Positions 1-64,000 of a DNA stretch of 64,000 bases are shown here, in pieces. The stretch covers positions 8,752 through 72,751 of the forward strand of contig DAIF01000001.1 of NCBI GenBank assembly GCA_002496015.1, in the 5' to 3' direction. Origin of the DNA: Candidatus Pacearchaeota archaeon UBA73 (GTDB lineage Archaea > Nanobdellota > Nanobdellia > Pacearchaeales > GW2011-AR1). The notes below the pieces were generated by a model. The model worked only from the letters and a program-made list of their open reading frames with translations, did no database searches and had not been told where the DNA came from. Each line of letters opens with the position of its first letter. Positions within the stretch are counted from its first letter, which is position 1. Position numbers and translations under genes: made by a program.

Positions 1-431
1 TCTTTATCTTCAGGGTTGATTTCATTTCCCACAGTTATATAATCTGAGCTAAACCGATACGCCCCAAAATGCCTGCCGGCAACTGCAACTGGGCAATTAG
101 TCGCTTGGCATATTCCATTAAATCCATTTTTGCCAACATCTATAAAATAGCTCTCATTCTCTCCGATTTCCCGAACATTATCAAGATTTAAAAGAAGCAT
201 CAGCGAATCATTTAAAATCGAAAATCTGTCCCCTGACCAAATCCACAAAGCATCTTTTACTGCGCCGGCAACATCGTTGATACTGACAACAACTTCAAAC
301 GATTTATTCGTAGTCGCAGTTCCATCTTCAGGAGTTGGCGGACTTACAAAATCCACTGAAAGCGCCGCTGCAATAACTGAAAGACAAATCATCAGACAAA
401 CAACCTGCCAAAATAAAAGAAATCCATTCAT
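1..431 (-). CDS. Secreted/membrane protein, partial (start at 431, 3' end runs off the window start)
   Basis: Open frame on minus strand from ATG (rc of 429-431) to position 1 with no stops. N-terminus MNGFLLFWQVVCLMICLSVIAAALS looks like a signal peptide. Not in the ORF track because it is truncated by the window edge. Confidence 0.45.
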   Translation of the reverse strand, partial: MNGFLLFWQVVCLMICLSVIAAALSVDFVSPPTPEDGTATTNKSFEVVVSINDVAGAVKDALWIWSGDRFSILNDSLMLLLNLDNVREIGENESYFIDVGKNGFNGICQATNCPVAVAGRHFGAYRFSSDYITVGNEINPEDK

Positions 432-470
432 AACGAATAAACTGCTAAAGAGAATTTAAACTTTTTCAAG

Positions 471-2156
471 TCAAAATTCAAAACTCTTCTTGTCTCTTCT
501 TCTCTTTCTCACGTATAAGAAAAGTGAAACGGCGGAAATAAGCGCTAGTGCCGCTAATGCATACGTCGTAGTTTCAATACTAACTATGTTTAATTCAAGC
601 TCTTTATTCTTTACTTTAATCAGGGAAGTCTCTCTTTCACCATAACTTACTGCCACTTTGACAAACCTGTTTTTCTCAATATTTTTTTCAGTTAACCTCT
701 GCTCTATCTTGATTTTTCCAGAGCGGCCAGCAGGGATTTTTATAGTCTCCTCAGAACCAACCGTTCTCGACTCTAAATCCAACTGTAAATCTTTTATCAC
801 ACCGCTAACGTAACAGTCTACGTCTGCAACGTTGTTTACCTTAATGCTAAATTCACTATCCGACAAATGGTAATCCGCAGACATTATTTCGATTTCGCAA
901 CTATCTATAACATTAATTCCTCGTATATCCATATTCACACTTAATACCCTATCAAGCGAATCCCGTGTTTCTCCATAAATTGCAAATACGTTTGCAATCT
1001 GGCCCTCAAGAGAGTTGCCTTGCTCAACCGCATAAGCTACTGTCTTATAACTCTCTGGATTTATGAAAATCGATTCCTCGTCTCGCAACCTCAACGCCCC
1101 CTCTCCTTCTCCAATAGTGATTGTTCCTCTTAGCCAAACTGGCAGGCTGGAAGAGCTTTTGTAAGTTACTTCTAGATTTCGACTAACTGAATTGTACTCT
1201 ACAGAATAAACTTCTAATCCAAGAACCGGCGTAGGAACAGGGAATATATCCAATCCCTCTACTGCTGCAACCCCGCCGGTCTGTCCCCTTGCTCCTCTGG
1301 CAAACTTTACCATAACAGAAATCCCGGTAGTCCTCCGAATATTCGTTGCTGCATTTACTAATTCGTTCCCTATCAAAACCCCTATCTCTATATCTGATCC
1401 CTTAAGGTATTCTTGTATGCTTTCCGGAACATTCTCCCGTCCCGTGAATACTACAGGATATTGACTCGTTACAAGTTCCATTTCAATAAATTCCCCATTC
1501 GTAAGCAAAATCTGTTTAACTTCAGCATTTTCCATAAATTTCTCTACGAGATCAATATTGTCCCGAAATCTATTAACATTATAAATTACCTCTGGAGAAT
1601 ACTTTTCAAGACCCTCCCTCACTTCGGGATCAACATATCCGTAAATCAGCAGTTCCTCAACATTTCTCCTCCGTAGGATCTCATCTATTTCTCTGATGTT
1701 CGAATCATCTGCAAAGAACACCCATCCTCCCTTTATATTCGCATAAGGGGAAACAGCCATCGCAGGATAACCGTACAGGTCTGAAACAATCACAAAGTGG
1801 CGAATGTTTGGCAAGTCTTCAACTAATCTTAGATTTAGGTCCGAACCTGTTATCTCTTCAACTGAAGAGAACCCCGCCCCCCTGAACATTTCTCCGTAAT
1901 TGTATACAAACGGGTCTGAAGAGGATATAACTATAATATCATCACTCTTATCAAGGGAGCTCATAAGGGAAGATGCTGCGGCTTCAGTAGTCAGGAAACT
2001 AACTGATGCTCCAATTAGTCTGGAATATCTTATTCCGGAATAGACATCTCGCCAATCCTCGGAATTTATCACCACTTGCACGTCTGCTGCAGAAACGCCT
2101 GCTGCTGATAGAACAATAAAAATGCCTAGAATTGCCACCAAAAAACTCTTCATCAT
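471..2156 (-). CDS. Secreted surface protein: N-terminal signal peptide, C-terminal TM anchor with basic tail; function unknown
   Basis: 561 aa. N-terminus MMKSFLVAILGIFIVLSAAGVSAADV. C-terminal hydrophobic stretch YALAALALISAVSLFLY followed by RKRRRDKK. Confidence 0.6.
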   Translation of the reverse strand: MMKSFLVAILGIFIVLSAAGVSAADVQVVINSEDWRDVYSGIRYSRLIGASVSFLTTEAAASSLMSSLDKSDDIIVISSSDPFVYNYGEMFRGAGFSSVEEITGSDLNLRLVEDLPNIRHFVIVSDLYGYPAMAVSPYANIKGGWVFFADDSNIREIDEILRRRNVEELLIYGYVDPEVREGLEKYSPEVIYNVNRFRDNIDLVEKFMENAEVKQILLTNGEFIEMELVTSQYPVVFTGRENVPESIQEYLKGSDIEIGVLIGNELVNAATNIRRTTGISVMVKFARGARGQTGGVAAVEGLDIFPVPTPVLGLEVYSVEYNSVSRNLEVTYKSSSSLPVWLRGTITIGEGEGALRLRDEESIFINPESYKTVAYAVEQGNSLEGQIANVFAIYGETRDSLDRVLSVNMDIRGINVIDSCEIEIMSADYHLSDSEFSIKVNNVADVDCYVSGVIKDLQLDLESRTVGSEETIKIPAGRSGKIKIEQRLTEKNIEKNRFVKVAVSYGERETSLIKVKNKELELNIVSIETTTYALAALALISAVSLFLYVRKRRRDKKSFEF

Positions 2157-2238
2157 CTACAAAACATGCGTCAGCCCTTATTTAAATTTTTTTATCAAAT
2201 TCGACAACTAACGACATAGGCACTCTGAATAAATCCCT

Positions 2239-2661
2239 TTAAGAAGGTTCGTTCTCTTTCTCCAACCCTTCGAGTTTAACCTTAACTTCATCAACTATCT
2301 TCTTAACTACGTCATAATTTTTCAGACAGAAATCTGCTTTCAGAATTTTTAACTTTGATGAAAATCTCATAAGTTTAAGGTCTTCAGTAGTAACTTCTTT
2401 CCCAGATTTTCTTAGATGAGTTATCTTGTCCTTTAAATCCAAATGCTGATCTCTCAACTCGCTCAACACGCGCTCTTTTAACTCTTCTCGAATTTCTCTT
2501 TTAGAATTGTAAACTCCCTGAAAATGAACTTGTTTTGAAAAATCTTTAACAAATCTATCAAGAACTTCTTTTATCTCGCTGTCATCTATTAAGCTCATTG
2601 CTTCTTCAACATCCTTGATTTCATACCTACTCTTTTCTTCAATCACTCTTCTTGTCCTCAA
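2239..2661 (-). CDS. Hypothetical charged/coiled-coil protein
   Basis: 140 aa, highly charged K/E-rich with heptad-like pattern; no recognisable motif. Confidence 0.4.
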   Translation of the reverse strand: MRTRRVIEEKSRYEIKDVEEAMSLIDDSEIKEVLDRFVKDFSKQVHFQGVYNSKREIREELKERVLSELRDQHLDLKDKITHLRKSGKEVTTEDLKLMRFSSKLKILKADFCLKNYDVVKKIVDEVKVKLEGLEKENEPS

Positions 2662-4657
2662 TTTTCTCGCTTTTCTTTAACTCAACATCTTTGTCAGCAT
2701 TGTTCACTGATTTCTCTTGCTCGTGAGAGTTTTCATCCTCCTTTACGTTGCCTTCTTTCTTCTCCGCAGCAGTCTCCGACTTTTCTTCCGGTTTTGCAGC
2801 GTCTTTTTTATCCGATTCTTTCTTAGCGTTAGTCTCCCCCCCTTCTTGATGTTCATCTGACAGATTCATTCTATTTGCAAGTTCTTTTATCTTCTCCGCA
2901 AGCTCTTCTTTATTCTTCAAAATATCTTCATTGACATTTTCGCCATAAGTTCTCTTTATGTTGATATAGAGGTTCGCTGCTGCCGAATAATTTCCTTGTT
3001 TCATGAATTCTTTCATCTGCTGGAATTGTACGTAAAGATTGAGAGCCTTCTCTTTCTTTTTCTTTTCAGCATATCTTATGTTCATTAATAAAAATATTAA
3101 ACTGAGGATAAAGATTGATATAAAAACTAAGGAGTATCTTACATAATAATCAAATTTATATTTTGTTCCAACTGTAAAACTATCAGCTCCGATTGCATAG
3201 TCTTTGTCACTGGATATTCTGGCATAAAACATATACTCTCCTATCATCAACTCTTTTGGAACATTTATCGATCTTTCTAACACTATCTCTTTTCCCATGA
3301 CCACTACTTCCTCAAATGAATTGTAAGTATTGCCATTAAAATCCCTCAAGGCATAATAAATCCCCGCCTCATGACTCACTGCGTCTTCATAGTTTGTTAT
3401 TTCTATCGAAGCGCTCACATTCTTTCCAGGCTTTACAAAATCTTCTAAAACCTCAACCACAATTTCATAACTCACATTCACAGGATTAACAAAGACTGCG
3501 ATAGGAATACGTACTTCTTGTGCACTGCTTATTATAAGTTCTCCATAATACTCGCCGGGTTCAAGGTTAATATCTGCCTGTACATCCATAACAATTCTTT
3601 TGGCTTCTTTGCTCGCAAGCGTAAAATTAGTATCACTTAAAAACAGGATTCTCTCTAATCCAGAGATTATTAAATTAAAGCTCAAGCTGTTTGTGCCTTG
3701 ATTAGTAATTTGAAAAACTTTGCTCACACTAAATCCTTGTTTAAGTGAGACAGAAAAGCTAGAAATATCTACAGAAAAATTGTTAGCAGATTCAGTCAGC
3801 GAACCCCTAACATCTTCAAATATTCTTTTTCTGACCCCTGCTGTGCCACTCCCCTCTCCCCCACTTTCCCCGCCAGAGCCACTCCCACCCCCCGAACTGC
3901 TTCCGCCAGAAGAACTTCCTCCCGGCGGGCTTCCGCCAGGTACAATTGGAGGTCTCTCATAAACAGAAAACTGTTTTTCTTCAGTGCAGTTTTCAAAGCC
4001 GACGCGGTCATATCCGCACAGTCTCCAAGTTATGAGACTTCCCGGCGGAACAACTATTTGCTCTGTAAATGAGGAATGGTTGCTTCTTCCAGAGATATTT
4101 TGCGTGTAGTTATGCCACTCGCTATAATTTGAACCAGCCCCTTCTTGTAATATCTCAAACACTACCCTATCCAATTCTCTGTCATCATACCAAATTGAGA
4201 AAAAATTTACAAAATCATTTTGGTAAATTATATTTTTATTGATAGATACATTTGAGTAATAAGGATGCAACAGGTCATCCCCCACATACAAATTAATGAC
4301 ATTGCTCTCAGTGGTATACCTTCCATCGCTTGCTTCTATAATCATCTTCCCGGTTGTATTCATTCCCGGCGGCGCAATAAGTGTTAAAATGCCCTCATCA
4401 GAAATAATAATATCAACGTTAATGTTTGATGTTGCATTGTAAGTCAGAGGATCATCTTCAAAATCAATGAAATAATCGTCTAAATCTAATATGTCTGCAT
4501 AAGTTCCTCCGTCAAATGAAATAAGAGAAATCTCCTTCAAAAGAAACGGTGCAGAGTTGCCCACGATTATGCCTGCTGTAGAATCTTCCGCCCCCAACAT
4601 CGGGGACAGAGCTATCAGGCAAAAAACAGCCAGCCAAAGCAATATACCTCTTCGCAT
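2639..4657 (-). CDS. Surface protein with signal peptide, Gly/Ser-rich linker, single C-terminal TM and K/E-rich cytoplasmic tail
   Basis: 672 aa. N-terminus MRRGILLWLAVFCLIALSPMLGA. Linker PGGSPPGGSSSGGSSSGGGSGSGGESGGEGSG. TM YSLVFISIFILSLIFLLMNI, then a lysine/glutamate-rich tail. Confidence 0.6.
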   Translation of the reverse strand: MRRGILLWLAVFCLIALSPMLGAEDSTAGIIVGNSAPFLLKEISLISFDGGTYADILDLDDYFIDFEDDPLTYNATSNINVDIIISDEGILTLIAPPGMNTTGKMIIEASDGRYTTESNVINLYVGDDLLHPYYSNVSINKNIIYQNDFVNFFSIWYDDRELDRVVFEILQEGAGSNYSEWHNYTQNISGRSNHSSFTEQIVVPPGSLITWRLCGYDRVGFENCTEEKQFSVYERPPIVPGGSPPGGSSSGGSSSGGGSGSGGESGGEGSGTAGVRKRIFEDVRGSLTESANNFSVDISSFSVSLKQGFSVSKVFQITNQGTNSLSFNLIISGLERILFLSDTNFTLASKEAKRIVMDVQADINLEPGEYYGELIISSAQEVRIPIAVFVNPVNVSYEIVVEVLEDFVKPGKNVSASIEITNYEDAVSHEAGIYYALRDFNGNTYNSFEEVVVMGKEIVLERSINVPKELMIGEYMFYARISSDKDYAIGADSFTVGTKYKFDYYVRYSLVFISIFILSLIFLLMNIRYAEKKKKEKALNLYVQFQQMKEFMKQGNYSAAANLYINIKRTYGENVNEDILKNKEELAEKIKELANRMNLSDEHQEGGETNAKKESDKKDAAKPEEKSETAAEKKEGNVKEDENSHEQEKSVNNADKDVELKKSEKIEDKKSD

Positions 4658-4687
4658 AAAATTCCTTGGTTCTCTACTTTAAATAAT

Positions 4688-4707
4688 TTGTTCAGTTCAT
4701 TGAACAA
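4688..4707. promoter_or_regulatory. Perfect inverted repeat TTGTTCA-N6-TGAACAA in a divergent promoter region
   Basis: Read directly: ttgttcaGTTCATtgaacaa, lying between the divergently transcribed surface-protein genes 2639..4657(-) and 4773..6818(+) in an AT-rich region with TATA-like tracts. Confidence 0.4.
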
Positions 4708-4772
4708 AATTTACATAATAAATGTTTAGTATAATTTATAAATAATAGAACCTCAAGATTAAACAGGGCAAA

Positions 4773-6818
4773 ATGAGTTCAAAAGAGAGGTATTTCACGA
4801 TTGTATGTCTGCTGTTTATTGGAGCAATCCTTTTACTACAACTTACTCATGCTGAGGAATCTCCCCCACCAGAAGACTCAGATATTCCACAGGATTCTAC
4901 CCCAGACGATTATCAAAATAGTACACAAGATTCTTCTGTCCAAGACCCTCCGGAAGACACTCAAAATGAAACTGAAGTGCCCGAGCTTCCAGAGATTCAG
5001 AGTCCCTCTCTCATCGTCGATCTCGCAGATGCGACAATTGAAGAAGGTGAAGATGCAATTATCACCATAGTAATTGACTCTCCAGACACAACCATTCAGA
5101 CCATTAGATTATCCTATGGAGATGGCAGTGAGAAAATTACCCATCCCGACAGAAGCGGATTCTATTCCGTTCAGGAGAACAAACTATTTTCGCAGCACGG
5201 TAACTATAATATTTTGGTAACAGTTGAATTCTCAGACTGGGAGGACCTTTCTGCTTCGCAAATTCTGAGCGTATCTCCATCAGAAGATTACGAACTTCTT
5301 AGTCAGGACCCTAATGATAAAAAGCCCACACTTTCTTTACTCTATCCGGTTAATGGGGCCATAATAAAATCTAAAAACATTGTCTTAAGGTTCAAGCCTA
5401 ACGATGATCGCTCTCTTAAGGAATGCAACTTTTCCATATACAAAGGAACATCAAGCACGCTAGAGTATCAAGAAGGTTTTCTCTCACCAGAATTAAACAA
5501 AGAATTATCCGTTTCACTTAAGGATTTTGAAAACACTGATTACACTTGGGAGGTAAAATGCACAGACAACAGCTCTCAATCCATAACACAATCTCAAATG
5601 TTCACAGTCAGACTACAGGAAAACGAATATGAGCAGGAAATTCTGGATCTAATGAACAAGGTAGGGGATTTTCTCGATAAAGAAAATTCCTTCAGCCCCG
5701 ATGAGAAAATGGTATTAAACCAGTTAGGAATTCTGGAGAATACTCGGTTCTATAAAAAAAGAATTTCTCAGATTAATCAGGAATTAAGCGAGAGTTATCT
5801 CTCTATCTTAGACGATAAAACACGAAGAGAAAAAGATCAAAAGCTTCTGGACGAACTCAAGGATATACGAAAAGACATCCCCTTAGATGTGGAAATAATC
5901 TACTCTGAAGAGTACATAACCAATTCGCTGCCGGTTTCTTTGGGAGAGATAGCTTCTCAATATGTAATGAATAAAGGTCTTAATTTGAATGAGAGAAAAA
6001 CCAAAATCTTATCAAAGAAGAACGAGGAGATTCAATCAAAAATTAGTTCAACAACAAAGATCCTCCAACTAGAAATAGAATATGAGAATGCAAATAAGCA
6101 GATTACTTTAATTCAAAAATCTCTTAGGGTTTCAGATGGTTTTAACAACGTCTTGGAGATACTCCCTTCTGAAATGGCTTCGCGAGACATAATCTTCATC
6201 ACAACCTCTCAAAAAATCGCGAACGGGCTTTACGAAATAAATCTGGCAGAATCCAAATCAGATAAGATAACTTACTATGTTTTCGAGAAAATAAGCCCTG
6301 AAACAATCAAAGAATCCAAAACCGTTCTGTTCGAAAAGCTTTCTACAGACGGATTTACCCTTGTCGGATTCAGCATACTCGGATTCGATGTTTATGAAAA
6401 CCACAAGCCTCTGTCAATCATTATTTTCTTCCTTGTAGCTCTAGCCGGTTCATTCACTTTTGTAAAGGTTCGTAAGAAGAACGCACCGCAATTAGATGAA
6501 ATCAAAGCGCTTCTTAAAAAAGGGAAAACTCACCTGAAGAAAGATAACTTGGAAGAAGCAAGAGAAGTCTATAAAGGGATCAGGGAAGAATACGAAAAGT
6601 TATCAAAGAAAGACAAAACTAAAATCTACAAAAAAATTAGTTTTTATGGAGAGCAGATAAACAAAAGAGATATGGTTGAACTGATAAAAGAATATAAAAT
6701 AGAAAAAAGAAAAAATACTGAACACGCAAAAGTTCTTTACGAAAGGATAAAACAAAAACATACAAAACTTCCGGAAAAATTCCAAAAAAAGGTTAGGGAA
6801 AAAATATTAATTGATTAA
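4773..6818 (+). CDS. Surface protein: signal peptide, acidic N-terminal region, C-terminal TM and K/E-rich tail
   Basis: 681 aa. N-terminus MSSKERYFTIVCLLFIGAILLLQLTHA. TM PLSIIIFFLVALAGSFTFV followed by KVRKK and a charged tail. Divergent from the 2639..4657 gene. Confidence 0.6.
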   Translation: MSSKERYFTIVCLLFIGAILLLQLTHAEESPPPEDSDIPQDSTPDDYQNSTQDSSVQDPPEDTQNETEVPELPEIQSPSLIVDLADATIEEGEDAIITIVIDSPDTTIQTIRLSYGDGSEKITHPDRSGFYSVQENKLFSQHGNYNILVTVEFSDWEDLSASQILSVSPSEDYELLSQDPNDKKPTLSLLYPVNGAIIKSKNIVLRFKPNDDRSLKECNFSIYKGTSSTLEYQEGFLSPELNKELSVSLKDFENTDYTWEVKCTDNSSQSITQSQMFTVRLQENEYEQEILDLMNKVGDFLDKENSFSPDEKMVLNQLGILENTRFYKKRISQINQELSESYLSILDDKTRREKDQKLLDELKDIRKDIPLDVEIIYSEEYITNSLPVSLGEIASQYVMNKGLNLNERKTKILSKKNEEIQSKISSTTKILQLEIEYENANKQITLIQKSLRVSDGFNNVLEILPSEMASRDIIFITTSQKIANGLYEINLAESKSDKITYYVFEKISPETIKESKTVLFEKLSTDGFTLVGFSILGFDVYENHKPLSIIIFFLVALAGSFTFVKVRKKNAPQLDEIKALLKKGKTHLKKDNLEEAREVYKGIREEYEKLSKKDKTKIYKKISFYGEQINKRDMVELIKEYKIEKRKNTEHAKVLYERIKQKHTKLPEKFQKKVREKILID

Positions 6819-6883
6819 ATTGAACATCAAAGTCGTAATTTCTGCAGCAGATGTGCAAGTGGTGATAAATATTCCTTCTATTT

Positions 6884-7108
6884 TTACAAACTCTCAAACA
6901 ATGCGAGTGCAACAGCTACAAAAAAAGCCACCAAAAATCCTCCTACCCAAACAAACACCCGCAGAAAACTTACATTCAATCCTATTATCAATATAATTAA
7001 AGAAGCCAAAAAAATCCACAACAGCGGACTGACCCTCGTGAAATTTTTCCACGGCATAAATAAATCTAAAATGGGCAACCTTCCAATTAGGTCATAATAA
7101 CTTTCCAT
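6884..7108 (-). CDS. Small two-TM membrane protein (hypothetical)
   Basis: 74 aa with two clear hydrophobic helices (LLWIFLASLIILIIGL and VWVGGFLVAFFVAVALALF). The overlapping + ORF 6811..6996 is less protein-like. Confidence 0.3.
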   Translation of the reverse strand: MESYYDLIGRLPILDLFMPWKNFTRVSPLLWIFLASLIILIIGLNVSFLRVFVWVGGFLVAFFVAVALALFESL

Positions 7109-7250
7109 AAATCTGCCCGTTTCAGATACTTTTTTAATCTTTCTGTTCTGATTAAAATGTAGCTCAGGCCTCAGGAATTTAATAACTTTCTGAGTATCGC
7201 GGATGCTTATCGAATGACATCGCTGCGACGTTCGTTAGCCCGTATAGCAG

Positions 7251-7324
7251 GCCTCTATAGCTCAGCTGGTTAGAGTACGAGTTTCGTAAACTCGGGGTCC
7301 CGGGTTCAAGTCCCGGTAGAGGCT
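7251..7324 (+). tRNA. tRNA-Thr (anticodon CGU)
   Basis: Cloverleaf folded by eye. Acceptor GCCTCTA/TAGAGGC; D-arm GCTC-AGCTGGTTA-GAGT; anticodon stem CGAGT/ACTCG with loop TTCGTAA (anticodon CGT at 7285-7287); variable loop GGGTC; T-arm CCGGG-TTCAAGT-CCCGG; discriminator T. No intron, CCA not encoded. Confidence 0.85.
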
Positions 7325-7331
7325 TTACAAC

Positions 7332-9176
7332 TTAACATACAACACTAACTCGCTTCGTTACAACATTGTTTCCTAAATTAGCATCAACCGCCCCGTCCAA
7401 ATTCGCAGCGACAGTTAAATCGTAATTTCCCGTAGGAAGAGTTACATTTACTGTTCTTGTCCTGTCACTGGTCTTCCCTGGCGCAAGGCCGCTTATCGAC
7501 CCGTGTATCAGCTCCATGCTTCCCAAATACCCTGTGAATACCACATCCTCTGTGTAGTTCCCGAGATTTTTCGCGCGCACTGCAATTTGATATTTTTGAC
7601 CACACTCCAAAGGCGCTCCCGCAGGCACGTCATCGCCCTCGGTTGTTCTGACTCTTATCGTCCCTACGGCATTCGTAACGTTTACTAAGGCAATATCGTG
7701 AATCAAATCCGTTGCAGAAATGCACGCCCCATTTAAGCATCCATTCGGACACGTCTCAAACACGCGATCTTCTTCTCTGAAAGAGCAAACTCCGTTGCAG
7801 GAAAACAGTCTATATTTTTTGCCAACATCATTCCCCAAGCAAAATCCATTCCCAATAAATCCGTCTGTTCCGCAATCTTGGTTTTGAGAACATTCTGCAA
7901 ACGTCTTCCCACAAGAGACATGCACGCTCCTTTTAGCAACGTTATTCAAAAGGTTCGCGTCGGTAAATCCTGAAATAATTGCTTCAAACGTAAGCTCGTG
8001 GTCTCCTTCAGTCAATGTAAAGTTTATAGTTTTTGTCCTGTCGCTGGTCTTTCCACTTTCCAGACTGCTAACTTCTCCATGCTCAATATCTAATCCATCT
8101 GTCCCTCCAACAAAAGTTATGTTCTCTGTAAAATTTCCAAGGTTCCTAACCCGAATTGTAACTCTGTATTTTTCATCGCATTCCAGCGATTCATCCGCAA
8201 AAACTTCCACTCCATCTGTTGTCTGAATGCGGATGGGCCCAACAGTATTTGTAACATTTACAAGCGCGACATCGTGAATCAGTTGTGACGAACCAACACA
8301 AATTCCCTCGGCACATCCCTGCAAGCACGTTTCAACAACCCTGTTTTCGTCAGAATGAGAACATGCACTTTGCACAGTTCCGGCATTGTTGCATGTAAAT
8401 GTTCTAAACTTTCTAATTGCATTCCCATTCAGGCACATTCTATCCTCAACAAAACCGTCGCTGCCGCAGTCAACATCATCGTCGCATGCAGAGGATTCTT
8501 CCAGAGCGTTCAAAACAAACTTAACACATTCTTTAAACAATCCCTCCGCATCATCCGTCCAATATTCAGATTCGGTTATCCCAAAGAAGCAAGCAGCAGC
8601 CTTTGTAGTCTTGCCGTTTTCCAACTTAGAACCCGGTGCAAAATAAGCAATAACATCGTCATCTTTATTCTTTGAGCCAGCTTTTTTTGTAGATGCTGCG
8701 CAGTCCGCAGATTTCGCTTTATTGTCCGCAGAAAGATAATAATATTGAATAGTCCTACCCATTTTTCCTGAGCTAGCAGAATAAACTTTTAGTTCTTTAC
8801 CATGCGCAACGACTGTAAGCGGAGCATTCGCCACTTTTCTGCTCATTCCATCTCTATCAGTAATCCCAAACTTCTTTCCGTTGTATCCGCTCATCATTAC
8901 CATCGGAGCTTCTCCGAATTCTATTTCATCAACGCGCTTTAGTTTTTCATCTCCGATGTAAACTAATTTGTAATCTGAAAAATCTTTTGGCATCCTTCTT
9001 TCATCTATCCTTTCAACAGAAAGAGACATCTTCGAAAAAACATCTAAAACCCTTTCATCGACTTTAGATTCAGACCGATAAATGTAAGCCACATCAGCCG
9101 CATAAACCGAAGAAGCAAAAAGAGCGAAGAGGAACGCTACAAAAGCAAATCTGCAGAAGGCGAGATTCTTTTTCAT
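7332..9176 (-). CDS. Secreted protein with an internal tandem duplication (Cys-rich module plus CARDB-like beta domain, twice)
   Basis: 614 aa. Signal peptide MKKNLAFCRFAFVAFLFALFASSVYA. Two repeats share LIHDVALVNVTNTVGPIRIQTT...LECDEKYRVTIRVRNLGNFTE versus LIHDIALVNVTNAVGTIRVRTT...LECGQKYQIAVRAKNLGNYTE, each preceded by a CxxDxDCG...C module. Confidence 0.6.
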   Translation of the reverse strand: MKKNLAFCRFAFVAFLFALFASSVYAADVAYIYRSESKVDERVLDVFSKMSLSVERIDERRMPKDFSDYKLVYIGDEKLKRVDEIEFGEAPMVMMSGYNGKKFGITDRDGMSRKVANAPLTVVAHGKELKVYSASSGKMGRTIQYYYLSADNKAKSADCAASTKKAGSKNKDDDVIAYFAPGSKLENGKTTKAAACFFGITESEYWTDDAEGLFKECVKFVLNALEESSACDDDVDCGSDGFVEDRMCLNGNAIRKFRTFTCNNAGTVQSACSHSDENRVVETCLQGCAEGICVGSSQLIHDVALVNVTNTVGPIRIQTTDGVEVFADESLECDEKYRVTIRVRNLGNFTENITFVGGTDGLDIEHGEVSSLESGKTSDRTKTINFTLTEGDHELTFEAIISGFTDANLLNNVAKRSVHVSCGKTFAECSQNQDCGTDGFIGNGFCLGNDVGKKYRLFSCNGVCSFREEDRVFETCPNGCLNGACISATDLIHDIALVNVTNAVGTIRVRTTEGDDVPAGAPLECGQKYQIAVRAKNLGNYTEDVVFTGYLGSMELIHGSISGLAPGKTSDRTRTVNVTLPTGNYDLTVAANLDGAVDANLGNNVVTKRVSVVC

Positions 9177-9349
9177 GAATACACAAAAACAGCTGTTTAT
9201 TTAAACTTTAATTGTCACTCGAAGATAAGAAAATATAAACAAACGTTAACAAACTATGCTGAACAGTTTAAAAAATTCAGCAATCAGAGTCTTCAAAAAT
9301 ACAACCCTAAGACGCCAATGTAATATTCATAAAATGCTAATTTAGTTGT

Positions 9350-11122
9350 CTATCTCAACTCGACAGTCAGCGTATAATCCCCTGAAGTGTCTTGCTGATA
9401 AAAATCCTGATCTATGTTCAGAAAATGTGTGCCTTTAACATCTCCCCCATATGGGCCTCCAGCAAGCCAATGTGTGCCAAACCAGGCATAGAGGGGGCTA
9501 GAAGCCTGAGGAGGATAATAAATTATCCTTCCTTCTAAACCGCTGCTTGGTGTCACCGTTACATAGATTTCTGGATTCCCTTCAGAGACAACAAATTTAT
9601 ACCAATCTTGGGTATCTCCCTTTCCTAAAAAGTCATTGATTGTTGCCACCCTGCCAGAAAAACTCAGTGATCTGGCGCAACCCTTAGAGTCATCTGAAGT
9701 ACACCCACTTCCTCCACCAGACCCTCCGCCTCCCCCGCCCGATCCGCCACCACTTCCTCCACCGGAACCGCCTCCCCCACTCCCGCCCCCCGAGCCCCCA
9801 CCTGAACCACCGCCGCCGCCAGATCCCCCGCCAAGTTCATATTCTAACTGTGCAAAATATGCCCGACCATAGAATTCTTCGCTTCCGGGCCATGCCAACG
9901 GCGCATCTCCATAAGTTCTTTCAACGCGAACTTTTCCATTAAACAAATCATCTTTTTCAAATACACTTATCCCTCGCTCAAAAACATGTAACCCTATCTG
10001 CGCAGGAGCCTCAACGACTGCGATCGCGTCCATCCGGTATTGCCTGCCGCCCGCCGAATCAGGAAAACAGTCTGCTCCATACATTTGCCCAGCGACACCA
10101 AAATCCAATCCAACCGACCCGACTTCCACACCGTAAAGGTATAACCTAGCACGCGGACCTACAACTGCAGAAGCGTAAGCCACTCCACCGATACAAAATT
10201 TTGGAGAACTGGTATTAATATTAAACTCTTGTCTGACTATCGGGTCCCACCCCTGTCCCTTCGCGTATCGTGCGCCAAGCTCAGTAAGGGAGGAAGCAGA
10301 GAAGTTTTGCCAGAACCGGCCATCACCAAGCATTTCAGTATAAAAGCGCGCCTCTAAATCAATCGTTGCAGTCACAACAACCGGCAGGTAACCGCCAATT
10401 AATCCATACACCGTTCCTCCCACCTCCTCAATGATAGGAATCTCTTCATAGTTCTGACCTTTGATGAGAAACCGTGAAAAAATATCTGTGTTTAATCCTG
10501 CAAAACCCTCAAAAGACATCTGGAATCTCTCGAGCCCGTGATTCTTGATTTCGAAGTCCAAGTTAAGATCTAACGAGGCATTAAATTCACCTTCAGCTCC
10601 GATGAAGAAAAGATCTTTATCAAGGGCTGCTTTGACACCCACATCCTCCTCCATCCACAAAATAGGAATTCCTGCAGACCTTAAACTTTCTTTATTAGCA
10701 ACAAATTCAAATTTTCCATTATCAACAACCTCCGTCAGAGGGACCGACTCTGTCTCAAGCGTAACTGTTTTCGTAGTGACGTTGGGATATCTGCTGCCCA
10801 CAACCCTACGAAGCGCACCCATCCCACTAGTTACTACGAAAACATCTCCTTCTTTCAAGTCGGTTTTAATATCAAAAAAATATCTAGCTCCATCTTTCCC
10901 ATGATATTCTTCGTCAGCTATTATCTTGACCGGATACCTCGGAGTTTGGACTGGTTCATTATGATTCTCTGCTACGGATGGCTCGCTACCGCCTCGGGAA
11001 TTTTCGGCAGGGGCATTCGGACAACCACTCATGAACATACCACCCAATCCGACAGCCGCAACTGGTAAAAATCTCTTCACGCGAGAAACTGTTCTCTCCA
11101 GAAAACTTGCCCCGTTTCTCAT
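9350..11122 (-). CDS. Secreted (possibly lipoprotein) protein with Gly/Ser linker and C-terminal PPC-like (pre-peptidase C-terminal) domain
   Basis: ORF track gives 9350..11188. Internal Met at 11122 yields a signal-peptide/lipobox-like MRNGASFLERTVSRVKRFLPVAAVGLGGMFMSGC. Linker GGGSGGGGGSGGGSGGG... C-terminus has DTQDWYKFVV..G, typical of PPC domains. Confidence 0.5.
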   Translation of the reverse strand: MRNGASFLERTVSRVKRFLPVAAVGLGGMFMSGCPNAPAENSRGGSEPSVAENHNEPVQTPRYPVKIIADEEYHGKDGARYFFDIKTDLKEGDVFVVTSGMGALRRVVGSRYPNVTTKTVTLETESVPLTEVVDNGKFEFVANKESLRSAGIPILWMEEDVGVKAALDKDLFFIGAEGEFNASLDLNLDFEIKNHGLERFQMSFEGFAGLNTDIFSRFLIKGQNYEEIPIIEEVGGTVYGLIGGYLPVVVTATIDLEARFYTEMLGDGRFWQNFSASSLTELGARYAKGQGWDPIVRQEFNINTSSPKFCIGGVAYASAVVGPRARLYLYGVEVGSVGLDFGVAGQMYGADCFPDSAGGRQYRMDAIAVVEAPAQIGLHVFERGISVFEKDDLFNGKVRVERTYGDAPLAWPGSEEFYGRAYFAQLEYELGGGSGGGGGSGGGSGGGSGGGGSGGGSGGGSGGGGGGSGGGSGCTSDDSKGCARSLSFSGRVATINDFLGKGDTQDWYKFVVSEGNPEIYVTVTPSSGLEGRIIYYPPQASSPLYAWFGTHWLAGGPYGGDVKGTHFLNIDQDFYQQDTSGDYTLTVELR

Positions 11123-11191
11123 AAATAATAAATTAATCCAAAGTATAAATACTTTGTGAACATTTATTAAGAAACTTCCGTTTATCAAAAA

Positions 11192-12865
11192 ATGAAGAAA
11201 AAAATCGCAAACACTCTCTCTAAAGAAACTTCTCTGTCAAATAAAGAAATCGAAGATCTCTTGGAAATTCCTCCCTCTCCCGAACTCGGCGACCTCGCCT
11301 TCCCTTGTTTCTCTCTCGCAAAAACTCTAAAAAAATCCCCTGCGCAAATCGCTGAAGAACTCGCAAAAAAACTTCGCATCAAAGGCACGGAAAAAATCGA
11401 GGCAAAAGGCCCATACGTTAATTTCTTCCTCGACAAATCTCAACTGGCTAAGGAAACAATTAGCGTAATTCTAAGACAAGGGGAAAAGTATGGTTATTCA
11501 AAAGTTTCTAAGGAAAATGTAATGATTGAATTTTCTCAGCCCAACACACATAAAGCATTTCATGTTGGTCACATTCGCGGAACCTCTCTAGGAGAATCTC
11601 TGGCACGAATTATGGAGTCACAAGGCAGTAGGGTTATTCGAGCAAATTACTCAGGCGATACAGGTATGCACATCGCAAAATGGCTTTGGTGCTATCAGAA
11701 ATTCCACTCTAAAGAAAAACTCAGGGACAATGAAGAATGGATAGCTTCTATTTATGTTGATGCTATAAAACGTTTAGCTGAAAAAGAATCTTCGCAAGAA
11801 GAAGTTGATGAAATAAATAGAAAGCTAGAATCGCGAGAAGACAAAAAACTCAACGAGTTATGGAAAAAAACCAGAATCGCTTCAATCAATTCTTGGAAAA
11901 AAATTTACAAGGAACTCAACACAAAGTTCGATGTCCACTATTTCGAGAGCGAAGTCGAGCAACCCGCAAAAAACTTCGCAAAAATGCTCCTGACAAAAAA
12001 AATAGCAGAAATTTCCGAAGGCGCGACAATAGTTGACTTAAAATCTTATAACTTGGGAGTTTTCCTCCTCTTACGAAAAGATGGCACCGTCCTTTATGGC
12101 GGAAAGGATATGTTTCTCGCAGAAAGGAAATTCAAAGAATTCAATCTGGACAAATCACTTTACGTCATAGGCAGAGAGCAAGACCTTTACATTCATCAGG
12201 TTTTCAAAACTCTTGAACTCATCAAATCGCCCGCAGCAGGCAAGAGTTTCTACGTTCCCGTTTCAGAAGTCAGACTTCCGTGGGGAAAAATGTCATCAAG
12301 AACAGGAGATAACGTTCTTTATTCTTCGTTTAAACAGGAACTTGTCAAATTGGCAAAATCAAAACTTGAGGAAAGACAAAAACTTCCGCCCAAAGAATTG
12401 GAAAGTCGCGCGCTCAAAATAGCCGTCGCCACAATGAAATATACTATGCTTAAACAAGATATAAACAAAAACATTATTTTTGATAAAGAAGAAGCAACAA
12501 GTTTCGAAGGCAACACCGGCCCGTACTTACTTTACACTTACGCTCGCGCAAAATCAATCCTAAGGAAAGCAAAATACAAAAAAGCAAACTTCAAAATCCC
12601 TCAGCTTTCAGATGAGGAAAAACAACTAATCCTCTCACTCTCCAAATTCCCAGAGGAAGTAAAAAAAGCACACGATTCCCTCGCACCGAACATCGTAGCA
12701 ACCTATGCTTATCAACTAGCTCAGCAGTTCAACGAATTTTACCACAAAACTAAAATCCTAGGTTCAGAAAACGAGCAGTTCGGTCTTACGTTAGTTGACG
12801 CTTTTTCTCAAACCCTAAGAAACTCCCTAAATCTCCTCGGAATCGAAGTCCTCGAAACGATGTAA
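11192..12865 (+). CDS. argS: Arginine--tRNA ligase
   Basis: 557 aa. Class-I HIGH region (PNTHKAFHVGHIRGTSLGE) and overall ArgRS layout, with a C-terminal DALR-like anticodon-binding region. Confidence 0.8.
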   Translation: MKKKIANTLSKETSLSNKEIEDLLEIPPSPELGDLAFPCFSLAKTLKKSPAQIAEELAKKLRIKGTEKIEAKGPYVNFFLDKSQLAKETISVILRQGEKYGYSKVSKENVMIEFSQPNTHKAFHVGHIRGTSLGESLARIMESQGSRVIRANYSGDTGMHIAKWLWCYQKFHSKEKLRDNEEWIASIYVDAIKRLAEKESSQEEVDEINRKLESREDKKLNELWKKTRIASINSWKKIYKELNTKFDVHYFESEVEQPAKNFAKMLLTKKIAEISEGATIVDLKSYNLGVFLLLRKDGTVLYGGKDMFLAERKFKEFNLDKSLYVIGREQDLYIHQVFKTLELIKSPAAGKSFYVPVSEVRLPWGKMSSRTGDNVLYSSFKQELVKLAKSKLEERQKLPPKELESRALKIAVATMKYTMLKQDINKNIIFDKEEATSFEGNTGPYLLYTYARAKSILRKAKYKKANFKIPQLSDEEKQLILSLSKFPEEVKKAHDSLAPNIVATYAYQLAQQFNEFYHKTKILGSENEQFGLTLVDAFSQTLRNSLNLLGIEVLETM

Positions 12866-12909
12866 TTCCCAACAGTTAATCTTTTAAACAGCTCTTCCTC
12901 TTTGACCAA

Positions 12910-13065
12910 ATGGTGTTAGAGGTGTTGCTGCTTCTGAGTAGCTTTCTCTTGTTAGTAATGCTAGTCTTACTTCTAGTCGCATCGAGAAAAGAACCTTCTT
13001 CAAAAAAACGCCGATTCAAAATCAAAGACGATATCAAAAAGATTAAAGAGCAGATTTTGAATTGA
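12910..13065 (+). CDS. Small single-TM protein (51 aa); its 3' coding end is duplicated downstream
   Basis: MVLEVLLLLSSFLLLVMLVLLLVASRKEPSSKKRRFKIKDDIKKIKEQILN. Below the ORF-track cutoff, found by manual translation. Its last ~50 nt recur at 13647..13697. Confidence 0.35.
   Translation: MVLEVLLLLSSFLLLVMLVLLLVASRKEPSSKKRRFKIKDDIKKIKEQILN
13015..13065 (+). repeat. Direct repeat copy 1 (ttcaaaatcaaagacgatatcaaaaagat...)
   Basis: A 29-nt identical core plus flanking similarity with copy 2 at 13647..13697. Both copies encode ..KIKDDIKKIKEQI(L/V)N-stop in frame. Confidence 0.7.
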
Positions 13066-13105
13066 TTATAGAAAAATCTAAAATAAAACTCGCCCTACCA
13101 AATTA

Positions 13106-13372
13106 ATGAGTTATGTGCTAACAACTCTAAATAGCAAAACGGAAAAAAGACTATCGGAATATATTTCTCTAAGGGAAGACGTAAGGGAAAAATTAGACAA
13201 ACTAAAGGAAAACCCAAGAAGAACCAACGGTGCTCACCCTCTTCACGGCAAGCTTCAGGGAAAATGGTCTTGCTGGCTCGGCTCAAACATTCATCTGATT
13301 TACACAATAGACGACAAAGAAAAAACAATTTTAATCTGCGCGGTCGGCAGCCACAAATTTACTAATACTTAA
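13106..13372 (+). CDS. RelE/ParE-family toxin (type II TA)
   Basis: 88 aa. C-terminal LHGKLQGKWSCWLGSNIHLIYTIDDKEKTILICAVGSHK matches the RelE/ParE pattern (L.G.L.G....R.G.YRIIY.ID....V.I..IGHR). Confidence 0.6.
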   Translation: MSYVLTTLNSKTEKRLSEYISLREDVREKLDKLKENPRRTNGAHPLHGKLQGKWSCWLGSNIHLIYTIDDKEKTILICAVGSHKFTNT

Positions 13373-13607
13373 ATTCTTTAGGTTTCGTGCCTTTCTTTAA
13401 ATTTCTCTCAGTTGTTTTTATCTGCGACATCATGTCTACATCTTCAATAATCTCCTTTTCCTCAAGTTTCCTTATCTTATCTCGTATCGCCTCGCGAATA
13501 AACTCCGTCTTCGTCATGTAATTGTGTTTCTTCATAACTTTGTTTATCGCATTCATGAAGTTTTCTTCAATTTTCAAGCTTACGTTTTCCATATTACTCT
13601 GTAGCAC
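13362..13607 (-). CDS. Ribbon-helix-helix (CopG/antitoxin-like) DNA-binding protein
   Basis: 81 aa. MTKTEFIREAIRDKIRKLEE is an RHH-type beta-strand/helix signature. Convergent with the RelE gene and overlapping its 3' end by 11 nt. Confidence 0.5.
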   Translation of the reverse strand: MLQSNMENVSLKIEENFMNAINKVMKKHNYMTKTEFIREAIRDKIRKLEEKEIIEDVDMMSQIKTTERNLKKGTKPKEFKY

Positions 13608-13646
13608 TATGTGCTATTTAAATTTTGCCCAGATGCCCGGATTCGT

Positions 13647-13697
13647 TCAAAATCAAAGACGATATCAAAAAGATAAAGGAACAAATTGTTAATTAAC
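13647..13697 (+). repeat. Direct repeat copy 2 (duplicated 3' end of the small-protein gene)
   Basis: ttcaaaatcaaagacgatatcaaaaagat identical to 13015..13043; continues with in-frame similarity to the stop codon; no ATG-initiated ORF. Confidence 0.7.
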
Positions 13698-13751
13698 TAT
13701 TTAGTATTACAAAACTACAAAGTTTAAAAACTCCGACTTCCCAAAAAAACT

Positions 13752-14537
13752 ATGGCAAAAACAATCAAGGCCCAAGTAATCGTTGAACAACCAACCGTAG
13801 AATTTCCCGTAATCGAACACGAAGGAAGAGACCACGGTTTCAAATTATTTGGTCCCAAGACATACGAAGCAAATGTGGAAGAAATGCAAAGAACCAAATA
13901 TCGCTCTGCCAAATTCCCCGAAATCGCGCTCGCACCAGCAACAATTTCTCAATCTATTTCACTAGCGGTAGACAATCCAACTAAAACAAAATCGAAAACT
14001 CTCGATCTACTAGTGCTTCTTTTAGGGCCATATGTCCGAGCGTCAGAAGGAGTCTTCCTAAATCCTCCTAGAGACCTAAACGGCGAGATAGTTAAAGATG
14101 AAAGAACTCTCTATTCATTCTTAACAGGAACAGAAAGAGTCAACGGCATTTATGTTGTCAGAAACTCTGGTGTATTAAAGGATTTCGCCTTCGTTCCCGC
14201 AGACACTTATTTGCTTAAATTTCAAGAGCACGAGAAATTCTTAGAAGGCGGTCTTGCTAGGGGATTTGAACACGCGAACGGCCCAGTTAAAAGATTGCCT
14301 CTAATTGCTAACAGCAATTTTTATCCTAGCGGAGTTTACGTTTCTGAAGCATTTAAGTCAACAGGTCAATTTGGAAAAACAGAAATCAAGGTTGCCGGCT
14401 TGGCCTCCGGCTGGGGCAATGTCGGCTACAGGTTGAGCGTCGGCGGCGACAACTTCTACGGCTTCGACGGCTTCGACGGCTACGGCGGCTGTGCTTTTGG
14501 GGTGTTCGATGCTAGCGAAACAAAAAAAGACAATTAA
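13752..14537 (+). CDS. Hypothetical protein with Gly/Phe/Asp/Tyr-rich C-terminus
   Basis: 261 aa, no recognisable catalytic motif. C-terminus GWGNVGYRLSVGGDNFYGFDGFDGYGGCAFGVFD. Confidence 0.4.
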   Translation: MAKTIKAQVIVEQPTVEFPVIEHEGRDHGFKLFGPKTYEANVEEMQRTKYRSAKFPEIALAPATISQSISLAVDNPTKTKSKTLDLLVLLLGPYVRASEGVFLNPPRDLNGEIVKDERTLYSFLTGTERVNGIYVVRNSGVLKDFAFVPADTYLLKFQEHEKFLEGGLARGFEHANGPVKRLPLIANSNFYPSGVYVSEAFKSTGQFGKTEIKVAGLASGWGNVGYRLSVGGDNFYGFDGFDGYGGCAFGVFDASETKKDN

Positions 14538-14569
14538 CAAAACTTAAATACCTCTTACAATTTCTAAAA

Positions 14570-14832
14570 CCGGTGCGGACGAGTCTGCGCGCTAGCCCCG
14601 CGCAATTCACAAACGGGCTTCATGGTGGACTTAAAGGAACGCGTGACGCAAAGAACGCGAAGTCTTGCCTCTAACGTTGAGGTTTTGTCCTGCTCGACCG
14701 TACTCTTGCGAACCGGGTCAGGCCTTGATCGGAGCAGCCCTAAGTGGGAAGTATGGTGCTTGTAGGGTAGCAAAGCTGAGGAAGTCGCAAGGTCGCTTCA
14801 CGCTCAATGCCGGGCCAGTTCCCCGCCGCACC
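14570..14832 (+). ncRNA. Signal recognition particle RNA (7S/SRP RNA), candidate
   Basis: A ~260-nt GC-rich island in an AT-rich genome. 5' end CCGGUGCGG pairs with 3' end CCGCCGCACC. Contains the helix-8-like motif GGGUCAGGCC...GGAGCAGCC (compare bacterial/archaeal GGUCAGGNCC-GGAA-GGNAGCAGCC). A TATA-like cttaaata sits ~25 nt upstream. Overlapping ORFs 14564..14773 and 14665..14910 are taken as spurious. Confidence 0.6.
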
Positions 14833-14906
14833 TTAATCCTCATGTACTTAAAATTCTCAACAGGAAAAAACACAAATCCTAAATACTCCTTCCGTCATTT
14901 ATCCGG

Positions 14907-15464
14907 ATGAACAAAAGAGGGCAGTTCTTTCTTCTTGCAGCAGTAGTTATTATCGCAGTTTTATTCGGATTGACAACAATCTACACTACAGTCGAAACTC
15001 CCTTAGAGGATAGCTCAGTATATGACCTCACAAAAGAAATAAAATATGAAGCGGGAGTCGTTATAGACAGCGGGATATTTAACGCCCTAACTGAAGGACA
15101 GCGCAACAAAAACGTCGAAAACCTCACAGATTATTACGCTTCGGCAAACCTCGGAACAGATTTCATAGTCATCTACGGGAATCAGACCGAGATGATTGCA
15201 TTGCTTTACACTACAGAAGACACGGGAAGCGTGGGGATAGATATAGGTACTACAACTCCTGTAACCTACTACGATGACTTGAGAAAATACAACGCCACTT
15301 TCTTCATACCTCAGGGAGACGATGAAGTGACCGTAGTGTTGGATAGAAATGAAAATGAAGAAATAAAATACACTTTTCGAATAAAACCCGGAGAGATGTT
15401 CTTCCTCATACTCAAGAAAGAGCGCCAAGGCGAACAATTCGTTTCCGCCTCAAGAGAGCAATAG
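14907..15464 (+). CDS. Archaeal type IV pilin-like protein (class III signal peptide)
   Basis: MNKRGQFFLLAAVVIIAVLFGLTTIY: a KRG motif followed by a hydrophobic helix, the PibD/FlaK-type prepilin signal. Confidence 0.6.
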   Translation: MNKRGQFFLLAAVVIIAVLFGLTTIYTTVETPLEDSSVYDLTKEIKYEAGVVIDSGIFNALTEGQRNKNVENLTDYYASANLGTDFIVIYGNQTEMIALLYTTEDTGSVGIDIGTTTPVTYYDDLRKYNATFFIPQGDDEVTVVLDRNENEEIKYTFRIKPGEMFFLILKKERQGEQFVSASREQ

Positions 15465-15498
15465 TATCATTTAAATAAACCCTAAGCCTAAAAAAAAT

Positions 15499-16437
15499 AT
15501 GCGTGCAAACAAAAGGGGTGTTAGCCTAATGGTCGGATATGCATTGCTTATAGTGATTGCAATAGGTCTTGCAGCCATAGTTTATCCTTTTCTCAAAGCC
15601 CGCCTTCCGGAAGAGCGTGTCGAGTGCCCCGCAGACCTTAGTATCTCCATAGAAGAAGCAAGCTGTAACCGTGCGGATTGGAGTGTCACAGTCAGGATGC
15701 TAAATCGGGGATTGTTCAATATCACCGGGGCATATATCCGCTTCGCAGAAGCCGACCGTTCAGTGCGTCCTCAGATTAACGTCGGAAGAGAACTCTATTT
15801 AACAGGCATCAATCCACGACCGCTCGGTCCCGGGCAGGGCACTCCGAACCTCACATATTCAATCGGGGATTTATCTCCCTTGCCGGAGGACGGCAATTTT
15901 GTAGTGGAGGTTCAGCCCGCAATTTTCCGCAAAGGGGTTCTCGTTCCCTGTTCAAATAAGATAGTAACTCAAACCATCCCGTGCATCTCAGAGGTCATCG
16001 GCTGGCTAGGAGACGACGATGAAGACGAATTCGGATGCGATGGTTCCTGGGATCCGATGCAAGATTGTTCTAATGTTCATGACAAACAGTGGGACACTTA
16101 CGGCACTGCATCCATAGAAAGTTTAGCGACATATTATGCAAACTACACTACTCCTTCGAATGCCCTCCCGGGTTCAAACTGGACAATCAAATTTGGAAAT
16201 GACGAATTTATTAGCATCAACATACCGACCACTTGCTGGAACATTGAGAAGCTGCAATTTAGGATAGACATAGATAACACTCCCCTCAACCCCCGAGACG
16301 AGCTAATAAGATTCTCTTGTTCTAAGAACGACGGCTCTGGCTGGGAAAGCCTTTATACGCGGACTCGCGGCTTTCCTCCAGATATATCACTCACAAATCT
16401 CTACGAAGAAAAAGTTTGGTGGAAACTCCGCTCTTAG
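15499..16437 (+). CDS. Archaeal type IV pilin-like protein (class III signal peptide)
   Basis: MRANKRGVSLMVGYALLIVIAIGLAAIVYPF. Confidence 0.6.
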   Translation: MRANKRGVSLMVGYALLIVIAIGLAAIVYPFLKARLPEERVECPADLSISIEEASCNRADWSVTVRMLNRGLFNITGAYIRFAEADRSVRPQINVGRELYLTGINPRPLGPGQGTPNLTYSIGDLSPLPEDGNFVVEVQPAIFRKGVLVPCSNKIVTQTIPCISEVIGWLGDDDEDEFGCDGSWDPMQDCSNVHDKQWDTYGTASIESLATYYANYTTPSNALPGSNWTIKFGNDEFISINIPTTCWNIEKLQFRIDIDNTPLNPRDELIRFSCSKNDGSGWESLYTRTRGFPPDISLTNLYEEKVWWKLRS

Positions 16438-16534
16438 CCCGACACACAAATCCTTATGCAAAATCAAATGTCAGATTTTGTATCTGGATAGCCACCATAA
16501 CAATCCTTAAATAACGCGTGCATATTACAGCTTC

Positions 16535-17698
16535 ATGAAGTTTGCCCACCTTGGCGACTGCCATCTCGGCGGGTGGCAGCAGCCAGAATTAAAAGAGTTG
16601 AATTTTCAAAGCTTTCGGTTTGCACTCCAAAAATCTATACAGGAACAAGTCGATTTCATTCTCATAGCTGGAGATTTGTTTGACACAGCTTATCCCCCGA
16701 TAGAAACTCTAAAGGATGCTTTTGAGGAGTTTCGCAAGATAAAAGAAAGAAACATTCCGGTCTTCCTCATCGCAGGAAGCCACGACTACTCTGTCTCTGG
16801 AAAGACCTTCCTGGATGTTCTGGAAAAAGCCGGCTTCTGTACAAACGTAGCAAAATTTGAAGAACGAGACGGAAGAATAATCCTCCTGCCAACAATCTAC
16901 AAAAACATAGCAATCTATGGCTACTCGGGCAAAAAATCCGGTTTAGAAGTAGATGACATAGAAAGAATAAAGATTCAGGATTCTCCGGGCTTATTCAAAA
17001 TCTTAATGCTCCACACAACAATTCGCGATGCCATAGGAAATCTGCCAATGAAAGCAGTTGATGAGAAGAAACTCCCCCTCACTAACTACACGGCACTTGC
17101 TCATCTTCATCTGGTCTACAACAAAAACGGCAGAGTTTACTCCGGGCCAATCTTTCCAAACAACTTGTCGGAACTGGAAGAATTAAAATACGGTTCTTTT
17201 TACATCTATGATAACGGCCAAATCAAAAGGAATGAGATTAGGCTCGCAGACGTCGTCTCGATAAATCACGAAACGAAAAACGCTTTGGAAACTACAGACA
17301 GACTTATTCACTTGATTCAGGAATCTGACGTGAAACGCAAAATACTCATAGTGAGAGTCTCAGGCGTTCTGGAAAAGGGCAGAATCTTGGATATAGACTT
17401 CCAGAAAATAGAATCCTTCGCAAAAAGTCGCGGAGCGCTAGTTTTTCTGAAAAGCACCTCAAAACTTCACGTTGCCGAAGCTGAAACGGAAGCAGACATT
17501 CTGGATGCAGATAATATAGAGTCCGAACTGTTGAAGCAGTTCGAAGAGAAAAATCCTAACAAATTCAACTTCCTGATTCCTTCACTTCTGAAATCTCTCC
17601 AGATAGAAAAACTAGAGGATGAAACTCAGAGCACTTTTGAGGACAGACTTCTCTCAGAATCAAAAAAGATAATGGAGAATGCGCTTCAAAAAGATTAA
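16535..17698 (+). CDS. mre11: DNA double-strand break repair nuclease Mre11
   Basis: Calcineurin-like phosphoesterase motifs: HLGDCHLG, ILIAGDLFD, IAGSHD. 387 aa. Overlaps rad50 by 20 nt. Confidence 0.8.
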   Translation: MKFAHLGDCHLGGWQQPELKELNFQSFRFALQKSIQEQVDFILIAGDLFDTAYPPIETLKDAFEEFRKIKERNIPVFLIAGSHDYSVSGKTFLDVLEKAGFCTNVAKFEERDGRIILLPTIYKNIAIYGYSGKKSGLEVDDIERIKIQDSPGLFKILMLHTTIRDAIGNLPMKAVDEKKLPLTNYTALAHLHLVYNKNGRVYSGPIFPNNLSELEELKYGSFYIYDNGQIKRNEIRLADVVSINHETKNALETTDRLIHLIQESDVKRKILIVRVSGVLEKGRILDIDFQKIESFAKSRGALVFLKSTSKLHVAEAETEADILDADNIESELLKQFEEKNPNKFNFLIPSLLKSLQIEKLEDETQSTFEDRLLSESKKIMENALQKD

Positions 17699-19763
17699 AC
17701 TCTGCAACATTAGGTCGTACAAAGACCAGGAAATCTTTTTCCCAGAAGGATCTCTCCTGCTTTCCGGAGATGTTGGGAGTGGAAAGTCCTCAATTTTGAT
17801 GGCTCTCGAGTACGCGCTTTTCGGACTTCAGCCAGGACAGAAAGGCAACTCTCTTTTAAGGAATAATGAACTTCTTGGGGAAGTATCTCTCGAATTCGAA
17901 GTTCAGGGGCGTTCAGTTTTGATTGAGAGAAAACTCAAACGAACTCCAAGGGGCGTGAGCAACGAGTATGCGTCTATAACTCTCGACGGCGTTAAGACCG
18001 AATCGTCGGTCACAGAAATAAAATCCAAAGTCGTATCTCTATTAGGTTATCCTCCGGAATTTGTAAAAAAGAATAATCTCCTTTATAGATACACAGTCCA
18101 CACCGCTCAGGAACAGATGAAAGAAATAATCCTTGAGGATCCTGAGACAAGAGTCAATATCTTAAGGCACATATTCGGAGTGGATAAATATCGACTCATA
18201 AAAAACAATCTCTCAATTCTCTTGACCGATCTCAAAAGCGAGTCGAAAATTTTACAGGGAGAAATCTCCGATTTAGACAAAGAAAAAGAGAATCTCGAAT
18301 TTAGGAAAGCAGGCATCGCTGCGTTGGAGCAAAAAATCACACAGAAAAAACTAAACCTTGAAAACAAAATCAAAACCCGCAAGGAGGTAGAGTCAGAATT
18401 GTCCCTGATAGAAAAAAATCTCGAGGAGAAAAGAGGGTTTGAACAGGAAGTGGAAAAGACCAAAATACGTCTCCTCTCAAAAAAAGAATTGCTCTCAACT
18501 CTCATTCGCGAGGAAGACGAACTAAACAAAATGCTCTCGGAGTCAAGAGAATCCTTTGAAGAATCTGCTTACCAGAAACTAGTCTCTGATTTTAGGGCAA
18601 GGAAAGACCTCCTAGATAATTTCAACTCTAAAAAAGTAGATTTATTGGCAAAAATTTCTCTCTTCACACAGGAAAAAGAAGACCTCCTCTCAAAAAAAGA
18701 TAGGGTATTCAGGATAGACATTTGCCCGACCTGTTTACAGGATGTTCCAGATCGTCACAAGCACAATATACTTAACGAGACAGAGTCTCGGATTGTTTCA
18801 ATAAATAAACAGCTAACTTCTCTCGAGGAAGAGCGAATCAGAATTTCGGACATTATCAAGTCGCATGGTGAACAGCTCTCTTCCTTGGAGGATGCTCGGA
18901 TTAGGATGGAGATTGCAAAAGTCAATCAGGAGCAGCTCAACAGAGCAAGGGCTAAACTTTCAGACATCCTCCGGCAGAAGGAGCTCTTGCTCAAAGACCA
19001 GGACCTCTTGATAAAACACATGGATTATCTCAAGGAGCAGATTTTAAGGTATTCCCCGCTTGAAGCACACCATCGAACTAAAGGAGCAGAACTCAAAAAC
19101 GCATTCCTAGAAGAACGAAACTCCGAAATTTCTTTAGCAGAGACTGTCCGAGAGCTAGAGATTTCACACAAAGAAATTACCCTATTTCAGGAAGTGATAA
19201 AACGAAAAGAGCAATCAAAAATAAAGATTAATAAGCTCAATGAACTTTCCGATTGGCTTTCCTCACAATTCCTTAAACTCATAGACTTGACTGAAAGAAA
19301 CGTCCTTCTTCGCCTAAGAAAGGAATTTTCAGCGCTGTTCCGAAAATGGTTCCTTATGTTAATCTCAGATAATTCATTAGATTCTCAAATAGACGAGAAC
19401 TTCACACCAATCATCCTGCAAGGTGAGGTAGAAATGGATTACAGCTATCTCTCTGGAGGCGAACGAACCGCAGTTGCGTTAGCGTATCGTCTTGCCTTGA
19501 ATCAGACCATTAATTCTCTAATGAGCAAAATCCGAACACGGGGCATCATTATCCTAGATGAGCCCACAGATGGATTTTCTGAGACTCAAATAACCAAACT
19601 CAGAGATATTCTCGAGGAACTGAACGCAGAACAGCTTATCATAGTAAGCCATGAACAGAAAGTGGAAGGATTTGTAGATAACGTCATAAAGGTCTCAAGG
19701 GAGAATGATTCCTCTTTAGTTACAGAAATACTTGCCCAGAAATCTGACCGCTCGCCTCTCTAA
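17679..19763 (+). CDS. rad50: DNA double-strand break repair ATPase Rad50
   Basis: Walker A GDVGSGKSS; long coiled coil with CPTC zinc hook; signature LSGGERTAVALAYRLAL; Walker B IIILDEPTDG. Confidence 0.85.
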   Translation: MRFKKIKLCNIRSYKDQEIFFPEGSLLLSGDVGSGKSSILMALEYALFGLQPGQKGNSLLRNNELLGEVSLEFEVQGRSVLIERKLKRTPRGVSNEYASITLDGVKTESSVTEIKSKVVSLLGYPPEFVKKNNLLYRYTVHTAQEQMKEIILEDPETRVNILRHIFGVDKYRLIKNNLSILLTDLKSESKILQGEISDLDKEKENLEFRKAGIAALEQKITQKKLNLENKIKTRKEVESELSLIEKNLEEKRGFEQEVEKTKIRLLSKKELLSTLIREEDELNKMLSESRESFEESAYQKLVSDFRARKDLLDNFNSKKVDLLAKISLFTQEKEDLLSKKDRVFRIDICPTCLQDVPDRHKHNILNETESRIVSINKQLTSLEEERIRISDIIKSHGEQLSSLEDARIRMEIAKVNQEQLNRARAKLSDILRQKELLLKDQDLLIKHMDYLKEQILRYSPLEAHHRTKGAELKNAFLEERNSEISLAETVRELEISHKEITLFQEVIKRKEQSKIKINKLNELSDWLSSQFLKLIDLTERNVLLRLRKEFSALFRKWFLMLISDNSLDSQIDENFTPIILQGEVEMDYSYLSGGERTAVALAYRLALNQTINSLMSKIRTRGIIILDEPTDGFSETQITKLRDILEELNAEQLIIVSHEQKVEGFVDNVIKVSRENDSSLVTEILAQKSDRSPL

Positions 19764-19841
19764 CAAAAATATTGCATATGCCATCAAACCAAAAAACTTA
19801 AATACCTAAAACTTTTTTCATAACGAAAGAGTTCTAAACAC

Positions 19842-20504
19842 ATGGAAACAATTAATCAAGAAATCTCTCAGAATATGTTAAAGTCAAACACAAGCATAGT
19901 GGGCATAGTCTGTAAGGATGGAATAGTTATGGCAGGAGATAGAAGGGCTACTGCTGGTCACTACATCGCTGGTAAACGCGAGAAGAAGATTCACCAAATC
20001 AATGATTATCTTCTTGTGGCTTGGACAGGAGGCGTTTCAGATGCCCAGCTCACGACCAAGATTATCGCTGCAGAACTGCGTCTTAAAGAGTTGAAAACTA
20101 GAAGCCGGCCTACCATCAAAGAAGCAGCCAGTTTAACCGGAATCTCATTTTACCGAAATATCCGAACGCCAAGCATGGTCCCGCACATAGTTGGCACACT
20201 GGTCGCAGGATATAATGAAGATGGAACAACCGAACTCTACACCATCGAGCCTGCCGGCTCTGTCCTCAAGGTCGACGATTACGATGCGAATTTCTCATCT
20301 GGAATGCCTTACATCATGGGCTTACTTGAGAACAAATATAACAGCAATCTAGCAGTGAAAGATGCAATCAGTTTAGCAAGCGATTGTATCAAAGCAGCAA
20401 TTGCTAGAGACGCAGGCTCTGGCAACGGCATCGATGTTTTCACAATCACCAAAGACGGCATAAAGCATGTTGTTTCTGAGGAAATAGTTCCTCAATTTAA
20501 GTAA
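19842..20504 (+). CDS. psmB: Proteasome subunit beta
   Basis: 220 aa, a propeptide followed by TSIVGIVCKDGIVMAGDRRAT (Ntn-hydrolase beta subunit). Confidence 0.75.
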   Translation: METINQEISQNMLKSNTSIVGIVCKDGIVMAGDRRATAGHYIAGKREKKIHQINDYLLVAWTGGVSDAQLTTKIIAAELRLKELKTRSRPTIKEAASLTGISFYRNIRTPSMVPHIVGTLVAGYNEDGTTELYTIEPAGSVLKVDDYDANFSSGMPYIMGLLENKYNSNLAVKDAISLASDCIKAAIARDAGSGNGIDVFTITKDGIKHVVSEEIVPQFK

Positions 20505-20518
20505 AATAACAAATCAAA

Positions 20519-22411
20519 ATGGCAGATATTTTGAAAACGGTTAAAGAAGAATTACCAAATGTAATCAGCGATGCGAATTTCGAAGGCGCAAATATAGTGC
20601 TCTACACAACAGATAAAGACTTTTTCAGAAACAGCGACGACAAAATCAAAGAGGTCGTCTCAAAAATCAAGAAGAGGATCGAGCTCCGGGCGGATAAATC
20701 CGTCCTTGCTAGTGAGGAAGAGACAGAGAAAACCATCCGTGCCCTTGTTCAGGAAGAAGCTGAAATCACAAACATCATTTTTGATTTGCAAAGAAGTGTG
20801 GTGGTTGTCGAAGCAAAGAAGCCCGGACTCGTCATAGGAAAACAAGGTTCTATACTTACAGATATAAAAAGATCAACTTTCTGGTTGCCAATAGTCCAGC
20901 GTTCTCCGGCAATCCCCTCAAAAATCACAGAAAAAATTCGCTCTGTCCTTTATGCAAACAACATCTACCGAAGAAAATTTTTACACGATGTTGGAAAAAA
21001 AATTTACAATGACTGGAGCCCTGAGAAAAAGGAAATGTGGGTCAGACTATCCATTCTTGGAAGTGGCGCACAGGTCGGTCGCTCCTGTTTTCTTTTACAG
21101 ACCCCAAACTCCAAGGTAATTCTCGACTGCGGGATAAATCCCGCGATAAGCGAAGGTCCGGAAAAATATCCTTATCTGGATGTCTCAGAAATTGGTGACA
21201 TAAATTCGATTGATGCAGTCATTCTTTCTCACGCTCATCTGGACCACTCTGGGCTGATACCTTATCTTTATAAGATGGGCTACCGCGGACCAAGTTATAT
21301 GACTGCCCCCACTAGAGACATCGCTGCGCTTCTCCAGCTGGACTTAATCGGCGTGGCGTACAAGAAGGCACAGTTCCCTCTTTATAAAGCAGACGACATT
21401 AAAGAAATGGTGCGCCACTCAATCTGTCTCGAATATGGAGAAGTCACAGACATAACACCAGATGTTAGGATTACCTTCTACAATGCAGGGCACGTTCTCG
21501 GCTCAGCCCAAGTTCATATTAACCTTGGCAATGGTTTGCACAATTTTGTTTACACCGGAGACACAAAATATGCCAAGACTCGTCTGCTTGATCCTGCTGC
21601 GAACCGATTTCCTAGAGTCGAGACAATCCAGCTAGAATCCACTTATGGCAGTAAGAACGACATTCTCCCACCATTACGGGAGGTTGAAGAAAAATTTCTC
21701 GAAATTGTAAATGAAACCATTTCAAAAAATGGAAAAGTACTTTTGCCTGAGCTTGGTCTTGGACATGCGCAGGAAACCATGCTCCGTGTCGAAGAGGCAA
21801 TTCGTTCTGGGAAACTTCCTAAAATACCTGTTTACATTGACGGAATGATATGGGACATCAATGCCATTCACACAGCTTATCCTGATTTTCTCTCAGCCAA
21901 TGTACGCAATCAGGTTTTTCAGGACAATAATCCTTTCCTCTCAGACATTTTCAAGAGGATAGGCTCATCTGCAGAAAGAAAACTAGTCCTCGAAGGCGGC
22001 TCATGCATAATAATCGCAACTTCGGGAATGCTTGTGGGCGGCGCCTCTGTCGAATATTTCCGTCATCTCGCAGAAAATCCAAATAATGTAATCATATTTG
22101 GATGTTATCAGGCAGTAGGTTCACTGGGGCGAGAAGTAAAGGAAGGAGCGAAAGAAATTAATCTCGGACAAGATTATGGCAATGAAGCAATAAAAGTCAA
22201 TTTGCGAGTCGAAACTATGTATGGCTTGTCCGCCCACTCAGGCAGAAATGAGCTCATCCAATTCGTTAATCGTATGATTCCCCGCCCCAAAAAAATAATA
22301 ATCAACCACGGAGAAATCTCAAAATCTCTCGATTTGGCTTCCACATTGTATCGCTCAAATAAGATAGAGACCACTGTTCCAAAAAACCTTGAAACTATCC
22401 GATTAAAGTAA
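20519..22411 (+). CDS. aCPSF1/FttA-type KH-domain beta-CASP ribonuclease (transcription termination factor)
   Basis: 630 aa. N-terminal KH domains; metallo-beta-lactamase motif HAHLDHSG; beta-CASP C-terminal half. Sits next to psmB as in many archaea. Confidence 0.8.
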   Translation: MADILKTVKEELPNVISDANFEGANIVLYTTDKDFFRNSDDKIKEVVSKIKKRIELRADKSVLASEEETEKTIRALVQEEAEITNIIFDLQRSVVVVEAKKPGLVIGKQGSILTDIKRSTFWLPIVQRSPAIPSKITEKIRSVLYANNIYRRKFLHDVGKKIYNDWSPEKKEMWVRLSILGSGAQVGRSCFLLQTPNSKVILDCGINPAISEGPEKYPYLDVSEIGDINSIDAVILSHAHLDHSGLIPYLYKMGYRGPSYMTAPTRDIAALLQLDLIGVAYKKAQFPLYKADDIKEMVRHSICLEYGEVTDITPDVRITFYNAGHVLGSAQVHINLGNGLHNFVYTGDTKYAKTRLLDPAANRFPRVETIQLESTYGSKNDILPPLREVEEKFLEIVNETISKNGKVLLPELGLGHAQETMLRVEEAIRSGKLPKIPVYIDGMIWDINAIHTAYPDFLSANVRNQVFQDNNPFLSDIFKRIGSSAERKLVLEGGSCIIIATSGMLVGGASVEYFRHLAENPNNVIIFGCYQAVGSLGREVKEGAKEINLGQDYGNEAIKVNLRVETMYGLSAHSGRNELIQFVNRMIPRPKKIIINHGEISKSLDLASTLYRSNKIETTVPKNLETIRLK

Positions 22412-22443
22412 AAAGTTAAAAACCACAAGAGATATAGATAACT

Positions 22444-23364
22444 ATGAAACACACTTGGGCAATCACACTGCTCCTTTTGGCGATGTTTTTGGTAACGCAG
22501 CTGCTAGGCTTATTCGTAATCAGTCAATATTCTCCTAGCCCCACTGAACCGGGTCACGAGTTGCCATACGGCATGGAGCCTCCCGAGGAAGTTCGTCCGC
22601 GTTCCGCCATTGACTTAGTCATAAGTTTCGCCATCGCTTTCGCATTTGTCGTCTTCCTAATGTTAATTTTGACCAAGTACAAAGCTGAAACCTTTCTTAG
22701 AATATGGTTTTTTGCAGTGGTAGCTCTTGCCTTGGGGATATCGCTTAACTCGGTCTTGATTTATTTCCCGTATTCCTCATTGTTTGCCTTGATAATTGCA
22801 CTCCCGTTGGCTTTCTTTAAGATATTCAAAAGAAATCTCCTCGTGCATAATCTCACAGAGTTGCTGATATATCCTGGCATCGCTGCGATTTTTGTAGTCC
22901 TGCTTACTTCTTGGACTAGCGCTCCACTAGTTGCAATCATAGTAATTTTAGTATTGATTTCCCTTTACGATATGTATGCGGTTTGGCATGCAGGCTTCAT
23001 GCAAAAAATGGCAGTATATCAAATTCAAACATTAAAAGTTTTCACCGGCTTTTTCGTGCCTTATGTGGGAAAGAAAGAAAAAAAGATTCTCGTTAAAACA
23101 GCTAAAACAAAGAAGTCAAATGATAAGAAGGTTAAGGTTGGCGTGGCTATTCTGGGTGGAGGAGACGTAGTGTTCCCAATAATCCTTGCAGGAATAGTCT
23201 TCTTACAAATAGGTCTGTTGTCTGCTTTGATGGTCTCTCTTGGTGCCACTCTCGCCCTCGCGACTTTGTTCTACCTTTCCGAGAAAGGCAAGTTCTACCC
23301 AGCAATGCCCTTTATCACAACGGGTTGCTTTATTGCTTTGGGAGTCTCTAGGTTCATAATCTAG
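22444..23364 (+). CDS. Presenilin/signal-peptide-peptidase-like intramembrane aspartyl protease (candidate)
   Basis: Polytopic membrane protein with YD (ISLYDMYAV), GxGD (ILGGGDVV) and PAL-like (YPAMPF) motifs in the A22-family order. Lys-rich loop KKEKKILVKTAKTKKSNDKKVK between the catalytic helices. Confidence 0.5.
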   Translation: MKHTWAITLLLLAMFLVTQLLGLFVISQYSPSPTEPGHELPYGMEPPEEVRPRSAIDLVISFAIAFAFVVFLMLILTKYKAETFLRIWFFAVVALALGISLNSVLIYFPYSSLFALIIALPLAFFKIFKRNLLVHNLTELLIYPGIAAIFVVLLTSWTSAPLVAIIVILVLISLYDMYAVWHAGFMQKMAVYQIQTLKVFTGFFVPYVGKKEKKILVKTAKTKKSNDKKVKVGVAILGGGDVVFPIILAGIVFLQIGLLSALMVSLGATLALATLFYLSEKGKFYPAMPFITTGCFIALGVSRFII

Positions 23365-23365
23365 T

Positions 23366-24208
23366 TTGTCATTATTAAGTTATAACAACCAAAAAGTTTA
23401 TAAAGGAATTACTTGTCGTCCCTTAATGATGATAAAGCAAGAATTAGTAAAGAAAATCAAAGAATACTTCAATCTGAATATTTACGAAACTAAGGTCTGG
23501 ATTGCCCTGCTGTCTAAAGGGATAGCCTCTGCCGGAGAGATCGCTACAATCTCTGGAGTTCCAAGGTCTAGAACGTACGACGTCTTAGAATCTCTTGAAA
23601 AAAGGGGATTCGCAATAGTGAAGATAGGTAAACCCGTTAAGTACATAGCGGTAAAACCTATCGAAGTATTGGAAAAGATGAAATCCTTAACCTTACAGGA
23701 AGCCCAAGAGAAAGTAAAGAATCTTTCGACCCTAAAAGAAACTACCGAATACGAAGAGCTGGAAGCACTCCATCGCTCAGGAATCTCTCCGATAAAGACT
23801 CACGAGATAACAGGTTCACTAAGGGGCAGGTCTAATATTGTTTCGCGTCTGCGGGAATTGATACAAAACGCAAAGAATGAACTTTTAATCTCAACCTCTG
23901 TTTTCGATTTCGAAGATAAATCTAGAGTTTTACTTCCTGCAATCGAACAAGCAGTTAAAAATCAGGTGAAGGTTACTCTCGCATTGACAGGACCTATCGA
24001 TAAAATAAAAAAGATAGCAGCAAGAACTAACTTAAAACCACTGTCTTGTGAATCTGAAGCCAGATTATTTGTCGCAGACAAAACCGAGGTTCTTTTTATG
24101 ATTACTTCTGAGAAGTCCGATGAAGAAATAGGGATCTGGTTGAATTCTCCTTTCTTTGCACAATCCCTCTCGGGCCTTGTCGAGACTGGCACAGGCAGGA
24201 AAAGATAA
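23366..24208 (+). CDS. TrmB-family transcriptional regulator
   Basis: N-terminal wHTH YETKVWIALLSKGIASAGEIATISGVPRSRTYDVLESLEKRGF. True start may be the internal MMIKQEL (~23426). Confidence 0.6.
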   Translation: MSLLSYNNQKVYKGITCRPLMMIKQELVKKIKEYFNLNIYETKVWIALLSKGIASAGEIATISGVPRSRTYDVLESLEKRGFAIVKIGKPVKYIAVKPIEVLEKMKSLTLQEAQEKVKNLSTLKETTEYEELEALHRSGISPIKTHEITGSLRGRSNIVSRLRELIQNAKNELLISTSVFDFEDKSRVLLPAIEQAVKNQVKVTLALTGPIDKIKKIAARTNLKPLSCESEARLFVADKTEVLFMITSEKSDEEIGIWLNSPFFAQSLSGLVETGTGRKR

Positions 24209-25501
24209 TTATTCTCCAAACTTTAGTCTGGTAATTCCCATATCTCTCATCTTCAATATTCCTTCTTTAGAACTCACCCAATTTTTCAGAAACTCGCGCG
24301 CATTCGTTTCTTTTATCTTTGCATAGATATAGCCGCCCTTACGCATAGTTTTTTTATTGGATTTCTCAAATGCTTCAACGTCCTTCATCCTGGTTAATGG
24401 CGGACCCATCTTTAGAATTTCTTTATGACTCTTAACAACAAGATAATGGTGTGCAGAGCTTCCTTCGCCAGGATAAACGAATTCCTTCTGAACAATTAAA
24501 AAATATTCGCCTAACAATCTCTCGACTAACCTTGAAAACTTTTTCATCTTAGTTCCCGCAATATCCCCTTCTTGTCTATCAGTGCTCAGGATGATATGTA
24601 AAAACTCGCCGTCTCGGATCCTCTTTCTCACCTTTTGACCATCGACTTTCTCCTCATAAAAATATTTTTCTGACGGACTCCTTAGGAAACTTTTGGCGAC
24701 ATCTTGAAACTTCTCAAAGCTCTCAGCGCTCAAGGATGCGAGCACATTCCTTTCCCTCCAGGTCGGATCAACGAGGACGATTGGGCTTGCAAGTTTACTT
24801 TCATTCATCTCAAAAAATACATCATCCTTCTTTTTGTAATGTTTCTCAATATCAATAACAATGCGCTCGCCTTTCGGTATTTTAACTAATCCTCTCAACA
24901 TCTTTACAAAACTCTTGTAATATACTATCAGGCACTCCAAGCCGTACCCTGAAAAACCGTGTATGTACGATTCAGCTCCATATATAGAATGTGCTTTAAA
25001 GAACTTCTTCGCTAAAGCAAGCTCCCTTCTCATCTTTTCATTCAGTTTCCTCTGAATATAATTGACGTGAAAATAACTCAGGTCCGTGACGTTGCGCGCG
25101 TCTTTCACCCTTTTTATTCTGACAACTGGAATGACCTCAAAAGTCAGATTGCTCTCTCCAAAGACACGAAAATAATCTCTGCTCCCGTGCATCCGCTTAA
25201 CCTGCAACTTAAGTCTTTTCGCGACAGATTTCACCATCTTCTCAAGTCTGTCTGATAAGTTTTCATACTTCCAGTCAAATCTTACAAATATATCTGCATC
25301 GTATTGATTTGATTTTGTCAGAGTTCTCTTCGCAAAGCTCCCTCCTAAAAATATATCTGCATCAGCTTCTTTTTTTACCTCCTCACCAAGAACCACCATA
25401 AATCTATCAACTTCTTTTTTCAGCTCTTTGAACTCCTTCCCCCCAACAGAAAAATCCAGACCGCGCAACACTCTCTTCGAATCCATCACTATTAAAAACA
25501 A
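24209..25501 (-). CDS. cca: Archaeal-type CCA-adding tRNA nucleotidyltransferase
   Basis: 430 aa. LGGSFAKRTLTKSNQYDADIFVRF (pol-beta NTase GS...D.D) and GAESYIHGFSGYGLECL, characteristic of class I CCA enzymes. Confidence 0.6.
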   Translation of the reverse strand: MFLIVMDSKRVLRGLDFSVGGKEFKELKKEVDRFMVVLGEEVKKEADADIFLGGSFAKRTLTKSNQYDADIFVRFDWKYENLSDRLEKMVKSVAKRLKLQVKRMHGSRDYFRVFGESNLTFEVIPVVRIKRVKDARNVTDLSYFHVNYIQRKLNEKMRRELALAKKFFKAHSIYGAESYIHGFSGYGLECLIVYYKSFVKMLRGLVKIPKGERIVIDIEKHYKKKDDVFFEMNESKLASPIVLVDPTWRERNVLASLSAESFEKFQDVAKSFLRSPSEKYFYEEKVDGQKVRKRIRDGEFLHIILSTDRQEGDIAGTKMKKFSRLVERLLGEYFLIVQKEFVYPGEGSSAHHYLVVKSHKEILKMGPPLTRMKDVEAFEKSNKKTMRKGGYIYAKIKETNAREFLKNWVSSKEGILKMRDMGITRLKFGE

Positions 25502-25510
25502 TACTCCCTT

Positions 25511-25897
25511 TTAAGTCTGTGGTTTTTTTAAGTGGACAGCCAAGTCTATTATATACTTCCCATCCTCCAACTTGTAGACCCGCGGTTTATCTACGGCAAA
25601 CAAGTTCGCAAGATCCACAGCATATTTCCCAGGTTTTATTACTTTTACACTCTCAAAATCTAAGAACACCGGCACATCTTCATCGACAATTCCTGCAATC
25701 TCCCGGACATCCTTCTCAACCTGTCTCTTGTCCTCCCCAAAAAACTCCACTTCTGTATCCTCTTGCTGCTTCACTCTCTCAATCTGATCCTTGCGAATAT
25801 AAAAGAAAAACTTCCTGCCGCACGAATCACAACCTTTAAGGACTTGCTCTGATCCGTCATCAAACATTTTTGAACAATGAATACATCTATAGGGCAT
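25511..25897 (-). CDS. Zn-ribbon protein (C4), function unknown
   Basis: MPYRCIHCSKMF...GCDSCGRKF. Last gene of the GTPase / small protein / Zn-ribbon trio. Confidence 0.5.
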   Translation of the reverse strand: MPYRCIHCSKMFDDGSEQVLKGCDSCGRKFFFYIRKDQIERVKQQEDTEVEFFGEDKRQVEKDVREIAGIVDEDVPVFLDFESVKVIKPGKYAVDLANLFAVDKPRVYKLEDGKYIIDLAVHLKKPQT

Positions 25898-25961
25898 AAT
25901 CCGATTAAATAATGGGAATTAATAAACATTTGTTTAAGCCAATAGCTATTCGTTTAACAGA

Positions 25962-26363
25962 CTAACTAAGTAACACTTCTAGTCTCTTCGGGTCTCTTTT
26001 AATTTCTTTGACGATTGTCGCAGGCCCAATAACTGTCAGTGCTGAATTATCCCCCACTAGTTTTTTAGCAAGGTTATATCTAAATTTCACAAGAAAGCTT
26101 TCATTTTTCAGATTAGGCTCTATCACCGCAAGCTCTATTCCCCTGAAACTTTTTATATGGTCAACCATCGCCATCGTGTCTTCAATCAGTCGCGCCTCTT
26201 CTTCAGGTCGGAGTCTTCCATGCAAAATTACTATCTTATTTCCCAATACCAAAGTTAATATTTTCTTAACCCTTTGGGCAATCGTCAGATCCTGTACCTC
26301 CGAAAATGGCAGAACCTGCAGACTTAACCCCCTATATTTTCCTGATACTTTCTTCTCTATCAT
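25962..26363 (-). CDS. Conserved hypothetical protein co-transcribed with a small GTPase
   Basis: 133 aa, no motif recognised. 4-nt overlap with the upstream GTPase gene. Confidence 0.4.
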   Translation of the reverse strand: MIEKKVSGKYRGLSLQVLPFSEVQDLTIAQRVKKILTLVLGNKIVILHGRLRPEEEARLIEDTMAMVDHIKSFRGIELAVIEPNLKNESFLVKFRYNLAKKLVGDNSALTVIGPATIVKEIKRDPKRLEVLLS

Positions 26364-26998
26364 ACTTTCCTCGCTAGTTTAAACAAAGACTCATAAAATT
26401 CATCCATGTTTATGCCTTCTTTCGCCGAAACTCCCACAACTTCATAATCTGGAAAAGCGCTCTCAATTTTTTTAACATCTGCTTTCTTTAAGTCAACTTT
26501 ATTTCCGACAACCAATACGGGGATTTTTCTCGCCACAAGGTTTCCGATGATTGTGATATTAACTTGCGAGTAAGGGTTCTCAGTAGCGTCCAATATGACA
26601 ATAACCGCATCCACATCATCGAGCCATTTTATCGCTTCAATTATTCCTTGGGTGGCTTCCTTCGCTCTCTTCTTTGCGATCTTTTTTTTCAATCCAAACC
26701 TCAGGAAATTCTCGTAATCGACCCGTGTTGCAATTCCAGGAGTATCAACAAGTTTGAAGGTCATCGTTTTTCCCTTATACTTTATCTCAACTTTCTCTTT
26801 TATCTGGACGTTTCTTGTTTCATGCGGCACTGAACTCACCGAGCCGATTTCTTCTCCTGTCCAGTCTTTGCATATCCTATTCGCTAAAGACGTCTTTCCG
26901 GCATTCGGCGGTCCGTAGAATCCTATCTTGATATTCTCTCTCTTTCGAAATAAACTTCCGAAGATCCTTGCAGAGACTCTTTTCAGTATTTTGAACAT
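26360..26998 (-). CDS. Small GTP-binding protein (P-loop GTPase)
   Basis: G1 GPPNAGKTS, G3 VDTPG, G4 VGNKVDL. 212 aa. Confidence 0.7.
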   Translation of the reverse strand: MFKILKRVSARIFGSLFRKRENIKIGFYGPPNAGKTSLANRICKDWTGEEIGSVSSVPHETRNVQIKEKVEIKYKGKTMTFKLVDTPGIATRVDYENFLRFGLKKKIAKKRAKEATQGIIEAIKWLDDVDAVIVILDATENPYSQVNITIIGNLVARKIPVLVVGNKVDLKKADVKKIESAFPDYEVVGVSAKEGINMDEFYESLFKLARKV

Positions 26999-27003
26999 CT
27001 TAA

Positions 27004-29796
27004 CTATAAATTGGGTCGTTTAATAAATCTTGTGTCTATCGGGCGCCCTCCTTGCTGTTTTTCTAATTCTTTTCTCACCTTTCTGTTTTCTGCAAACTTG
27101 AACAATGGTATCTCCCACATGCCGGTTCTTTTTCCTTCCAGTTTCCTGAACGCATAAGTTATCTGTTCCGAAGTCCACTTCCGCCCACGAAGCGTTTCTT
27201 TTATTGCTGTATCTTTTAGTCCATTCCTTCTGGAGTTGTAGATGAAGTTCAATAAGTTATACAAGTCATTCGAGTTCGGGAAAAGGTGTTTCTCATAATT
27301 ATGTTTGTACCACCATTGTAACAAGAGATAAACCGCTAGAAAGAAAACAAGTATGATGGATAGGCTTATCAGAAACCTTCTCCAAAGAAAATTTCCCTCG
27401 GGATCGCAATTCTCTAACCAACATTTTATAATCGGTCTTGTGTCAATTCCTAAGCTGGAAGGCGGCGGCGAGATATACACACCAAGATTCATTATCCCCG
27501 GAGAACTCGCTCCAACAATCGCGAATTCCGCACTCGTTATCGGCTCCATCTTTATTTCAGCATACGTCCCCCCACTGACACTCGTCTCTCTGAACCTATC
27601 TCCACCGGAAATAAATGTTAATGCATTCTTGGGATATCCTATAACTAAGTACGCAGAATCTGTTTCAGGATCTTTTTTCTCGACAAGAGTTATTTTATAA
27701 GTCTTAAGTATCTCTGTTTCTTGAATCTCGTTTTTCGCAGAGATTGCTTCAAAAGTTATCTGCACATCATAATGTTCCATCATCCAGCCGAACACACTCG
27801 CTTTTAATTCGTCTTCATCAGGCGGCACTTCATCAATCCCTGCTATTTCCATAACATGCGCCATATTAGCCTTTTCATATCCTATTTCTGCCGGCAGAGT
27901 CCCGGTGGCGCTTGTATAAACAGAACTTGGCAGATCAATGCTTAATAAGTCATCTATGATTGAGATGTAACTGCTCTCCGGAGCATTTTCACTCAATGCT
28001 TCAAACTCCTGTTTCTTAGATTGAATAAAAGATTTTTTGGTTTCAATTCCTAACGCGCTGGATAAGATAGTTCTCACTGCAGTTGGATACGTGCTTATAT
28101 CTGATTCTAAGTTTGCTATCCTCGCTTCATAATCTCTCAGGATAAGACTCGCAGAGGTCTTGGCTTCTCCGACTATTACTGTGAACCTTTTCGTTGAATT
28201 TAAGCCAGAACCCCTCACAAGGGTCACTTTGACAGCGTATTCTCCGTCTGATTCAAAGGTATGCTTCACACTTGTCCCTTGAACTGTGATAGGAGACGCG
28301 CCATCTCCAAATTCCCAAATCGAGTGGGTGACATTGACTGCCGACCTCGCCGTGAAAATAGTCTCTCTGCCGATGTATGCAAATCTCGGTGTGACTTCGA
28401 AAGAAAATCCTATGTCCACATCAATAATCTTTTCAATAACTTCTTCTCCTCCTAAAAACAATCTGAACGTATGTTTTCCATCCTCATTTGGGACTTTGAA
28501 ATCCATTTCTTCTACAGGTATCATCGTCCAACCAGTGCTTACTCTTGCAGGCCTTTCTCGTAGTTCATATATCATCGCAGGGTTTTGACTCCGCCTAGTC
28601 CCCGATCCAATTCTATATCCCAATTTTCCGCCATACAATAATTGCCCTTCAGCAGGCATGCCCCAGATGCTGAATGGAATTACGCAACCATCTTCGCCAG
28701 AGCAATTCATACCATAGGTATAGTTAAGGTACTCTGCCACGTCATCTCTCAGATTTCGGTCTGTTATGGTTTCATAGGTATTTCTGTCAAACCTGACATA
28801 ACTTACGCTCTCAAAACCCCTCGGCTTGATAAACAAATCAAAATCTAATTCAAAATCGTCCTTCGATACTCTATCTCCAGGTTCAAACACTAATCCGCAA
28901 GTCTCTCTGTCATCCTCATTTGTATTTATCGTGAAATAGTCAGCAAATCTTTCCTCAGTATAAACACAGACAAGAGCGTCAAATTTCTCGAGCGCAGAGT
29001 GATTTATCACTACAGGAAATTCCGTGCCTACTGAAAGAGGCAGCCCATTTAACCACCCCCCGCCGTAAGCGTCTCCCCCGTCCAAGGGGTACATTGCAAA
29101 TGCTAAATTACCTCCGCTCTTAAGAACATTAATCTTCCCTCCAATTTCATACGATGCCGCAGGAGGAATGTCTTTCATATACTCACAATACAACTCTCTG
29201 CCTATCGGTACATCTCCTTCCGAATCTTCTTCGTCAAAGCATCCACGATTTTTCAAGGTTATCGGATAAAAGACACTTCCGCAGGTTAAAGAACCGGCGC
29301 GGGGTTTTGTGTTGTAATAATCTATTTTACCATCGTCAAACAAATCAATATATATCTGATTCCAACAGGTTTGGCTTACATAGACATCAACCCAAAATTC
29401 CAACTCGTCAAAGTTTGATACGATTCTGTCAGACTCTTTTATTCTAAAACCATAAGTTCTCTTCTCTTCGCCCAACGTTATTCTCTTAGCAGTCTCTCCG
29501 TTTAGTGCAGCATAATAACTTAGGCAACTTACAGGATCGCAAGTATAAGCACTTCCTTTTGTCAGATTCATCGCATTAAAAACATCAAGCAGCCTTATTT
29601 TCTGGTCATTTAAGCTATTAGTGAAATAGACATTTTCTTGTCTGTCAAAGCTCATATTCAAAATGCCTGAAACCACATCCCCTTCTAGGTAATTTCCATC
29701 GATATAAGAAGAGTTTTTTCTGATTGAGAAATCAGCAGCGCTGACTAAGCTTACTGCCAAAAAAAATCCGACTAAAAATAAACTTCCTTTCTTCAT
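27004..29796 (-). CDS. Large secreted surface protein with C-terminal TM anchor and cytoplasmic tail
   Basis: 930 aa. Signal peptide MKKGSLFLVGFFLAVSLVSA; TM FLISLSIILVFFLAVYLLLQWW near the C-terminus. Confidence 0.6.
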   Translation of the reverse strand: MKKGSLFLVGFFLAVSLVSAADFSIRKNSSYIDGNYLEGDVVSGILNMSFDRQENVYFTNSLNDQKIRLLDVFNAMNLTKGSAYTCDPVSCLSYYAALNGETAKRITLGEEKRTYGFRIKESDRIVSNFDELEFWVDVYVSQTCWNQIYIDLFDDGKIDYYNTKPRAGSLTCGSVFYPITLKNRGCFDEEDSEGDVPIGRELYCEYMKDIPPAASYEIGGKINVLKSGGNLAFAMYPLDGGDAYGGGWLNGLPLSVGTEFPVVINHSALEKFDALVCVYTEERFADYFTINTNEDDRETCGLVFEPGDRVSKDDFELDFDLFIKPRGFESVSYVRFDRNTYETITDRNLRDDVAEYLNYTYGMNCSGEDGCVIPFSIWGMPAEGQLLYGGKLGYRIGSGTRRSQNPAMIYELRERPARVSTGWTMIPVEEMDFKVPNEDGKHTFRLFLGGEEVIEKIIDVDIGFSFEVTPRFAYIGRETIFTARSAVNVTHSIWEFGDGASPITVQGTSVKHTFESDGEYAVKVTLVRGSGLNSTKRFTVIVGEAKTSASLILRDYEARIANLESDISTYPTAVRTILSSALGIETKKSFIQSKKQEFEALSENAPESSYISIIDDLLSIDLPSSVYTSATGTLPAEIGYEKANMAHVMEIAGIDEVPPDEDELKASVFGWMMEHYDVQITFEAISAKNEIQETEILKTYKITLVEKKDPETDSAYLVIGYPKNALTFISGGDRFRETSVSGGTYAEIKMEPITSAEFAIVGASSPGIMNLGVYISPPPSSLGIDTRPIIKCWLENCDPEGNFLWRRFLISLSIILVFFLAVYLLLQWWYKHNYEKHLFPNSNDLYNLLNFIYNSRRNGLKDTAIKETLRGRKWTSEQITYAFRKLEGKRTGMWEIPLFKFAENRKVRKELEKQQGGRPIDTRFIKRPNL

Positions 29797-31511
29797 TTTT
29801 TTCTCATGATAGCATAAATCAAAGTGATTAAAATCGCTGCCAAAACCAATCCAACTGTGCCAATAGCTGGCAGCTCAATAACTGTTGGACACTTAATTTG
29901 TGTTTCACAGGGCTGCCCGTCTCCGCAACCCACGTCACAGGTCCAAGTTTCTCCGGGAGGAATGGTCTTTGGCTCAACTCTCACTTTTCTAAATGGGCTG
30001 CTAGGCCCACAATCTTCCAAAACTGTGTAATCTGACCTACAGGTGCGAGTAGAATCGGATGCGGAATTAAAGTAAAAATAACACTCTCCATTGTTTTCAA
30101 TACCGTCGCCCTCATTCTCATCAAAAGCGCAACCCCATCCAGATAACGTCTCCCCGCCATATCCATTGTTCACTGGATCAGATGCACCAGGAACGCAGTC
30201 TTTCATGCAAAGCTCTCTCCTCATCGAATGATTTTTTACATCTCCAACCGACGGGTTTAGCGGATATACCTTGTTATAGTCCTGACAGCTACTTGGTGCT
30301 AACCAGTATTCTCCTTCCTGAAATTCAAACGGTTCATTATCATTACAGAAACCCCCGGAGCCGATACATCCGTCAAAATTGTAAGTACAACTTGAAGTGC
30401 AATTCAAAGTCCCACTTATATAGTCTCCTGCAGTTACGCAAGTCTCGCCCCCAAAATCGCACTCTCCTCCACTGCAATCACATTCTTCTCCTGCGAGCCG
30501 CTCCAATCTCCCATTGCCACATGCCGATTCGCTATTATCTTGCGGACTATCACAATCCAGATCCTCTCCATAATCTATATCCCCGTCGCCATCATTATCT
30601 CTCCCATCCTGACACTGCGAAGTACCGTCAGACTCGTTATTATCTCCAGGATTATAAGTAGATGGATTTGTCTGATCAGTCCAGCATCCTGGATCCAGAG
30701 AATCAGTTAATCCATCGCCATCATCGTCCATAGTATTGCTGCATTGTGCAAAGACGCACCCTGCAGAGTTGAACCGACATTCGTTCGGATGTTCTGGCGG
30801 AAAACATCCAAGAGTCCCGCCGGCAAACGGGCTGTCAGGTCTGAAGGTTGTGCAGTCTCTACCAGATAAATTGGTTCCATCGCACTCTTCGCCAATCTCA
30901 ATCACTCCATCTCCACAGACAGTAACACAATCCGGACAATTTGCTGGAGTTTCTCCGCGCTCTTCATATTCACAGATTCCGTTGTAATTGCATCTGCAAA
31001 TGAATTCCGAACGCGGCTTGCAACAAATTGAATAGTCATAATGTTTAGTAATTGCCAGATGAGCATTCGTATTTCCACTCAATGTGGTAATCATGCAATA
31101 ACCACTGCTTCCTGGCGCCTCATCGCAACTCTTCCCCCCCGTCTGTAAAAAACACTCGAGGTTTCCAAAACACACATCAGTATATTCTGACGTACTGCCA
31201 GCTGGTCCCTCAGCGTGCGCATCAGTAATGCCCGATAACCTCAGGACAGTATTGGTTCCATCGCATAAGTGGGGGTTGCCCCAAGACGGATAAACTCCTG
31301 AGAAATAATCATAGAAACAGATTTCATATGGATAACCTCCGCTCGCATTCCACTGTTCACCATGCGCATTTTGTAATGAACTTATCCTAAACAATCGCTG
31401 CTCACTGCTCGAACAATTTATCATCTCTATCGCGTTCACCCCATAGACAACAAAAAATATTCCTATTACGGCTAAAACTGAAAGGCGGATATACCCTCTT
31501 TTCATTACCAA
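29793..31511 (-). CDS. Cys-rich surface protein with CGDGxxxxxEECD repeats and Asp-rich (Ca-binding-like) repeats; C-terminal TM
   Basis: 572 aa. CGDGVIEIGEECDGTNLSGRDC; DDDGDGLTDSLDPGC; DGRDNDGDGDIDYGEDLDC. C-terminal LPAIGTVGLVLAAILITLIYAIMRKK. Confidence 0.6.
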   Translation of the reverse strand: MVMKRGYIRLSVLAVIGIFFVVYGVNAIEMINCSSSEQRLFRISSLQNAHGEQWNASGGYPYEICFYDYFSGVYPSWGNPHLCDGTNTVLRLSGITDAHAEGPAGSTSEYTDVCFGNLECFLQTGGKSCDEAPGSSGYCMITTLSGNTNAHLAITKHYDYSICCKPRSEFICRCNYNGICEYEERGETPANCPDCVTVCGDGVIEIGEECDGTNLSGRDCTTFRPDSPFAGGTLGCFPPEHPNECRFNSAGCVFAQCSNTMDDDGDGLTDSLDPGCWTDQTNPSTYNPGDNNESDGTSQCQDGRDNDGDGDIDYGEDLDCDSPQDNSESACGNGRLERLAGEECDCSGGECDFGGETCVTAGDYISGTLNCTSSCTYNFDGCIGSGGFCNDNEPFEFQEGEYWLAPSSCQDYNKVYPLNPSVGDVKNHSMRRELCMKDCVPGASDPVNNGYGGETLSGWGCAFDENEGDGIENNGECYFYFNSASDSTRTCRSDYTVLEDCGPSSPFRKVRVEPKTIPPGETWTCDVGCGDGQPCETQIKCPTVIELPAIGTVGLVLAAILITLIYAIMRKK

Positions 31512-31545
31512 CTCAATGAATCGAACTTTATAAAGCTTATCGGAA

Positions 31546-31974
31546 TCAAATCTCTTTTCTCCACATAAACACCTTTACTTTTTTTGGTTCGACGCTTTCA
31601 TTTTTTATGCTTCCACTTATTACTCTTTCTGAAGAGTATATGTCTTGTTCCGTGTTAGGATAAGGTTCAAGAAAACATACTTCTGTTAGGTTGCATATTT
31701 TCACCGAAATTTCAAACGCAGGGTTTTTAATTTTTGCCTCCAGCGCCAGTTTAAGCTGGTTCTCTAGCACTTCTTCATCTTCTCTCTCTGCGATTTTTTC
31801 TCTGAACGTCAAGTTTCTTGCTAGCTCGTCCATCAGGGGAGGCACTTCTCTGCCAATGTCTCTTCTTTCAGGAATATCTCTCTGAGCAGAGAGGAATACT
31901 AATGCTACTAATATTATTATGACTGCGACCGTGGCTTCAACAATTTTCAAAAATCCTCTTTTGTCCATTACCAT
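31546..31974 (-). CDS. Archaeal type IV pilin-like protein
   Basis: MVMDKRGFLKIVEATVAVIIILVALVFLSAQ: class III signal. Confidence 0.6.
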   Translation of the reverse strand: MVMDKRGFLKIVEATVAVIIILVALVFLSAQRDIPERRDIGREVPPLMDELARNLTFREKIAEREDEEVLENQLKLALEAKIKNPAFEISVKICNLTEVCFLEPYPNTEQDIYSSERVISGSIKNESVEPKKVKVFMWRKEI

Positions 31975-32684
31975 ACTTTCACGATTAGGTCTGCAAAAGT
32001 AACTGAGCCATCTTCTCGCAGAACCTCAACTCTTTTTTTCTCCGAAAATATTTCAAAATTATCCGGAATGGAATTTTCCGCAACTATCGAGTCTCCATTA
32101 TCAAACTCCAACGAAAATCCAAAATCTGCTCTGTCCGGTAGGTTGAAATTACTTTGGCTTTTCAAACCTCTGTAATCTGCATAATAAGCCTGATTTAGCA
32201 TTTTAAACTTTCTTTCAGAAATAACTTCTCTGGCTTCCGAGGAACCTATGCGATAGTATGTTTCATTGTGCTCCGCAGTTTCAGATAATGTGTCCTCTGA
32301 GAATTCCTCTCCAAAGACTACATAGATAAAGTCTTCCCCCACCCAGTTTTGAGAAGAGATATAAATTAATTCTCCGTTTGTCCCTCCTCTGGACGAATTT
32401 AAAATTCTCCCATCATACGTCAGAATAGTCGTATCCCCCGTCACTCCTGAGAAGTTCAGCGCTATCTCGCCGGACATTATTAGCGCACCATTGACATTCA
32501 CGGAAAAAAATTCTAAGCTGGTGCTCGTATTCTTTTCAATCTCCCTGAATGCATAGGAGATTGTTGTGCTCACAATCCTCGTGCCGTCTCCCGAATTAAA
32601 TAAATAAAGTCCGAAACCAACTGCAGTTATGAAAAGCACAAAAGATAATATTACCTCGATATGACTTATCCCTCTTTTCTTCAT
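31968..32684 (-). CDS. Archaeal type IV pilin-like protein (start refined to internal Met)
   Basis: ORF track gives 31968..33011, but the class III signal MKKRGISHIEVILSFVLFITAVGFGLYLF begins at residue 110. The upstream part overlaps the + strand methyltransferase gene. Confidence 0.55.
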   Translation of the reverse strand: MKKRGISHIEVILSFVLFITAVGFGLYLFNSGDGTRIVSTTISYAFREIEKNTSTSLEFFSVNVNGALIMSGEIALNFSGVTGDTTILTYDGRILNSSRGGTNGELIYISSQNWVGEDFIYVVFGEEFSEDTLSETAEHNETYYRIGSSEAREVISERKFKMLNQAYYADYRGLKSQSNFNLPDRADFGFSLEFDNGDSIVAENSIPDNFEIFSEKKRVEVLREDGSVTFADLIVKVW

Positions 32685-32735
32685 AACAAAAAGGCAGCTA
32701 ACTAGATTTATATACATTTTCTTACATCTTGTAAT

Positions 32736-33509
32736 ATGCTTCATGCCAAGATAAGACGCGAAATTATTCTCAAAATCAAGGAGAAAAGAGAACTCGCTGG
32801 TCTGGCAGACAGTGTAGTCGAAAATAATCTGGACGATTTTCTCAGAAAGAATAGGATTTCTCTCGCAGCTCTTTCCGAGAAAGAGAAAAAAATAATAGTA
32901 AAAGAAGTCAGAAGCACACTTCGGCTTCTCGCAGGAAGGTTTCGTAAGAGTGCGAAAAATAAGAATCATACAATTGACTTTGAGAACATCAACGAGCTTC
33001 TTCGCACCCACTCCTCAACAGCCGAAAGATTAAACTTCTATCCCAAATTCAAGGAAAAACTGCTTGAGATGAAGCCTGCCTCAATTCTAGACCTCGGCTG
33101 TGGTCTCAATCCAATCGCGCTCTCTCTCAAGGGAGTGGTTTACTATGCATCAGATATAAATATCAAAGACCTGTCTATTATCTCAGCTTACTTTAAGAAA
33201 CATCGCATAAAAGGCAAGACATTCGTTTTAGATTTACAAAAAATAGACTCTCCCTTACCAAATGCTGACGTTACTTTGTTATTGAAGTTGTTGGATGTGA
33301 TTGACCCAAAACATACGCTCTCAGAAAACATCCTTAATAAGATTCCATCTAAGAGAGTTATAGTGAGTTTCTCGACAAGAAAACTATCAGGTCGGAAAAT
33401 GAATTTCCCGCGCAGATACTGGTTTGAAAAACTTCTCTCAAAGCTTTATTACCATTACTACACGATCGAGACAGACAACGAGATATTCTACTTCATTACA
33501 AAACCCTAA
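32736..33509 (+). CDS. RmtB/ArmA (FmrO)-family 16S rRNA (guanine-N7) methyltransferase homolog
   Basis: 257 aa. HSSTAERL...ILDLGCGLNPIAL and VIVSFSTRKLSGRKMNFPRRYWFE resemble the aminoglycoside-resistance m7G1405 methyltransferases as recalled (HASTKERL...VLDIACGLNPLAL...AVSFPTRSLGGRGKGM..WFE). Recall-based. Confidence 0.55.
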   Translation: MLHAKIRREIILKIKEKRELAGLADSVVENNLDDFLRKNRISLAALSEKEKKIIVKEVRSTLRLLAGRFRKSAKNKNHTIDFENINELLRTHSSTAERLNFYPKFKEKLLEMKPASILDLGCGLNPIALSLKGVVYYASDINIKDLSIISAYFKKHRIKGKTFVLDLQKIDSPLPNADVTLLLKLLDVIDPKHTLSENILNKIPSKRVIVSFSTRKLSGRKMNFPRRYWFEKLLSKLYYHYYTIETDNEIFYFITKP

Positions 33510-34375
33510 GCTGCACCCAGAAACAACCTTGCACCGCTCGAGATTAAAAACGCTGCAATTACCATTATGAAAGAATGTTTAAGCCCGCTCTTTAAACTTC
33601 CCTCGGTCAATTTACCGACAACAAGTCCTATGAAAAACCCCTGCGTTATCAGTAGGTAAAGGAAAGGTGCGCTAAATTGCGAGGCGTCTATTTCTTGTCC
33701 TCCACCGCCAAAAATTCCTATTCCTAAATCCTGCCCCGTAGTCGAAATTCCTCCCAATCCTCCCGCCCCCGCAGTTAGTGGAATAATCTTGAATTCCATG
33801 ACAAGGATTATCCCAATGAATATGAAGAAGATTATATAACCCTGCACTATCAGCCCATACACTGCAGACTTCCTCTCTTTTTTCAGTTTCTCCACCTCAG
33901 CAATGGACTTCGCTGTCGAGTCAAGGATATAGTCTATGTCTCCTCCGGCTTTCTCAGCCTCTTTTATCAGACCAACTGCTCTTTTTACAACTACGCTGTC
34001 AATTTCCTTAGAGAATGTCTTGAGTGCCTCGCTCAGCGGAATACCTAATTCTATCTGATTAGACAATTTCTCTATATTGGGATTGAGAACTCCAAAATCC
34101 TTTCTCTTCATATTAACGATGGCTTTGCTTACAGGCGTACCGGCAGATACAGACTCAGCAAGATTCCTAGTGAACTCTAAGAACATTTCATTAGTTCTCT
34201 CAGACTTTCCGCTCTCAATCGCGATTCCAATGATGAACGGCAGCACAACAACCCCCAGTGCGATGCCTATAAGGAACAACAACATCTGTTGGTTGCTCCT
34301 GAAGAACGCAACATCCAGTGCTATGATTAATACTCCCGCGATTATTCCAAACCAGTGCATTTTTTTTAGTTTCAT
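33506..34375 (-). CDS. FlaJ/TadC-like pilus platform membrane protein, C-terminal half
   Basis: Polytopic membrane protein with a cytoplasmic T2SS-F-like segment (AESVSAGTPVSKAI...). Follows the N-terminal half, separated by a stop and 1 nt. Confidence 0.55.
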   Translation of the reverse strand: MKLKKMHWFGIIAGVLIIALDVAFFRSNQQMLLFLIGIALGVVVLPFIIGIAIESGKSERTNEMFLEFTRNLAESVSAGTPVSKAIVNMKRKDFGVLNPNIEKLSNQIELGIPLSEALKTFSKEIDSVVVKRAVGLIKEAEKAGGDIDYILDSTAKSIAEVEKLKKERKSAVYGLIVQGYIIFFIFIGIILVMEFKIIPLTAGAGGLGGISTTGQDLGIGIFGGGGQEIDASQFSAPFLYLLITQGFFIGLVVGKLTEGSLKSGLKHSFIMVIAAFLISSGARLFLGAA

Positions 34376-34376
34376 G

Positions 34377-35672
34377 TTAGTATGCCGGCTGCTTTATTTG
34401 CAAAAACACCAGGAATATGACATTTAAAACCGCGATGATTCCTACAGCCATAATGCTAAGCTGAGTGGGACCAAACCCCACATTCAATCCTGAAATTGCC
34501 ATCATAACTATCATCAATAAAAATACCATTGGCGCTGCAATGACAATGCTGATATAAATGTCAAGAAACGTTTCGACAAGTCTGGTGTATTTTTCTCTTT
34601 CTAATCTGTATGACAACAGAAGGCTCTCCGCTCTTTTCTCAAAATATTCCGACAAGTTCGCTCCGGATGTTATCGTTACTGAAAGCCCTGCGAACAGTTC
34701 GGCAAGCTTTTCACTCGGAGCAGTTTTTGCGGCATTGTTTAATGCAGTTGTCAGGTCATATCCGTAGAGATTTATCTGATTAAGCACCTTGCGTATTTCT
34801 TTCCTGAGGAAGGGATAATCTCTGCTCAATCCTATGATGCGGAAAATCTCTGTCGGCTCTATTCCCGCACCGGTAATCGCGCTCATATGAATAACTGCAA
34901 AAGGAAGTTCCTGATCAATCCTTGTTCCAAGAGATTTTTTCTCAGTTGAAGGATAATAATAAATCGCCAAAAACGTTAGGATAGGTATAGCTATTGGTAG
35001 CAAGATAAGTTTTGATGCGGCCGCAAGATACCCTGATGTTCTCAACTCCAAAAATGGCCATACTGGTATCGTGCTAAAAAACGTGAAGAACAGCCCCGCA
35101 AAAAACGCAACAACAAAAGCTATCAAAACAGTGAGATATATCATGGCGACATACGATTCAAATAAAATTTCCATATTTGCCTTTCGCAGGCTTTCACCAA
35201 GGTTCCGAAAGCTCCCCTTTCTTACAATCTTGCTAGCTGCGGAAAGAAAAAGCCGATTCGCTAATTTCAGATACCCCCTAGATGCCTTGAACTCCGTGAA
35301 CTTATCTTGCTCTTCTATGTCCCTCAGTTTTATTTTTCTCATGAAGTTATCGCTGATATTCAACTCCTTCAAGAATTTTGCTTTGTCCTTTGAGTGCAGC
35401 ACGACCTCTAATCCCGAGCCAAGTCCGCGGTATTTTACAAGCTCTAACTTCTTGTCCTTGCCCGAAGGGAGCTTCTTTGCCACTGAGATGTCTTTGAGAA
35501 GTGCCAGAGTGTTGTCATTTATTATCCTCATTCCTTCAACGATAGAATTTATCGCGCCGTCTAAAAGTTTCTTCTCATCGTCTGCAGCAGAGTCATATCG
35601 AGCAGCATAGCTCGCAATCTCTCTGAGCATAGATATTTCTGTTTCAATATTTTTCCTAAGCTCGTCTATCAT
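34377..35672 (-). CDS. FlaJ/TadC-like pilus platform membrane protein, N-terminal half
   Basis: 431 aa. Cytoplasmic T2SS-F-like domain followed by TM helices; typical platform partner of the FlaI/TadA ATPase. Confidence 0.55.
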   Translation of the reverse strand: MIDELRKNIETEISMLREIASYAARYDSAADDEKKLLDGAINSIVEGMRIINDNTLALLKDISVAKKLPSGKDKKLELVKYRGLGSGLEVVLHSKDKAKFLKELNISDNFMRKIKLRDIEEQDKFTEFKASRGYLKLANRLFLSAASKIVRKGSFRNLGESLRKANMEILFESYVAMIYLTVLIAFVVAFFAGLFFTFFSTIPVWPFLELRTSGYLAAASKLILLPIAIPILTFLAIYYYPSTEKKSLGTRIDQELPFAVIHMSAITGAGIEPTEIFRIIGLSRDYPFLRKEIRKVLNQINLYGYDLTTALNNAAKTAPSEKLAELFAGLSVTITSGANLSEYFEKRAESLLLSYRLEREKYTRLVETFLDIYISIVIAAPMVFLLMIVMMAISGLNVGFGPTQLSIMAVGIIAVLNVIFLVFLQIKQPAY

Positions 35673-35830
35673 AGCAAATCTTGAATCTGTTTCTGAAAAA
35701 TCATGATTTCTCGTTTTGCAGAATTCAACCTCTCAGCATCTTTGTTCCGCTCGGCAACAGCGAGCCTCTCTACAGCATCTTTCATGGCCGCCAAAAGCTG
35801 AGCTATGACTACAATATCCTCATTTTTCAT
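35669..35830 (-). CDS. Small ORF (53 aa) translationally coupled to the platform gene
   Basis: MKNEDIVVIAQLLAAMKDAVERLAVAERNKDAERLNSAKREIMIFQKQIQDLL. Its stop overlaps the start of 34377..35672 as ATGA. TATA-like tttatatag about 30 nt upstream. Manual translation. Confidence 0.3.
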   Translation of the reverse strand: MKNEDIVVIAQLLAAMKDAVERLAVAERNKDAERLNSAKREIMIFQKQIQDLL

Positions 35831-35909
35831 AAGCTAAAAAGAAAAATCTTGTTTATATAGTTTTCAATTTCTCTGGCTTCGCTAAAACCTCACTTGCGCT
35901 CAAGTTCAG

Positions 35910-37439
35910 TTATTCTCTTATCCCATATCTCTGCAACACTGCGACCGGATTTTTGTGAAACTCGTTCACCACCCACCCGACCTGGTCAAAATCAAATACT
36001 CCTTTGCGATAAAGCGTGTAAAGAAGTTTAGCGCGAGTTACCAAATCCTTGTATAGTTTATCAATAGGCGTTCCGGTGCGCATCGCAATTTTCTCAAGTA
36101 CCTTGCTCTGCTTCTTTGAATAAAAAATATCTTTTCCGGCATCCCACTTGAAAGGTGTATTCACAATCGCAGTTCCATCCGCATTTACATTCACTATCTC
36201 TACAATTTCTCTCACTTTTCTGGTCTCCTGTTTCCCGACGCGTGCATGCGTGGCAACAACTACACAATCTAATGTATTTACCAATGTGGGCGACAAACTG
36301 ATTGGTGGAGTTTGTAATCTTCTGATAAGCGTGTCAACAGAATCAGAGTGCATCGTGCTTATTGAAGAGTGTCCGGAAGCCATGCCCTGAAACAATACGA
36401 ATGCTTCTTTTCCTCTGACTTCTCCCACTATCAAATAGTCAGGAGTCTGCCTAAAAGAAGCTTTTAAAATTTCAAATAAATCTATCTCTCCAACCTTCCC
36501 AACTCCGATCGAAGTTCTCGCAACAGCCGGCAGCCAGTTTTCTCTGGGGAGATTAATCTCGCGGGTGTCCTCGATACTTACAACTCTCGCCTCCGGCGAA
36601 ATGAAAAATGCAAGTGCATTCAGCAAGGTAGTCTTACCTGATGCGGTTCCACCAGCAACGAGAATATTTGATTTATTCTCTATCAACAGCCAGAAATACG
36701 CGAGCATCTCCGGAGACAATGTATTCATCGCAATCAACTGAATCGGAGTCCAGGGAATCTTCGTGAATTTTCTTATTGTAAACGTGGGTCCGCGCGAAGA
36801 AACATCTTTAGTGTAAGTAGCATTAACTCTCGAACCGTCCGGCAGCGTTCCGTCAAGCAACGGCTGTGCATAAGAAACATACCTCCCGGTGCGCTGAGCT
36901 AATTTCTCTACAAAACTCGCGAGTTTGTCTATATCTCTGTAAACTATATTCGTTCTAAGATTTCTGAAAACCCTATGCACAATAAATATCGGTGTGTTCG
37001 CCCCATTGCATTCTATGTCCTCTATAAAATAATCTCGCAGCAAGGGATCTACTTCATTCAGTCCGATAAAATCTCTAAACAAGTAGTAGAATATCTTTTT
37101 GTAACTCTCAGAAGTTATCTTTATATTCAATTCGTCAATCAATAGTCTCGCAGTCTTGTCAATATAGTTCGTCGTGGCTTCAAGCGTGTTTTCAACAGCG
37201 ACGTTGACGTTTATTAGCTCTAGCATTGCCTCTTCGACCCTCGTAAGCAGAGCTTTCTCTTCTTCGGTGAGGATTGGTTCTTCAAGCTCATAAACTAGTT
37301 CATTGATTTTACTATCCCAAAATATATGTGCCGACGCATAAGGCGAAATTAGCATATACCTGACATCAACTCCCCTTTTATCTTTGTAACGTGGAATCGG
37401 CGGAACAGCCGGATTCAAGTTGATCTTTTCAACCATCAA
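35910..37439 (-). CDS. Type IV pilus/archaellum-type assembly ATPase (FlaI/TadA/GspE-VirB11 family)
   Basis: 509 aa. Walker A LVAGGTASGKTT; Walker B/Asp box IVGEVRG; His box. Confidence 0.8.
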   Translation of the reverse strand: MMVEKINLNPAVPPIPRYKDKRGVDVRYMLISPYASAHIFWDSKINELVYELEEPILTEEEKALLTRVEEAMLELINVNVAVENTLEATTNYIDKTARLLIDELNIKITSESYKKIFYYLFRDFIGLNEVDPLLRDYFIEDIECNGANTPIFIVHRVFRNLRTNIVYRDIDKLASFVEKLAQRTGRYVSYAQPLLDGTLPDGSRVNATYTKDVSSRGPTFTIRKFTKIPWTPIQLIAMNTLSPEMLAYFWLLIENKSNILVAGGTASGKTTLLNALAFFISPEARVVSIEDTREINLPRENWLPAVARTSIGVGKVGEIDLFEILKASFRQTPDYLIVGEVRGKEAFVLFQGMASGHSSISTMHSDSVDTLIRRLQTPPISLSPTLVNTLDCVVVATHARVGKQETRKVREIVEIVNVNADGTAIVNTPFKWDAGKDIFYSKKQSKVLEKIAMRTGTPIDKLYKDLVTRAKLLYTLYRKGVFDFDQVGWVVNEFHKNPVAVLQRYGIRE

Positions 37440-37466
37440 AGAAAAAAACGAACTATTTATTTAAAA

Positions 37467-38003
37467 CTATCTTCTTGAGGTTTCTTCTATGTCTATTTGG
37501 GGATATGGCTGTCCTCCAAGATTTCTTATAGAAAATGAATAAGCCGTTGACGCCGCAGTAAACTTTCTATTCTGATCCGACCCCCCATAAGTTATGTTTG
37601 TGATATTCTTATAATTCAAAATCAATACAGTATAAGCAGATTTCTCAGTTTCATATGAAGTAATGCGGACGTTTCCCTCTCTGATTTCAAATCCTACTTC
37701 TGAATACGGCTTGCTCAACCCATCAACTACAAAGATTATCTCGTCGCTGGTGGAATTGATTAATAATTCTCCTCTTTTCATCGTGAAAGCAGGGATGTTC
37801 CTCACATTGCCCTGGCCCCTATCAATTAATTCTCCAATACGTTCATCCCAAACGCTGAACGATTTAATGGTCTGCTCGACCAGAATCCTATCTCTGGACT
37901 CGTTTATCCTCGGGGTCGTAATAGCTAACACAATTCCTATCAGAGCTATCCCCATCAGCGTATACAAAACCGTTTCTATCCAGACTTGTGCCTTCTTGTT
38001 CAT
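37467..38003 (-). CDS. Archaeal type IV pilin-like protein
   Basis: Start refined to MNKKAQVWIETVLYTLMGIALIGIVLAI (ORF track 37467..38033). Confidence 0.5.
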   Translation of the reverse strand: MNKKAQVWIETVLYTLMGIALIGIVLAITTPRINESRDRILVEQTIKSFSVWDERIGELIDRGQGNVRNIPAFTMKRGELLINSTSDEIIFVVDGLSKPYSEVGFEIREGNVRITSYETEKSAYTVLILNYKNITNITYGGSDQNRKFTAASTAYSFSIRNLGGQPYPQIDIEETSRR

Positions 38004-38590
38004 TAGACCTCCAAAGCCACGCCCGGCTCGCAATAGATTCCTTTAATTCTCATTTTATCAGTCTGCGCGCATGTTCTATCATTCTTCAAAACAGGATAAA
38101 TCTCTATCATATCAAACTCAACGCTCGAATTATATACATAGGTTTTCACCCCACCCCTTTCAGGAAGAGTCAATGTCGAAACAGCTCGGTTTAACATTCT
38201 CATCTCTCCGACATTGTTGCCTGCAGTTGTGCCATTACGAACCTCGAATCCAACATCTTCTCCTCCGCCAAGAAATTGTATCTTTAATGCATTTATGTTC
38301 TCAAGCTTTTCAGCAGGCACAGTGTCTGCTTCTATAGACAAAGCATAGATGTAGTTCCCGCCTTCTATTTGATAACAATTATACTCAAACTCTTCATAAA
38401 ATAAAAAATAGTCCTCATACCCCAAACACTCCGTCCTCTCGTTTAATATATTCTGTACTAGAGGCACGACAAATCCCATTATAAGCACTGCGGCCGCAAC
38501 CGTTATTAAAATCAGAACAACGGTAGCCACAATAGAGGATATTCCCTTTCTATTAAACATATTCCGTACTGATACCATAGTCTGCATCAC
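38003..38590 (-). CDS. Archaeal type IV pilin-like protein
   Basis: NRKGISSIVATVVLILITVAAAVLIMGFV: class III signal. Confidence 0.6.
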   Translation of the reverse strand: MMQTMVSVRNMFNRKGISSIVATVVLILITVAAAVLIMGFVVPLVQNILNERTECLGYEDYFLFYEEFEYNCYQIEGGNYIYALSIEADTVPAEKLENINALKIQFLGGGEDVGFEVRNGTTAGNNVGEMRMLNRAVSTLTLPERGGVKTYVYNSSVEFDMIEIYPVLKNDRTCAQTDKMRIKGIYCEPGVALEV

Positions 38591-39068
38591 AAATATAAGA
38601 CAGTCTTTTCTGCTCTGTCTCTCCCAATAGGATCGGAACCGCGATTATTGTGTCTCCAGGACTTGCTCCCGAAGGAAGAGCGAAAACTCTCGTCTCTCCT
38701 GATTTAATTCCGTCGCCAGTTTGGCCGATTTCTTTTATTTCTCCCTTGCCCCTCACCCTCATTTCAACTGCCCAGATCGGAACGTCTCCGATATTATTTA
38801 CTGTCAGGTTGCCTCTTCTAGCTTCCATTAGAAATTCAACATCGTCGCATGACATCTCAATCGCACGTTCGTTCTTTTCAATAGTCTCAGCAATAAAACT
38901 TCTTGCCCAAAAGAATACTATCACTGCAAGGATTATTGTAATTGAGACTAACAGAGTTGTCGCAACGACCGGAGAAATACCTCTTTTCCCGCCCAACAGG
39001 AAAGGGAAAGCACAGGTGGCTATGCCACCTCTTTTCTTTAGAGCAGTCATGAATTTAAATGACTTCAA
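38553..39068 (-). CDS. Archaeal type IV pilin-like protein
   Basis: GKRGISPVVATTLLVSITIILAVIVFF: textbook class III signal. Confidence 0.6.
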   Translation of the reverse strand: MKSFKFMTALKKRGGIATCAFPFLLGGKRGISPVVATTLLVSITIILAVIVFFWARSFIAETIEKNERAIEMSCDDVEFLMEARRGNLTVNNIGDVPIWAVEMRVRGKGEIKEIGQTGDGIKSGETRVFALPSGASPGDTIIAVPILLGETEQKRLSYICDADYGISTEYV

Positions 39069-39088
39069 ATGTTTAAAAACTTATTGAA

Positions 39089-40075
39089 CTATTTTGTGCG
39101 CTGGATGTATTCATAAGCCGAATGTGCGGCAGTGCATCCTTCCGCAACTCCCGTGATTGCTTGTTTGAACGGCTTGTCTGCAACATCCCCTGCCGTAAAA
39201 ACTCCGGGAACGTTAGTACTAGAATCTTTATGATTCATTATGATTTCACTTCTCTCGTTCAACTCAACTCCTATTTCCCTTGCCAATCCCGAAAGAACTT
39301 CATGCCCTATAGCAACAAAAACCCCATCAAGTTTCAACTCCTTGTTTCCATCGTATTCTCTGTCCAAAACAACCCCTGTCACAAAATCTCCCCCCTTTAC
39401 CTCTACAACATTTGCATTGTTTATGATTTCTATCTTCTCATTCTCTTCAATTCTTTTCAGATTTATCGGCTCAGCTCTTATCTTCTCTTTTCTATATATA
39501 ATATAAACTTTCTTCGCATGTTCTGCCAAGACTAAAGCGTCTTTAGCCGCGCTGTCAGAGCCGCCGATTACCGCCACAGTCTTATTCCTGAATAAAGGCC
39601 CGTCGCACAAAGCACAATACCCTATCCCCCTATTTTCAAATTCTCTGCCCCCTTTTACTTCCTCAGGCAACTTTTTCCATTTTGTCCCTGTGGCAAACAA
39701 AATCGTCTTCCCAAAATATTCTCCTTTAGCAGTTTTCACCTTAAAGCTCTTGCCCTCTTTCAAAACTTTCTCAACTTTCTCTTCCTTTATTTCAACAAGC
39801 TCATAACTTCTTGCGTGCTTTTCAATTTTTTCCGCAAGTTCACTTCCCGATAATCTCTCAAATCCCGGATAGTTTTCAACAATGTTCGTCGTTGTTATCA
39901 CGCCCCCCACCGGCATCTCGCTCCCATGCGAACTTCCCAAGACCAAGGTCTTTAATCCAAGCCGCGCCCCATACATCGCAGCCGCCAAGCCCGCAACTCC
40001 TGCTCCTATCACAATAAAGTCATATCCTTTTTCCATAACCACAAAAAAAGAGATGATTATATAAATATTTGTCAA
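39089..40075 (-). CDS. trxB: Thioredoxin-disulfide reductase
   Basis: FAD motif DFIVIGAGVAGLAAA; redox-active CALCDG; NAD(P)-binding GGSDSA. Confidence 0.8.
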   Translation of the reverse strand: MTNIYIIISFFVVMEKGYDFIVIGAGVAGLAAAMYGARLGLKTLVLGSSHGSEMPVGGVITTTNIVENYPGFERLSGSELAEKIEKHARSYELVEIKEEKVEKVLKEGKSFKVKTAKGEYFGKTILFATGTKWKKLPEEVKGGREFENRGIGYCALCDGPLFRNKTVAVIGGSDSAAKDALVLAEHAKKVYIIYRKEKIRAEPINLKRIEENEKIEIINNANVVEVKGGDFVTGVVLDREYDGNKELKLDGVFVAIGHEVLSGLAREIGVELNERSEIIMNHKDSSTNVPGVFTAGDVADKPFKQAITGVAEGCTAAHSAYEYIQRTK

Positions 40076-40560
40076 CTCCGACGCTCATGGACATGAATCT
40101 TGAAACCCACTTAAAGAAACATAATATCTCCTTCATAGAGTACAATCACCCGGCAGTCTTTACAGTCGAAGAATCCAAAAAACTCAAACAATCTATCCCC
40201 GGAATGCAGTGCAAATGCCTTTTTCTTAAAGACGAAAACGAAAAATTCTATCTTGTAGCACTGCCTGCATTAAAGCGTCTTAACACAAAAAATCTTCGCT
40301 CAATTTTAGGCGTAAAGAAACTAAACTTTGGCTCCCCTGAAGAATTAAAGCAGCGTCTCAACTTGACTCCAGGTTCCGTTTCAATTTTCGGTATGATTTA
40401 CTCGACAAACGTTGTTCTAATTATTGACAAAGAAGTCTGGGACTCTTCCTCGTCAGGTTTCCACCCCAACCTAAACACATCAACACTGGTGATTTCTCAC
40501 GAAGGTCTTAAAAAATTCTACAACTCTCTGAACTCTGAAAAACGAATCCTTGTTTTATGA
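40069..40560 (+). CDS. YbaK/ProX-family aminoacyl-tRNA deacylase (candidate)
   Basis: 163 aa. Pattern K.L.LK......YLV.LP...RL..K.L....G.K.L....PEE matches the YbaK/ebsC fold by recollection. Confidence 0.45.
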   Translation: MSTPTLMDMNLETHLKKHNISFIEYNHPAVFTVEESKKLKQSIPGMQCKCLFLKDENEKFYLVALPALKRLNTKNLRSILGVKKLNFGSPEELKQRLNLTPGSVSIFGMIYSTNVVLIIDKEVWDSSSSGFHPNLNTSTLVISHEGLKKFYNSLNSEKRILVL

Positions 40561-41288
40561 AAAGAAAATTTGCCCTACTGATCTCTCTGCTGCTCACCCT
40601 CTTAGTGGCTTCAAACATCTTCCTTTTTAATTTGGGCTCTCAAAGAAAGACAGTTTACGTTGTCAGAGTCATAGACGGAGACACCTTTGAATCTGACCAA
40701 GGTACATTAAGACTGGCAAACATAAACACTCCGGAGAAGTCCGAGAAGGGGTATGAAGAAGCTAAACTCTTCATATCGAGATTTCAGGACTCAGAAGTTC
40801 AGATAGAGGAACTCTCTACTGACCGGTATGGCAGAATTCTCGCAAGAGTCTATACTCCGGATTACTTGAATCTGGTTCTGGTCAAACAGGGGCTGGCAAG
40901 AAAATTTCTCGTTCATGAGTCCGAACTTTCTCTTTTCGATGTCGCTGAGAAAGATGCTGTCAATTCAGGCAGGGGATTGTGGAAACACTCCTCGCTCTAC
41001 AACTGTTTTGAAGTTAGTATCTTCCCTTCAGAAGAAATTCTGCAAATCGAAAACAAGTGCGGAGAAACTAATATGGGCGGCTTCGTTATCACAGACGAAA
41101 GCAGAAAAAAATATAAGTTCCCAAATATTATCTTAAGGAAGATAACGCTGCACACAGCCTCGGGAATTGACAACAGCTCGGATTTGTTCTGGGGTAGCAA
41201 CGGCGATGTCTGGAACAATGATCGCGACACAGTTTATATCTTGGACGCAGAAGGCAGACTTGTATATCATCGCTCTTACGGCTATTAG
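40557..41288 (+). CDS. Secreted staphylococcal-nuclease-like thermonuclease with C-terminal extension
   Basis: Signal/TM LLISLLLTLLVASNIFL; SNase motif VIDGDTFESDQGTLRLANINTPEK...DRYGRILARVY. Confidence 0.65.
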   Translation: MKRKFALLISLLLTLLVASNIFLFNLGSQRKTVYVVRVIDGDTFESDQGTLRLANINTPEKSEKGYEEAKLFISRFQDSEVQIEELSTDRYGRILARVYTPDYLNLVLVKQGLARKFLVHESELSLFDVAEKDAVNSGRGLWKHSSLYNCFEVSIFPSEEILQIENKCGETNMGGFVITDESRKKYKFPNIILRKITLHTASGIDNSSDLFWGSNGDVWNNDRDTVYILDAEGRLVYHRSYGY

Positions 41289-41934
41289 TTTAATCTGTCT
41301 TCCGCTCGCTTCTTCTCTTGAGCTTTCTTTTGATTATCCAAAAGATGTAAAAATTAACAAGGAATTCACAGTTTCAATAGAAGCAGATTCTTCCGAACAG
41401 CATGACGTGAAAGTTTTTGTTCACAAGTCAGAAGATGACAAGATTGACCGAAACGAATATATCTCTGAGATTTACAACGACGGCTGGAAAGATTCTTATC
41501 TTTACATTAAAGGTTCATTTCCAAAACAATCCAACTATAAAATAAGGGTAACCTCCTCGCCGGGACAGCAGGAGATTTGCGCGAGGCTGCGCAAGACTGG
41601 CTCTACAAGTTTTTCGACTCAATGCGAAAGAATTAATGTCGGAGAAGATGAACCTGAAGAAGAGGAAGATACTTCGAAGGAAGCTAAAAAAGAGTTAGAA
41701 AGGGTGATTGTAAAAGAAGAGACAGACAGCTCTCCAACAGAATCGGCAGTTCAGGAATTCAGGCAACTCTCTCAAAATCAGGAGAGAATAGTCCTTGGCT
41801 CCAAGCCATTAAACGCGCCCACGCAAAATAAAGTTATAATCACCCCGGAGGGAACCAAGAAAAAATTCCTCATCTATGGTTTTACAGGATTTTGCGTTCT
41901 TGTCTTAGTTCTTCTTTCTCTGCGAAAGCTTTAA
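41218..41934 (+). CDS. Membrane-anchored extracellular protein (hypothetical); start uncertain
   Basis: ORF track 41167..41934. N-terminal hydrophobic LYIIALTAISLICLPLASS; C-terminal TM FLIYGFTGFCVLVLVLLSL. Confidence 0.4.
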   Translation: MIATQFISWTQKADLYIIALTAISLICLPLASSLELSFDYPKDVKINKEFTVSIEADSSEQHDVKVFVHKSEDDKIDRNEYISEIYNDGWKDSYLYIKGSFPKQSNYKIRVTSSPGQQEICARLRKTGSTSFSTQCERINVGEDEPEEEEDTSKEAKKELERVIVKEETDSSPTESAVQEFRQLSQNQERIVLGSKPLNAPTQNKVIITPEGTKKKFLIYGFTGFCVLVLVLLSLRKL

Positions 41935-41971
41935 TGGCTAACTTTAAAAACCTATATCCCCCTCTTCTTTA

Positions 41972-42472
41972 ATGGCAAAGATAGAAGCTTCGTTAATCCT
42001 CGAAATTCTCGGAAGACCGAAAGAGAATGTCTCTGCTGCTATGGAAACTTTGATAAATCGTTTGTCGTTGGAAAAGGGAGTTAAGGTGTTAAACAAGACT
42101 CTTCACGAACCTGTGCCGGTTGAGAAATCAGACCTATTCACTTCATTCGCTGAAGTCGATGTCGAGCTGGACTCCTTTATGACTTACGTAGCGGTCATCT
42201 TTGGGCATATGCCTTCCAACATTCAGATTACCTCTCCGGAAAAAATGACCCTTAACAACATGGAACTTAACGAGATTGGAAATGCTCTGGTTCAGAGATT
42301 GCACCATTACGATGCTGTGACTAAAAATGTCCTTGTCGAAAGAAACTTTTATGCAAAAAAGCTTCAGGAAATAGCTCCGCATCTTTTCATAAAACAAGGG
42401 CCTGCTCCTGCACAAGAGAAAACCCCTCCCAAAGATAAACCAAAAAAATCAAAGAAGTCTAAGAAGAATTAA
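41972..42472 (+). CDS. Hypothetical protein with Lys-rich C-terminal tail
   Basis: 166 aa, no motif recognised; ends in PKDKPKKSKKSKKN. Confidence 0.4.
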   Translation: MAKIEASLILEILGRPKENVSAAMETLINRLSLEKGVKVLNKTLHEPVPVEKSDLFTSFAEVDVELDSFMTYVAVIFGHMPSNIQITSPEKMTLNNMELNEIGNALVQRLHHYDAVTKNVLVERNFYAKKLQEIAPHLFIKQGPAPAQEKTPPKDKPKKSKKSKKN

Positions 42473-44340
42473 GGCAGGTTCTTTCTGGCAGAGTTTATCT
42501 TGCTTTGCAGGGGGCTTCCAGATGATTTTCCTGCTTTCTTATATTTCATAAAAACAAATACTACAACTATCAGGACAACTCCAGCTACCAAATATCCGAC
42601 CCACATCCAGGACCCTCCGCCGCCCCCGCCATCGGAACAGGTCCCAACGCAACAACTGCTCCTGTCAATCGTCGCGACCACATTTCCATCGCAGGTCTGT
42701 CCTGCTCCACACTCGATTCCCAGAAGTTCAGAACAATAATACGAGGGTCCGCTGGAACTGCTGTTCCGCGAATATTCAGTGATTGCTCCGGACTCCGTAT
42801 CAGTGAAATTAAATTCCAGCAACAAATATTCAAAGGAGTCTTCGGCATACGCGATAACAACCCCTTTGAATGGGTGCCCCCTCCACACATCATTTACAGT
42901 CACATTAAAACTCGCGCTTTCATTCACACTGATATTTATATCCTGATATGGGACTATCATAAATTTAGACGGATTGAAATCCAGCCTTAATCCTACGATT
43001 TCACTGTCTCCAGTATTTGTGATTCTAAAACGATATGTTGAAAAGCCCCGACTCAGAAAAACCGTGCTCCGAATCTCTGCAGGATCTAACGCAAATGAAG
43101 GCGGGCCCGGTAGCGGAATTAAAAAACACTCTGTGAGGTTGAATCTACACTCGTCGGACATACAACTAAGGTTTCCCCCGTCATATCCAAGGCTCGTGCA
43201 ATTTCCCATGCTTAAATTGTTTCCATCGCACTCTTCACTTCCGGTCACTATTCCATCTCCGCAAACCGCAACGACCTCCGCGCTCGCATAGCAACTATTG
43301 TTATACCAATATCCCTTGGCGTCAAGACAGGTTCCCGCAGTTAAACACAGTTCCGGATAGTTCTCTCCACATGTCGCAGAAGCGTTTTTATTGCACGTAT
43401 TGTTATACCAATATCCTCCGGCATCAATACAGGTTCCTTGGGTTAGACAAAGCTCAACGTGTTGAGAATCACAAACAGCTCCTTGTTCATATCTATTGCA
43501 CGTATTGTTATACCAATGCCCCCCCGCCCCTGTGCAATTCGCTTGAGTCAGACAAAGGCTCAAATGTTCTGAGTCGCATGAGCTTGGAGAGTCTGAGGGA
43601 AGTTCACAGAAGGAGGTGTCAAATGCCAAACAACTGCTCGCACACTGAAGCTGCCCGGAAATGAATCCTCCGGGAACCGAAGTGCAAGTCTTCCCATCAA
43701 GGTTTGCACCGTCACAAACTTCCCTGTCACTTATCAGTCCATCGCCGCAGATATACCTCTGCCCCACAATATACAATGGAATTTGATACCTTCCAAAATT
43801 CATTAAAATCTGCTGCGTCCCCAGAATTCCGCTTATCGAAAAATCAACATAATTTGTCCCCGGATATAATGTTATCGTTCGCGATTCCGGAAAGTCCACC
43901 TGAACATCCATTCCAGAGTAAGCCGTCGCCGCAATCTCAAAATTTTTATTCGCAATTACAAATCCGGGCGCAACAGAAAAATCAATCATCGGCCCCTGCA
44001 CAGTAAAATCTTTTCTATATTCGACAACCTCCGGCACGCCATCCACAAGAGCCACAACATTTCTGATAATCAGACTGTAATTTCCGGAGTTGGCAGGTGC
44101 AATTATCCAAATAAAATATCTATTCCCTAGTTTTCCTATATCAAACTGTGCAGCTACGTCTAAATGTCCGTCCCTCACTACCCTTACCTGCTCGGCTCTG
44201 ATTGGCGCAAGGATTCCGCCAGTGATTTCCCCGATCATTGTTTCACGCGGCGCGTACGAGTCTCTTATTGTCGAGGAGACCGCACTGACTTCAGGGATCA
44301 TCAACCAGATTATCGCCAGCAAAAAAATGAATCTCTTCAT
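42469..44340 (-). CDS. Cys-rich surface protein (CGDGxxxxxEECD repeat family) with C-terminal TM
   Basis: 623 aa. Signal MKRFIFLLAIIWLMIPEVSA. CGDGLISDREVCDGANLDGKTC and CGDGIVTGSEECDGNNLSMGNC. Three tandem C..Q..C.GAGG.WYNN.C modules. TM WMWVGYLVAGVVLIVVVFVF. Confidence 0.6.
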   Translation of the reverse strand: MKRFIFLLAIIWLMIPEVSAVSSTIRDSYAPRETMIGEITGGILAPIRAEQVRVVRDGHLDVAAQFDIGKLGNRYFIWIIAPANSGNYSLIIRNVVALVDGVPEVVEYRKDFTVQGPMIDFSVAPGFVIANKNFEIAATAYSGMDVQVDFPESRTITLYPGTNYVDFSISGILGTQQILMNFGRYQIPLYIVGQRYICGDGLISDREVCDGANLDGKTCTSVPGGFISGQLQCASSCLAFDTSFCELPSDSPSSCDSEHLSLCLTQANCTGAGGHWYNNTCNRYEQGAVCDSQHVELCLTQGTCIDAGGYWYNNTCNKNASATCGENYPELCLTAGTCLDAKGYWYNNSCYASAEVVAVCGDGIVTGSEECDGNNLSMGNCTSLGYDGGNLSCMSDECRFNLTECFLIPLPGPPSFALDPAEIRSTVFLSRGFSTYRFRITNTGDSEIVGLRLDFNPSKFMIVPYQDINISVNESASFNVTVNDVWRGHPFKGVVIAYAEDSFEYLLLEFNFTDTESGAITEYSRNSSSSGPSYYCSELLGIECGAGQTCDGNVVATIDRSSCCVGTCSDGGGGGGSWMWVGYLVAGVVLIVVVFVFMKYKKAGKSSGSPLQSKINSARKNLP

Positions 44341-44341
44341 C

Positions 44342-46717
44342 TTATTTACTCATCTCTCTCAGCTTTTTGAGTGTCTCTTCCGCTTCTTTGTCTTTGGCAC
44401 TCTTCGGTTCAGCTCCTGCGGGCGGCGATGCTGCCGGGCGCACCATTCCGGGTCGCATCATTGGCCCTCCTCCCATAACTGGCCTCATCGCTCCAGGCAT
44501 GCCAAATCTTGGCGGAGGTCTTCTTGACATGCTCGCACCAGGCGGCGGACCACCTTGTCCAACTTTAGAAGATTTTGCCTTACCTCTCATCTGGAACCAC
44601 CAGACTCTGAGTTTGTCGCGATACACAATTCCCAAAACAACAATAACTATTAAGACAAGCAGCACGACTATCCAAATCCAAAGGCTGCTCCCTCCGCCAC
44701 TGGCAGTCACGCACCTGCCTGCTGAGCATTCCCTTCCGCTGCCGCAATCGTCATCATCATTACACTCAGAACTCGATTCTATCACACACATCCCTACACT
44801 GTTGCATATCCTTCCCGCAGGGCAATCATCATTCGAGGCGCAACCAACGTTACTCTCTTCGCACGTTCCGACAACACAACAAGGCCCATCTTTTGACTCG
44901 ACTGTCGCCGTTGTGCACGGAGCATCCCATGGGCAAACTGTCCCAGACAAGCTGGTGCAGGTCACTTCAGTTACTTGAGCGGTACAACAGTATTCAAGGT
45001 GGCTATTGCAAACGTGAGTTGACTGTGGATAATAACTTCCACCCACATCTTGACAAGCCCACATACTAGGAACACAGTACAATCCCGATAATTCACAATC
45101 GGTCAATAGGCCTGGATTGTAAGGTCCACCTCCCGACTGGTTTGTTTGATTTGTCGTTTCATTTTCTGGTCCCGGTGGAAGAGGTCCGCCACTGGAGTAA
45201 CACAAGCTAACGTTGAAAGTTAAACATCCGGGCATGCACCCTAGAGTGCCGCCAGCATAACCAATATCTGAGCTGTCACACTCAGTGTTGTTCAACTCTA
45301 TTGGACTAGTGCAAACCCCGTCTGGTCCACAATCGCAAACTTCACTTCCAGTTACCATTCCATCTCCGCATACTTGATTCACGCTTCCGCTACAGTCTTC
45401 CACATTGAGAGTGCAATTTGCATAGCAGGCTAAGTCTCCACCGCTAAATCCTTTTGAGATGCAAGTCTCATCTTTCAGATCAGTTCCATCGCACGCTTCT
45501 CCACCGTTAGCCACACCATCTCCGCAGATAATACAATCTCCTGGACAGTTCTGCGAGGTCTCTCCGGTACCACAAGCTCCATCCCCGCAGAATCCTTGGC
45601 TTCTCGGCCAATGCGCCGCATAGATGATAAATGCAGTGTCTCTGATGCTCCCTCCATTCCAGCATCCGCTTTCATCCTGATTTATAAACAGGTAATTTAA
45701 TGTTCTCGCGTTATCTATCTCCGGCGAGTCGGCTCCGCCCAATGCGAGCATCGCAAGCGCAGTATCATAAAATTTATTGTATGGAGTAGAGGTCATCTGC
45801 CAATATGCCCCTTCTGGTCGGATTCTCTGACTGCCAATTATTTTTGCGTAATGCTCCTCTCCTCCTTGATAGATTGCGATGAGAAACGCGCTCGGAAAAT
45901 ACCTTTCATTATCTGCCGCCAGCGCTCTCAAATACGGCGCATACTCGCCGATATCCTCATCATTCGCATATAATGCAGCAGCAGCCCACAAGCTCCCTTC
46001 GTAATTACAGCTGCTTCCGTCTTGGAAGCATTTTGCAGTTATTCTTTCGGTTGTCCACGAGCCCGCTCCCGCTCCATGAGTTTGCGGCGAGATGTAAATA
46101 GCTCCTCCAGTCTCTTTCTCGTAAAGAAGATTTGTTTTGAATCCCTTGTCGCACTGAACGCTGAATGTTTTGTCAAGACAGTTGTTCCCGATTCTCATCC
46201 AGTACCCTGAAGGAGTTATGCTCAGGCAGTTTCCCGGGCTTCCGGATAGTTTCATATCTTCGTCGATTATGACGGATTTATCGCTGTCGTCATAATTTAT
46301 CTTGCAACTCGCAGGTTGGTTATCGTCAATGATTATTTGTAAATACCAGGTCATCTGTTGCGTAACTCCGCTTCTAGACTTCAACCATGCAGTTATATTC
46401 CCGATATTCTCCCCCATTCTTATTTTGGCGAGTGCAACTTGTGCAGTGGTTCTCACAGTGCAACCAGAATTCGGCCAGCAAAACTCAGAACCGCTTTTTA
46501 ACTGATTTATCGTGTCGTTTATCTTCGGATTCGGAGTCTTCGCCATCGCGGCAAAAACTGCATCCTCAAGAGACAAACTCGAAGTCTCAACCCTGTTGTC
46601 TAAACAAGTAAATGCCTGGTTGATGTCAGTGACGTGATCTGCTGAACCAGCAATAACAAATCCTACGCACAACAGGGCCAGCGCAAAAACCGCCCATGCA
46701 AACACCTTTTTTCTCAT
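44342..46717 (-). CDS. Surface protein with terpenoid-cyclase/prenyltransferase-like (alpha-alpha toroid) repeats, Cys-rich repeats, TM and Pro/Gly/Met-rich cytoplasmic tail
   Basis: Start refined to MRKKVFAWAVFALALLCVGFVIAG (ORF track to 46777). QDESGCWNGGSIRDTAFIIYAA resembles QxxDGGW cyclase repeats. CGDGVANGGEACDGTDL and CGDGMVTGSEVCD. TM LWIWIVVLLVLIVIVVLGIV. Tail PPPRFGMPGAMRPVMGGGPMMRPGMVRP. Confidence 0.55.
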   Translation of the reverse strand: MRKKVFAWAVFALALLCVGFVIAGSADHVTDINQAFTCLDNRVETSSLSLEDAVFAAMAKTPNPKINDTINQLKSGSEFCWPNSGCTVRTTAQVALAKIRMGENIGNITAWLKSRSGVTQQMTWYLQIIIDDNQPASCKINYDDSDKSVIIDEDMKLSGSPGNCLSITPSGYWMRIGNNCLDKTFSVQCDKGFKTNLLYEKETGGAIYISPQTHGAGAGSWTTERITAKCFQDGSSCNYEGSLWAAAALYANDEDIGEYAPYLRALAADNERYFPSAFLIAIYQGGEEHYAKIIGSQRIRPEGAYWQMTSTPYNKFYDTALAMLALGGADSPEIDNARTLNYLFINQDESGCWNGGSIRDTAFIIYAAHWPRSQGFCGDGACGTGETSQNCPGDCIICGDGVANGGEACDGTDLKDETCISKGFSGGDLACYANCTLNVEDCSGSVNQVCGDGMVTGSEVCDCGPDGVCTSPIELNNTECDSSDIGYAGGTLGCMPGCLTFNVSLCYSSGGPLPPGPENETTNQTNQSGGGPYNPGLLTDCELSGLYCVPSMWACQDVGGSYYPQSTHVCNSHLEYCCTAQVTEVTCTSLSGTVCPWDAPCTTATVESKDGPCCVVGTCEESNVGCASNDDCPAGRICNSVGMCVIESSSECNDDDDCGSGRECSAGRCVTASGGGSSLWIWIVVLLVLIVIVVLGIVYRDKLRVWWFQMRGKAKSSKVGQGGPPPGASMSRRPPPRFGMPGAMRPVMGGGPMMRPGMVRPAASPPAGAEPKSAKDKEAEETLKKLREMSK

Positions 46718-46739
46718 CTCTTTTTTAGGCGTAAGTTGT

Positions 46740-48350
46740 TTAAAAACTTTCACTTCGCATTTTCTTCCTAACCGCACGGCTCACGTCAACCAGCGGATTC
46801 CTTGTCTCCGGCTTTTTGTCTAGCAATCCGAGGTCTTTATAGAATGCGTCATTACTATAATTCGGTGGCAGGATTTTCTTATTTTGTCTCAAATGCCATT
46901 CGATTTGACTCCTTACATACCCTTCTTTCAGTGGCGGCTCGTTCTTTTCGTTCCACTCCCGAACTCTCTTGTTTGTCTCATCCGGCGAGAACCCTGCTGA
47001 TCTGAGGAAAGTCAGCAGAACGAAAAGCCCCCTCTTCCTTCCATCGGACAAACCTTTCAATAACTTCTTTATCGGCGCAGGAAACATATCCTCTGTGACT
47101 CCCTTAAGCTCAACATCCTCAAATGTTTTACCTTTGTACTGTCCAAATCTTTTCTCCTCTGCTTCTTTGTCCCTTGTCTCCTTGACTTTATACCACTCAA
47201 GCGCCTGCGCAAGAAGATATTTTGCTTCTCTGGGTTCAGGGGCAGGCATAAATTCTCTAATTTCTACTTTAAACGGATCCGCATCCTTCGGCGAGAAATT
47301 CTCAATTTCTTCTTTCTTCAAAACTACGCTTGCAAGCGCAGTCTTCTCATGCAGCGAATAGGGCATTCTGAATAGATGTCGGGAAGCGACAAGCACAAGG
47401 TCCATATTCGCGATTTTCTCGCCGGATATTCCCTGCTCAAACTCTCCGACATTTTCCGCTCCTCCTGATCTCACGATACTTCCTCTTTCGCCGAATCCCT
47501 CAAGTTTATCCCAAGAGGTTTTCCCGCAATGTTCGCATACAAAAAAATCCCTTTCATCAGCCACTTCAAGTATTCCCGCACAGCCAGTGTTCAGGCATTT
47601 CAATCTCCTCTTTGTAAGTTTCACATCTTTCCTTTCAATACTCGTCCCGCAGGTATCGCACACAAATCGCGTTATCTTTCCCTTCTTGCCCGCCCCGCCA
47701 CAGTCAGGGCAGATAGCTTCCTCAACATCTTCTCTCTTTAGTTTCGTTCTGGTTTCAAGCGCTTCAAAATTAATTCCCATCGTGCTGACCTCTCTGTTAT
47801 ATTCCGGTTTTATCACGCTGTTCAGATAACCGCAAATCGCTCTCGGCCAAACAGGGAACATTTTTCTTGTTTCTTCTCCGTTGAACTCCTTAGGAAACGC
47901 CCCCCTCGAAACAATAATGTGAAATCCCTTGCTGCCCGAGAATTTCATCCCATAACTTTTAACGCCATGGTTCTCCAGCGCTTTGACAATTAATTTCGCG
48001 GCGATTCGTGAACAGTCTAAAAACGGCGAATCTATATCTATCAAAAGGTCCCAGCCCTTCCTTAAATTTTCCAAATCTCTTAATGTCGAATCCGAACTCA
48101 ACTGCAGAGGATCACTCCACAGTTCTTCCGAGGCATGGAAAGAAGTCGCGCCTTTCCTCACAAGCCCTTCAATGTCCGAAGGATATTGCAGCATATCAGG
48201 CCTCTTCCCAAAACCTTCAAAATATCTCGGAACAACTTCTCTGTCAAGCGCGAATTTCAATATTGCGTCTCTGACTTTCGGGTTGGAGTAATAAATTCTG
48301 GTCAGAGACCTGACCCTCTTCTCCTTCTCACTCATCTCTTTTTGTTCCAT
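46740..48350 (-). CDS. priS: DNA primase small (catalytic) subunit PriS with Zn-binding insert and extra C-terminal helical domain
   Basis: Catalytic LLIDIDSP (DxD) and SGSKGFHI motifs; CPDCGG...CDTCG...CLNTGC...CEHCG zinc knuckles. 536 aa is longer than typical PriS. Confidence 0.7.
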   Translation of the reverse strand: MEQKEMSEKEKRVRSLTRIYYSNPKVRDAILKFALDREVVPRYFEGFGKRPDMLQYPSDIEGLVRKGATSFHASEELWSDPLQLSSDSTLRDLENLRKGWDLLIDIDSPFLDCSRIAAKLIVKALENHGVKSYGMKFSGSKGFHIIVSRGAFPKEFNGEETRKMFPVWPRAICGYLNSVIKPEYNREVSTMGINFEALETRTKLKREDVEEAICPDCGGAGKKGKITRFVCDTCGTSIERKDVKLTKRRLKCLNTGCAGILEVADERDFFVCEHCGKTSWDKLEGFGERGSIVRSGGAENVGEFEQGISGEKIANMDLVLVASRHLFRMPYSLHEKTALASVVLKKEEIENFSPKDADPFKVEIREFMPAPEPREAKYLLAQALEWYKVKETRDKEAEEKRFGQYKGKTFEDVELKGVTEDMFPAPIKKLLKGLSDGRKRGLFVLLTFLRSAGFSPDETNKRVREWNEKNEPPLKEGYVRSQIEWHLRQNKKILPPNYSNDAFYKDLGLLDKKPETRNPLVDVSRAVRKKMRSESF

Positions 48351-48436
48351 ACTTTTCCAAAGACCTCACTTTTAAAATTATTGTTATATTCTCCCACAAC
48401 AACAATCTTTTTAATACTGCCATCTTATAAAAACCT

Positions 48437-49168
48437 ATGAAACTAACCTTATCAAGCCCAAAGATATTTTCAGATATAGTAACGATAATATCTGAACTTG
48501 TGACTGAAGTGAGATTGAAAGTTCACAAGGAAGGAATGTCCCTCACAGCAATTGACCCTGCGAATGTCGCAATGGTTTACTTCAAGATTCCTGCTTCATT
48601 ATTTGAAGAATTCGAACTTGACCGCGAAGAAGAAGAGATAGGCGTGAATCTGAACAATCTCAAGGCGGTTTTGAGAAGATGCAAACCCGGCGCTTCTTTA
48701 TCTATCGAACGTCAGGACAATATTTTAAAACTAGGCATAAAAGACCGTGTGAAAAGAGATTTCTCTCTCGCACTGATTGAGATTGATGCCGACGACAAAC
48801 CTCTTCCGGAATGGGAATTTAATTCAGTTGTAAAAATAAACTCAGACACTTTCACCGAAGTAATCGAGGATTGTGCAGTCGTTAGCGACGCCTGCACATT
48901 TATTGCTGAACCGGAAAAATTTATAGTGGAAGCCCACGGCTTAAACTCCGCGCGAGCAGAATTCTCAAGCGACGAAGCAGAAATCCATTCCGGAAACAGC
49001 ACTGCAAGATTTTCATTAGAATATCTAATCAAATTCATCAAGGGCGCAAAAATTTCAATGAACTCAACTCTTTCATTTAGTGACAATCATCCAATGAGAC
49101 TGGACTTCCATACCGGCGACGTTGTTCTTTCATTCGTTCTCGCTCCGAGGGTAGAACAGGAAGATTAA
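48437..49168 (+). CDS. pcn: DNA polymerase sliding clamp PCNA
   Basis: 243 aa; N-terminal and overall PCNA pattern (FSDIVTIISELVTEVRLKVHKEGMSLTAIDPANVAMV). Confidence 0.75.
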   Translation: MKLTLSSPKIFSDIVTIISELVTEVRLKVHKEGMSLTAIDPANVAMVYFKIPASLFEEFELDREEEEIGVNLNNLKAVLRRCKPGASLSIERQDNILKLGIKDRVKRDFSLALIEIDADDKPLPEWEFNSVVKINSDTFTEVIEDCAVVSDACTFIAEPEKFIVEAHGLNSARAEFSSDEAEIHSGNSTARFSLEYLIKFIKGAKISMNSTLSFSDNHPMRLDFHTGDVVLSFVLAPRVEQED

Positions 49169-49198
49169 TTATTTATACTTCTTTCTCTTCAGATAAAA

Positions 49199-49618
49199 AT
49201 GGAACTCTCACCCCTATACATCTTTCTCGTAGCAATAGTATTTATTTTAGCAGTCTGGCTAACCTACAAACTCGCCTCTCTCCGCGCCGACCTTCGCTGG
49301 CAAAAAAACCTCGTTCGATTAAGGAAAGAAATAGCAGACCAACAACGCGCAGGCATCAAAGGCAAAGTTTCTGAAACCTTCGCCCCGTTTCTTGAAGGTT
49401 TTCCTTTCAAGCCAAGCGAATGTAAATTCCTCGGCGACCCGATAGACTACGTAGTCTTTGAGGGCTTAGACGAGCGCGACATCAAAGGAGTCCATTTCGT
49501 CGAAGTCAAGCAAGGCACTTCCCAATTAAGCAAACATCAAAAACAAATCCGCGATTTAATAGATTCTCTCGATTCAAAAGATGTAACGTTTGAAGAGTTT
49601 AGGTTTAAGAATGAATAA
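49199..49618 (+). CDS. Membrane-anchored PD-(D/E)xK nuclease related to archaeal Holliday-junction resolvase (candidate)
   Basis: N-terminal TM LYIFLVAIVFILAVWLTY. Core GDPIDYVVFEG...VHFVEVKQG fits the D...(E)VK restriction-endonuclease-fold motif. Confidence 0.45.
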   Translation: MELSPLYIFLVAIVFILAVWLTYKLASLRADLRWQKNLVRLRKEIADQQRAGIKGKVSETFAPFLEGFPFKPSECKFLGDPIDYVVFEGLDERDIKGVHFVEVKQGTSQLSKHQKQIRDLIDSLDSKDVTFEEFRFKNE

Positions 49619-49889
49619 CTTTATTTAACAAACTCTACGTTTTCTAAAGACTCAAATTCCTTATCTCCTGTTAGAAATTTCATTGCTTCTTTCAAAATCT
49701 ATAACTTTCGACCGCTCATCCTTTACCTCAACAACCTCTAAGGTAACAATGTATTCGCGCCGCAACATTTTTAAACCATCAACCTCACTCTCCAATAAGA
49801 ATCTAACCTGAAACCCGAGGACTATTCACCCTCAAAGTTTCAAAATAAACGGGAGAGTTGCACCCAAAAAACAATGGTAATAACAACAT

Positions 49890-50831
49890 ATGTCAACAAG
49901 ATCAAGACCTCGAGCAGGAAGTTTACAGTTCTGGCCTAGAAAGAGAGCTGCAAAAGTTTTGCCCTCTGCAAATTGGAGACCAATTAATTCTAAGGAAGAG
50001 GGTTTCTTAGGTTTCTTCGCTTACAAGGCAGGCATGGCTTCCGTAACTGTCAAAGACCTTACAGAAAAATCAATGACGCAAAACAAGCAAATAATCATCC
50101 CCGCGACCGTTCTGGAAGTTCCGGCAATGAAGATACACTCTGTTAGGTTCTACAAAAAAGGCAAAGTCTTTACAGAAATTCAGGTTGCAACTGACAAAGA
50201 ACTCAAGAAAAAAGTCAAGCTCGCCAAAACCCACAACACTCTCGACAAGGCGCCTTCAGATTACGACGACATCCGCATCATCGCCTATTCTATTCCAAAA
50301 CAGACAAACGTCAAAAAAACTCCCGACATTCTCGAACTCGCTATCCAATCCGACAATAAACTCGAATTCGTCAAAAAACACATCGGCAAAGAAATAACTT
50401 TCGCCGACTTCGTCAAATCCAGTCTCGTAGACGTCCGGGGAGTCACAATCGGAAAAGGCTTCCAAGGCCCAGTCAAAAGATTCGGCACCACGTTGAGATT
50501 CCACAAATCTGAAAAAGGCGTAAGAAAAATAGGTTCTATTGGACCCTGGCACCCTGCCCGTGTCACTTTTCAGGTCCCGATGGCTGGACAGATGGGCTAC
50601 CACACTCGGCTCGTTTACAATCTAAAAGTCCTAACATCCGGCACAATCGTCGAAAAAGACATAAACCCCAAGGCAGGTTTCCCAAACTACGGCAAGATAA
50701 AAACATCCTATGTTCTCGTCAGGGGTTCTGTTCCGGGCCCGGTCAAAAGGCAACTTCTTCTCACCCCTTCATTCCGCCCAAGCAAACTACAATCTAAAAA
50801 GAAATATGAATTTCTGGAGATATTACAATGA
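49890..50831 (+). CDS. rpl3: 50S ribosomal protein L3 (uL3)
   Basis: FQGPVKRFGTTLRFHKSEKGVRKIGSIGPWHPARV; first gene of the operon. Confidence 0.9.
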   Translation: MSTRSRPRAGSLQFWPRKRAAKVLPSANWRPINSKEEGFLGFFAYKAGMASVTVKDLTEKSMTQNKQIIIPATVLEVPAMKIHSVRFYKKGKVFTEIQVATDKELKKKVKLAKTHNTLDKAPSDYDDIRIIAYSIPKQTNVKKTPDILELAIQSDNKLEFVKKHIGKEITFADFVKSSLVDVRGVTIGKGFQGPVKRFGTTLRFHKSEKGVRKIGSIGPWHPARVTFQVPMAGQMGYHTRLVYNLKVLTSGTIVEKDINPKAGFPNYGKIKTSYVLVRGSVPGPVKRQLLLTPSFRPSKLQSKKKYEFLEILQ

Positions 50832-51610
50832 AAGCCCAACTCTATTCTCAGACAGGTGAGAAAAAATCCCATGTAGAACTTCCAAAACTATTCTCAGTCA
50901 GAATAAGAGAAGACATAGTCAAAAAATATTTCGAAGTAGACAAATTTATTCAGCCATACTCTCCCAAACCTCGCGCAGGCCTCAGACAATCCGCAACAGG
51001 AACAATCTCTCATCAGCGACACGACTGGAAGGGACATTACGGCAGGGGCATCTCTCGCGCTCCAAGAAAAACAATGTGGCGGCGCGGAACACAATTCTTC
51101 TGGGTCGGCGCAAACGTTCCGGGAACACGAGGCGGTCGCCAAGCTCATCCGCCAAAAGGAATTGGTGTAGAAAAAAAAATAAACAAGAAAGAAATCGAAG
51201 TGGCGATGAATTCGGCTTTCGCAGCGACTGCTCACAAAGACTTAGTCGTTAGAAGATACTCAACCCTTGAAAAAATCGAACACGTGCCATTCGTCATAGA
51301 ATCTATCCCAACCAAAACAAAAGAACTCAAAAACCTGATAAAAAACATATTCGGAGAAAACTCAAAACTCGCTTTCCGTGTAAAAGAAGTTCGCGCAGGT
51401 AAAGGAAAGACGCGAGGAAGAAAATATAAATCAAATGCCGGCGTTTTAATAATTACAGGAAATAACGAAAATGCAAAATTCGCCGGTTTCGACATCAAGC
51501 CCATCAATGAAGTCTCAATCTCAGACCTTTACCCTCTCGGAAGATTGACCGTCTTCACCCAAAAAGCCTTAAATGATTTAAACAAAGAAAAAAAGGAGAA
51601 AGTTAAATGA
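50828..51610 (+). CDS. rpl4: 50S ribosomal protein L4 (uL4)
   Basis: Operon position and L4/L1e pattern. Confidence 0.85.
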   Translation: MKAQLYSQTGEKKSHVELPKLFSVRIREDIVKKYFEVDKFIQPYSPKPRAGLRQSATGTISHQRHDWKGHYGRGISRAPRKTMWRRGTQFFWVGANVPGTRGGRQAHPPKGIGVEKKINKKEIEVAMNSAFAATAHKDLVVRRYSTLEKIEHVPFVIESIPTKTKELKNLIKNIFGENSKLAFRVKEVRAGKGKTRGRKYKSNAGVLIITGNNENAKFAGFDIKPINEVSISDLYPLGRLTVFTQKALNDLNKEKKEKVK

Positions 51611-51849
51611 TACTCAAACCAATTACCTCTGAAAAAGCAGTCAAGTTGATAGACTTAGATAATACTTTGACTTTCCGAGTTGAGATGAAAGAATCAAAAG
51701 AAGATATAAAGAAAGAAGTCGAGAAAACTTTCAAAGTCAAAGTTGATAAAGTCAGAACATTGGCCAGAGACAATAAAAAAATTGCATTTGTAAAACTCAA
51801 AAAGGAGAATCCTGCGATTGACGTCGCAACTAAGTTGGGAATGATATAA
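51607..51849 (+). CDS. rpl23: 50S ribosomal protein L23 (uL23)
   Basis: 80 aa, MILKPITSEKAV... Confidence 0.85.
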   Translation: MILKPITSEKAVKLIDLDNTLTFRVEMKESKEDIKKEVEKTFKVKVDKVRTLARDNKKIAFVKLKKENPAIDVATKLGMI

Positions 51850-52550
51850 TGGGGAAGAGAATAATTCAACAGGCGCGGGGCAAGGGAAGTCTGACTTACA
51901 GAGTAAGAAAGCAGGCTTTCAGCAAGCGGATAGGGTATCCCTCACAGGATAAAAAAGGCGAAGCCGAAATCATCGCCATCGTGCATTCTGCAGCTCACTC
52001 CGCACCTCTTATGAAAGTCATGATTAATAATCAAACTTTCTACAATCCCGCTTTCAATGGCGCCTTCGTTGGACAGAAGATATCAATTGACGGCGAACCA
52101 AAAGAAGGCAACATCTTATCAATGGGAAAAATTTCTCCCGGAACCCAAATCTACAATATAGAAAGAAATCCCGGCGACGGCGGCAAGATGATCCGAACCG
52201 CTGGCTCCTTCGCGGTAGTATCTAAACAAATGGAAAATAAGTTAGTAGTAGTTTCATTCTCAAACAAAAAAATAGTAACTCTAAATCCTGCGTGTCGTGC
52301 AACAATCGGAAGAATCGCTGGCGACGGAAAAATACTCAAACCCTTTGTCAAGGCTGGGAAAAAACATTACAAAATGAAAGCAGTCAACCGGCTCTGGCCC
52401 AGAACTTCTGCGGTTAAAGTCAACGCTGTCGACCACCCATTCGGCTCTGGCAGAGGCAAGAGAATCAAGCAGAAGATAGCTCAACGCAATGCTCCCGCAG
52501 GTCAGAGAGTCGGACACATTAGGCCGCGCAGGACAGGTTACAGGGGATAA
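51849..52550 (+). CDS. rpl2: 50S ribosomal protein L2 (uL2)
   Basis: 233 aa; MGKRIIQQARGKGS and C-terminal basic region. Confidence 0.9.
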   Translation: MGKRIIQQARGKGSLTYRVRKQAFSKRIGYPSQDKKGEAEIIAIVHSAAHSAPLMKVMINNQTFYNPAFNGAFVGQKISIDGEPKEGNILSMGKISPGTQIYNIERNPGDGGKMIRTAGSFAVVSKQMENKLVVVSFSNKKIVTLNPACRATIGRIAGDGKILKPFVKAGKKHYKMKAVNRLWPRTSAVKVNAVDHPFGSGRGKRIKQKIAQRNAPAGQRVGHIRPRRTGYRG

Positions 52551-52551
52551 A

Positions 52552-52962
52552 ATGGCAAATGAACAAGAAGTCGAAGTAAGAAAGAAAGAACAAAGTTATA
52601 GGGGCAAGACTCTTGAAGAGCTCAAAACCCTCGACGTAAGAGAGATAGCAAAATTCCTTCCTTCAAGGTCCCGGCGCTCCGTCCTAAGAAACTTCGACAC
52701 CATCCAGAAATTCATAAAACGCTGTGAAAAGAAAACGGCAAAAAACAAAAAAATCAGGACTCATCAAAGAGACATCATAATAGTTCCGCAGTTAGTTGGT
52801 TATACTATTGGAATTCATAATGGTAAAGCATTTCATGAACTCTCGATTACCTCGGAAATGATAGGCCACAGGCTGGGTGAATTTGCCTTGCCAAGAGGAA
52901 GAGTAAATCACGGAGCGGCTGGCCTCGGAGCGACCAAGTCGTCTCGCGCTCAGAAGAAGTAA
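52552..52962 (+). CDS. rps19: 30S ribosomal protein S19 (uS19)
   Basis: Start refined to MANEQEV. Contains IGHRLGEFALPRG. Confidence 0.85.
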   Translation: MANEQEVEVRKKEQSYRGKTLEELKTLDVREIAKFLPSRSRRSVLRNFDTIQKFIKRCEKKTAKNKKIRTHQRDIIIVPQLVGYTIGIHNGKAFHELSITSEMIGHRLGEFALPRGRVNHGAAGLGATKSSRAQKK

Positions 52963-52963
52963 A

Positions 52964-53587
52964 ATGACAGAACAAAAAACAAAACCCCAAAAGACTGAGA
53001 AGAAAGAAAAAATTATAGCGAAGCCTCTTCCGGTTGACAAAGAAAAAACTAAAGAAATAGAGATGAAGATGGAACAAGAGAAAAAATCTGATGAAGTCCA
53101 AGCAAGTAGTCCAGTTGCAAAACCGGAAACGCAGCCAGAGAAGAAAGAATCAAAGAAAGTTGAAGTCCCAAAGAAAGACGAAGCGATCGCCAGAGGCACT
53201 TCATTGCCTATCTCTAAAAAACATTCAATGTATATCGGTAACTTCATAAAAGGAAAAAAGATCGAAGATGCAATTGCCGACTTAGAAAAAGTTGTTAAAC
53301 TCAAACAAGCTGTTCCTTTCAAAGGCGAAATTCCTCACAGGAAAGGGATGGAACGCGGACGCTATCCTGTGAAAGCTGCATCATATTTCATAAACACGCT
53401 AAAAGCGTTAAAAGGTAATGCTATTACAAATCAAATGGAGCTCGAAGACACCCGGATTTATCTTGTCTCCCCCTCTTGGGCTCCTCGCCAGCTCAGAAGG
53501 GGCGGAAGAAAAGCCAAAAGAACTCATCTCATAATCAAAGCAAGGGAATTTAAGAACAAAAAACAAGACAAGGAGAAAAAGAAATAA
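52964..53587 (+). CDS. rpl22: 50S ribosomal protein L22 (uL22) with long K/E-rich N-terminal extension
   Basis: Core ARGTSLPISKKHSMYIGNFIKGKKIEDAIADLEKV; ~70 aa charged N-terminal extension. Confidence 0.85.
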   Translation: MTEQKTKPQKTEKKEKIIAKPLPVDKEKTKEIEMKMEQEKKSDEVQASSPVAKPETQPEKKESKKVEVPKKDEAIARGTSLPISKKHSMYIGNFIKGKKIEDAIADLEKVVKLKQAVPFKGEIPHRKGMERGRYPVKAASYFINTLKALKGNAITNQMELEDTRIYLVSPSWAPRQLRRGGRKAKRTHLIIKAREFKNKKQDKEKKK

Positions 53588-54288
53588 TGGAAGAAAAAAA
53601 ATTCGTAAGCTTCAAAAAAGATGAACTCAGGGTCAAGGAATACATAAAGAATGTTCTCGGCAAGGGAAGAATTAGCGCAGTTGTGATAGAATACACTCCT
53701 GTCGGGGAGAAAATCAAAGTCTCAACTTCCCGCCCAGGTTTGGTTATCGGACGAAAAGGAGAGAAGATTGACGAACTGACAAAAGTCCTAAAAAGAAGAT
53801 TTAAACTTGACAATCCGCACATCGAAATTGTCGAAATCACTCAGCCCCTTCTTGACGCACAGTTAGTCGCCGATGAAATAGCAGTCGTGCTCGAAAGAAA
53901 AGGGTCTCTCAAATTCAAGGTGATCGCCTACAAGATGCTGCAACAGATTATCAGGTCCGGAGCTCTTGGCGTTGAAATTACTCTGGCAGGAAAACTGCCA
54001 AGCGACCGCGCTCGAACGTGGAGGTTTACTCACGGCTATCTCAAAAAGACCGGAGATCCTGCAAAGATTGTCGATCGCGCTCAATCCCAAGCAACAACTA
54101 TTGCAGGCGTCGTAGGAGTTTCAGTCGCAATCTTAAGACCTGATGCGGTCCTTAGCGATCAGATAAAATTGGATGAGAACACTAAGCAAAAGATTAAGAT
54201 ATCGGTGACTGAGCTTGGAGCACCTGTCGAAGAAACAAAGCCAAAGAAAAAATCTTCAAAGAAAAAATCCGAGGAGGTTAAGGAATAA
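53587..54288 (+). CDS. rps3: 30S ribosomal protein S3 (uS3)
   Basis: KH domain VIGRKGEKIDELT; K-rich C-terminus. Confidence 0.9.
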   Translation: MEEKKFVSFKKDELRVKEYIKNVLGKGRISAVVIEYTPVGEKIKVSTSRPGLVIGRKGEKIDELTKVLKRRFKLDNPHIEIVEITQPLLDAQLVADEIAVVLERKGSLKFKVIAYKMLQQIIRSGALGVEITLAGKLPSDRARTWRFTHGYLKKTGDPAKIVDRAQSQATTIAGVVGVSVAILRPDAVLSDQIKLDENTKQKIKISVTELGAPVEETKPKKKSSKKKSEEVKE

Positions 54289-54515
54289 TGGCTCTCCTAA
54301 AAAACTCTGCAGTCAAGAAGATGAGCGACAAGGAAATGGAAGAAAAACTAAATGATTTGAAGTTAGAGCTAGTCAGGGCTAACGTCACAGCAAATAAGAC
54401 TAATGCGAAAACCAAAGAACTTAAAAGGGCAATTTCAAGGATATTAACAGCAATGAAAGCTAAAAAGTCACAAGTCAAACTCAATTCCTCCCAGAAAAAG
54501 GAGTTGAGCAAATAA
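54288..54515 (+). CDS. rpl29: 50S ribosomal protein L29 (uL29)
   Basis: 75 aa; MALLKNSAVKKMSDKEMEEKLNDLKLELVRA. Confidence 0.85.
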   Translation: MALLKNSAVKKMSDKEMEEKLNDLKLELVRANVTANKTNAKTKELKRAISRILTAMKAKKSQVKLNSSQKKELSK

Positions 54516-54812
54516 ATGGATTCAAACGAATTCGGCTTACCAAGTGAAACCGATGTGTTTGAAGAAATCGCCAAAAGCGAACAGCAAATAAAAGTGACCA
54601 CCCAGACGAGGAGATACGGGAAAAAAATAACACTCATCGAGGGTTTTGACAAGCACGTGGACGTCAAGTCTGTCGCAAAAGCCCTCAAAGAAGGGCTTGC
54701 CTGCGGAGGGACTTCAAAAGATAACGTGATAGAACTGCAGGGAGATCACAAGAAAAAGGTCCGCCCGATTCTTGTGAAACTCGGATTTGCAGATGACTCC
54801 ATAAGCGATTAA
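54516..54812 (+). CDS. Translation initiation factor SUI1 (aIF1)
   Basis: VTTQTRRYGKKITLIEGF....LACGGT....ELQGDHKKKV. Confidence 0.8.
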   Translation: MDSNEFGLPSETDVFEEIAKSEQQIKVTTQTRRYGKKITLIEGFDKHVDVKSVAKALKEGLACGGTSKDNVIELQGDHKKKVRPILVKLGFADDSISD

Positions 54813-54830
54813 TCTCAAACCAAGGAGAAT

Positions 54831-55211
54831 ATGGCAGAAAAGAAAGAAAAGAAACAGTCAGCAAAGGCTGTGATAGAAGAGAATGGAAAGGAAAAGAATT
54901 TCAGAGATATAGTGAAAACTCTGGGTCTCTCCACAAGGGGCAGGGTCTTTCAGGGAAAAGTAATCAGAAAATTTCCTAAAAGGGTTACAATCGAATTCGA
55001 ACGCACAGTTAAACTTCATAAATTCGAAAGATTCATGAAAAAGCGAACGCGAATTCACGCTCGCCTTCCGGATCAATTCGCAGCCCAAATTAATCTCGGC
55101 GATTTAATCAGAGTTCAGGAAACACGCCCTATTTCAAAAACAATTCATTTTGTTGTCGTAGAAAAAATTCGTTCAGCCGAAAATAATCTCAAAAGTCTGG
55201 AGGGCGAATAA
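54831..55211 (+). CDS. rps17: 30S ribosomal protein S17 (uS17)
   Basis: GKVIRKFPKRVTIEFERTVKLHKFERFMKKRTRIHA. Confidence 0.85.
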   Translation: MAEKKEKKQSAKAVIEENGKEKNFRDIVKTLGLSTRGRVFQGKVIRKFPKRVTIEFERTVKLHKFERFMKKRTRIHARLPDQFAAQINLGDLIRVQETRPISKTIHFVVVEKIRSAENNLKSLEGE

Positions 55212-55639
55212 TGGCACAAAAATCATCAATCGTCTCAGGAAAAGCAATAAGCGCAAGGGCAACAAGGGCATTAAACATAGGGAGTATCGTTCTTGCCAGC
55301 GACAACTCTGGTGCTCAGATAGTCAGAATTACAGGAGTAATACGCGGAAAAGTAAGAAAACGAAGACAGCAGTATGCTAAACTCGGCGATTGGGTAAAAG
55401 TCTCTGTGAGGAAAGGCAAGCCGGATATGAAAGGCAAGGTTTTCGACGCAGTGGTAATCCGCCAGAAAAAGCCCTATCGCAGATTAACCGGCGAACGCGT
55501 CTGCTTTGAAGACAATGCTGTCGCGTTGATGAAAGACGACAAGGGAAATCCAAAGGGTACTCAAATTAAAGGCCCTGTTGCAAGGGAGGTTCACGAGCGT
55601 TGGCCGTCAGTCGCCAAAATCGCTCAGTTTGTATTATGA
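55211..55639 (+). CDS. rpl14: 50S ribosomal protein L14 (uL14)
   Basis: GSIVLASDNSGAQIVRITGVIRGKVRKRR. Confidence 0.9.
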   Translation: MAQKSSIVSGKAISARATRALNIGSIVLASDNSGAQIVRITGVIRGKVRKRRQQYAKLGDWVKVSVRKGKPDMKGKVFDAVVIRQKKPYRRLTGERVCFEDNAVALMKDDKGNPKGTQIKGPVAREVHERWPSVAKIAQFVL

Positions 55640-56061
55640 AATCCACATTCTCCACATCATGGCTATCTTCGAAAAAACCGCGCAAACAAAGAAAGTTTAC
55701 AGCAAACGCTCCGTTTCATATTAAGCATAAATTTTTAAGTGCAACTCTTTCCAAAGAACTAAGAAAGAAATATGGCAAGAGAAGTCTGCCTGTAAGAAAA
55801 GGCGACGAAGTGCTTGTCATGCGCGGCTCGTTCAGGAAAAAGAAAGTCAAAATCTCTTTAACAGACTTAAAAAGAACTCGCGTCGCATTAGAAAACATTC
55901 AAAGAACAAAGAAAGATGGCACTAAAGTTAATGTTTGGTTCCATCCAAGTTCATTGCAAATTCAAACCCTGAATTTAGACGACAAAAAACGCATTGCCGT
56001 CCTCGAAAGAAAAATAAAGCAAGGAGAAAAAAATGCATCAGACAAGAGCGCAGGTAAGTAA
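55636..56061 (+). CDS. rpl24: 50S ribosomal protein L24 (uL24)
   Basis: KOW motif VRKGDEVLVMRGSFRKKKVKI. Start refined to MKSTFS (ATGA overlap with rpl14). Confidence 0.85.
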   Translation: MKSTFSTSWLSSKKPRKQRKFTANAPFHIKHKFLSATLSKELRKKYGKRSLPVRKGDEVLVMRGSFRKKKVKISLTDLKRTRVALENIQRTKKDGTKVNVWFHPSSLQIQTLNLDDKKRIAVLERKIKQGEKNASDKSAGK

Positions 56062-56659
56062 GAAAATCCCTCTAGCAAGAAAGGGTTCAAAATATGTAGC
56101 AAGGCCGCTGATGGATTTGGAGAATTCCATCCCGGTCGTAATCGCTGTTAGAGATATGCTGAAACTCGCCCGCACAGCCAAAGAAGTAAGGAAAATGATT
56201 ATCCAAAAGTCCTTGAAAATCAACGGGAAAGAAGTTAAGGATTATCGGGATTCTATCCGGCTTTTCAATTTGTTCGAAGCAGATAAGAGCTACATATTGA
56301 ACTTGAATCTCCAAGGCAGATTCATGCTTGAAGAAACAAAGCAAACGGAAAGGCCTTGCAAAGTGATAGGAAAGAGAATCCTCGCAGGCAAGAAGCTCCA
56401 GCTCAATCTCCACGATGGAACAAACGTCTTGACAACTGACCAGAAAATAAAAACTCAGGACACAGTTTATCTTGATATTGAAAATAAAATCAAGGGACAT
56501 ATCGAATTAGGTCATGGAAAAGAATGTTTGATAATAAAAGGAAAACTTCTCGGGCACAAAGGCAAAATAGATAAGGTAGAAGGCAACAAGGTTCATGTCA
56601 AAATCAAAGAACTTGACCTAGAGACTAGTCTGAATAAGGAAGGAGTTATTGCAATATGA
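56033..56659 (+). CDS. rps4e: 30S ribosomal protein S4e (eS4)
   Basis: KKIPLARKGSKYVARP...; 208 aa. Confidence 0.85.
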   Translation: MHQTRAQVSKKIPLARKGSKYVARPLMDLENSIPVVIAVRDMLKLARTAKEVRKMIIQKSLKINGKEVKDYRDSIRLFNLFEADKSYILNLNLQGRFMLEETKQTERPCKVIGKRILAGKKLQLNLHDGTNVLTTDQKIKTQDTVYLDIENKIKGHIELGHGKECLIIKGKLLGHKGKIDKVEGNKVHVKIKELDLETSLNKEGVIAI

Positions 56660-57174
56660 AACCCCAAAATCTCATGCGAAATATCAGGTTGGAGAAAGTA
56701 ACTCTTAGCTGCGGCGCCACGGGCTCGGATTTAGAAAAGTCACAAAAACTTTTAGAAATGCTGACAGCTCGGAAAGCCCAGATTAATCATTCCGGTCCAA
56801 GGACAAGAATTCCTAATTTTAACGTCAAGCCGGATATGCCTCTCGGCACTTCAGTCACTCTCCGCAGAAAAGATGCTGCAGAAATGCTTAGAAAATTGCT
56901 GGGCGCAATCGACAACAGGCTCCGCAAAAAGCAAATTTCTCGAAACGGATTTTCTTTCGGAATCCACGAGTATATAGAGATTCCCGGAGTGGAATACAAG
57001 CGGGAAATAGGGATTCGCGGATTAAACGTGACTGCGACATTCATCCGTGCAGGCACGCGTGTCAAGAGGAAAAAGATGAAAGCTGGCAGAATTCCTCAAA
57101 GACAATATGTGACTCCGCAGGAGATTATAGACTATCTAAAAGAACATTTCAAGACAGAGGTAAGCGCAAGATGA
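56656..57174 (+). CDS. rpl5: 50S ribosomal protein L5 (uL5)
   Basis: NLMRNIRLEKVTLSCGATG. Confidence 0.9.
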   Translation: MKPQNLMRNIRLEKVTLSCGATGSDLEKSQKLLEMLTARKAQINHSGPRTRIPNFNVKPDMPLGTSVTLRRKDAAEMLRKLLGAIDNRLRKKQISRNGFSFGIHEYIEIPGVEYKREIGIRGLNVTATFIRAGTRVKRKKMKAGRIPQRQYVTPQEIIDYLKEHFKTEVSAR

Positions 57175-57401
57175 CAGCAAGTGATTGGAAAAAAATAACA
57201 AAACAATTAAGAAGCAAACCCGTAGTAATGCAAAAATTCCTAAGACATTGTAAGCCAAAAGACCGAAAGCAGGGGATCGCCTCTCAAAAATGCGAACGCT
57301 GCGGCAGATTTGGCGCTCACCTAAACCAATATAAACTACATCTTTGTAGGCATTGCTTCAGGGAAATTGCCGAAGAGATTGGTTTCAAAAAATACAGCTA
57401 A
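57171..57401 (+). CDS. rps14: 30S ribosomal protein S14 type Z (uS14)
   Basis: Zinc motif CERCGR....CRHCFRE. Confidence 0.85.
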   Translation: MTASDWKKITKQLRSKPVVMQKFLRHCKPKDRKQGIASQKCERCGRFGAHLNQYKLHLCRHCFREIAEEIGFKKYS

Positions 57402-57402
57402 C

Positions 57403-57783
57403 ATGTCACAAGATACAGTTTCAGATACATTGAATCAGCTAATGAATGCACTTAGAGCGGGAAAGTCAGAAGTAGAAGTAAAAAAATACTCAAAGTTTCT
57501 CCTTAGCGTTCTGGCTCTCGCTAAACTGAAGGGTTACGTGGAATCTTATCAGGCAGATCCCGCAGCTAAGACTCTTAAAATCAAGATCGGGAGATTGAAC
57601 GGCTGCAACTCAATTAAACCTCGCCTCGTCTTAAAAGCGAACGAGATTGAGCGTTATGTCAAGAGATATCTCCCGGCAAAGAATATTGGAATTATTATCA
57701 TTTCAACGCCGCAAGGTCTAATGACGCATCAAACTTCACTTGAAAAAAATTTGGGAGGGAGCTTGATAGCTTATTTCTACTAA
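57403..57783 (+). CDS. rps8: 30S ribosomal protein S8 (uS8)
   Basis: Start refined to MSQDTVSDTLNQLMNA; ends GGSLIAYFY. Confidence 0.85.
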   Translation: MSQDTVSDTLNQLMNALRAGKSEVEVKKYSKFLLSVLALAKLKGYVESYQADPAAKTLKIKIGRLNGCNSIKPRLVLKANEIERYVKRYLPAKNIGIIIISTPQGLMTHQTSLEKNLGGSLIAYFY

Positions 57784-58325
57784 TGAAAAGACGCATTTTG
57801 GAAACAGTCGCTATTCCAGCAGGCATCTCATGCGAAATTTCTGACGGAGTTATACGCTGTACAAAGGATTCCAAAACCCTCCAAAGAAAAATCTCGGTTC
57901 CCTCAACCGAAGTCAATATCAAAGATAGCGAAGTGGTTCTTGAATGTAAGAAAGGAAACAAGAATAATTACAAGGGAATAATGTCAACGATTGCGCACCT
58001 AAAAAATCTTTTCAACGGTCTTGAAGAAACTTACGTCTATAAGCTGGAATCTTGCAACGTTCATTTCCCGATGACGATAAAAGTCGAGCCGAATCGAGTT
58101 GTGATAAACAATTTTCTGGGAGAAAAAGTTCCTCGGGAAGCGAAGATTCTTCCCGGCGTCGAAGTCAAAATTGAAGGTCCTAAAATAACAGTCACTTCGC
58201 ATGATCGCGAGGCAGCAGGTCAGACCGCGGCGAATCTTGAGCGGGCGACAAAACTAAGGGGGCGGGATAGAAGAATATTTCAGGATGGGATTTACATCGT
58301 TGAGAAACCCGGGAGGGACATCTAA
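57783..58325 (+). CDS. rpl6: 50S ribosomal protein L6 (uL6)
   Basis: Operon position and length 180 aa. Confidence 0.8.
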   Translation: MKRRILETVAIPAGISCEISDGVIRCTKDSKTLQRKISVPSTEVNIKDSEVVLECKKGNKNNYKGIMSTIAHLKNLFNGLEETYVYKLESCNVHFPMTIKVEPNRVVINNFLGEKVPREAKILPGVEVKIEGPKITVTSHDREAAGQTAANLERATKLRGRDRRIFQDGIYIVEKPGRDI

Positions 58326-58690
58326 TGCCAAAGAAAAAATTTGTTCGTCAAGATGCCAACAGGTATTCCAAAATCGGCAAGAATAGAAAAAAACTTCAGA
58401 AATGGAGAAGGCCAAAAGGAAGGGACAGCAAGATGCGTCTGAAGAGAAAGAGCTATCCTGCTACTGTATCTATTGGATACAGCACCTCAAGAAAGGAATA
58501 CGGAAAGATCAACGGAAAAACGCCCGTCTTAGTTTACAATATAAAAGACCTGGAAAAGCTGGGCAAAGAAAACGTCGCTTTGTTGGCGAAAGTCGGCGCA
58601 AAAAAGAAACTTGAGATGATTAAATTCGCAGAGGAAAAAAAGATTGCGATTATCAACGTGCGCGGAGGAAAAAATGAAGCTGGAAAATAA
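58325..58690 (+). CDS. rpl32e: 50S ribosomal protein L32e (eL32)
   Basis: KKLQKWRRPKGRDSKMRLKRKSYP. Confidence 0.85.
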   Translation: MPKKKFVRQDANRYSKIGKNRKKLQKWRRPKGRDSKMRLKRKSYPATVSIGYSTSRKEYGKINGKTPVLVYNIKDLEKLGKENVALLAKVGAKKKLEMIKFAEEKKIAIINVRGGKNEAGK

Positions 58691-59144
58691 AAAAGCTCTT
58701 GTAGCTAGAACGTTGAACGTGGGGAAGAATCGCATTGTGTTTAACACGCAAAGACTTTCGGAACTAAAGGAGGCAATTACTAAACAGGACATTCGAGACC
58801 TTCAGAAGTCTGGCGCTATTCACATCAAGGCAGAGTCAGGCAGAAAAACAAAGAAGAAACGAAAGACTCGAAGAAGATACGGGAGCATAAAGAAGGTTAT
58901 TAAAGGCGGAAAGACAGACTACATCATTCTTACAAGAAAGCTCAGGTCTTATCTGGCTCACCTGAAAAAAACAAATCAGATTCCTCGGGAAGATTATCTG
59001 ACTCTCCGCAAGGAGATTCGAGCCAGTGCGTTCAGAAGTCTGGCTCACATGAAAGAGAGGATTTCTCAGGCAGAAAAGTTCAAGAGCAAGGGGGTAAAGA
59101 ATGCCAAAAACACAAAGGCGAAGAAGAAAAGAAAGAAAAACTGA
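58673..59144 (+). CDS. rpl19e: 50S ribosomal protein L19e (eL19)
   Basis: Start refined to MKLENKKAL; KKKRKTRRRYGSIKK. Confidence 0.85.
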
Positions 59145-59577
59145 TTACAAGTCAAGGTTTAATCTGCTGAAATCAGAGAAACCTCGATTGGTAATCAGAA
59201 AGACAAATCGTTACATAATCGTGCAGATAGTGGAATCGACAATCGCTCAGGACAGAGTCATTGCAGAAGTTACTTCAAAAGATTTGCTTGCTAAGGGCTG
59301 GCCCAAAGAAAAATCTGGTTCACTAAAATCCCTTCCTGCAGCATATCTCACCGGATACCTTCTCGTAAAAAATCTCAAGGCTAAGGTGGGCGAGGTCGTT
59401 CTTGACATGGGTTTGCAGCGCAATGTGCACGGGTCGAGAATTTATGCAGCGTTCATGGGAGCGATTGATGCTGGGCTCAAATCCCCACACAATCCGGAAT
59501 CTCTTCCGGACATGAAACGAATTCAATCTAACGAAAAGCTTAAAACAATATTCGAAAAAGTAAAAGGAGCTTTATAA
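59101..59577 (+). CDS. rpl18: 50S ribosomal protein L18 (uL18)
   Basis: MPKTQRRRRKERKTDYKSRF... Confidence 0.85.
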   Translation: MPKTQRRRRKERKTDYKSRFNLLKSEKPRLVIRKTNRYIIVQIVESTIAQDRVIAEVTSKDLLAKGWPKEKSGSLKSLPAAYLTGYLLVKNLKAKVGEVVLDMGLQRNVHGSRIYAAFMGAIDAGLKSPHNPESLPDMKRIQSNEKLKTIFEKVKGAL

Positions 59578-59578
59578 G

Positions 59579-60361
59579 ATGGCCGAAAAAGAAACACGCA
59601 ATGAACCAAAGGACATGATTGAAGCCGTTCCGGAAGAACTGGAAAAGCTGGAAATAGAAGTAGTCGAAGAAAAGCTGGAAGAAATAGACAAGAAAGAGAA
59701 GTCGCAGGAAGTTGTCTCTTCTTGGGCTCCAAAGACTCGACTCGGTAAGTTGGTGAAAGAAGGAAAAGAAAAAGATATTGACAAGATTTTGAAATCTGGA
59801 AAGAAGATACTCGAAGCAGAGATTGTCGATTCTCTTCTGCCTTTAGAATCCGATTTGATTCTCATTGGACAGGCGAAGGGAAAGTTTGGCGGAGGAAAAA
59901 GAAGAGCTTGGAGACAAACTCAAAAGAAAACCATGGAAGGAAACGATCTCTCGTTTTCTGCGATGGCAGTTATCGGCGACAAGAGGGGCCATGTCGGCGT
60001 CGGCTTCGGAAAGGCTTCAGAGACTCTGCCCGCGAGAGAAAAGGCTCTCCGAAATGCGAAATTGAACGTGATGAAAGTAACGCTCGGATTTGAATCTCCG
60101 GAAGAAGAAAAAGACAAGACGAATCCACACACCGTGCCATTCAAATCTGAAGGAAAATGTGGTAGCGTGCGCATCACGCTCTGGCCTGCTCCAAGGGGGA
60201 CTGGGTTGGTCGCAGGTGCAGAAGTCAAGAAGATTCTTCGACTGGCTGGCGTTAAAGACGCATACACCCGCGCGTCGGGTCACACAAAAACTACATTCAA
60301 CGTAGCAAGAGCATGCATAGATGCTCTCGAAAAAACCGCAAAAATGAGGTTGGAACAATGA
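59579..60361 (+). CDS. rps5: 30S ribosomal protein S5 (uS5) with acidic N-terminal extension
   Basis: Core dsRBD and S5 C-terminal domain (GHVGVGFGKASE). Confidence 0.85.
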   Translation: MAEKETRNEPKDMIEAVPEELEKLEIEVVEEKLEEIDKKEKSQEVVSSWAPKTRLGKLVKEGKEKDIDKILKSGKKILEAEIVDSLLPLESDLILIGQAKGKFGGGKRRAWRQTQKKTMEGNDLSFSAMAVIGDKRGHVGVGFGKASETLPAREKALRNAKLNVMKVTLGFESPEEEKDKTNPHTVPFKSEGKCGSVRITLWPAPRGTGLVAGAEVKKILRLAGVKDAYTRASGHTKTTFNVARACIDALEKTAKMRLEQ

Positions 60362-60777
60362 TAGTTGTCATTAGAATTGCAGGTCAAGTCCACTTGACAG
60401 AAGAGATGGAGGAGACGTTCAACAGGATTAGACTGAGAAGAAAATATTCTGCGACGCTGCTGCCAGAAACTAAAGAAACCGCAAAGTTGCTTTTGCGTAT
60501 TCGAAACTTTATTTCATACGGTCAGATAGATACCGCCACTCTTGCAAACTTACTAGCTGCTCGAGCTCAGCCGCTAAAGGCCGGCGCGAAGATTGATCCA
60601 AAAAAGATTATGACTGAGATTGAGAAAAAATCTCTTCAGGAACTCGGGCTAAAGCCGTTCTTCAGACTTCACCCCCCAAGGGGAGGGATTGACTCAAAGA
60701 AACACGCTGGAGGAAAAGGCAAGGGCGTGCTCGGAGAGAATAAAAATATAAATGCTCTAATCGAGAGGATGTTATAA
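60359..60777 (+). CDS. rpl30: 50S ribosomal protein L30 (uL30)
   Basis: Start refined to MIVVIRIAGQV. Confidence 0.85.
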
Positions 60778-60962
60778 TGGTTTCAAAAGGATTTGCTTGG
60801 GAATGTGAATGTGGAAACATCGAATACGGATCATATCCTCCGGAAGAATGCTCGCAATGCGCCGCAGTTGACAGCTTCATAAAAGTTCCGGAAGACGAAA
60901 TTGCTGAGAGGGAAGAGGAAAACGTCTTGGCAAAAAGACCTTTGGAGGAAGAAGATGATTAA
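60777..60962 (+). CDS. Small Zn-ribbon protein (61 aa) encoded between rpl30 and rpl15
   Basis: WECECGNIEYG...CSQC followed by an acidic tail. Starts at the rpl30 stop; overlaps rpl15 start by 8 nt. Confidence 0.4.
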   Translation: MVSKGFAWECECGNIEYGSYPPEECSQCAAVDSFIKVPEDEIAEREEENVLAKRPLEEEDD

Positions 60963-61350
60963 GAAAAGAACGAAAAGGTCGCGGTTTAGGGGAACCCACA
61001 CTCACGGTAGAGGATTCAAGAAGAAAGCTCGTGGTTCTGGTCATCGTGGCGGAGTCGGAAGGGCGGGCAGCGGCAAAAAAGCCGATCAGAAAAAAGATCT
61101 GATTAATTTTCCATTTGGAAAAGACAAAGCCCTAAGAAGAAAGCCCAAGATAAAGCTAAATACCATAAATCTCTCGCAGATATCGGAAAAGTTCGCGGGG
61201 CAAAAAGAAGTAAAACTTCAGGGTTATAAAATTCTAAGCAACGGGGACATAAAGGAGAAAATGACAATTTACGCAGACGCTGCATCAGAATCCGCAATAG
61301 GTAAAATTAAAAAAGCCGGCGGAGATATTGTTTTAACTAACAAGAAGTAA
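60955..61350 (+). CDS. rpl15: 50S ribosomal protein L15 (uL15)
   Basis: Start refined to MIKKRTKRSRFRGTHTHGRGFKKKARGSGHRGG. Confidence 0.85.
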   Translation: MIKKRTKRSRFRGTHTHGRGFKKKARGSGHRGGVGRAGSGKKADQKKDLINFPFGKDKALRRKPKIKLNTINLSQISEKFAGQKEVKLQGYKILSNGDIKEKMTIYADAASESAIGKIKKAGGDIVLTNKK

Positions 61351-61392
61351 CGAAACCAAAAAATTTTTATAGTCTTACTTTCTCAAAAAATT

Positions 61393-62169
61393 ATGAAACA
61401 AATCAATCAAAGAATAGCAGAAACTGGAATTTTTGTATTTAGTTATGACCCCCAAACTAGAAAGTTCACATATTCGCGTCCTTTCACGACAAAAGAAGCA
61501 AAAGACTTAGCTGAACAAACCAATGCAACAATTAATTCTCAATATAAAGGTGTTAAGGGTCTAAGAAAAGGTCTTGCAGCTAAAAATGGCAAATTAGTTA
61601 ATATGAGTACGCTTAAAGGAATCGTCGCAAATAGGGTTCTTATGCAATCTACAAATGCCCAACAATGGTTGCCGACAATTCAAGAAGGAATCACCTTACA
61701 AAGAGCGGGAATGTTTCCTTCAGGAATTTTGATTGATATAGGTATTGCTTTATACAATGAACAAGCCCCCAATAAAGAAATTGCCAAATCTTTAGCTAAT
61801 GAAGGGAGATATGTTTTGCCCGTTTTAGCTTCATTCAAATCTCTTGATTTATCCCTCGGAGGAAAAAGATACGGCGTCACTCCTCGATTAGTTTCGGCGG
61901 ATGGCTTAACCTCTGGAAAAGATGCAACAAAATTAATGCAGGCCAATTCTTTTTATCAAGGAGAAGGTACAGGAGTTCGCGGGGTGTGCCACAGCAACGG
62001 CGACTTCTGGTGTGCCGATTGGAACGACGACTTGGGCTACTTCTACGAGGACTGTCGGGTGGGTCGTTTTTCTGCCAAAGGCAGCGCGCAAAAATTGGAG
62101 GAAGAGGCTTTAGGCGCGTTTGCTCCAATCAGAAAAAGCCTAGATTCGGTTCTTGCTCTGGCACAATAA
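61393..62169 (+). CDS. DGR target (variable) protein; VR lies in its C-terminal region
   Basis: 258 aa. The C-terminal segment VCHSNGDFWCADWNDDLGYFYEDCRVGRF is the protein product of the VR (template-like repeat lies downstream). The CRVGRF ending resembles C-type-lectin/FGE-like DGR variable domains. Confidence 0.65.
   Translation: MKQINQRIAETGIFVFSYDPQTRKFTYSRPFTTKEAKDLAEQTNATINSQYKGVKGLRKGLAAKNGKLVNMSTLKGIVANRVLMQSTNAQQWLPTIQEGITLQRAGMFPSGILIDIGIALYNEQAPNKEIAKSLANEGRYVLPVLASFKSLDLSLGGKRYGVTPRLVSADGLTSGKDATKLMQANSFYQGEGTGVRGVCHSNGDFWCADWNDDLGYFYEDCRVGRFSAKGSAQKLEEEALGAFAPIRKSLDSVLALAQ
61981..62064 (+). repeat. DGR variable repeat (VR)
   Basis: ~80-nt match to TR at 62351..62434; 17 of 20 mismatches are at positions where TR has A. 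Confidence 0.7.
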
Positions 62170-62350
62170 AACATTTAAAGAATATTTTCTTAATTTTACT
62201 CCTAGCCAAATGGCTGGGCCACACGCTGGTTAATAGCGCTCGTAATTGAGTCATAAAATACAATCATTGCATCTAGTAAACAGTGAATCGATGGATGAGT
62301 TGAAATTTACAATGATGGTGAAACTTTGATTAATCAGCTACACAGTTCTC

Positions 62351-62434
62351 AGGGTGTACTGCAACAACGACGGCAACTGGAATGCCAATTGGAACGACAA
62401 CTTGGACAACTTCAACGAGAACTGTCGAATGGCC
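62351..62434 (+). repeat. DGR template repeat (TR), AAC-rich, immediately upstream of RT
   Basis: gtg tac tgc aac aac gac ggc aac tgg aat gcc aat tgg aac gac aac ttg gac aac ttc aac gag aac tgt cga. Non-coding (preceded by an in-frame TGA, no ATG) and AAC-codon-rich as in DGR TRs. Confidence 0.7.
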
Positions 62435-62451
62435 TGGCTTGCTAGGAAAAA

Positions 62452-63351
62452 ATGAAAACTTATAGTAACTCGCACAAAAAAATAATCTCTTTTGAAAATC
62501 TTATCCTAGCTTGGAAAAAAGCTAGAAAAGGTAAAACTAAAAAAGATTATGTTATAAAGTTTGAAGATGAATTATTCTGTAATCTAATGGCCCTTCATTA
62601 TGAATTAAAATTCCATGCTTATTCGCCACGTCCGCTCGTAACTTTCATCTTGCGCGACCCAAAAACTCGGGTAATTTCAAAATCCGACTTTAGAGATAGA
62701 ATTGTTCATCACGCTATTTGCAATATCATTGAGCCAATATTTGACAAAACTTTCATCCATGATTCGTGTTCAAACAGAAAGAACAAGGGAAATTTATTTG
62801 CCCTCATGCGTTTACAAAAATTTATCAGAAAGATATCAAAAAACGGATTAATTGCAAAAAATAAATTTCAGGACAATAATTTTGTAGTCGGATACTGTCT
62901 AAAAGCAGACATCAAACACTATTTTCAAGAAGTTGATCACAATATTCGCTACGTAGATGATTTTGTTATCTTACATCGCTCTAAAGAACAGTTGGTCTTG
63001 TGGAAAGAGCAGATTAATAACTTTCTGAAAGAAAATTTAAAGATTGAACTACACTCTCAAAAATCAAGGATCATTCCGCTTTCAAAAGGGATAGACTTTG
63101 TAGGATTTCGAAATTTTTATCACTATAAACTTCCGAGAAAAAGAAATATAAGAAAAATGCAGAGAAGAATTCAAGCATTTCTCGAAGAAGAAATTTCATA
63201 CCAAGAATTAATGGAAAGTTATCAAGGTTGGCAGGCGTATGTAAAATGGTCGAGCTCTCTTAACTTAAGAAGAAATTTGTTAAAAGAAATTCAGAAAGTA
63301 AAACAATCTCTAGTCGAGAAGAGAAAAACATCCTTACAGCATTCTCGCTAA
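62452..63351 (+). CDS. DGR-type reverse transcriptase, apparently lacking the motif 4/B region
   Basis: N-terminus matches DGR RTs (ENLILAWKKARKGK; ISKSDFRDRIVHHAICNIIEPIFDKTFIHDSCSNRKNKG). Motif A LKADIKHYFQEVDH is followed after only 3 residues by motif C YVDDFVIL. Thumb-like GIDFVGFRNF. Confidence 0.75.
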   Translation: MKTYSNSHKKIISFENLILAWKKARKGKTKKDYVIKFEDELFCNLMALHYELKFHAYSPRPLVTFILRDPKTRVISKSDFRDRIVHHAICNIIEPIFDKTFIHDSCSNRKNKGNLFALMRLQKFIRKISKNGLIAKNKFQDNNFVVGYCLKADIKHYFQEVDHNIRYVDDFVILHRSKEQLVLWKEQINNFLKENLKIELHSQKSRIIPLSKGIDFVGFRNFYHYKLPRKRNIRKMQRRIQAFLEEEISYQELMESYQGWQAYVKWSSSLNLRRNLLKEIQKVKQSLVEKRKTSLQHSR

Positions 63352-63396
63352 TTTTCCCAATATCTTTAAAAAGTCTAATTTCAGAATAATATAAAA

Positions 63397-64000
63397 TGGC
63401 ATCAGCCCTAAAAAACATCCTCTATAATCTCCCTGAGGTTAAACGGCCGACAGAAAAGAAAGTTAGTTTCAACGTCAAGTTGAAATGGACTATCATCATC
63501 CTAGTTGCATTTTTTATCCTGGCTAACGTTGACTTATATGGCCTGTCCGCCAACGCCTTAGGCAACTTGGAATTTCTTCAGACAATTCTTGCTTCTCAGT
63601 TTGGTACGATAATCAGCTTGGGTATCGGACCAATAGTCATGTCATCTATCATCCTACAGCTTCTCGTCGGCTCAGGTATACTTAAAATCAATACGAAAAC
63701 CGAAGAAGGCAAGAAATATTTTCAGGGTCTTCAAAAAGTTGGAGTTCTTTTCTTTATAGTGTTTGAAGCGATAGTTTACGTAGCGATGGGCGGATTACAG
63801 GCAGATCCAAACCTTGCATGGGGCTCGCAGATACTCATCTTTCAGCTAATCCTCGGCGGACTCGCCATAATGTTCATGGACGAAGTGGTTCAAAAGTGGG
63901 GCTTTGGTTCTGGCGTTTCTCTATTTATCGTAGCCGGAGTCGCTTGGAGCTTATTCAATGGGCTGTTCCAGTTCATAGACGCTTCAGGTGCGAACTGTCT
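63397..64000 (+). CDS. secY: Preprotein translocase SecY, N-terminal part (runs off the window)
   Basis: Open frame from ATG 63397 to the window end: MASALKNILYNLPEVKRPTEKKVSFNVKLKWTIIILVAFFILANVDLYG...LGIGPIVMSSIILQLL. Absent from the ORF track because there is no in-window stop. Confidence 0.75.

Follow-up and report, generated by a model that had tools for sequence, protein, structure and literature searches.

The question raised by this locus is what kind of machine its minus-strand genes encode, and what a small archaeon would use it for. The window analysed here is the whole stretch of 64,000 nucleotides, and an earlier note on this DNA had described ten minus-strand ORFs within it as a type IV pilus-like locus with flanking surface proteins. 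All ten ORFs are present where that note had placed them. Our analysis has also shown that the description is well founded, as the ATPase and platform proteins match their families and all five pilin candidates carry a class III-type motif. We therefore consider it very probable that the locus encodes an archaeal type IV pilus (type IV filament) assembly machine together with its subunits, in a Pacearchaeota-type DPANN archaeon; its nearest relatives carry the label Pacearchaeota.

The gene at 35910..37439 (minus strand) encodes a secretion/assembly ATPase of the FlaI/GspE/TadA type. A profile search for the ATPase family returned Pfam T2SSE at 1.7e-29 and 103 bits (cut-off 24.9), in agreement with the FlaI/TadA-type assignment made earlier, and the Walker A motif (GGTASGKT), Asp box, Walker B motif and His box are intact. 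Among solved structures, A. fulgidus GspE (2OAP; 1.1e-112) comes closest, followed by FlaI (1e-81) and CpaF (2e-45). Both A. fulgidus GspE and Sulfolobus FlaI (4II7/4IHQ) match the ATPase over nearly its full length and have the same motifs; however, these are single characterised proteins from different loci, and FlaI powers the rotating archaellum. The FlaI and FlaJ models are also the best NCBIfam matches in the locus, as would be expected if it encoded an archaellum, a rotary motility filament. Nevertheless, both fall under their equivalog cut-offs (FlaI, 3.1e-118 and 396 bits against 550; FlaJ, 92 against 550), the ATPase resembles A. fulgidus GspE more closely than FlaI, and the neighbours include no homologue of FlaH, FlaF, FlaG, FlaC/D/E or FlaX. 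We regard an archaellum as next to impossible.

The type IV pilus reading is also borne out by the platform. As the earlier note had proposed, it is divided between two ORFs, PlatN (N-half; 34377..35672, minus strand; T2SSF 1.4e-15, 57.8 bits) and PlatC (C-half; 33506..34375, minus strand; T2SSF 5.7e-16, 59.1 bits), with a cut-off of 25.2 in both cases. Profile searches placed the two membrane ORFs in the FlaJ/TadC family, and since they align to successive segments of FlaJ (positions 41-248 for PlatN and 265-445 for PlatC, of 555), they represent the two halves of one platform. Each ORF holds one T2SSF domain, so that the two such domains by which a type IV filament is recognized are found here on two adjacent genes. 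PlatN begins with a conserved cytoplasmic extension of ~170 aa, followed by its T2SSF domain and TM helices, and PlatC has five predicted TM helices. The genes are joined by the junction TAA-C-ATG, and this 1-nt gap was seen in 45 loci. The best 120 homologues of PlatN are 400-458 aa long (nearly all 430-446) and every one contains T2SSF; a relative is present in 318 genomes. Gene order, split platform and a 53-aa coupled gene are common to 80 relatives from Pacearchaeota, Woesearchaeota and Nanoarchaeota, and this recurrence indicates that they are not an assembly artefact. Two-gene platforms are already documented for archaeal pili, including those of DPANN (PMC4858521; PMC4371748; bioRxiv 10.64898/2026.04.22.720090), and the locus thus belongs to a known kind of machine.

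The prepilin peptidase is another matter. In line with the earlier note, no A24 class III signal (prepilin) peptidase was found among the multi-TM ORFs examined in the 64-kb window, and none occurred within 10 kb of the cluster across 83 loci. Apart from the two platform halves, the only multi-TM ORFs in the window are those of a truncated SecY and of a 9-TM protein that has presenilin-type motifs. The window's only GxGD membrane protein (22444-23364) was considered as an A24 peptidase and rejected, as it gave no A24 match and its YD/GGGD/PAM motifs are of the presenilin type. Archaeal peptidase genes are frequently unlinked. The apparatus can not be called complete, as had been suggested: it lacks the peptidase, and two of the pilin genes are 22 kb distant. 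The lack of a nearby peptidase and the spread of the platform over two ORFs might also be taken as signs of a decaying, non-working remnant. This is very improbable, however, given that 80 or more species share an identical platform split, the catalytic motifs are all intact, and dN/dS values of 0.02-0.13 for the locus proteins, wherever measurable, indicate purifying selection. Moreover, EpdJ and EpdK of M. maripaludis form a functional two-gene platform (PMC4371748).

The 53-aa ORF between ATPase and platform (35669..35830, minus strand), here called s53, encodes a soluble, charged protein that was found in 80 of 83 related loci. It is without a TM helix and is presumably helical. No family match was obtained in Pfam and NCBIfam profile searches. 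Homologues fall into 87 representative clusters, every one of them 45-87 aa in length and none fused to another protein, and dN/dS is ~0.10 in comparison with one related locus (L005). The end of s53 overlaps the start of PlatN by 4 nt (ATGA), with a 4-nt overlap in 59 related loci. A TATA-like box (TATATAAA; 35852..35859, minus strand) located 21 nt before the s53 ATG is a putative internal promoter; in 31 of 45 distinct orthologous upstream regions, the start codon is preceded by an A/T box that ends 20-21 nt ahead of it. Similarly, the box (TATATAAA) at 32707..32714 on the minus strand, 22 nt ahead of the ATG with which the pilin-like gene P4 starts, probably serves as promoter of a downstream unit, and 33 of 54 distinct orthologous upstream regions conserve this position. 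Altogether, three conserved TATA boxes at fixed distances from start codons suggest three near-leaderless transcription units. These would run from P1 to the ATPase, from s53 through PlatN to PlatC, and from P4 and P5 into the surface protein genes. An FmrO/Rmt-like rRNA methyltransferase gene (32736-33509, plus strand), absent from the earlier description, lies in convergent orientation between platform and P4 and splits the locus in two. In six loci without this gene, P4 and P5 directly follow PlatC.

With the machine recognized, we turn to its candidate subunits. P1 (38553..39068, minus strand) is an archaeal Pilin_N-type prepilin (TIGR02537 3.1e-7, 29.8 bits; cut-off 20) that scores slightly under the cut-off for Pfam Pilin_N (24.7 against 25.2 bits). 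Its likely start is the ATG at 39050, its leader has an additional 48-nt unit, and cleavage is predicted after ORF residue G30 (KRG/ISPVVATTLLV, where the slash marks the site, as below). The motif in 81 orthologues is K-[RK]-G/[LV]-S-P-V-I-A-T, and P1 is our candidate for the major subunit. P2 (38003..38590, minus strand; TIGR02537 5.2e-7, 29.1 bits; cut-off 20) is a P1 paralogue, similar to it across the N-terminal 63 aa (BLASTP 1e-5). It likely starts at the ATG at 38560 (MFNRKG/ISSIVATVVL), and its motif is kept in 64 of 70 orthologues. The search for archaeal pilin families thus succeeded for these two, while P3, P4 and P5 reached no model. P3 (MNKKA/QVWIETVLYTLMG; 37467..38003, minus strand) found no family at cut-off in Pfam and NCBIfam profile searches. 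It has a single N-terminal TM helix, and its +1 Gln and +5 Glu are both retained in 46 of the 56 orthologues with a detected site; it is a candidate minor pilin. P4 (MKKRG/ISHIEVILSF; 31968..32684, minus strand) has His at +3 and Glu at +5, and no other pilin-like protein within the locus itself is as large. In its predicted structure a globular beta domain comes after an N-terminal helix, which is a pilin-like architecture; no known pilin fold was matched by the globular domain. P5 (MVMDKRG/FLKIVEATVAVIIIL; 31546..31974, minus strand) has Glu at +6 and two invariant cysteines (C94 and C100), and the motif K-[KR]-G/x-L-[RK]-I-V-E is present in 60 of 65 orthologues.

In P3, P4 and P5 a [KR][GA] motif precedes a hydrophobic helix, and no match was seen in profile searches against solved structures. 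For each of the three, the [KR]-G motif and a Glu at +5 or +6 are retained in about 70 orthologues. A simple class III motif rule is unspecific by itself, being matched by 42 of 185 ORFs. Across the 56-81 orthologues of each pilin family, the cleavage motifs are conserved in their individual columns, and a cleavage site in each of the five candidates is now backed by a class III-type motif conserved in the orthologues. P3, P4 and P5 are accordingly named as candidate pilins from the motif and its conservation, and for P4 also from the predicted structure. Two further genes, outside the coordinates described earlier, were brought in by comparison with relatives. [quoted passage not shown] Sixteen distant relatives have the order X185-X312-P1-P2-P3-ATPase, with X185 and X312 directly upstream of P1. 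Judged by this gene order, the two genes belong to the same system as the pilus cluster and were moved together in this lineage; as class III proteins they are candidates, on the basis of motif and conservation. Orthologues of four of these proteins gave weak matches, namely those of P3 to DUF7289 (7 of 37, best 1e-3), of P4 to DUF7285 (6 of 30), of P5 to DUF7288 (2 of 38) and of X185 to DUF7261 (6 of 16, best 3e-4). Best E-values were 3e-4 to 0.02, the matches were mostly N-terminal, and no score among the orthologues searched rose above the Pfam gathering threshold (27 bits) for any of the four families. Weak but mutually consistent, these matches may be read as a lead to distant homology, not as membership.

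Downstream of P5 are the two large surface proteins, both of which had been called Cys-rich. This is true of the 572-aa protein (29793..31511, minus strand), which has 44 Cys, an N-terminal signal and a C-terminal TM anchor, but not of the 930-aa protein (27004..29796, minus strand), a PKD-domain type I membrane protein with 12 Cys and one TM helix. The latter has a beta-sandwich ectodomain, its cytoplasmic tail of ~90 aa is highly conserved, and no propeller or PilY-like fold was found in it. Synteny is generally high in this clade and extends to housekeeping neighbours. Gene order by itself is consequently a weak link between surface proteins and pilus, and the system might consist of the core alone (pilins, ATPase, s53 and platform), with both proteins as unrelated neighbours held in place because small genomes are generally syntenic. 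The flanking genes for thioredoxin reductase, a tRNA-editing protein, OapA/B/C and the CCA enzyme are equally syntenic, and the 572-aa and 930-aa proteins lack a class III signal, having Sec-type signals and C-terminal TM anchors instead. Furthermore, the 572-aa slot is variable or empty: relatives have 0-4 large ORFs of 165-1055 aa there, and a protein matching the 572-aa one was found in 15 of 39 loci. Across these relatives the position reads as a variable slot and not as a conserved partner. The PKD protein gene, in contrast, adjoins P4 and P5 even where the remaining synteny is gone, as in distant loci without the thioredoxin reductase and Oap flanks (e.g., L057, L063, L065, L067 and L070), and the genes from P4 to the PKD protein form a tight co-directional string with gaps of at most 34 nt and one 4-nt overlap. 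These observations support a link of the PKD protein to the pilus, and we hold a system limited to the core to be a real but lesser possibility.

How does this pilus machine compare with known systems? It has in common with the Epd pilus of Methanococcus maripaludis, or 'System 1', in which EpdL works with EpdJ and EpdK (PMC4371748; PMC4858521), and with subsystem 4A one ATPase, two platform genes and several proteins with class III signals. Subsystem 4A, found in some DPANN, has two platform genes there, arCOG11238/arCOG06117 pilins and a PilY-like adhesin (bioRxiv 10.64898/2026.04.22.720090); its accessory genes lie downstream of the platform, as they do here, and the layout fits. Gln at +1 and Glu at +5 are typical of EppA-type pilin substrates (PMC4371748). 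Both occur in P3, while X185 has only the +1 Gln, P4 has only the +5 Glu, and P1, P2 and X312 differ in having neither. Epd-like loci also encode the EppA peptidase, a major pilin of ~70 aa, a DUF2341/PilY-like adhesin and a MinD-type ATPase (PMC4858521). We found no EppA, MinD/FleN ATPase or DUF2341/PilY-like adhesin in the window neighbourhood or in related loci, and the ~70-aa Epd major pilin, which is devoid of a globular domain, is absent here, all mature pilins of the locus being at least 136 aa. Conversely, s53 and the PKD membrane protein are undescribed for Epd 'System 1' and 4A systems. PilB-PilC loci of haloarchaea and other euryarchaea, such as that on Halobaculum halophilum plasmid NZ_CP058531.1, are alike in having a Pilin_N pilin upstream, then ATPase and platform, then several small class III-like proteins (DUF7287, DUF7288, DUF7261, DUF7266 and DUF7289). 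Right after ATPase and platform in the haloarchaeal locus, DUF7288 and DUF7289 are significant and DUF7261 is sub-threshold at 22 bits; these are the families weakly matched, below Pfam cut-offs, by P5, P3 and X185, whereas DUF7285, the weak match of P4, was not seen there. The ATPases are ~40% identical; however, the haloarchaeal one is 989 aa with extra domains, and the platform is a single fused gene of 679 aa.

Bacterial Tad/Flp pili (CpaF/TadA, TadB, TadC) also build the platform from two single-T2SSF proteins, have a CpaF-related ATPase and play an adhesive role. In contrast to our locus, they have a short Flp-type pilin, a secretin and the TadZ/TadG set, and their outer-membrane part is irrelevant to an archaeal system. 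The type IV pili of Saccharibacteria/CPR, through which an ultrasmall episymbiont binds its host, are a possible functional analogue and nothing closer, since they use bacterial PilB/PilC/PilT machinery with retraction ATPases (PMC11623550). The Ups/Aap/bindosome systems of Sulfolobales were considered and rejected, with UpsA at 25.5 against 130 bits, UpsF at 46.7 against 400 bits, and BasE and BasF far below their cut-offs.

The bindosome also bears on what the machine might do. DPANN archaea depend on scavenged building blocks, and the same genes could form a short pseudopilus, or an apparatus for taking up DNA, nucleotides or other substrates, like a competence pilus or bindosome. Located 1.5 kb upstream, and syntenic in 33 loci, is a gene (40557-41288) for a secreted nuclease that combines SNase with a lamin-tail domain, and archaeal type IV filament machines have been proposed as displays for binding proteins (bioRxiv 10.64898/2026.04.22.720090). 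The ATPase does score 228 bits on the bindosome BasE model; however, the cut-off is 1000, BasF reaches 23 against 1300, and the nuclease is gone from the neighbourhood in distant loci that retain the pilus genes. We thus view an uptake device as unlikely.

Based upon these observations, we predict that the locus assembles an adhesive pilus. Prepilins would enter the membrane, where a class III signal peptidase encoded elsewhere would cut after [KR]-G. PlatN and PlatC would pair into a two-domain platform, and the hexameric ATPase would dock on its cytoplasmic domains, possibly by way of s53 and the N-terminal extension of PlatN, and drive polymerisation. The shaft may consist of P1 and P2 (with X312), and the Glu-bearing P3, P4 and P5 (with X185) may be minor pilins that prime assembly or occupy the tip. 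The filament would most likely serve attachment to surfaces or host cells, and its adhesin or anchor partners may be found in the variable slot for surface proteins and in the conserved membrane protein with the PKD domain. Judging from its genes, a role of the pilus in adhesion or host contact is plausible. Size fractionation has indicated that Pacearchaeota appear strongly host-attached (bioRxiv 10.1101/2020.05.14.094862), and the main use of this locus is that it offers a candidate organelle for that attachment.

Our analyses support the identification of this locus as type IV pilus-like, with lineage-specific accessories. An earlier note had proposed this from the sequence alone, and every gene that it listed is present in the ORF table at its stated coordinates. 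On the minus strand lie the class III pilin or pilin-like genes P1 (38553-39068), P2 (38003-38590) and P3 (37467-38003), the ATPase (35910-37439), a 53-aa ORF termed s53 (35669-35830), the membrane ORFs PlatN (34377-35672) and PlatC (33506-34375), P4 (31968-32684) and P5 (31546-31974), after which come a 572-aa Cys-rich protein (Cys572, 29793-31511) and a 930-aa PKD membrane protein (27004-29796). Around the locus lie archaeal genes (proteasome, FttA, Rad50/Mre11, TrmB, SecY and OapA/B/C). Profile searches bore the identification out, as they placed the ATPase in the T2SSE family (103 bits against a Pfam cut-off of 24.9) and found a T2SSF domain in each of the two membrane ORFs. The best NCBIfam match of the ATPase was FlaI, at 396 bits and under the 550-bit equivalog cut-off. 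Its nearest solved relative was GspE of Archaeoglobus fulgidus (2OAP, 1.1e-112), followed by Sulfolobus FlaI (~1e-81) and bacterial CpaF (2e-45). The ATPase keeps its Walker A, Asp box, Walker B and His box intact. Readings of the locus as an archaellum and as a broken pseudogene were both rejected. The proposed mechanism follows the standard model of type IV filaments, and the locus reveals no new kind of machine.

The two membrane ORFs are halves of one platform protein rather than one half duplicated, since PlatN aligns to residues 41-248 of FlaJ and PlatC to residues 265-445. They meet at a TAA-C-ATG junction. That the platform is truly split, as had been claimed, was borne out by the same division across homologues and related loci. 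The 120 best PlatN homologues (51-100% identity) are 400-458 aa long, nearly all of them 430-446 aa, and all carry T2SSF. When a single genome was scanned for each species, 318 were found to carry PlatN relatives; for the best 80 of these the match spans essentially the whole length of PlatN, and all 80 are labelled as MAGs of Pacearchaeota, Woesearchaeota or Nanoarchaeota. A 1-nt gap followed by the C-half gene was seen in 45 of these loci. Values of dN/dS were mostly unusable due to saturation of dS. Archaeal Clade 1 and many Clade 2 systems carry two TadC-like genes per locus (PMC4858521), and EpdJ and EpdK form a two-protein platform in M. maripaludis (PMC4371748). A 2026 survey reported two platform genes in System 1, DPANN included, and in subsystem 4A of some DPANN (bioRxiv 10.64898/2026.04.22.720090). 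The window's locus has neither EppA nor MinD, nor does it have a DUF2341 adhesin or a short major pilin, all of them System 1 hallmarks. Because the locus also failed the FlaI, FlaJ, Ups and Bas equivalog thresholds, no named subsystem can be assigned to it.

A simple class III regular expression matched 42 of the 185 ORFs in the window and is too unspecific to serve as evidence alone; therefore, we relied on column conservation across orthologues. Each of the five proposed pilins proved to carry a class III-type N-terminal motif that its orthologues keep, with the charged -2 residue, the G/A/S at -1 and the hydrophobic H-domain of the published archaeal criteria. With a slash marking the predicted cleavage site, the motifs are K-[RK]-G/[LV]SPVIATVLL for P1, K-[RK]-G/xSxV[VI]ATVL for P2, [KR]-[GAS]/Q[VI]WIETVxYTLIG for P3 (+1 Gln and +5 Glu in 46/56 orthologues), K-[RK]-G/xSHIEVILSF for P4 (+3 His in 65/72 and +5 Glu in 68/72) and K-[KR]-G/xL[RK]IVEA for P5 (+6 Glu in 60/65). 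A +1 Gln with +5 Glu is the signature of EppA-type substrates (PMC4371748). P1 and P2, which are paralogues, score 29.8 and 29.1 bits in the archaellin/pilin N-terminal model TIGR02537, above its cut-off of 20. Model searches matched no family to P3, P4 or P5, and comparison of their profiles with PDB sequences gave nothing under E 0.1. Only the N-terminal 32 residues of P3 and P4 could be aligned by hhalign. The predicted architecture of P4 is pilin-like: its AlphaFold model (pLDDT 86.7) has a helix at 8-29, a short break, a helix at 34-53 and a beta-rich globular domain, which matched no solved pilin.

A motif scan found two further class III genes, X185 (14907-15464, N-terminus KRG/QFFLL) and the P1 paralogue X312 (15499-16437). 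In 16 distant relatives, orthologues of both sit within the cluster and directly precede P1. It follows that the ancestral cluster comprised seven class III proteins, and that two of their genes moved 22 kb away in the window's lineage.

The P1 leader (38979-39050, minus strand) contains an in-frame 48-nt insert, giving MTALKKRG-GIATCAFPFLLGG-KRG/ISPVV, with AAAAGAGGT direct repeats on both sides and a GGTGGC-ATA-GCCACC hairpin inside. At the same site, the closest relative (L001, 6510-6634) has a 48-nt tandem array of 2.6 copies with 98% matches, in which the KRG motif is repeated. A similar insert occurs in the P2 leader of another locus (L040, 7102-7200), while most orthologues have no leader insert.

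The gene order was examined in 83 fetched loci, three of which are extra copies of relatives within the 80 best genomes. ORFs were called in each and searched with jackhmmer profiles made from the window's proteins. Essentially every locus with adequate flanks has the order P1-P2-P3-ATPase-s53-PlatN-PlatC-(reverse FmrO)-P4-P5-(variable large protein)-PKD protein, and independent gene calls with Pfam marks match it. The reverse gene, on the plus strand between the platform and P4 (32736-33509), had been overlooked in the earlier note. It encodes a homologue of FmrO/Rmt-like 16S rRNA (m7G1405-type) methyltransferases (Pfam 8.4e-19; NCBIfam 6.3e-35, under the equivalog cut-off), and its 121 bits are well under the resistance-gene cut-offs of 250. 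This gene is convergent with PlatC, with a 4-nt end overlap, and divergent from P4, and it occupies exactly the same site in 68 of the 83 loci. Six loci (L063, L069, L072, L078, L081 and L083) do not have it, and there PlatC is followed directly by P4-P5. P4 and P5 are thereby shown to be part of the pilus cluster, in which the methyltransferase is an interloper.

Closer relatives also keep the housekeeping neighbours, which makes gene order by itself a weak guide to function. In distant loci that have neither the thioredoxin reductase nor the Oap flanks, the PKD protein is still found downstream of P4-P5. The position of Cys572 is a variable slot holding 0-4 large ORFs of 165-1055 aa, with a Cys572 match in 15/39 loci. 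Two more large surface proteins (42469-44340 and 44342-46777, minus strand) show weak matches to DUF4215 and DUF7107 (Cys-rich repeat); the former is a Cys572 paralogue, as the Cys572 jackhmmer profile also matches its L001 orthologue. The PKD protein is followed by a tight co-directional string of origin-associated protein families (OapA-like GTPase, OapB and OapC; 25511-26998, minus strand) that is syntenic in ~28 relatives. A staphylococcal-type nuclease fused to a lamin-tail domain, membrane-anchored or secreted, is encoded on the opposite strand (40557-41288, plus) 1.5 kb upstream of the pilus cluster and is syntenic in 33 relatives. This protein could be relevant to DNA scavenging.

The s53 ORF is a genuine accessory protein confined to the clade. 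Found in 80/83 loci, mostly at 53-57 aa, it has zero TM helices and follows the consensus M.kE.i...AQLL..mkd...kle.a..kkD.e....aKkEil.fQ..i..ll. In 59 loci its end shares 4 nt (ATGA) with the start of the platform gene. In a relative at 59% identity (L003, 9002-9686), a PIN-domain toxin-antitoxin pair separates the ATPase from s53, which is still joined to the platform gene; a MazE/PIN pair lies just upstream of the pilins in this locus as well. Among 1.84 billion representative proteins searched, s53 relatives formed 87 clusters, each of 45-87 aa and none fused to another protein. It is conceivable that s53 couples the platform and the ATPase.

A scan for sigma-70 promoters and intrinsic terminators, which is inapplicable to archaea, returned chance counts (31 vs 29.3 and 12 vs 9.1, respectively), and TATA-box positions were analyzed in its place. 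Only three exact copies of TATATAAA occur in the window, every one of them 21-22 nt upstream of a likely start codon (s53 and P4 supply two of these codons), and a TTTTTAAA box lies 21 nt before the P1 ATG (39050). Comparison of distinct upstream regions from orthologues showed an A/T box with its end 20-21 nt ahead of the start in 31/45 for s53, 33/54 for P4 and 27/59 for P1. Taken with standard archaeal promoter geometry, these positions suggest that the cluster is transcribed as three near-leaderless units. The third exact TATATAAA (40058-40065, plus strand) lies 21 nt upstream of an ATG (40087) that is in frame with a tRNA-editing-domain gene, which suggests that the true start of that gene is downstream of the TTG at 40069.

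As had been noted earlier, no prepilin peptidase was found among the multi-TM ORFs of the window, which are limited to PlatN, PlatC, a truncated SecY and a 306-aa protein with nine TM helices (22444-23364, plus strand). The latter carries LYDMYAV, GGGD and PAMP motifs and is the window's only candidate GxGD-type intramembrane protease. It had no HMM/Pfam match and no PDB sequence match, and we take its YD...GGGD...PAM order and nine TM helices to be presenilin/SPP-like. On these grounds it was rejected as the missing prepilin peptidase. None of the 83 loci has a GxGD membrane ORF within 10 kb of the cluster.

Several orthologues of the pilin-like proteins gave weak, sub-threshold matches to haloarchaeal accessory families: 7/37 P3 orthologues to DUF7289 (best 1e-3), 6/30 P4 orthologues to DUF7285, 2/38 P5 orthologues to DUF7288 and 6/16 X185 orthologues to DUF7261 (best 3e-4). 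In the pilus locus of Halobaculum halophilum (plasmid NZ_CP058531.1, 12914-16291), the ATPase-platform pair is followed by five consecutive genes matching DUF7287, DUF7288, DUF7261 (weakly), DUF7266 and DUF7289; DUF7285 was not seen in this locus. The N-termini that these five genes encode are class III-like (for example, RAQAHTLE and ERAQMFLIGG). The names DUF7285, DUF7287, DUF7288 and DUF7289 are not mentioned in the literature that we searched. As a lead rather than proof, these likenesses suggest that the pacearchaeal minor-pilin set is distantly related to the euryarchaeal set of Makarova et al. (PMC4858521).

A putative role of the pilus in adhesion or host contact is a reasonable reading. 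A groundwater study stated that DPANN genomes have no components of type IV pili, and its size fractionation suggests that Pacearchaeota are strongly host-attached (bioRxiv 10.1101/2020.05.14.094862). The present locus shows that this statement fails for the archaeal type of pilus. A far broader proposal, which we regard as improbable, is that the seven-pilin cluster is the main host-attachment organelle of Pacearchaeales, that host range is set by the slot for swap-in surface proteins that lies between P5 and the PKD protein, that the conserved cytoplasmic tail of the PKD protein couples this adhesin module to the pilus motor, and that the prepilins are perhaps processed without a canonical A24 peptidase, for instance by the presenilin-type GxGD protease at 22444-23364. 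If true, this joint reading would contradict the statement that DPANN lack type IV pili (bioRxiv 10.1101/2020.05.14.094862).

In conclusion, this study provides a clade-conserved cluster whose parts are seven class III proteins, a single ATPase, the two platform genes, the 53-aa partner and the PKD membrane protein, together with three candidate promoters and one variable surface-protein slot. Pacearchaeota are uncultivated, metabolically minimal archaea, and to our knowledge no attachment structures are known for them. The items listed above give concrete targets to metatranscriptomic, proteomic, antibody and cryo-ET work.

Follow-up and report, generated by a model that had tools for sequence, protein, structure and literature searches.

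A methyltransferase of the Arm/Kgm aminoglycoside-resistance family is a conserved chromosomal gene of DPANN archaea

The 64,000-nucleotide stretch of DNA analysed here (the window) encodes a member of the Arm/Kgm (Pfam FmrO) family of SAM-dependent methyltransferases with a two-domain fold, and relatives of this protein are widely distributed in the DPANN class Nanoarchaeia. The gene lies at 32736..33509 on the + strand, an ATG-to-stop open reading frame of 257 aa plus stop. Residues 1-66 (32736..32933, +) form an N-terminal helical domain predicted to dock on the 30S subunit, while residues 82-257 (32979..33506, +) make up the C-terminal catalytic domain with a Rossmann fold. The gene is best explained as a native, vertically inherited family member in a DPANN archaeon of the Pacearchaeota/Woesearchaeota group. 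Its most likely function would be to methylate N7 of the G1405-equivalent in small-subunit rRNA as an intrinsic modification, a reading that we consider probable though well short of certain. We infer both that the target nucleotide is the G1405-equivalent and that the role is intrinsic ribosome modification, not antibiotic defence.

The original prediction quoted two motifs of the product against RmtB sequences, and these quotations are borne out: SILDLGCGLNPIAL and VIVSFSTRKLSGRKMNFPRRYWFE are both present in the open reading frame, and the RmtB strings VLDIACGLNPLAL and AVSFPTRSLGGRGKGM..WFE are found in the alignment to PDB 3b89. A chance open reading frame, or a decaying pseudogene, antisense in a pilus operon could be suspected, as the gene is on the strand opposite to every neighbour and its 5' part is overlapped by a longer minus-strand frame (31968..33011, 347 aa). 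That frame is an over-extension; related loci start the gene concerned at an internal ATG (position 32684 here), which leaves 238 aa. A word-indexed search returned 417 homologs of the methyltransferase, of which the 120 listed are full length (244-293 aa) and 46-92% identical to it. The family alignment contains 23 invariant columns at catalytic motifs, and the predicted structure is confident (pLDDT 92). Compared with a homolog of 92% identity, the methyltransferase has a dN/dS of 0.125 and is under purifying selection. A spurious reading frame is ruled out by this conservation (homologs, invariant columns and dN/dS), and the probability left to it is close to nil.

Profile, structure and residue tests agree on the family, in support of the original assignment to RmtB/ArmA (FmrO). 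The Pfam model FmrO (PF07091) matches residues 85-228 with 68.4 bits against a gathering threshold of 27 (E 8.4e-19), every other Pfam match to the protein falls below threshold, and PF07091 is present in all of the listed homologs (120/120). Among NCBIfam models, the eight top matches are Rmt models. The general Rmt model NF000466 reaches 120.7 bits over residues 49-254 (E 6.3e-35), short of its equivalog cut-off of 250 bits, and with the specific RmtA-H models, whose cut-offs are 500-550, the protein reaches 31-62 bits. Because the scores fall below the equivalog cut-off, NCBI records of metagenome-assembled genomes (MAGs) name homologs ‘hypothetical protein’. A phmmer search of the PDB finds RmtF, Sgm, RmtB and ArmA at E 4e-14 to 1.7e-12; with the single protein, the PDB sequence matches are RmtB, ArmA, RmtF, Sgm and RmtC, and otherwise one non-significant S17 (E 0.46). 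A family profile of 121 sequences retrieves from the PDB those m7G1405 enzymes only, from E 3.6e-25 (RmtB) to 1.8e-18, and scores RmtB and ArmA above Sgm.

Identity to the bacterial Arm/Rmt enzymes is 20-27%. The AlphaFold2 model built from the family alignment (pLDDT 92.3, pTM 0.88) is poorly defined only at the inter-domain linker, residues 73-77. It contains the two-domain architecture, an N-terminal helical domain followed by a class I Rossmann methyltransferase domain, and superposes on Sgm and RmtB over nearly the whole length. In a Foldseek search the first 16 matches are all m7G1405 enzymes (Sgm at TM 0.80, E 1.7e-16), and the next family follows at E 5.5e-9, about 7 orders of magnitude weaker.

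Functional residues were tabulated for 108 archaeal sequences and five bacterial enzymes, with an RmtC sequence identical to PDB 8ghu_A aligned to the family profile by hhalign (probability 97.9); residue roles were taken from the RmtC-30S cryo-EM paper (PMC10288597) and the Sgm paper (PMC2896518). In the N-terminal domain, K52, K56 and R59 correspond to the 30S phosphate contacts K43, K47 and R50 of RmtC, and F69 to Y60, which stacks on the flipped base. The HxSTxER motif comprises H92, S94, T95, E97 and R98 (RmtC H105, S107, E110 and R111) and motif I comprises D119, G121, G123, N125 and P126 (the RmtC D134 region), while D140 corresponds to the ribose ligand D160 of RmtC and D166 to the adenine ligand D182 of Sgm. 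K184 is the counterpart of the universal RmtC K204, which contacts N7 of G1405, R215 that of K236, a further G1405 contact, and S218, G219, R220 and M222 those of S239, G240, R241 and M245 in the loop that distorts h44. The equivalents of all RmtC residues named here, and of RmtC G58, are kept in the query and in both archaeal clades described below, with one exception: M222 is invariant in the pilus-locus clade only and variable in the pelota clade. R98, G123, D140, D166 and S94, counterparts of the SAM-binding residues R108, G135, D156 and D182 of Sgm and S107 and D160 of RmtC, are invariant or at least 90% conserved. Lysine is found at position 184, and F or Y at position 69, each in 107/108 of the archaeal sequences sampled, and position 220 is K or R within the clade.

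If the enzyme works as RmtC does on the E. coli 30S subunit, the N-terminal helical domain would dock on the rRNA surface of h24, h27, h44 and h45 of the assembled subunit. The N-domain and the loop that follows strand beta6 (S218-G-R-K-M222) would then jointly pry open the top of h44 and flip out the G1405-equivalent. F69 would stack on the base while K184 contacts N7, and transfer of the SAM methyl group would yield m7G.

Several features depart from the bacterial pattern. The position of RmtC His54, a near-universal residue that is essential in RmtC, carries His in RmtB, RmtF and RmtC; here it is Arg63, with Arg in 99/108 (~92%) and His in 7/108 of the archaeal sequences. The first 45-50 residues remain unaligned to the bacterial enzymes by HMMER and hhalign. 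Judged by helix register in this unalignable region, an aromatic residue is not apparent at the Tyr21 position, and the invariant K17 or R18 may stand for RmtC Lys20. The h44-distorting loop is 2 residues shorter than in the bacterial enzymes. Finally, D187 and R227 are invariant in the archaeal sequences only and lie at or near the positions of RmtC T207 and N248, which touch A1408; the contact geometry could therefore differ, and conceivably the exact methylation target would differ from G1405 as well.

The change of His54 to Arg, the seemingly non-aromatic Tyr21 equivalent, the shorter loop and the Rmt score below cut-off count against methylation of the G1405-equivalent. The His54 change, the loop and the score, along with the archaeal-only D187 and R227, would instead suit an enzyme that kept the fold for another job, such as the modification of a different nucleotide, a different RNA or a pilus component (e.g., the processed N-terminus of a pilin), in which case the partnership with the pilus would be real. 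We consider this alternative unlikely: the residues that hold G1405 are conserved, as are the phosphate-contacting lysines and arginines of the N-domain, and the genomic settings described below bear on it further. To our knowledge, no FmrO-family member methylates protein.

The relatives of the methyltransferase are numerous and carry archaeal names. Named homologs among the 120 listed come from MAGs of Nanoarchaeota, Pacearchaeota or ‘archaeon’, and the closest relative among the matches listed, 92% identical, is from a biogas-fermenter metagenome. A HMMER search of 1.84 billion cluster representatives yields 1205 proteins at E<=1e-3, 600 at <=1e-10 and 100 at <=1e-30. In the GTDB species set at least 296 contigs encode relatives, a lower bound obtained by scanning three peptide patterns; 78 of the best 80 of these contigs are titled Pacearchaeota, Woesearchaeota, Nanoarchaeota, Parvarchaeota or ‘archaeon’. 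Elsewhere in the window, archaeal features include an archaeal CCA-adding enzyme, a weak match to the primase small subunit, and an SRP RNA that fits best to the archaeal model. No rRNA gene was found within the window, and the universal 16S 1392-1406 sequence has no match in 94 related loci.

All locus genes between about 27.0 and 39.1 kb of the window lie on the - strand and are type IV pilus genes, and the methyltransferase gene alone is on the + strand. The first pilus unit (34377..39068, -) consists of three small pilin-like genes (39068-37467), a T2SSE/VirB11-type ATPase gene (37439-35910), a conserved 53-aa open reading frame (35830-35669) and a first T2SSF (TadC/FlaJ-like) gene (35672-34377). 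Of the small genes, the one at 38553..39068 has a near-threshold Pilin_N match (24.7 bits, just under the cut-off of 25.2; E 4.5e-05), and the other two, without match, were recognised by eye. A second T2SSF (TadC/FlaJ-like) gene (33506..34375, -; PF00482, E 5.7e-16) encodes a membrane protein and is convergent with the methyltransferase gene, the two stop codons overlapping. No run of five or more T is present within 230 nt 3' of the methyltransferase stop codon. On the other side, the divergent partner is a 238-aa pilin-like gene (31968..32684, -), the first gene of the second pilus unit; its product begins MKKRG/ISHIEVIL..., read by eye as a class III signal peptide, and has no Pfam match. 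The remaining genes of the second unit (27004..31974, -) encode, in an order conserved in related loci, a pilin-like protein of 142 aa, a Cys-rich protein of 572 aa and a PKD-domain protein of 930 aa that has a C-terminal TM segment. The methyltransferase gene is thus wedged, on the other strand, between two co-directional pilus units and is not inside one operon. The original description of a gene antisense inside a pilus operon holds for the opposite strand and the pilus locus, but the single operon gives way to two transcription units that flank the gene.

Comparison by tblastn of the window's pilus proteins with 89 related loci reveals that this arrangement is conserved, and the gene order of both pilus units recurs. 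The 238-aa pilin-like gene is divergent and at most 700 nt away in 77/80 loci having the upstream flank. In 81/83 loci the second T2SSF gene is convergent and no more than 7 kb away, and in 63 the distance is 150 nt or less. The T2SSF side can carry insertions of up to 5.6 kb, but the pilin side almost never does. That the pairing with the pilin-like gene persists despite such insertions on the other side speaks for a pilus-related target. A pure housekeeping role does not predict so tight a linkage to a pilin gene, though a shared promoter element explains it.

The start codons of the two divergent genes are 52 nt apart and enclose a 51-nt intergenic region (32685..32735), a predicted bidirectional promoter. 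It contains a single shared TATA box, ATTTATATA (32706..32714), exactly central and 21 nt from each start codon, and a BRE-like element, GAAAATG (32715..32721, -), oriented towards the pilin-like gene. In the homologous loci, two highly conserved A positions adjoin the TATA box upstream on the pilin gene's strand; we take these to be a BRE, as they resemble the usual archaeal BRE. Among 78 non-redundant loci, the spacer between the start codons measures 48-52 nt in 50, with little conservation in its flanks. A single (A)TTTATATA or TTTAAATA box is found 21 nt from the pilin gene's ATG in 63/78 loci, and in 58/78 its distance from the methyltransferase ATG is 19-22 nt; loci with 70-80 nt spacers carry two boxes. 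The simplest reading of this spacing is that one shared TATA box would give rise to two leaderless mRNAs, the methyltransferase being expressed back-to-back with the second pilus operon.

A comparable arrangement is documented in P. furiosus, where a single TATA box was shown by dRNA-seq and in vitro transcription to be able to fire both ways, with transcription start sites 49-50 bp apart (PMC6640164). There, BRE-TATA-BRE lies midway between the starts, much as the TATA box here is exactly central between two ATGs 52 nt apart. The second transcript in P. furiosus is mostly non-coding antisense RNA, whereas here both directions enter conserved protein-coding genes, apparently leaderless. The same 50-nt design, with a central ATTATATAAATA, recurs in the window between a pyridine-nucleotide-disulphide oxidoreductase (thioredoxin-reductase-like) gene and a YbaK-like gene. 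As these form an unrelated pair, the design is a habit of the genome and no special device. Sharing of the TATA box accounts for the methyltransferase gene being locked beside the pilin-like gene, so that a functional link to the pilus is not required. It likewise accounts for the absence of insertions between the two genes, and joint working need not be assumed.

Homologs in other settings point away from the pilus. Distant archaeal homologs, 31-40% identical to the query and named Woesearchaeota or Nanoarchaeia by NCBI, include several that JGI labels ‘16S rRNA (guanine(1405)-N(7))-methyltransferase’. In all four sister-clade loci examined, the homolog and the pelota gene share a strand, and the start of the homolog overlaps the last 7-16 nt of pelota; each locus also has rpS2 and/or PheRS genes nearby and a TrmB-family regulator gene adjoining the homolog. 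The four pelota-linked proteins are mutually 33-50% identical. Pelota is a ribosome-rescue factor that binds the A site of stalled ribosomes, and its conserved operon with the methyltransferase links the archaeal family to the ribosome. The pilus-locus lineage has no pelota gene close to the methyltransferase gene: none lies within 10 kb in the related loci, and none in the window. Three further homologs (L045, L079 and L091) are found in unrelated contexts without pilus genes nearby. A pilin methyltransferase was consequently rejected as the main reading, given the pilus-free and pelota contexts, the conserved rRNA-contact residues and the recurrence of the promoter design at the oxidoreductase/YbaK-like pair.

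The original prediction left a choice between horizontal acquisition and a native rRNA modification, and proposed composition and phylogeny as means to decide. The methyltransferase gene has a GC content of 0.388 and a GC3 of 0.434, within the range of its neighbours (0.385-0.454; window mean 0.417). Transposase, integrase and other mobile-element genes are absent beside it in the window and in the related loci. Identity of the methyltransferase, 39-92% over the loci, co-varies with that of five neighbouring proteins (Spearman rho 0.43-0.54, p<=1e-4). In a neighbour-joining tree of the catalytic domain, which includes only five bacterial sequences and in which not every representative sequence is proven archaeal, 54 archaeal-like sequences are separate from the characterised enzymes RmtB, RmtF, ArmA, RmtC and Sgm in 94/100 bootstraps, with supports computed as split frequencies. 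A native gene is strongly favoured over recent horizontal acquisition, which was rejected on the ordinary GC content, the position fixed in 77/80 species, the co-divergence with neighbours and the bootstrap split. An ancient transfer, in either direction, is compatible with the data.

These results also bear on the possibility that the gene is an aminoglycoside-resistance determinant, acquired from bacteria and kept against the 4,6-disubstituted deoxystreptamines of neighbouring organisms through the same m7G1405 chemistry. Every characterised family member confers aminoglycoside resistance (PMC2896518, PMC10288597), the family profile scores best against the pathogen-type RmtB and ArmA, and a tree published in 2010 put the archaeal NEQ545 near the pathogen group (PMC2896518). 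A mobile resistance gene is nonetheless not what the ordinary GC content, the neighbourhood free of transposase and integrase genes and the fixed position describe. The gene occupies the same site in 77/80 species-level genomes at 39-92% identity, it has diverged together with its neighbours and apart from the five bacterial enzymes, and its sister clade shares an operon with pelota. Its retention class-wide in very small genomes is more in keeping with a core function than with an accessory defence. Acquired resistance is therefore distinctly unlikely as an explanation, and intrinsic methylation of the G1405-equivalent remains the preferred one.

The studied members of this family are all resistance enzymes, found in aminoglycoside producers or on pathogen plasmids. 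Here the family turns out to be chromosomal and conserved throughout a large class of ultra-small archaea, in two settings: locked by a shared TATA box beside a pilin gene and, in another lineage, in an operon with pelota. This conserved chromosomal spread, together with the pilin and pelota settings, suggests that m7G1405-type methylation has an intrinsic role unrelated to resistance. In the most far-reaching reading, to which we give only a slight chance, the decoding centre of a whole DPANN class would be constitutively N7-methylated at the G1405-equivalent by a family known so far only for antibiotic resistance, a low-GC archaeal housekeeping clade would stand near the long-sought source of the pathogen-type ArmA/Rmt enzymes, and expression would be deliberately tied to the host-attachment pilus through the shared promoter. 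The gene offers a testable case of a ‘resistance’ family as an archaeal housekeeping gene, one that bears on the origin of ArmA/Rmt, and its relatives provide naturally occurring enzymes, adapted to archaeal ribosomes, that can be compared with the RmtC/30S structures. For resistome surveys, FmrO/Rmt matches in DPANN-rich metagenomes are probably housekeeping genes and call for caution.

Among known systems, the plasmid- or transposon-borne RmtB, ArmA, RmtC and RmtF share with the archaeal protein a similar length, the helical N1/N2 plus Rossmann architecture, the SAM motifs HxSTxER and LDxxCGxNP with the Asp residues of motifs II and III, the N7-contacting Lys, the base-stacking aromatic residue and the SG(R/K)..M loop. 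Unlike them, it has Arg in place of His54, no recognisable Tyr21, a loop 2 residues shorter and the archaeal-only invariants D187 and R227; its gene is chromosomal, syntenic and class-wide, and its substrate would be the archaeal 30S subunit. The actinomycete self-resistance enzymes Sgm, KgmB, GrmA and FmrO differ in setting, as the gene here lies in a low-GC archaeal genome with no antibiotic biosynthesis genes nearby, and by sequence profile the archaeal family is nearer to RmtB and ArmA than to Sgm. NpmA and KamB (Kam, m1A1408) act on the same h44 decoding-centre region through the same 30S docking surface (PMC10288597), but belong to a different family and gave no match in the Pfam or PDB sequence searches.

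The kind of enzyme, and one archaeal member, are already known. Within the reach of our searches, the occurrence throughout the class, the pair of conserved genomic settings, the promoter shared with the pilin-like gene and the His54-to-Arg signature appear to be undescribed; the literature search found no other paper mentioning NEQ545, and none that substantively pairs FmrO or m7G1405 with DPANN archaea. An archaeal copy is thus less unexpected than originally stated, since an Arm-family ortholog, described as the first from an archaeon, was reported in 2010 as NEQ545 of Nanoarchaeum equitans (Husain et al. 2010; PMC2896518) and JGI labels some relatives as 16S rRNA (guanine(1405)-N(7))-methyltransferases. 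According to that paper, the C-terminal motifs of NEQ545 are perfectly conserved and its helical N-terminal domain has diverged, and no function is assigned to it (PMC2896518). Compared by published description only, it resembles the protein reported here in being a family member from a DPANN archaeon, in its conserved C-terminal motifs and in its diverged helical N-terminal domain. NEQ545 is said to lack one N-terminal helix (PMC2896518), whereas the present protein superposes on Sgm and RmtB nearly from end to end.

The pilin-like gene transcribed divergently from the FmrO-family methyltransferase gene lies within a 347-aa mechanical ORF (31968-33011, minus strand) that opens with GTG. This ORF is 109 codons longer than the true gene, and the excess spans the promoter and enters the methyltransferase gene; the true start is the ATG at 32684. 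At the opposite end, the methyltransferase gene and the convergent T2SSF gene have overlapping stop codons, a TAA at 33507-33509 and, on the minus strand, a TAG at 33506-33508. In the 230 nt downstream of the methyltransferase stop (region 33506-33740), the plus strand has no stretch of at least five consecutive T residues, and thus transcription of the methyltransferase gene could continue through the T2SSF gene in antisense orientation.

The window contains another pair of divergent genes, separated by a 50-nt spacer (40037-40086) with one central ATTATATAAATA box. The flanking genes encode a pyridine-nucleotide-disulphide oxidoreductase (thioredoxin-reductase-like) on the minus strand and a YbaK/tRNA_edit-like protein on the plus strand, and their spacing is conserved among related loci. 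This second pair suggests that a bidirectional promoter with a single TATA box, apparently leaderless, is a general design of the UBA73 genome.

In the pilus region, a 53-aa ORF (35669-35830, minus strand) sits between the T2SSE ATPase gene and the first T2SSF gene, overlapping the start of the latter by 4 nt. It is assigned to no family and is identical in place and length in all related loci examined. Immediately downstream of the pilus genes, a minus-strand block at 24209-26998 encodes an OapA-like GTPase, OapB, OapC, and an archaeal CCA-adding enzyme. Because the gene order of this block is kept across related loci (L001, L002, L004, L005), the region as a whole is syntenic to a degree unusual for genomes so divergent.

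Homologs of the methyltransferase gene are also found in other contexts. In a sister clade from Woesearchaeota/Nanoarchaeia (L090, L092, L093, L094), the last 7-16 nt of the pelota gene are shared with the FmrO-family gene, which runs in the same direction, and a TrmB-family regulator gene adjoins the FmrO-family gene in all four loci (on the same strand in three). Pelota and the FmrO-family methyltransferase form a conserved pair in this clade, of which no description was found in the literature searched. Outside pilus contexts, close homologs with 42-45% identity occur on two contigs titled ‘uncultured Methanosarcinales archaeon’ (L045, L079). Since these genes resemble those of Nanoarchaeia, the bins may carry the wrong label or include contaminating sequence.

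Elsewhere, the window carries a complete diversity-generating retroelement (61393-63351). A 258-aa ORF without a Pfam match contains the 89-nt variable repeat (61974-62062) in its 3′ end, and the template repeat (62344-62432) is 78% identical, the mismatches falling mainly at adenines of the template. An RT-16 RNA (Rfam; 62201-62346) lies between the two repeats, and the 299-aa reverse transcriptase gene (62452-63351) follows the template repeat.

An SRP RNA lies on the plus strand at 14572-14832. Only the bacterial large-SRP model exceeds its gathering threshold (63.8 bits versus 60), while the archaeal model gives a higher score of 79.7 bits, under its own gathering score of 96.5. It is a divergent archaeal SRP RNA, one that standard annotation would miss or mislabel.

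Follow-up and report, generated by a model that had tools for sequence, protein, structure and literature searches.

How a diversity-generating retroelement (DGR) came to lie between rpl15 and secY, at the end of an archaeal ribosomal protein operon, and whether it depends on that operon for its transcription, are the questions raised by the locus described here. The stretch analyzed, hereafter the window, comprises 64,000 nucleotides of DNA from Candidatus Pacearchaeota archaeon UBA73. We favor, at roughly three chances in four, the explanation that only this lineage, with its Pacearchaeota-type (DPANN) genome, gained a self-contained 2,064-nt DGR module by insertion, so that the 3' end of rpl15 and the start codon of secY are now separated. 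On this view the module's promoters are predicted, its reverse transcriptase (RT) has since been crippled, and illegitimate recombination is the likeliest route. The element is of a known kind in an unusual place; it illustrates gene insertion cleanly and does not represent a novel type of system.

Layout of the rpl15-secY locus

An earlier note on this DNA had placed rpl15, a DGR target gene, the TR, an RT gene, and secY in this order on one strand, and the open reading frames, the repeats, and the Pfam matches all agree with that order (Table 1). The end it gave for rpl15 is correct, while the secY ATG (63396-63398) begins one base earlier than the position 63397 that it named. Upstream of rpl15 lies the tight operon S17-L14-L24-S4e-L5-S8-L6-L32e-L19e-L18-S5-L30. 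The direct rpl15-secY adjacency of the archaeal spc-type L30-L15-SecY order is not found in the window, where 2,045 nt separate the rpl15 stop from the secY ATG. GC content across this interval (61351-63395) is 0.36, compared to 0.426 in the operon, and falls to 0.318 in the RT gene. SecY shares 87-88% amino-acid identity with its counterparts in the related genomes L008-L010.

Table 1. Features of the rpl15-secY locus, in window coordinates
Feature	Position	Strand	Details
rpl15 (uL15)	60955-61350	+	131 aa; Pfam PF00828 Ribosomal_L27A, E 3.5e-12
Promoter-like site in rpl15 codons for GKIKKAG	61299-61316	+	PWM 10.7 bits, rank 34
Inserted segment	61329-63392	+	2,064 nt; ends set by L193 alignment
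Left-end motif TTAACT-N-AAGAAGTAAC	61333-61351	+	TAA in all three frames
Target-gene BRE/TATA-type promoter, predicted	61356-61373	+	PWM 14.2 bits, rank 5
DGR target ORF	61393-62169	+	258 aa
VR	61974-62062	+	target codons 194-224
Hairpin CTGCC-AAA-GGCAG	62072-62084	+	10 nt 3' of VR
TR-RT transcript promoter, candidate	62164-62181	+	PWM 7.6 bits, 99.87th percentile
Structured leader of TR RNA, Rfam RF03019 (RT-16 RNA)	62201-62346	+	cmscan
TR	62344-62432	+	89-nt repeat with VR
RT ORF	62452-63351	+	299 aa; Pfam RVT_1
secY promoter-like site	63357-63374	+	PWM 13.5 bits, rank 7; inside insert
secY, 5' part	63396-64000, runs past window end	+	Pfam Plug_translocon 2e-08, SecY 2.4e-26

An empty site in a close relative defines the insert

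The insertion of a DGR cassette at this junction, as proposed in the earlier note, is borne out by an empty site in the related sequence L193. By blastn, window positions 50943-61328 match L193 1-10374 (94.78% identity, 10,388 nt), and positions 63393-64000 match L193 10393-11000 (90.13% identity over the first 608 nt); L193 has no cassette, and its rpl15-secY gap is 2 nt. The insert replaced 18 ancestral nucleotides (AATACTGAAAAAGGCGTA) that included the rpl15 stop codon. The last seven codons of rpl15 and its stop (61329-61350) are inserted DNA; the nearest L15 proteins all end in ...KKA*, and that of the window ends in IVLTNKK*. Comparison of rpl15-secY synteny, a check that the earlier note had suggested, found the cassette in neither L193 nor any of the 70 related Pacearchaeota species genomes having both rpl15 and secY; it is absent from the three closest GTDB species genomes, with gaps of 14-16 nt between the aligned ends. 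The cassette appears to have been inserted recently, in the relative sense that the closest empty-site genome is about 5% diverged. This locus offers a base-precise view of how a very small archaeal genome can admit a 2-kb foreign module where its most conserved gene cluster ends while rpl15 and secY are kept.

No integrase, terminal inverted repeat, or target-site duplication was found in the insert, and the only microhomology is the 4-nt ATAT with which both the left flank and the insert terminate. A 24-nt pair (61323-61346/63342-63365) was considered as terminal inverted repeats and rejected, as it does not lie at the ends defined by L193. A recombination tract from a cassette-bearing donor was likewise unsupported, identity to L193 being normal immediately beside both junctions. 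The most likely entry route is that horizontally acquired DNA was joined in by illegitimate recombination and then kept by selection.

Target gene, repeats, and leader RNA

The target protein has a divergent C-type-lectin/FGE-like fold, and VR lies within its coding sequence, in keeping with DGR targets, whose C-type-lectin (or Ig) fold displays the variable residues. Between VR and TR there are 20 mismatches, 16 of which fall at TR adenines (29 A in TR; hypergeometric P = 8.8e-7). In the 3' 59 nt of VR, all 12 mismatches are at TR adenines (P = 2.6e-7), the four non-A differences being confined to the 5' 30 nt; the latest homing probably covered only this 3' part. Since non-A differences also occur in some working DGRs (PMC5758913), the four alone are no proof of decay. 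TR is non-coding, contains eight AAC and two AAT codons in the VR frame, and adjoins the RT gene, its 3' end lying 19 nt before the RT ATG with no promoter between.

The final 10 nt of VR (62053-62062, TGTCGGGTGG) have the behavior of an IMH. The VR end TGTCGGGTGGG hardly varies among homologs, with TGTCGGGTGG in 18 of 24 copies and an invariant GGTGG core, and every TR copy has GAATGGC at the matching position, so that an IMH at the VR end is paired with a differing IMH* at the TR end. The inverted repeat downstream of VR, CTGCC-NNN-GGCAG, is kept in nearly all family members, with a compensatory change in one (L002) and wobble pairs in another (L105). Because of its A-to-N differences, C-type-lectin-fold target, IMH-like ends, and hairpin, the element is classed, on its sequence, as a DPANN-type DGR.

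The left-end motif, whose third TAA is the present rpl15 stop, belongs to a block that is also found upstream of approximately 20 target homologs at unrelated sites. Target homologs occupy many different sites, among them the S7|EF-2 junction in L002 but never the rpl15-secY junction, and no homolog was found among the viral contigs of IMG/VR; a viral origin was rejected on this ground and because viral RTs are at most 42% identical. No kinship with the target family was detectable for the protein encoded at 13752-14537, and no tandem paralogs of the target were found in the 8-kb insert of L002.

The Rfam match immediately upstream of the RT gene spans the full RT-16 model (positions 1-158 of 158) with a score of 75.6 bits (gathering score 50) and an E value of 3.4e-11. 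RNAalifold on 10 cassettes gave 60 pairs, 16 of them with compensatory changes. RT-16 was described without a specific role by Weinberg et al. 2017 (PMC5737381). Here the motif adjoins a DGR TR, and an extra helix pairs 62212-62221 with 62430-62439, just 3' of TR. Because of this adjoining position and helix, the sequence suggests that RT-16 is the leader of the DGR RNA, which would tie an orphan Rfam motif to DGR template RNA.

Decay of the reverse transcriptase

Compared to the 360-410 aa of nine aligned homologs, the RT of the window is short. Alignment with these homologs and blastn against intact cassettes place an in-frame deletion of approximately 250 nt, seen in one assembly, between 62943 and 62944; it takes the linker of motifs 3 and 4 together with motif 4 (GMPLGNLTSQFFANVYLNELD; GMPLGNLTSQ...), some 70-90 residues. 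Motif 4, which is required for polymerization, is invariant in 9/9 aligned homologs. Motifs 1-3 and 5-7 still align with DGR-type homologs, and the Pfam RVT_1 match covers RT residues 164-220 only. Measured against the DGR-clade RT criterion of motifs 1-7 (PMC5758913), the DGR of the window is decayed and incomplete.

The DGR has probably lost its autonomy. Lacking motif 4 in its RT, it is most likely frozen, barring an RT supplied in trans; no second RT was found within the 64-kb window. The "hypervariable-protein system" of the earlier note is thus probably no longer hypervariable by itself. Motif 4 would have been lost after insertion, and the locus adds to an impression that DPANN DGRs are gained and decay quickly. 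RT genes of the target family carry G- or AG-tracts (G12/G11 and (AG)n), the length of which varies between near-identical assemblies, and the RTs are often broken.

No open reading frame lies between the target and RT genes, an interval taken up solely by the RT-16 leader and TR, or after the RT gene, and none of the accessory genes avd, HRDC, MSL, or CH1 is present. Avd occurs in 74% of DGRs and hence is not universal (PMC5758913). An Avd-like PF05635 gene was seen near a homolog in L004/L005.

Predicted promoters of the cassette and of secY

Promoters were predicted with a PWM derived from 17 promoters of the same window, by which about 128,000 positions were ranked; in the 11 cleanest of the 17, the TATA 8-mer lies 21-22 nt before the ATG. 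The check for promoter signals between the genes, also suggested in the earlier note, returned strong sites before the target gene and before secY. At the target gene, the TATA 8-mer (61364-61371) lies 21 nt before the ATG, and the predicted start, 61393, is the ATG itself, so that the transcript is expected to be leaderless; homologs also have this site conserved. The predicted start of the candidate TR-RT promoter, 62201, coincides with the 5' end of the RT-16 match, and we place moderate confidence in this promoter.

At secY, the TATA 8-mer (63365-63372) gives a predicted start at 63394, 2 nt before the ATG. The site resembles the secY promoter of other Pacearchaeota, where such a promoter is common, and it was considered as a retained native one; this was rejected because the L193 alignment places it inside the insert. 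The equivalents of the promoter-like site in the rpl15 codons score 10.7-15.2 bits in L193 and L008-L010. In these compact relatives, secY transcripts initiated from the site would begin 13-15 nt upstream of the ATG, and in the window the site would face the cassette; its sequence is also constrained by coding. A scan for sigma-70 promoters and intrinsic terminators gave counts no higher than in shuffled sequence, these bacterial models being uninformative for an archaeon.

As to whether the cassette is transcribed by read-through or from its own promoter, a choice that the earlier note had left open, the sequence favors own promoters, with PWM ranks 5 and 7 at the target gene and secY; given these predicted sites, operon read-through would not be required. 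In the explanation we favor, the module would bring three predicted promoters: a strong leaderless one for the target, a weaker one for the RT-16 leader, TR, and RT, and a strong outward one before secY. Judged by this sequence grammar, neither the cassette nor secY would depend on read-through. In exchange for the 18 nt swapped out, the module's left-end motif supplies the new rpl15 stop, and the insertion was probably kept because that stop and the promoter of the essential secY were restored. The insert thus furnishes rpl15 with its stop codon and, as predicted, secY with a promoter.

The rpl15-secY junction in related genomes

The earlier note had assumed that secY almost invariably follows rpl15 in archaea, a rule that fails in this clade. 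Gaps of more than 400 nt were found at L15-secY in 18/70 related genomes, compared to 0/61, 2/61, 0/61, 0/62, and 0/65 at five upstream junctions and 5/65 at L30-L15; rpl15 and secY are adjacent in the other 52/70, as well as in L193 and L008-L010. The inserts of the 18 genomes range from 446 to 4,314 nt, are mutually unrelated, and lie on both strands. Their products include an IS200-like transposase, PIN and HEPN/NTase toxin-antitoxin pairs, Fic, an ABC transporter, a cyclodipeptide synthase, and VIT1. Since unrelated genes occupy this position in 18/70 genomes, the junction is permissive, not invariant: as judged by gene order, it tolerates insertions, with accessory genes in about one quarter of related genomes, and the "universal" L15-SecY adjacency is a soft spot in the clade.

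Insertion hotspots between conserved core genes are a general concept of bacterial comparative genomics. The junction resembles them in its conserved flanking core genes and in its variable, unrelated content, including toxin-antitoxin pairs and a transposase. It differs in that it lies at the end of an archaeal ribosomal protein cluster in a very small genome, with no integrase or tRNA gene near the window junction. Going further, one might speculate that the rpl15-secY junction is a Pacearchaeota-wide capture site for accessory genes, at which inserts persist only if they supply an rpl15 stop and a secY promoter, that the target family is a mobile promoter-to-promoter module whose 5' end is conserved, and that DPANN DGRs are not stable loci but transient and possibly phase-variable; we regard this combination as rather unlikely.

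Alternative explanations

Other accounts of the locus were weighed against the recent insertion of a now-crippled module. An active DGR that exploits the ribosomal protein operon, mainly by read-through transcription, and whose target is diversifying now, would fit the single orientation of all genes, the presence of only a T5 run (61364-61368) between rpl15 and the target, the adenine-only mismatches (12/12) in the 3' 59 nt of VR, and the intact state of the RT-16 leader, TR, IMH-like end, and hairpin. It is nonetheless improbable: the RT has lost a motif that no aligned homolog lacks, the window offers no other RT, the conserved target promoter stands at the exact spacing used by this genome, and homologs elsewhere, where no operon precedes them, would be driven by this promoter as well. 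A site-specific integration hotspot, in which a recombinase, or an att-like sequence where rpl15 ends, would direct cassettes to this position and TTAACT...AGTAAC would be the recombination site, might account for insertions at exactly this position in 18/70 relatives, for the IS200-like transposase in one of these inserts, and for the sharply conserved left end of the target module. We consider it quite improbable, because the inserted genes are unrelated, differ in size, and lie on both strands, the window insert lacks an integrase and end repeats, and the target homologs sit at many sites other than this junction; moreover, the motif is placed immediately 5' of BRE/TATA, a position expected for the binding site of an archaeal regulator.

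That a foreign DGR contig was falsely joined into the operon during assembly must be considered for a metagenome-assembled genome in which the segment between the rpl15 stop and the secY ATG has a lower GC content (0.36; RT, 0.318) than its flanks (0.426). Such a chimera is, however, highly improbable. It would need two precise false joins 2 kb apart, as both flanks match L193 to the base; rpl15 reads in frame into the insert up to a stop, a promoter stands at the correct distance from secY, and NCBI and Logan are both given as sources for the exact proteins, including the deletion-bearing RT and L15 with its altered tail. The earlier note had also raised the possibility of an old arrangement, in which this lineage has long had the three genes as a fixed component of its operon. 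Because the cassette is absent from L193, which is 94.8% identical, from L008-L010, and from all other relatives, this is effectively ruled out.

Relation to known DGRs

DGRs of DPANN archaea and CPR bacteria form the "CPR set" of Wu et al. 2018 (PMC5758913), citing Paul et al. 2015 and 2017. The window cassette shares with them the order target, TR, RT; a small C-type-lectin-fold protein with VR at its C terminus; an AAC-rich TR with A-to-N differences; and a chromosomal, not viral, location. RT homologs named in public records come from Nanoarchaeota or unclassified-archaeon metagenome-assembled genomes. Unlike these DGRs, the cassette has an RT without motif 4, has no avd-type accessory gene, and lies inside an spc-type ribosomal gene cluster. 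No paper pairing a diversity-generating retroelement with a ribosomal protein operon was found in the literature searched; the definition of a DGR is unchanged by this locus.

Compared to the prototype, the DGR of Bordetella phage BPP-1, the window element is cellular and archaeal, uses BRE/TATA promoters, lacks avd, and has a hairpin of only 5 bp. The two have in common the adenine-specific differences between VR and TR, a fixed difference of the IMH/IMH* type at the 3' ends of the repeats, and a hairpin shortly after VR. As described in PMC5758913, the point at which homing stops on the 5' side is imprecise, and this holds for the window cassette too.

A DGR cassette lies between rpl15 and secY

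The window ends in a tight archaeal ribosomal-protein operon, all on the + strand with most genes overlapping or abutting, in the order S17, L14, L24, S4e, L5, S8, L6, L32e, L19e, L18, S5, L30, a zinc-ribbon ORF, and L15. A 42-nt spacer separates rpl15 from the target ORF, for which no Pfam match was found; 282 nt of noncoding DNA then lead to the reverse transcriptase (RT) gene, and another 44 nt to secY. The ORFs, their domains, and an 89-nt repeat, comprising the variable repeat (VR) and template repeat (TR), confirm that target gene, TR, and RT lie between rpl15 and secY, as the earlier note had proposed; secY does follow the RT on the same strand, although its ATG is one base earlier than in that note. 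The zinc-ribbon ORF (CxC...CxxC, acidic tail, no Pfam match) shares 8 nt with the beginning of L15 and is found at the equivalent position in 26 of 80 related loci and in L193, a close relative's contig without the cassette.

Features of the rpl15-secY junction and of other parts of the window
Feature	Position	Strand	Details
55-nt direct repeat	13015-13069; 13646-13700		85% identity
ParE/YafQ-like toxin gene	13106-13372
Orphan gene with upstream motif and promoter	13693-14537		261 aa
ORF with tandem copies	42469-44340	-	623 aa
Tandem copies	43287-43578		three of about 100 nt; 67-71% identity over 85 nt
Region around L5/S14 genes	56800-57400		79.7-87.7% identity to L193
Zinc-ribbon ORF	60777-60962		61 aa
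rpl15	60955-61350	+
Counterpart of in-rpl15 promoter-like site	61299-61316
Insert	61329-63392		2,064 nt
Left-end block	61333-61372	+	motif common to homologs
Predicted promoter, target gene	61356-61373		14.2 bits; rank 5 of about 128,000 positions; start 61393, the target ATG
Target ORF	61393-62169	+	258 aa
VR (upstream repeat copy)	61974-62062		in target ORF
Hairpin	62072-62084		5 bp; ten nt past VR
Predicted promoter, TR-RT transcript	62164-62181		7.6 bits; 99.87th percentile; start 62201, 5' end of RT-16 match
RT-16 match	62201-62346		full length; 75.6 bits, threshold 50
Predicted long-range helix	62212-62221 with 62430-62439		second strand is the 10 nt directly after TR
TR (downstream repeat copy)	62344-62432		just 5' of RT
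RT gene	62452-63351	+	299 aa; RVT_1 (Pfam)
Deletion in RT	62943/62944		about 250 nt missing, in frame
Predicted promoter before secY	63357-63374		13.5 bits; rank 7; start 63394, 2 nt 5' of secY ATG
secY	63396 (ATG)	+	plug and SecY domains

The cassette is an insertion with base-precise limits

L193, a 55-kb ENA contig, was found by searching with the L15 protein, to which its own L15 is 94% identical. In DNA alignments, L193 positions 1-10374 correspond to window positions 50943-61328 (94.78% over 10,388 nt) and 10393-11000 to 63393-64000 (90.13%). Because these flanks match and secY of L193 starts 2 nt after rpl15, the insert is extra DNA in the window, replacing 18 nt (AATACTGAAAAAGGCGTA) that encoded the final L15 residues (...ILKKA) and the greater part of the stop codon. 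Right beside the two joints, identity to L193 stays normal, at 92.7-95.3% to the left and about 94% to the right, which indicates a clean indel and does not support a long recombination tract; the joints share no sequence except ATAT. The closest database L15 proteins all terminate in KKA, and that of the window in IVLTNKK. From the rpl15 stop to the secY ATG, GC content is 0.36 (0.318 in the RT) versus 0.426 in the operon. No target or RT homolog was detected at the L15-secY junction of any of 70 related Pacearchaeota/Nanoarchaeota species genomes having both genes, and none of about 30 other loci of the target family (47 proteins in a search of 5.8 billion) has it beside L15, secY, S5, or L30. 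Relative to L193, then, the cassette is an insertion whose limits are defined to the base. Across the operon, identity to L193 is otherwise 94-98%, with a local dip around the L5 and S14 genes.

The left-end block consists of TTAACT-N-AAG(T/A)AGTAAC, an A-rich stretch, and TTTAAATA, and recurs 5' of almost all target homologs, whose genomic locations are unrelated. It carries TAA in all three frames, the third of which is now the rpl15 stop.

The L15-secY junction is permissive in relatives

The earlier note held that secY almost invariably follows rpl15 directly in archaea. When distances between consecutive operon genes were measured in 61-70 related genomes, gaps of >400 nt were absent from L6-L32e (0/61), L19e-L18 (0/61), L18-S5 (0/62), and S5-L30 (0/65), rare at L32e-L19e (2/61) and L30-L15 (5/65), and present at L15-secY in 18 of 70, which contradicts that generalization for this clade. 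The inserts vary between genomes, with genes on either strand: an IS200-like transposase, a PIN toxin with antitoxin, a nucleotidyltransferase/HEPN pair, and a Fic protein; VIT1 and ABC transporters; a cyclodipeptide synthase, a nucleoside deoxyribosyltransferase, a glycosyltransferase, and unknowns; and a methyltransferase with PEP-utilising enzymes and a TrmB regulator. L15-secY thus looks like a permissive site that gathers accessory genes rather than a targeted one. At a second normally conserved translation-gene junction, between rpsG (S7) and an intein-containing EF-2, another locus is interrupted by an 8-kb block of unannotated genes that includes a target homolog (P0133; L002:2432-10742).

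Predicted promoters of the cassette and of secY

Window genes with an upstream spacer keep to a strict layout of an A-rich run, an 8-mer resembling TTTAAATA, 21-22 nt, and then the ATG, as in leaderless archaeal mRNAs. Both strands were scanned with a position weight matrix built from 17 such window sites, none of them from the region under study. Promoters were predicted for the target gene, the TR-RT transcript, and secY, the last within the inserted DNA; none was found before the RT ATG, as expected if TR and RT are cotranscribed. In L193 and the three closest GTDB species genomes (L008-L010), a promoter-like site (10.7-15.2 bits) lies in the L15 codons K(I/V)KKAG and predicts a secY start 13-15 nt 5' of the ATG; its window counterpart now faces the cassette. 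As the most economical reading of these predictions, the insertion would have cut secY off from whatever drove its transcription and would have been tolerated because its 3' end brings a correctly spaced predicted promoter for secY. More widely, in genomes where rpl15 abuts secY (L008-L010, L016, L026, L071, L085, and L193) these codons read as a good archaeal TATA/BRE (10.7-15.9 bits), with a predicted secY mRNA start 7-15 nt 5' of its ATG; most other Pacearchaeota have a separate secY promoter, aatCTTTAAAAACt, from about 29 nt 5' of the ATG.

VR, TR, and the template RNA

Of the 20 mismatches between the two repeat copies, 16 fall where the downstream copy has an adenine (P = 8.8e-7), as do all 12 of those located in the 3' 59 nt (P = 2.6e-7). 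Read in the frame of the upstream copy, the downstream one contains 8 AAC and 2 AAT codons. The VR end, TGTCGGGTGGG, is near-invariant across homologs, and every TR copy has GAATGGC at that spot; given this fixed IMH/IMH*-like difference between the ends of VR and TR, the last two "A-to-G" mismatches are not due to mutagenesis. The hairpin past the VR is conserved, with one compensatory variant within the family. All four nonadenine differences lie within the 5' 30 nt of the repeat. Because homing has an imprecise 5' limit (PMC5758913), the most recent round may have rewritten no more than the 3' 59 nt of VR.

The 174-nt spacer 5' of TR is 70-80% identical among cassettes over alignable parts and matches the Rfam motif RT-16. 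Across 10 cassettes this leader folds with covariation (RNAalifold: 60 pairs, 16 with compensatory changes), and a conserved long-range helix is predicted that, by its pairing, closes leader and TR. No role is given for RT-16 in PMC5737381; in the window it is the 5' leader adjoining a DGR template repeat.

The reverse transcriptase is decayed

Alignment with nine homologs (360-410 aa) shows that everything between ...QEVDHN and IRYVDDF... is missing from the window RT, including motif 4 (GMPLGNLTSQFFANVYLNELD), which is invariant in the nine; DNA alignments to intact cassettes locate the deletion, and Pfam detects only the C-terminal quarter of RVT_1. A reverse transcriptase without motif 4 should not polymerise, and no second RT was found in the window.

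In this lineage, the RT linker has simple repeats just 5' of motif 4 (L094:2753-2763, L192:2771-2782, L108:7701-7722, L096:7663-7682, and L046:2612-2625), a spot that reads GGGG(E/R) or RERE in many homologs and is deleted in the window. Over 4,176 nt, L192 (G12, intact 347-aa RT) and L094 (G11, frameshifted) agree to 99.95% and differ in nothing but that one G and one mismatch; L108 has (AG)11, out of frame, and L096 (AG)10, in frame. This could reflect slipped-strand on/off switching of the RT or a homopolymer assembly error; a literature search on such switching returned a single, unrelated match. The RT is broken in five of seven target-family cassettes that still have one (broken RTs: L094, L095, L101, and L108), reduced to a 37-aa remnant in L004, L005, and L097, and absent beside the target gene in L001, L002, L006, L103, L105, and L109. 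In this family, it seems, the RT is usually lost.

Origin and classification of the element

No integrase, transposase, terminal repeat, or duplication was found at the insert; the target family was not found in IMG/VR, and viral RTs are only distant relatives of the cassette RT. In other Nanoarchaeota the module occupies many different chromosomal sites, its left end always alike. What fits best is that the module would have come by horizontal acquisition and been joined by illegitimate recombination on the 4-nt microhomology, with selection following. The TR/VR pattern, target fold, TR position, IMH, and hairpin are those of a DGR; a complete RT and an accessory gene are missing. The element works like the DPANN archaeal DGRs already described and descends from them; it belongs to a known family and is best regarded as recently inserted and now in decay. 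Its position is unusual, and a literature search found no paper pairing a DGR with a ribosomal-protein operon; the tolerance of the L15-secY junction to insertions in this clade explains that position.

Other features of the window

The side observations, here and in the sections above, may be worth more than the location of the cassette. The orphan protein has a G/Y/D/F-rich C terminus (...GWGNVGYRLSVGGDNFYGFDGFDGYGGCAFGVF...), and its gene is preceded by a TTAACT...AGTATTAC motif and a promoter, as is the DGR target; the window holds no repeat matching it, and homology to the target family was not detectable. Just 5' of this gene, the 55-nt repeats flank the toxin gene. The three tandem copies lie inside the 623-aa ORF.
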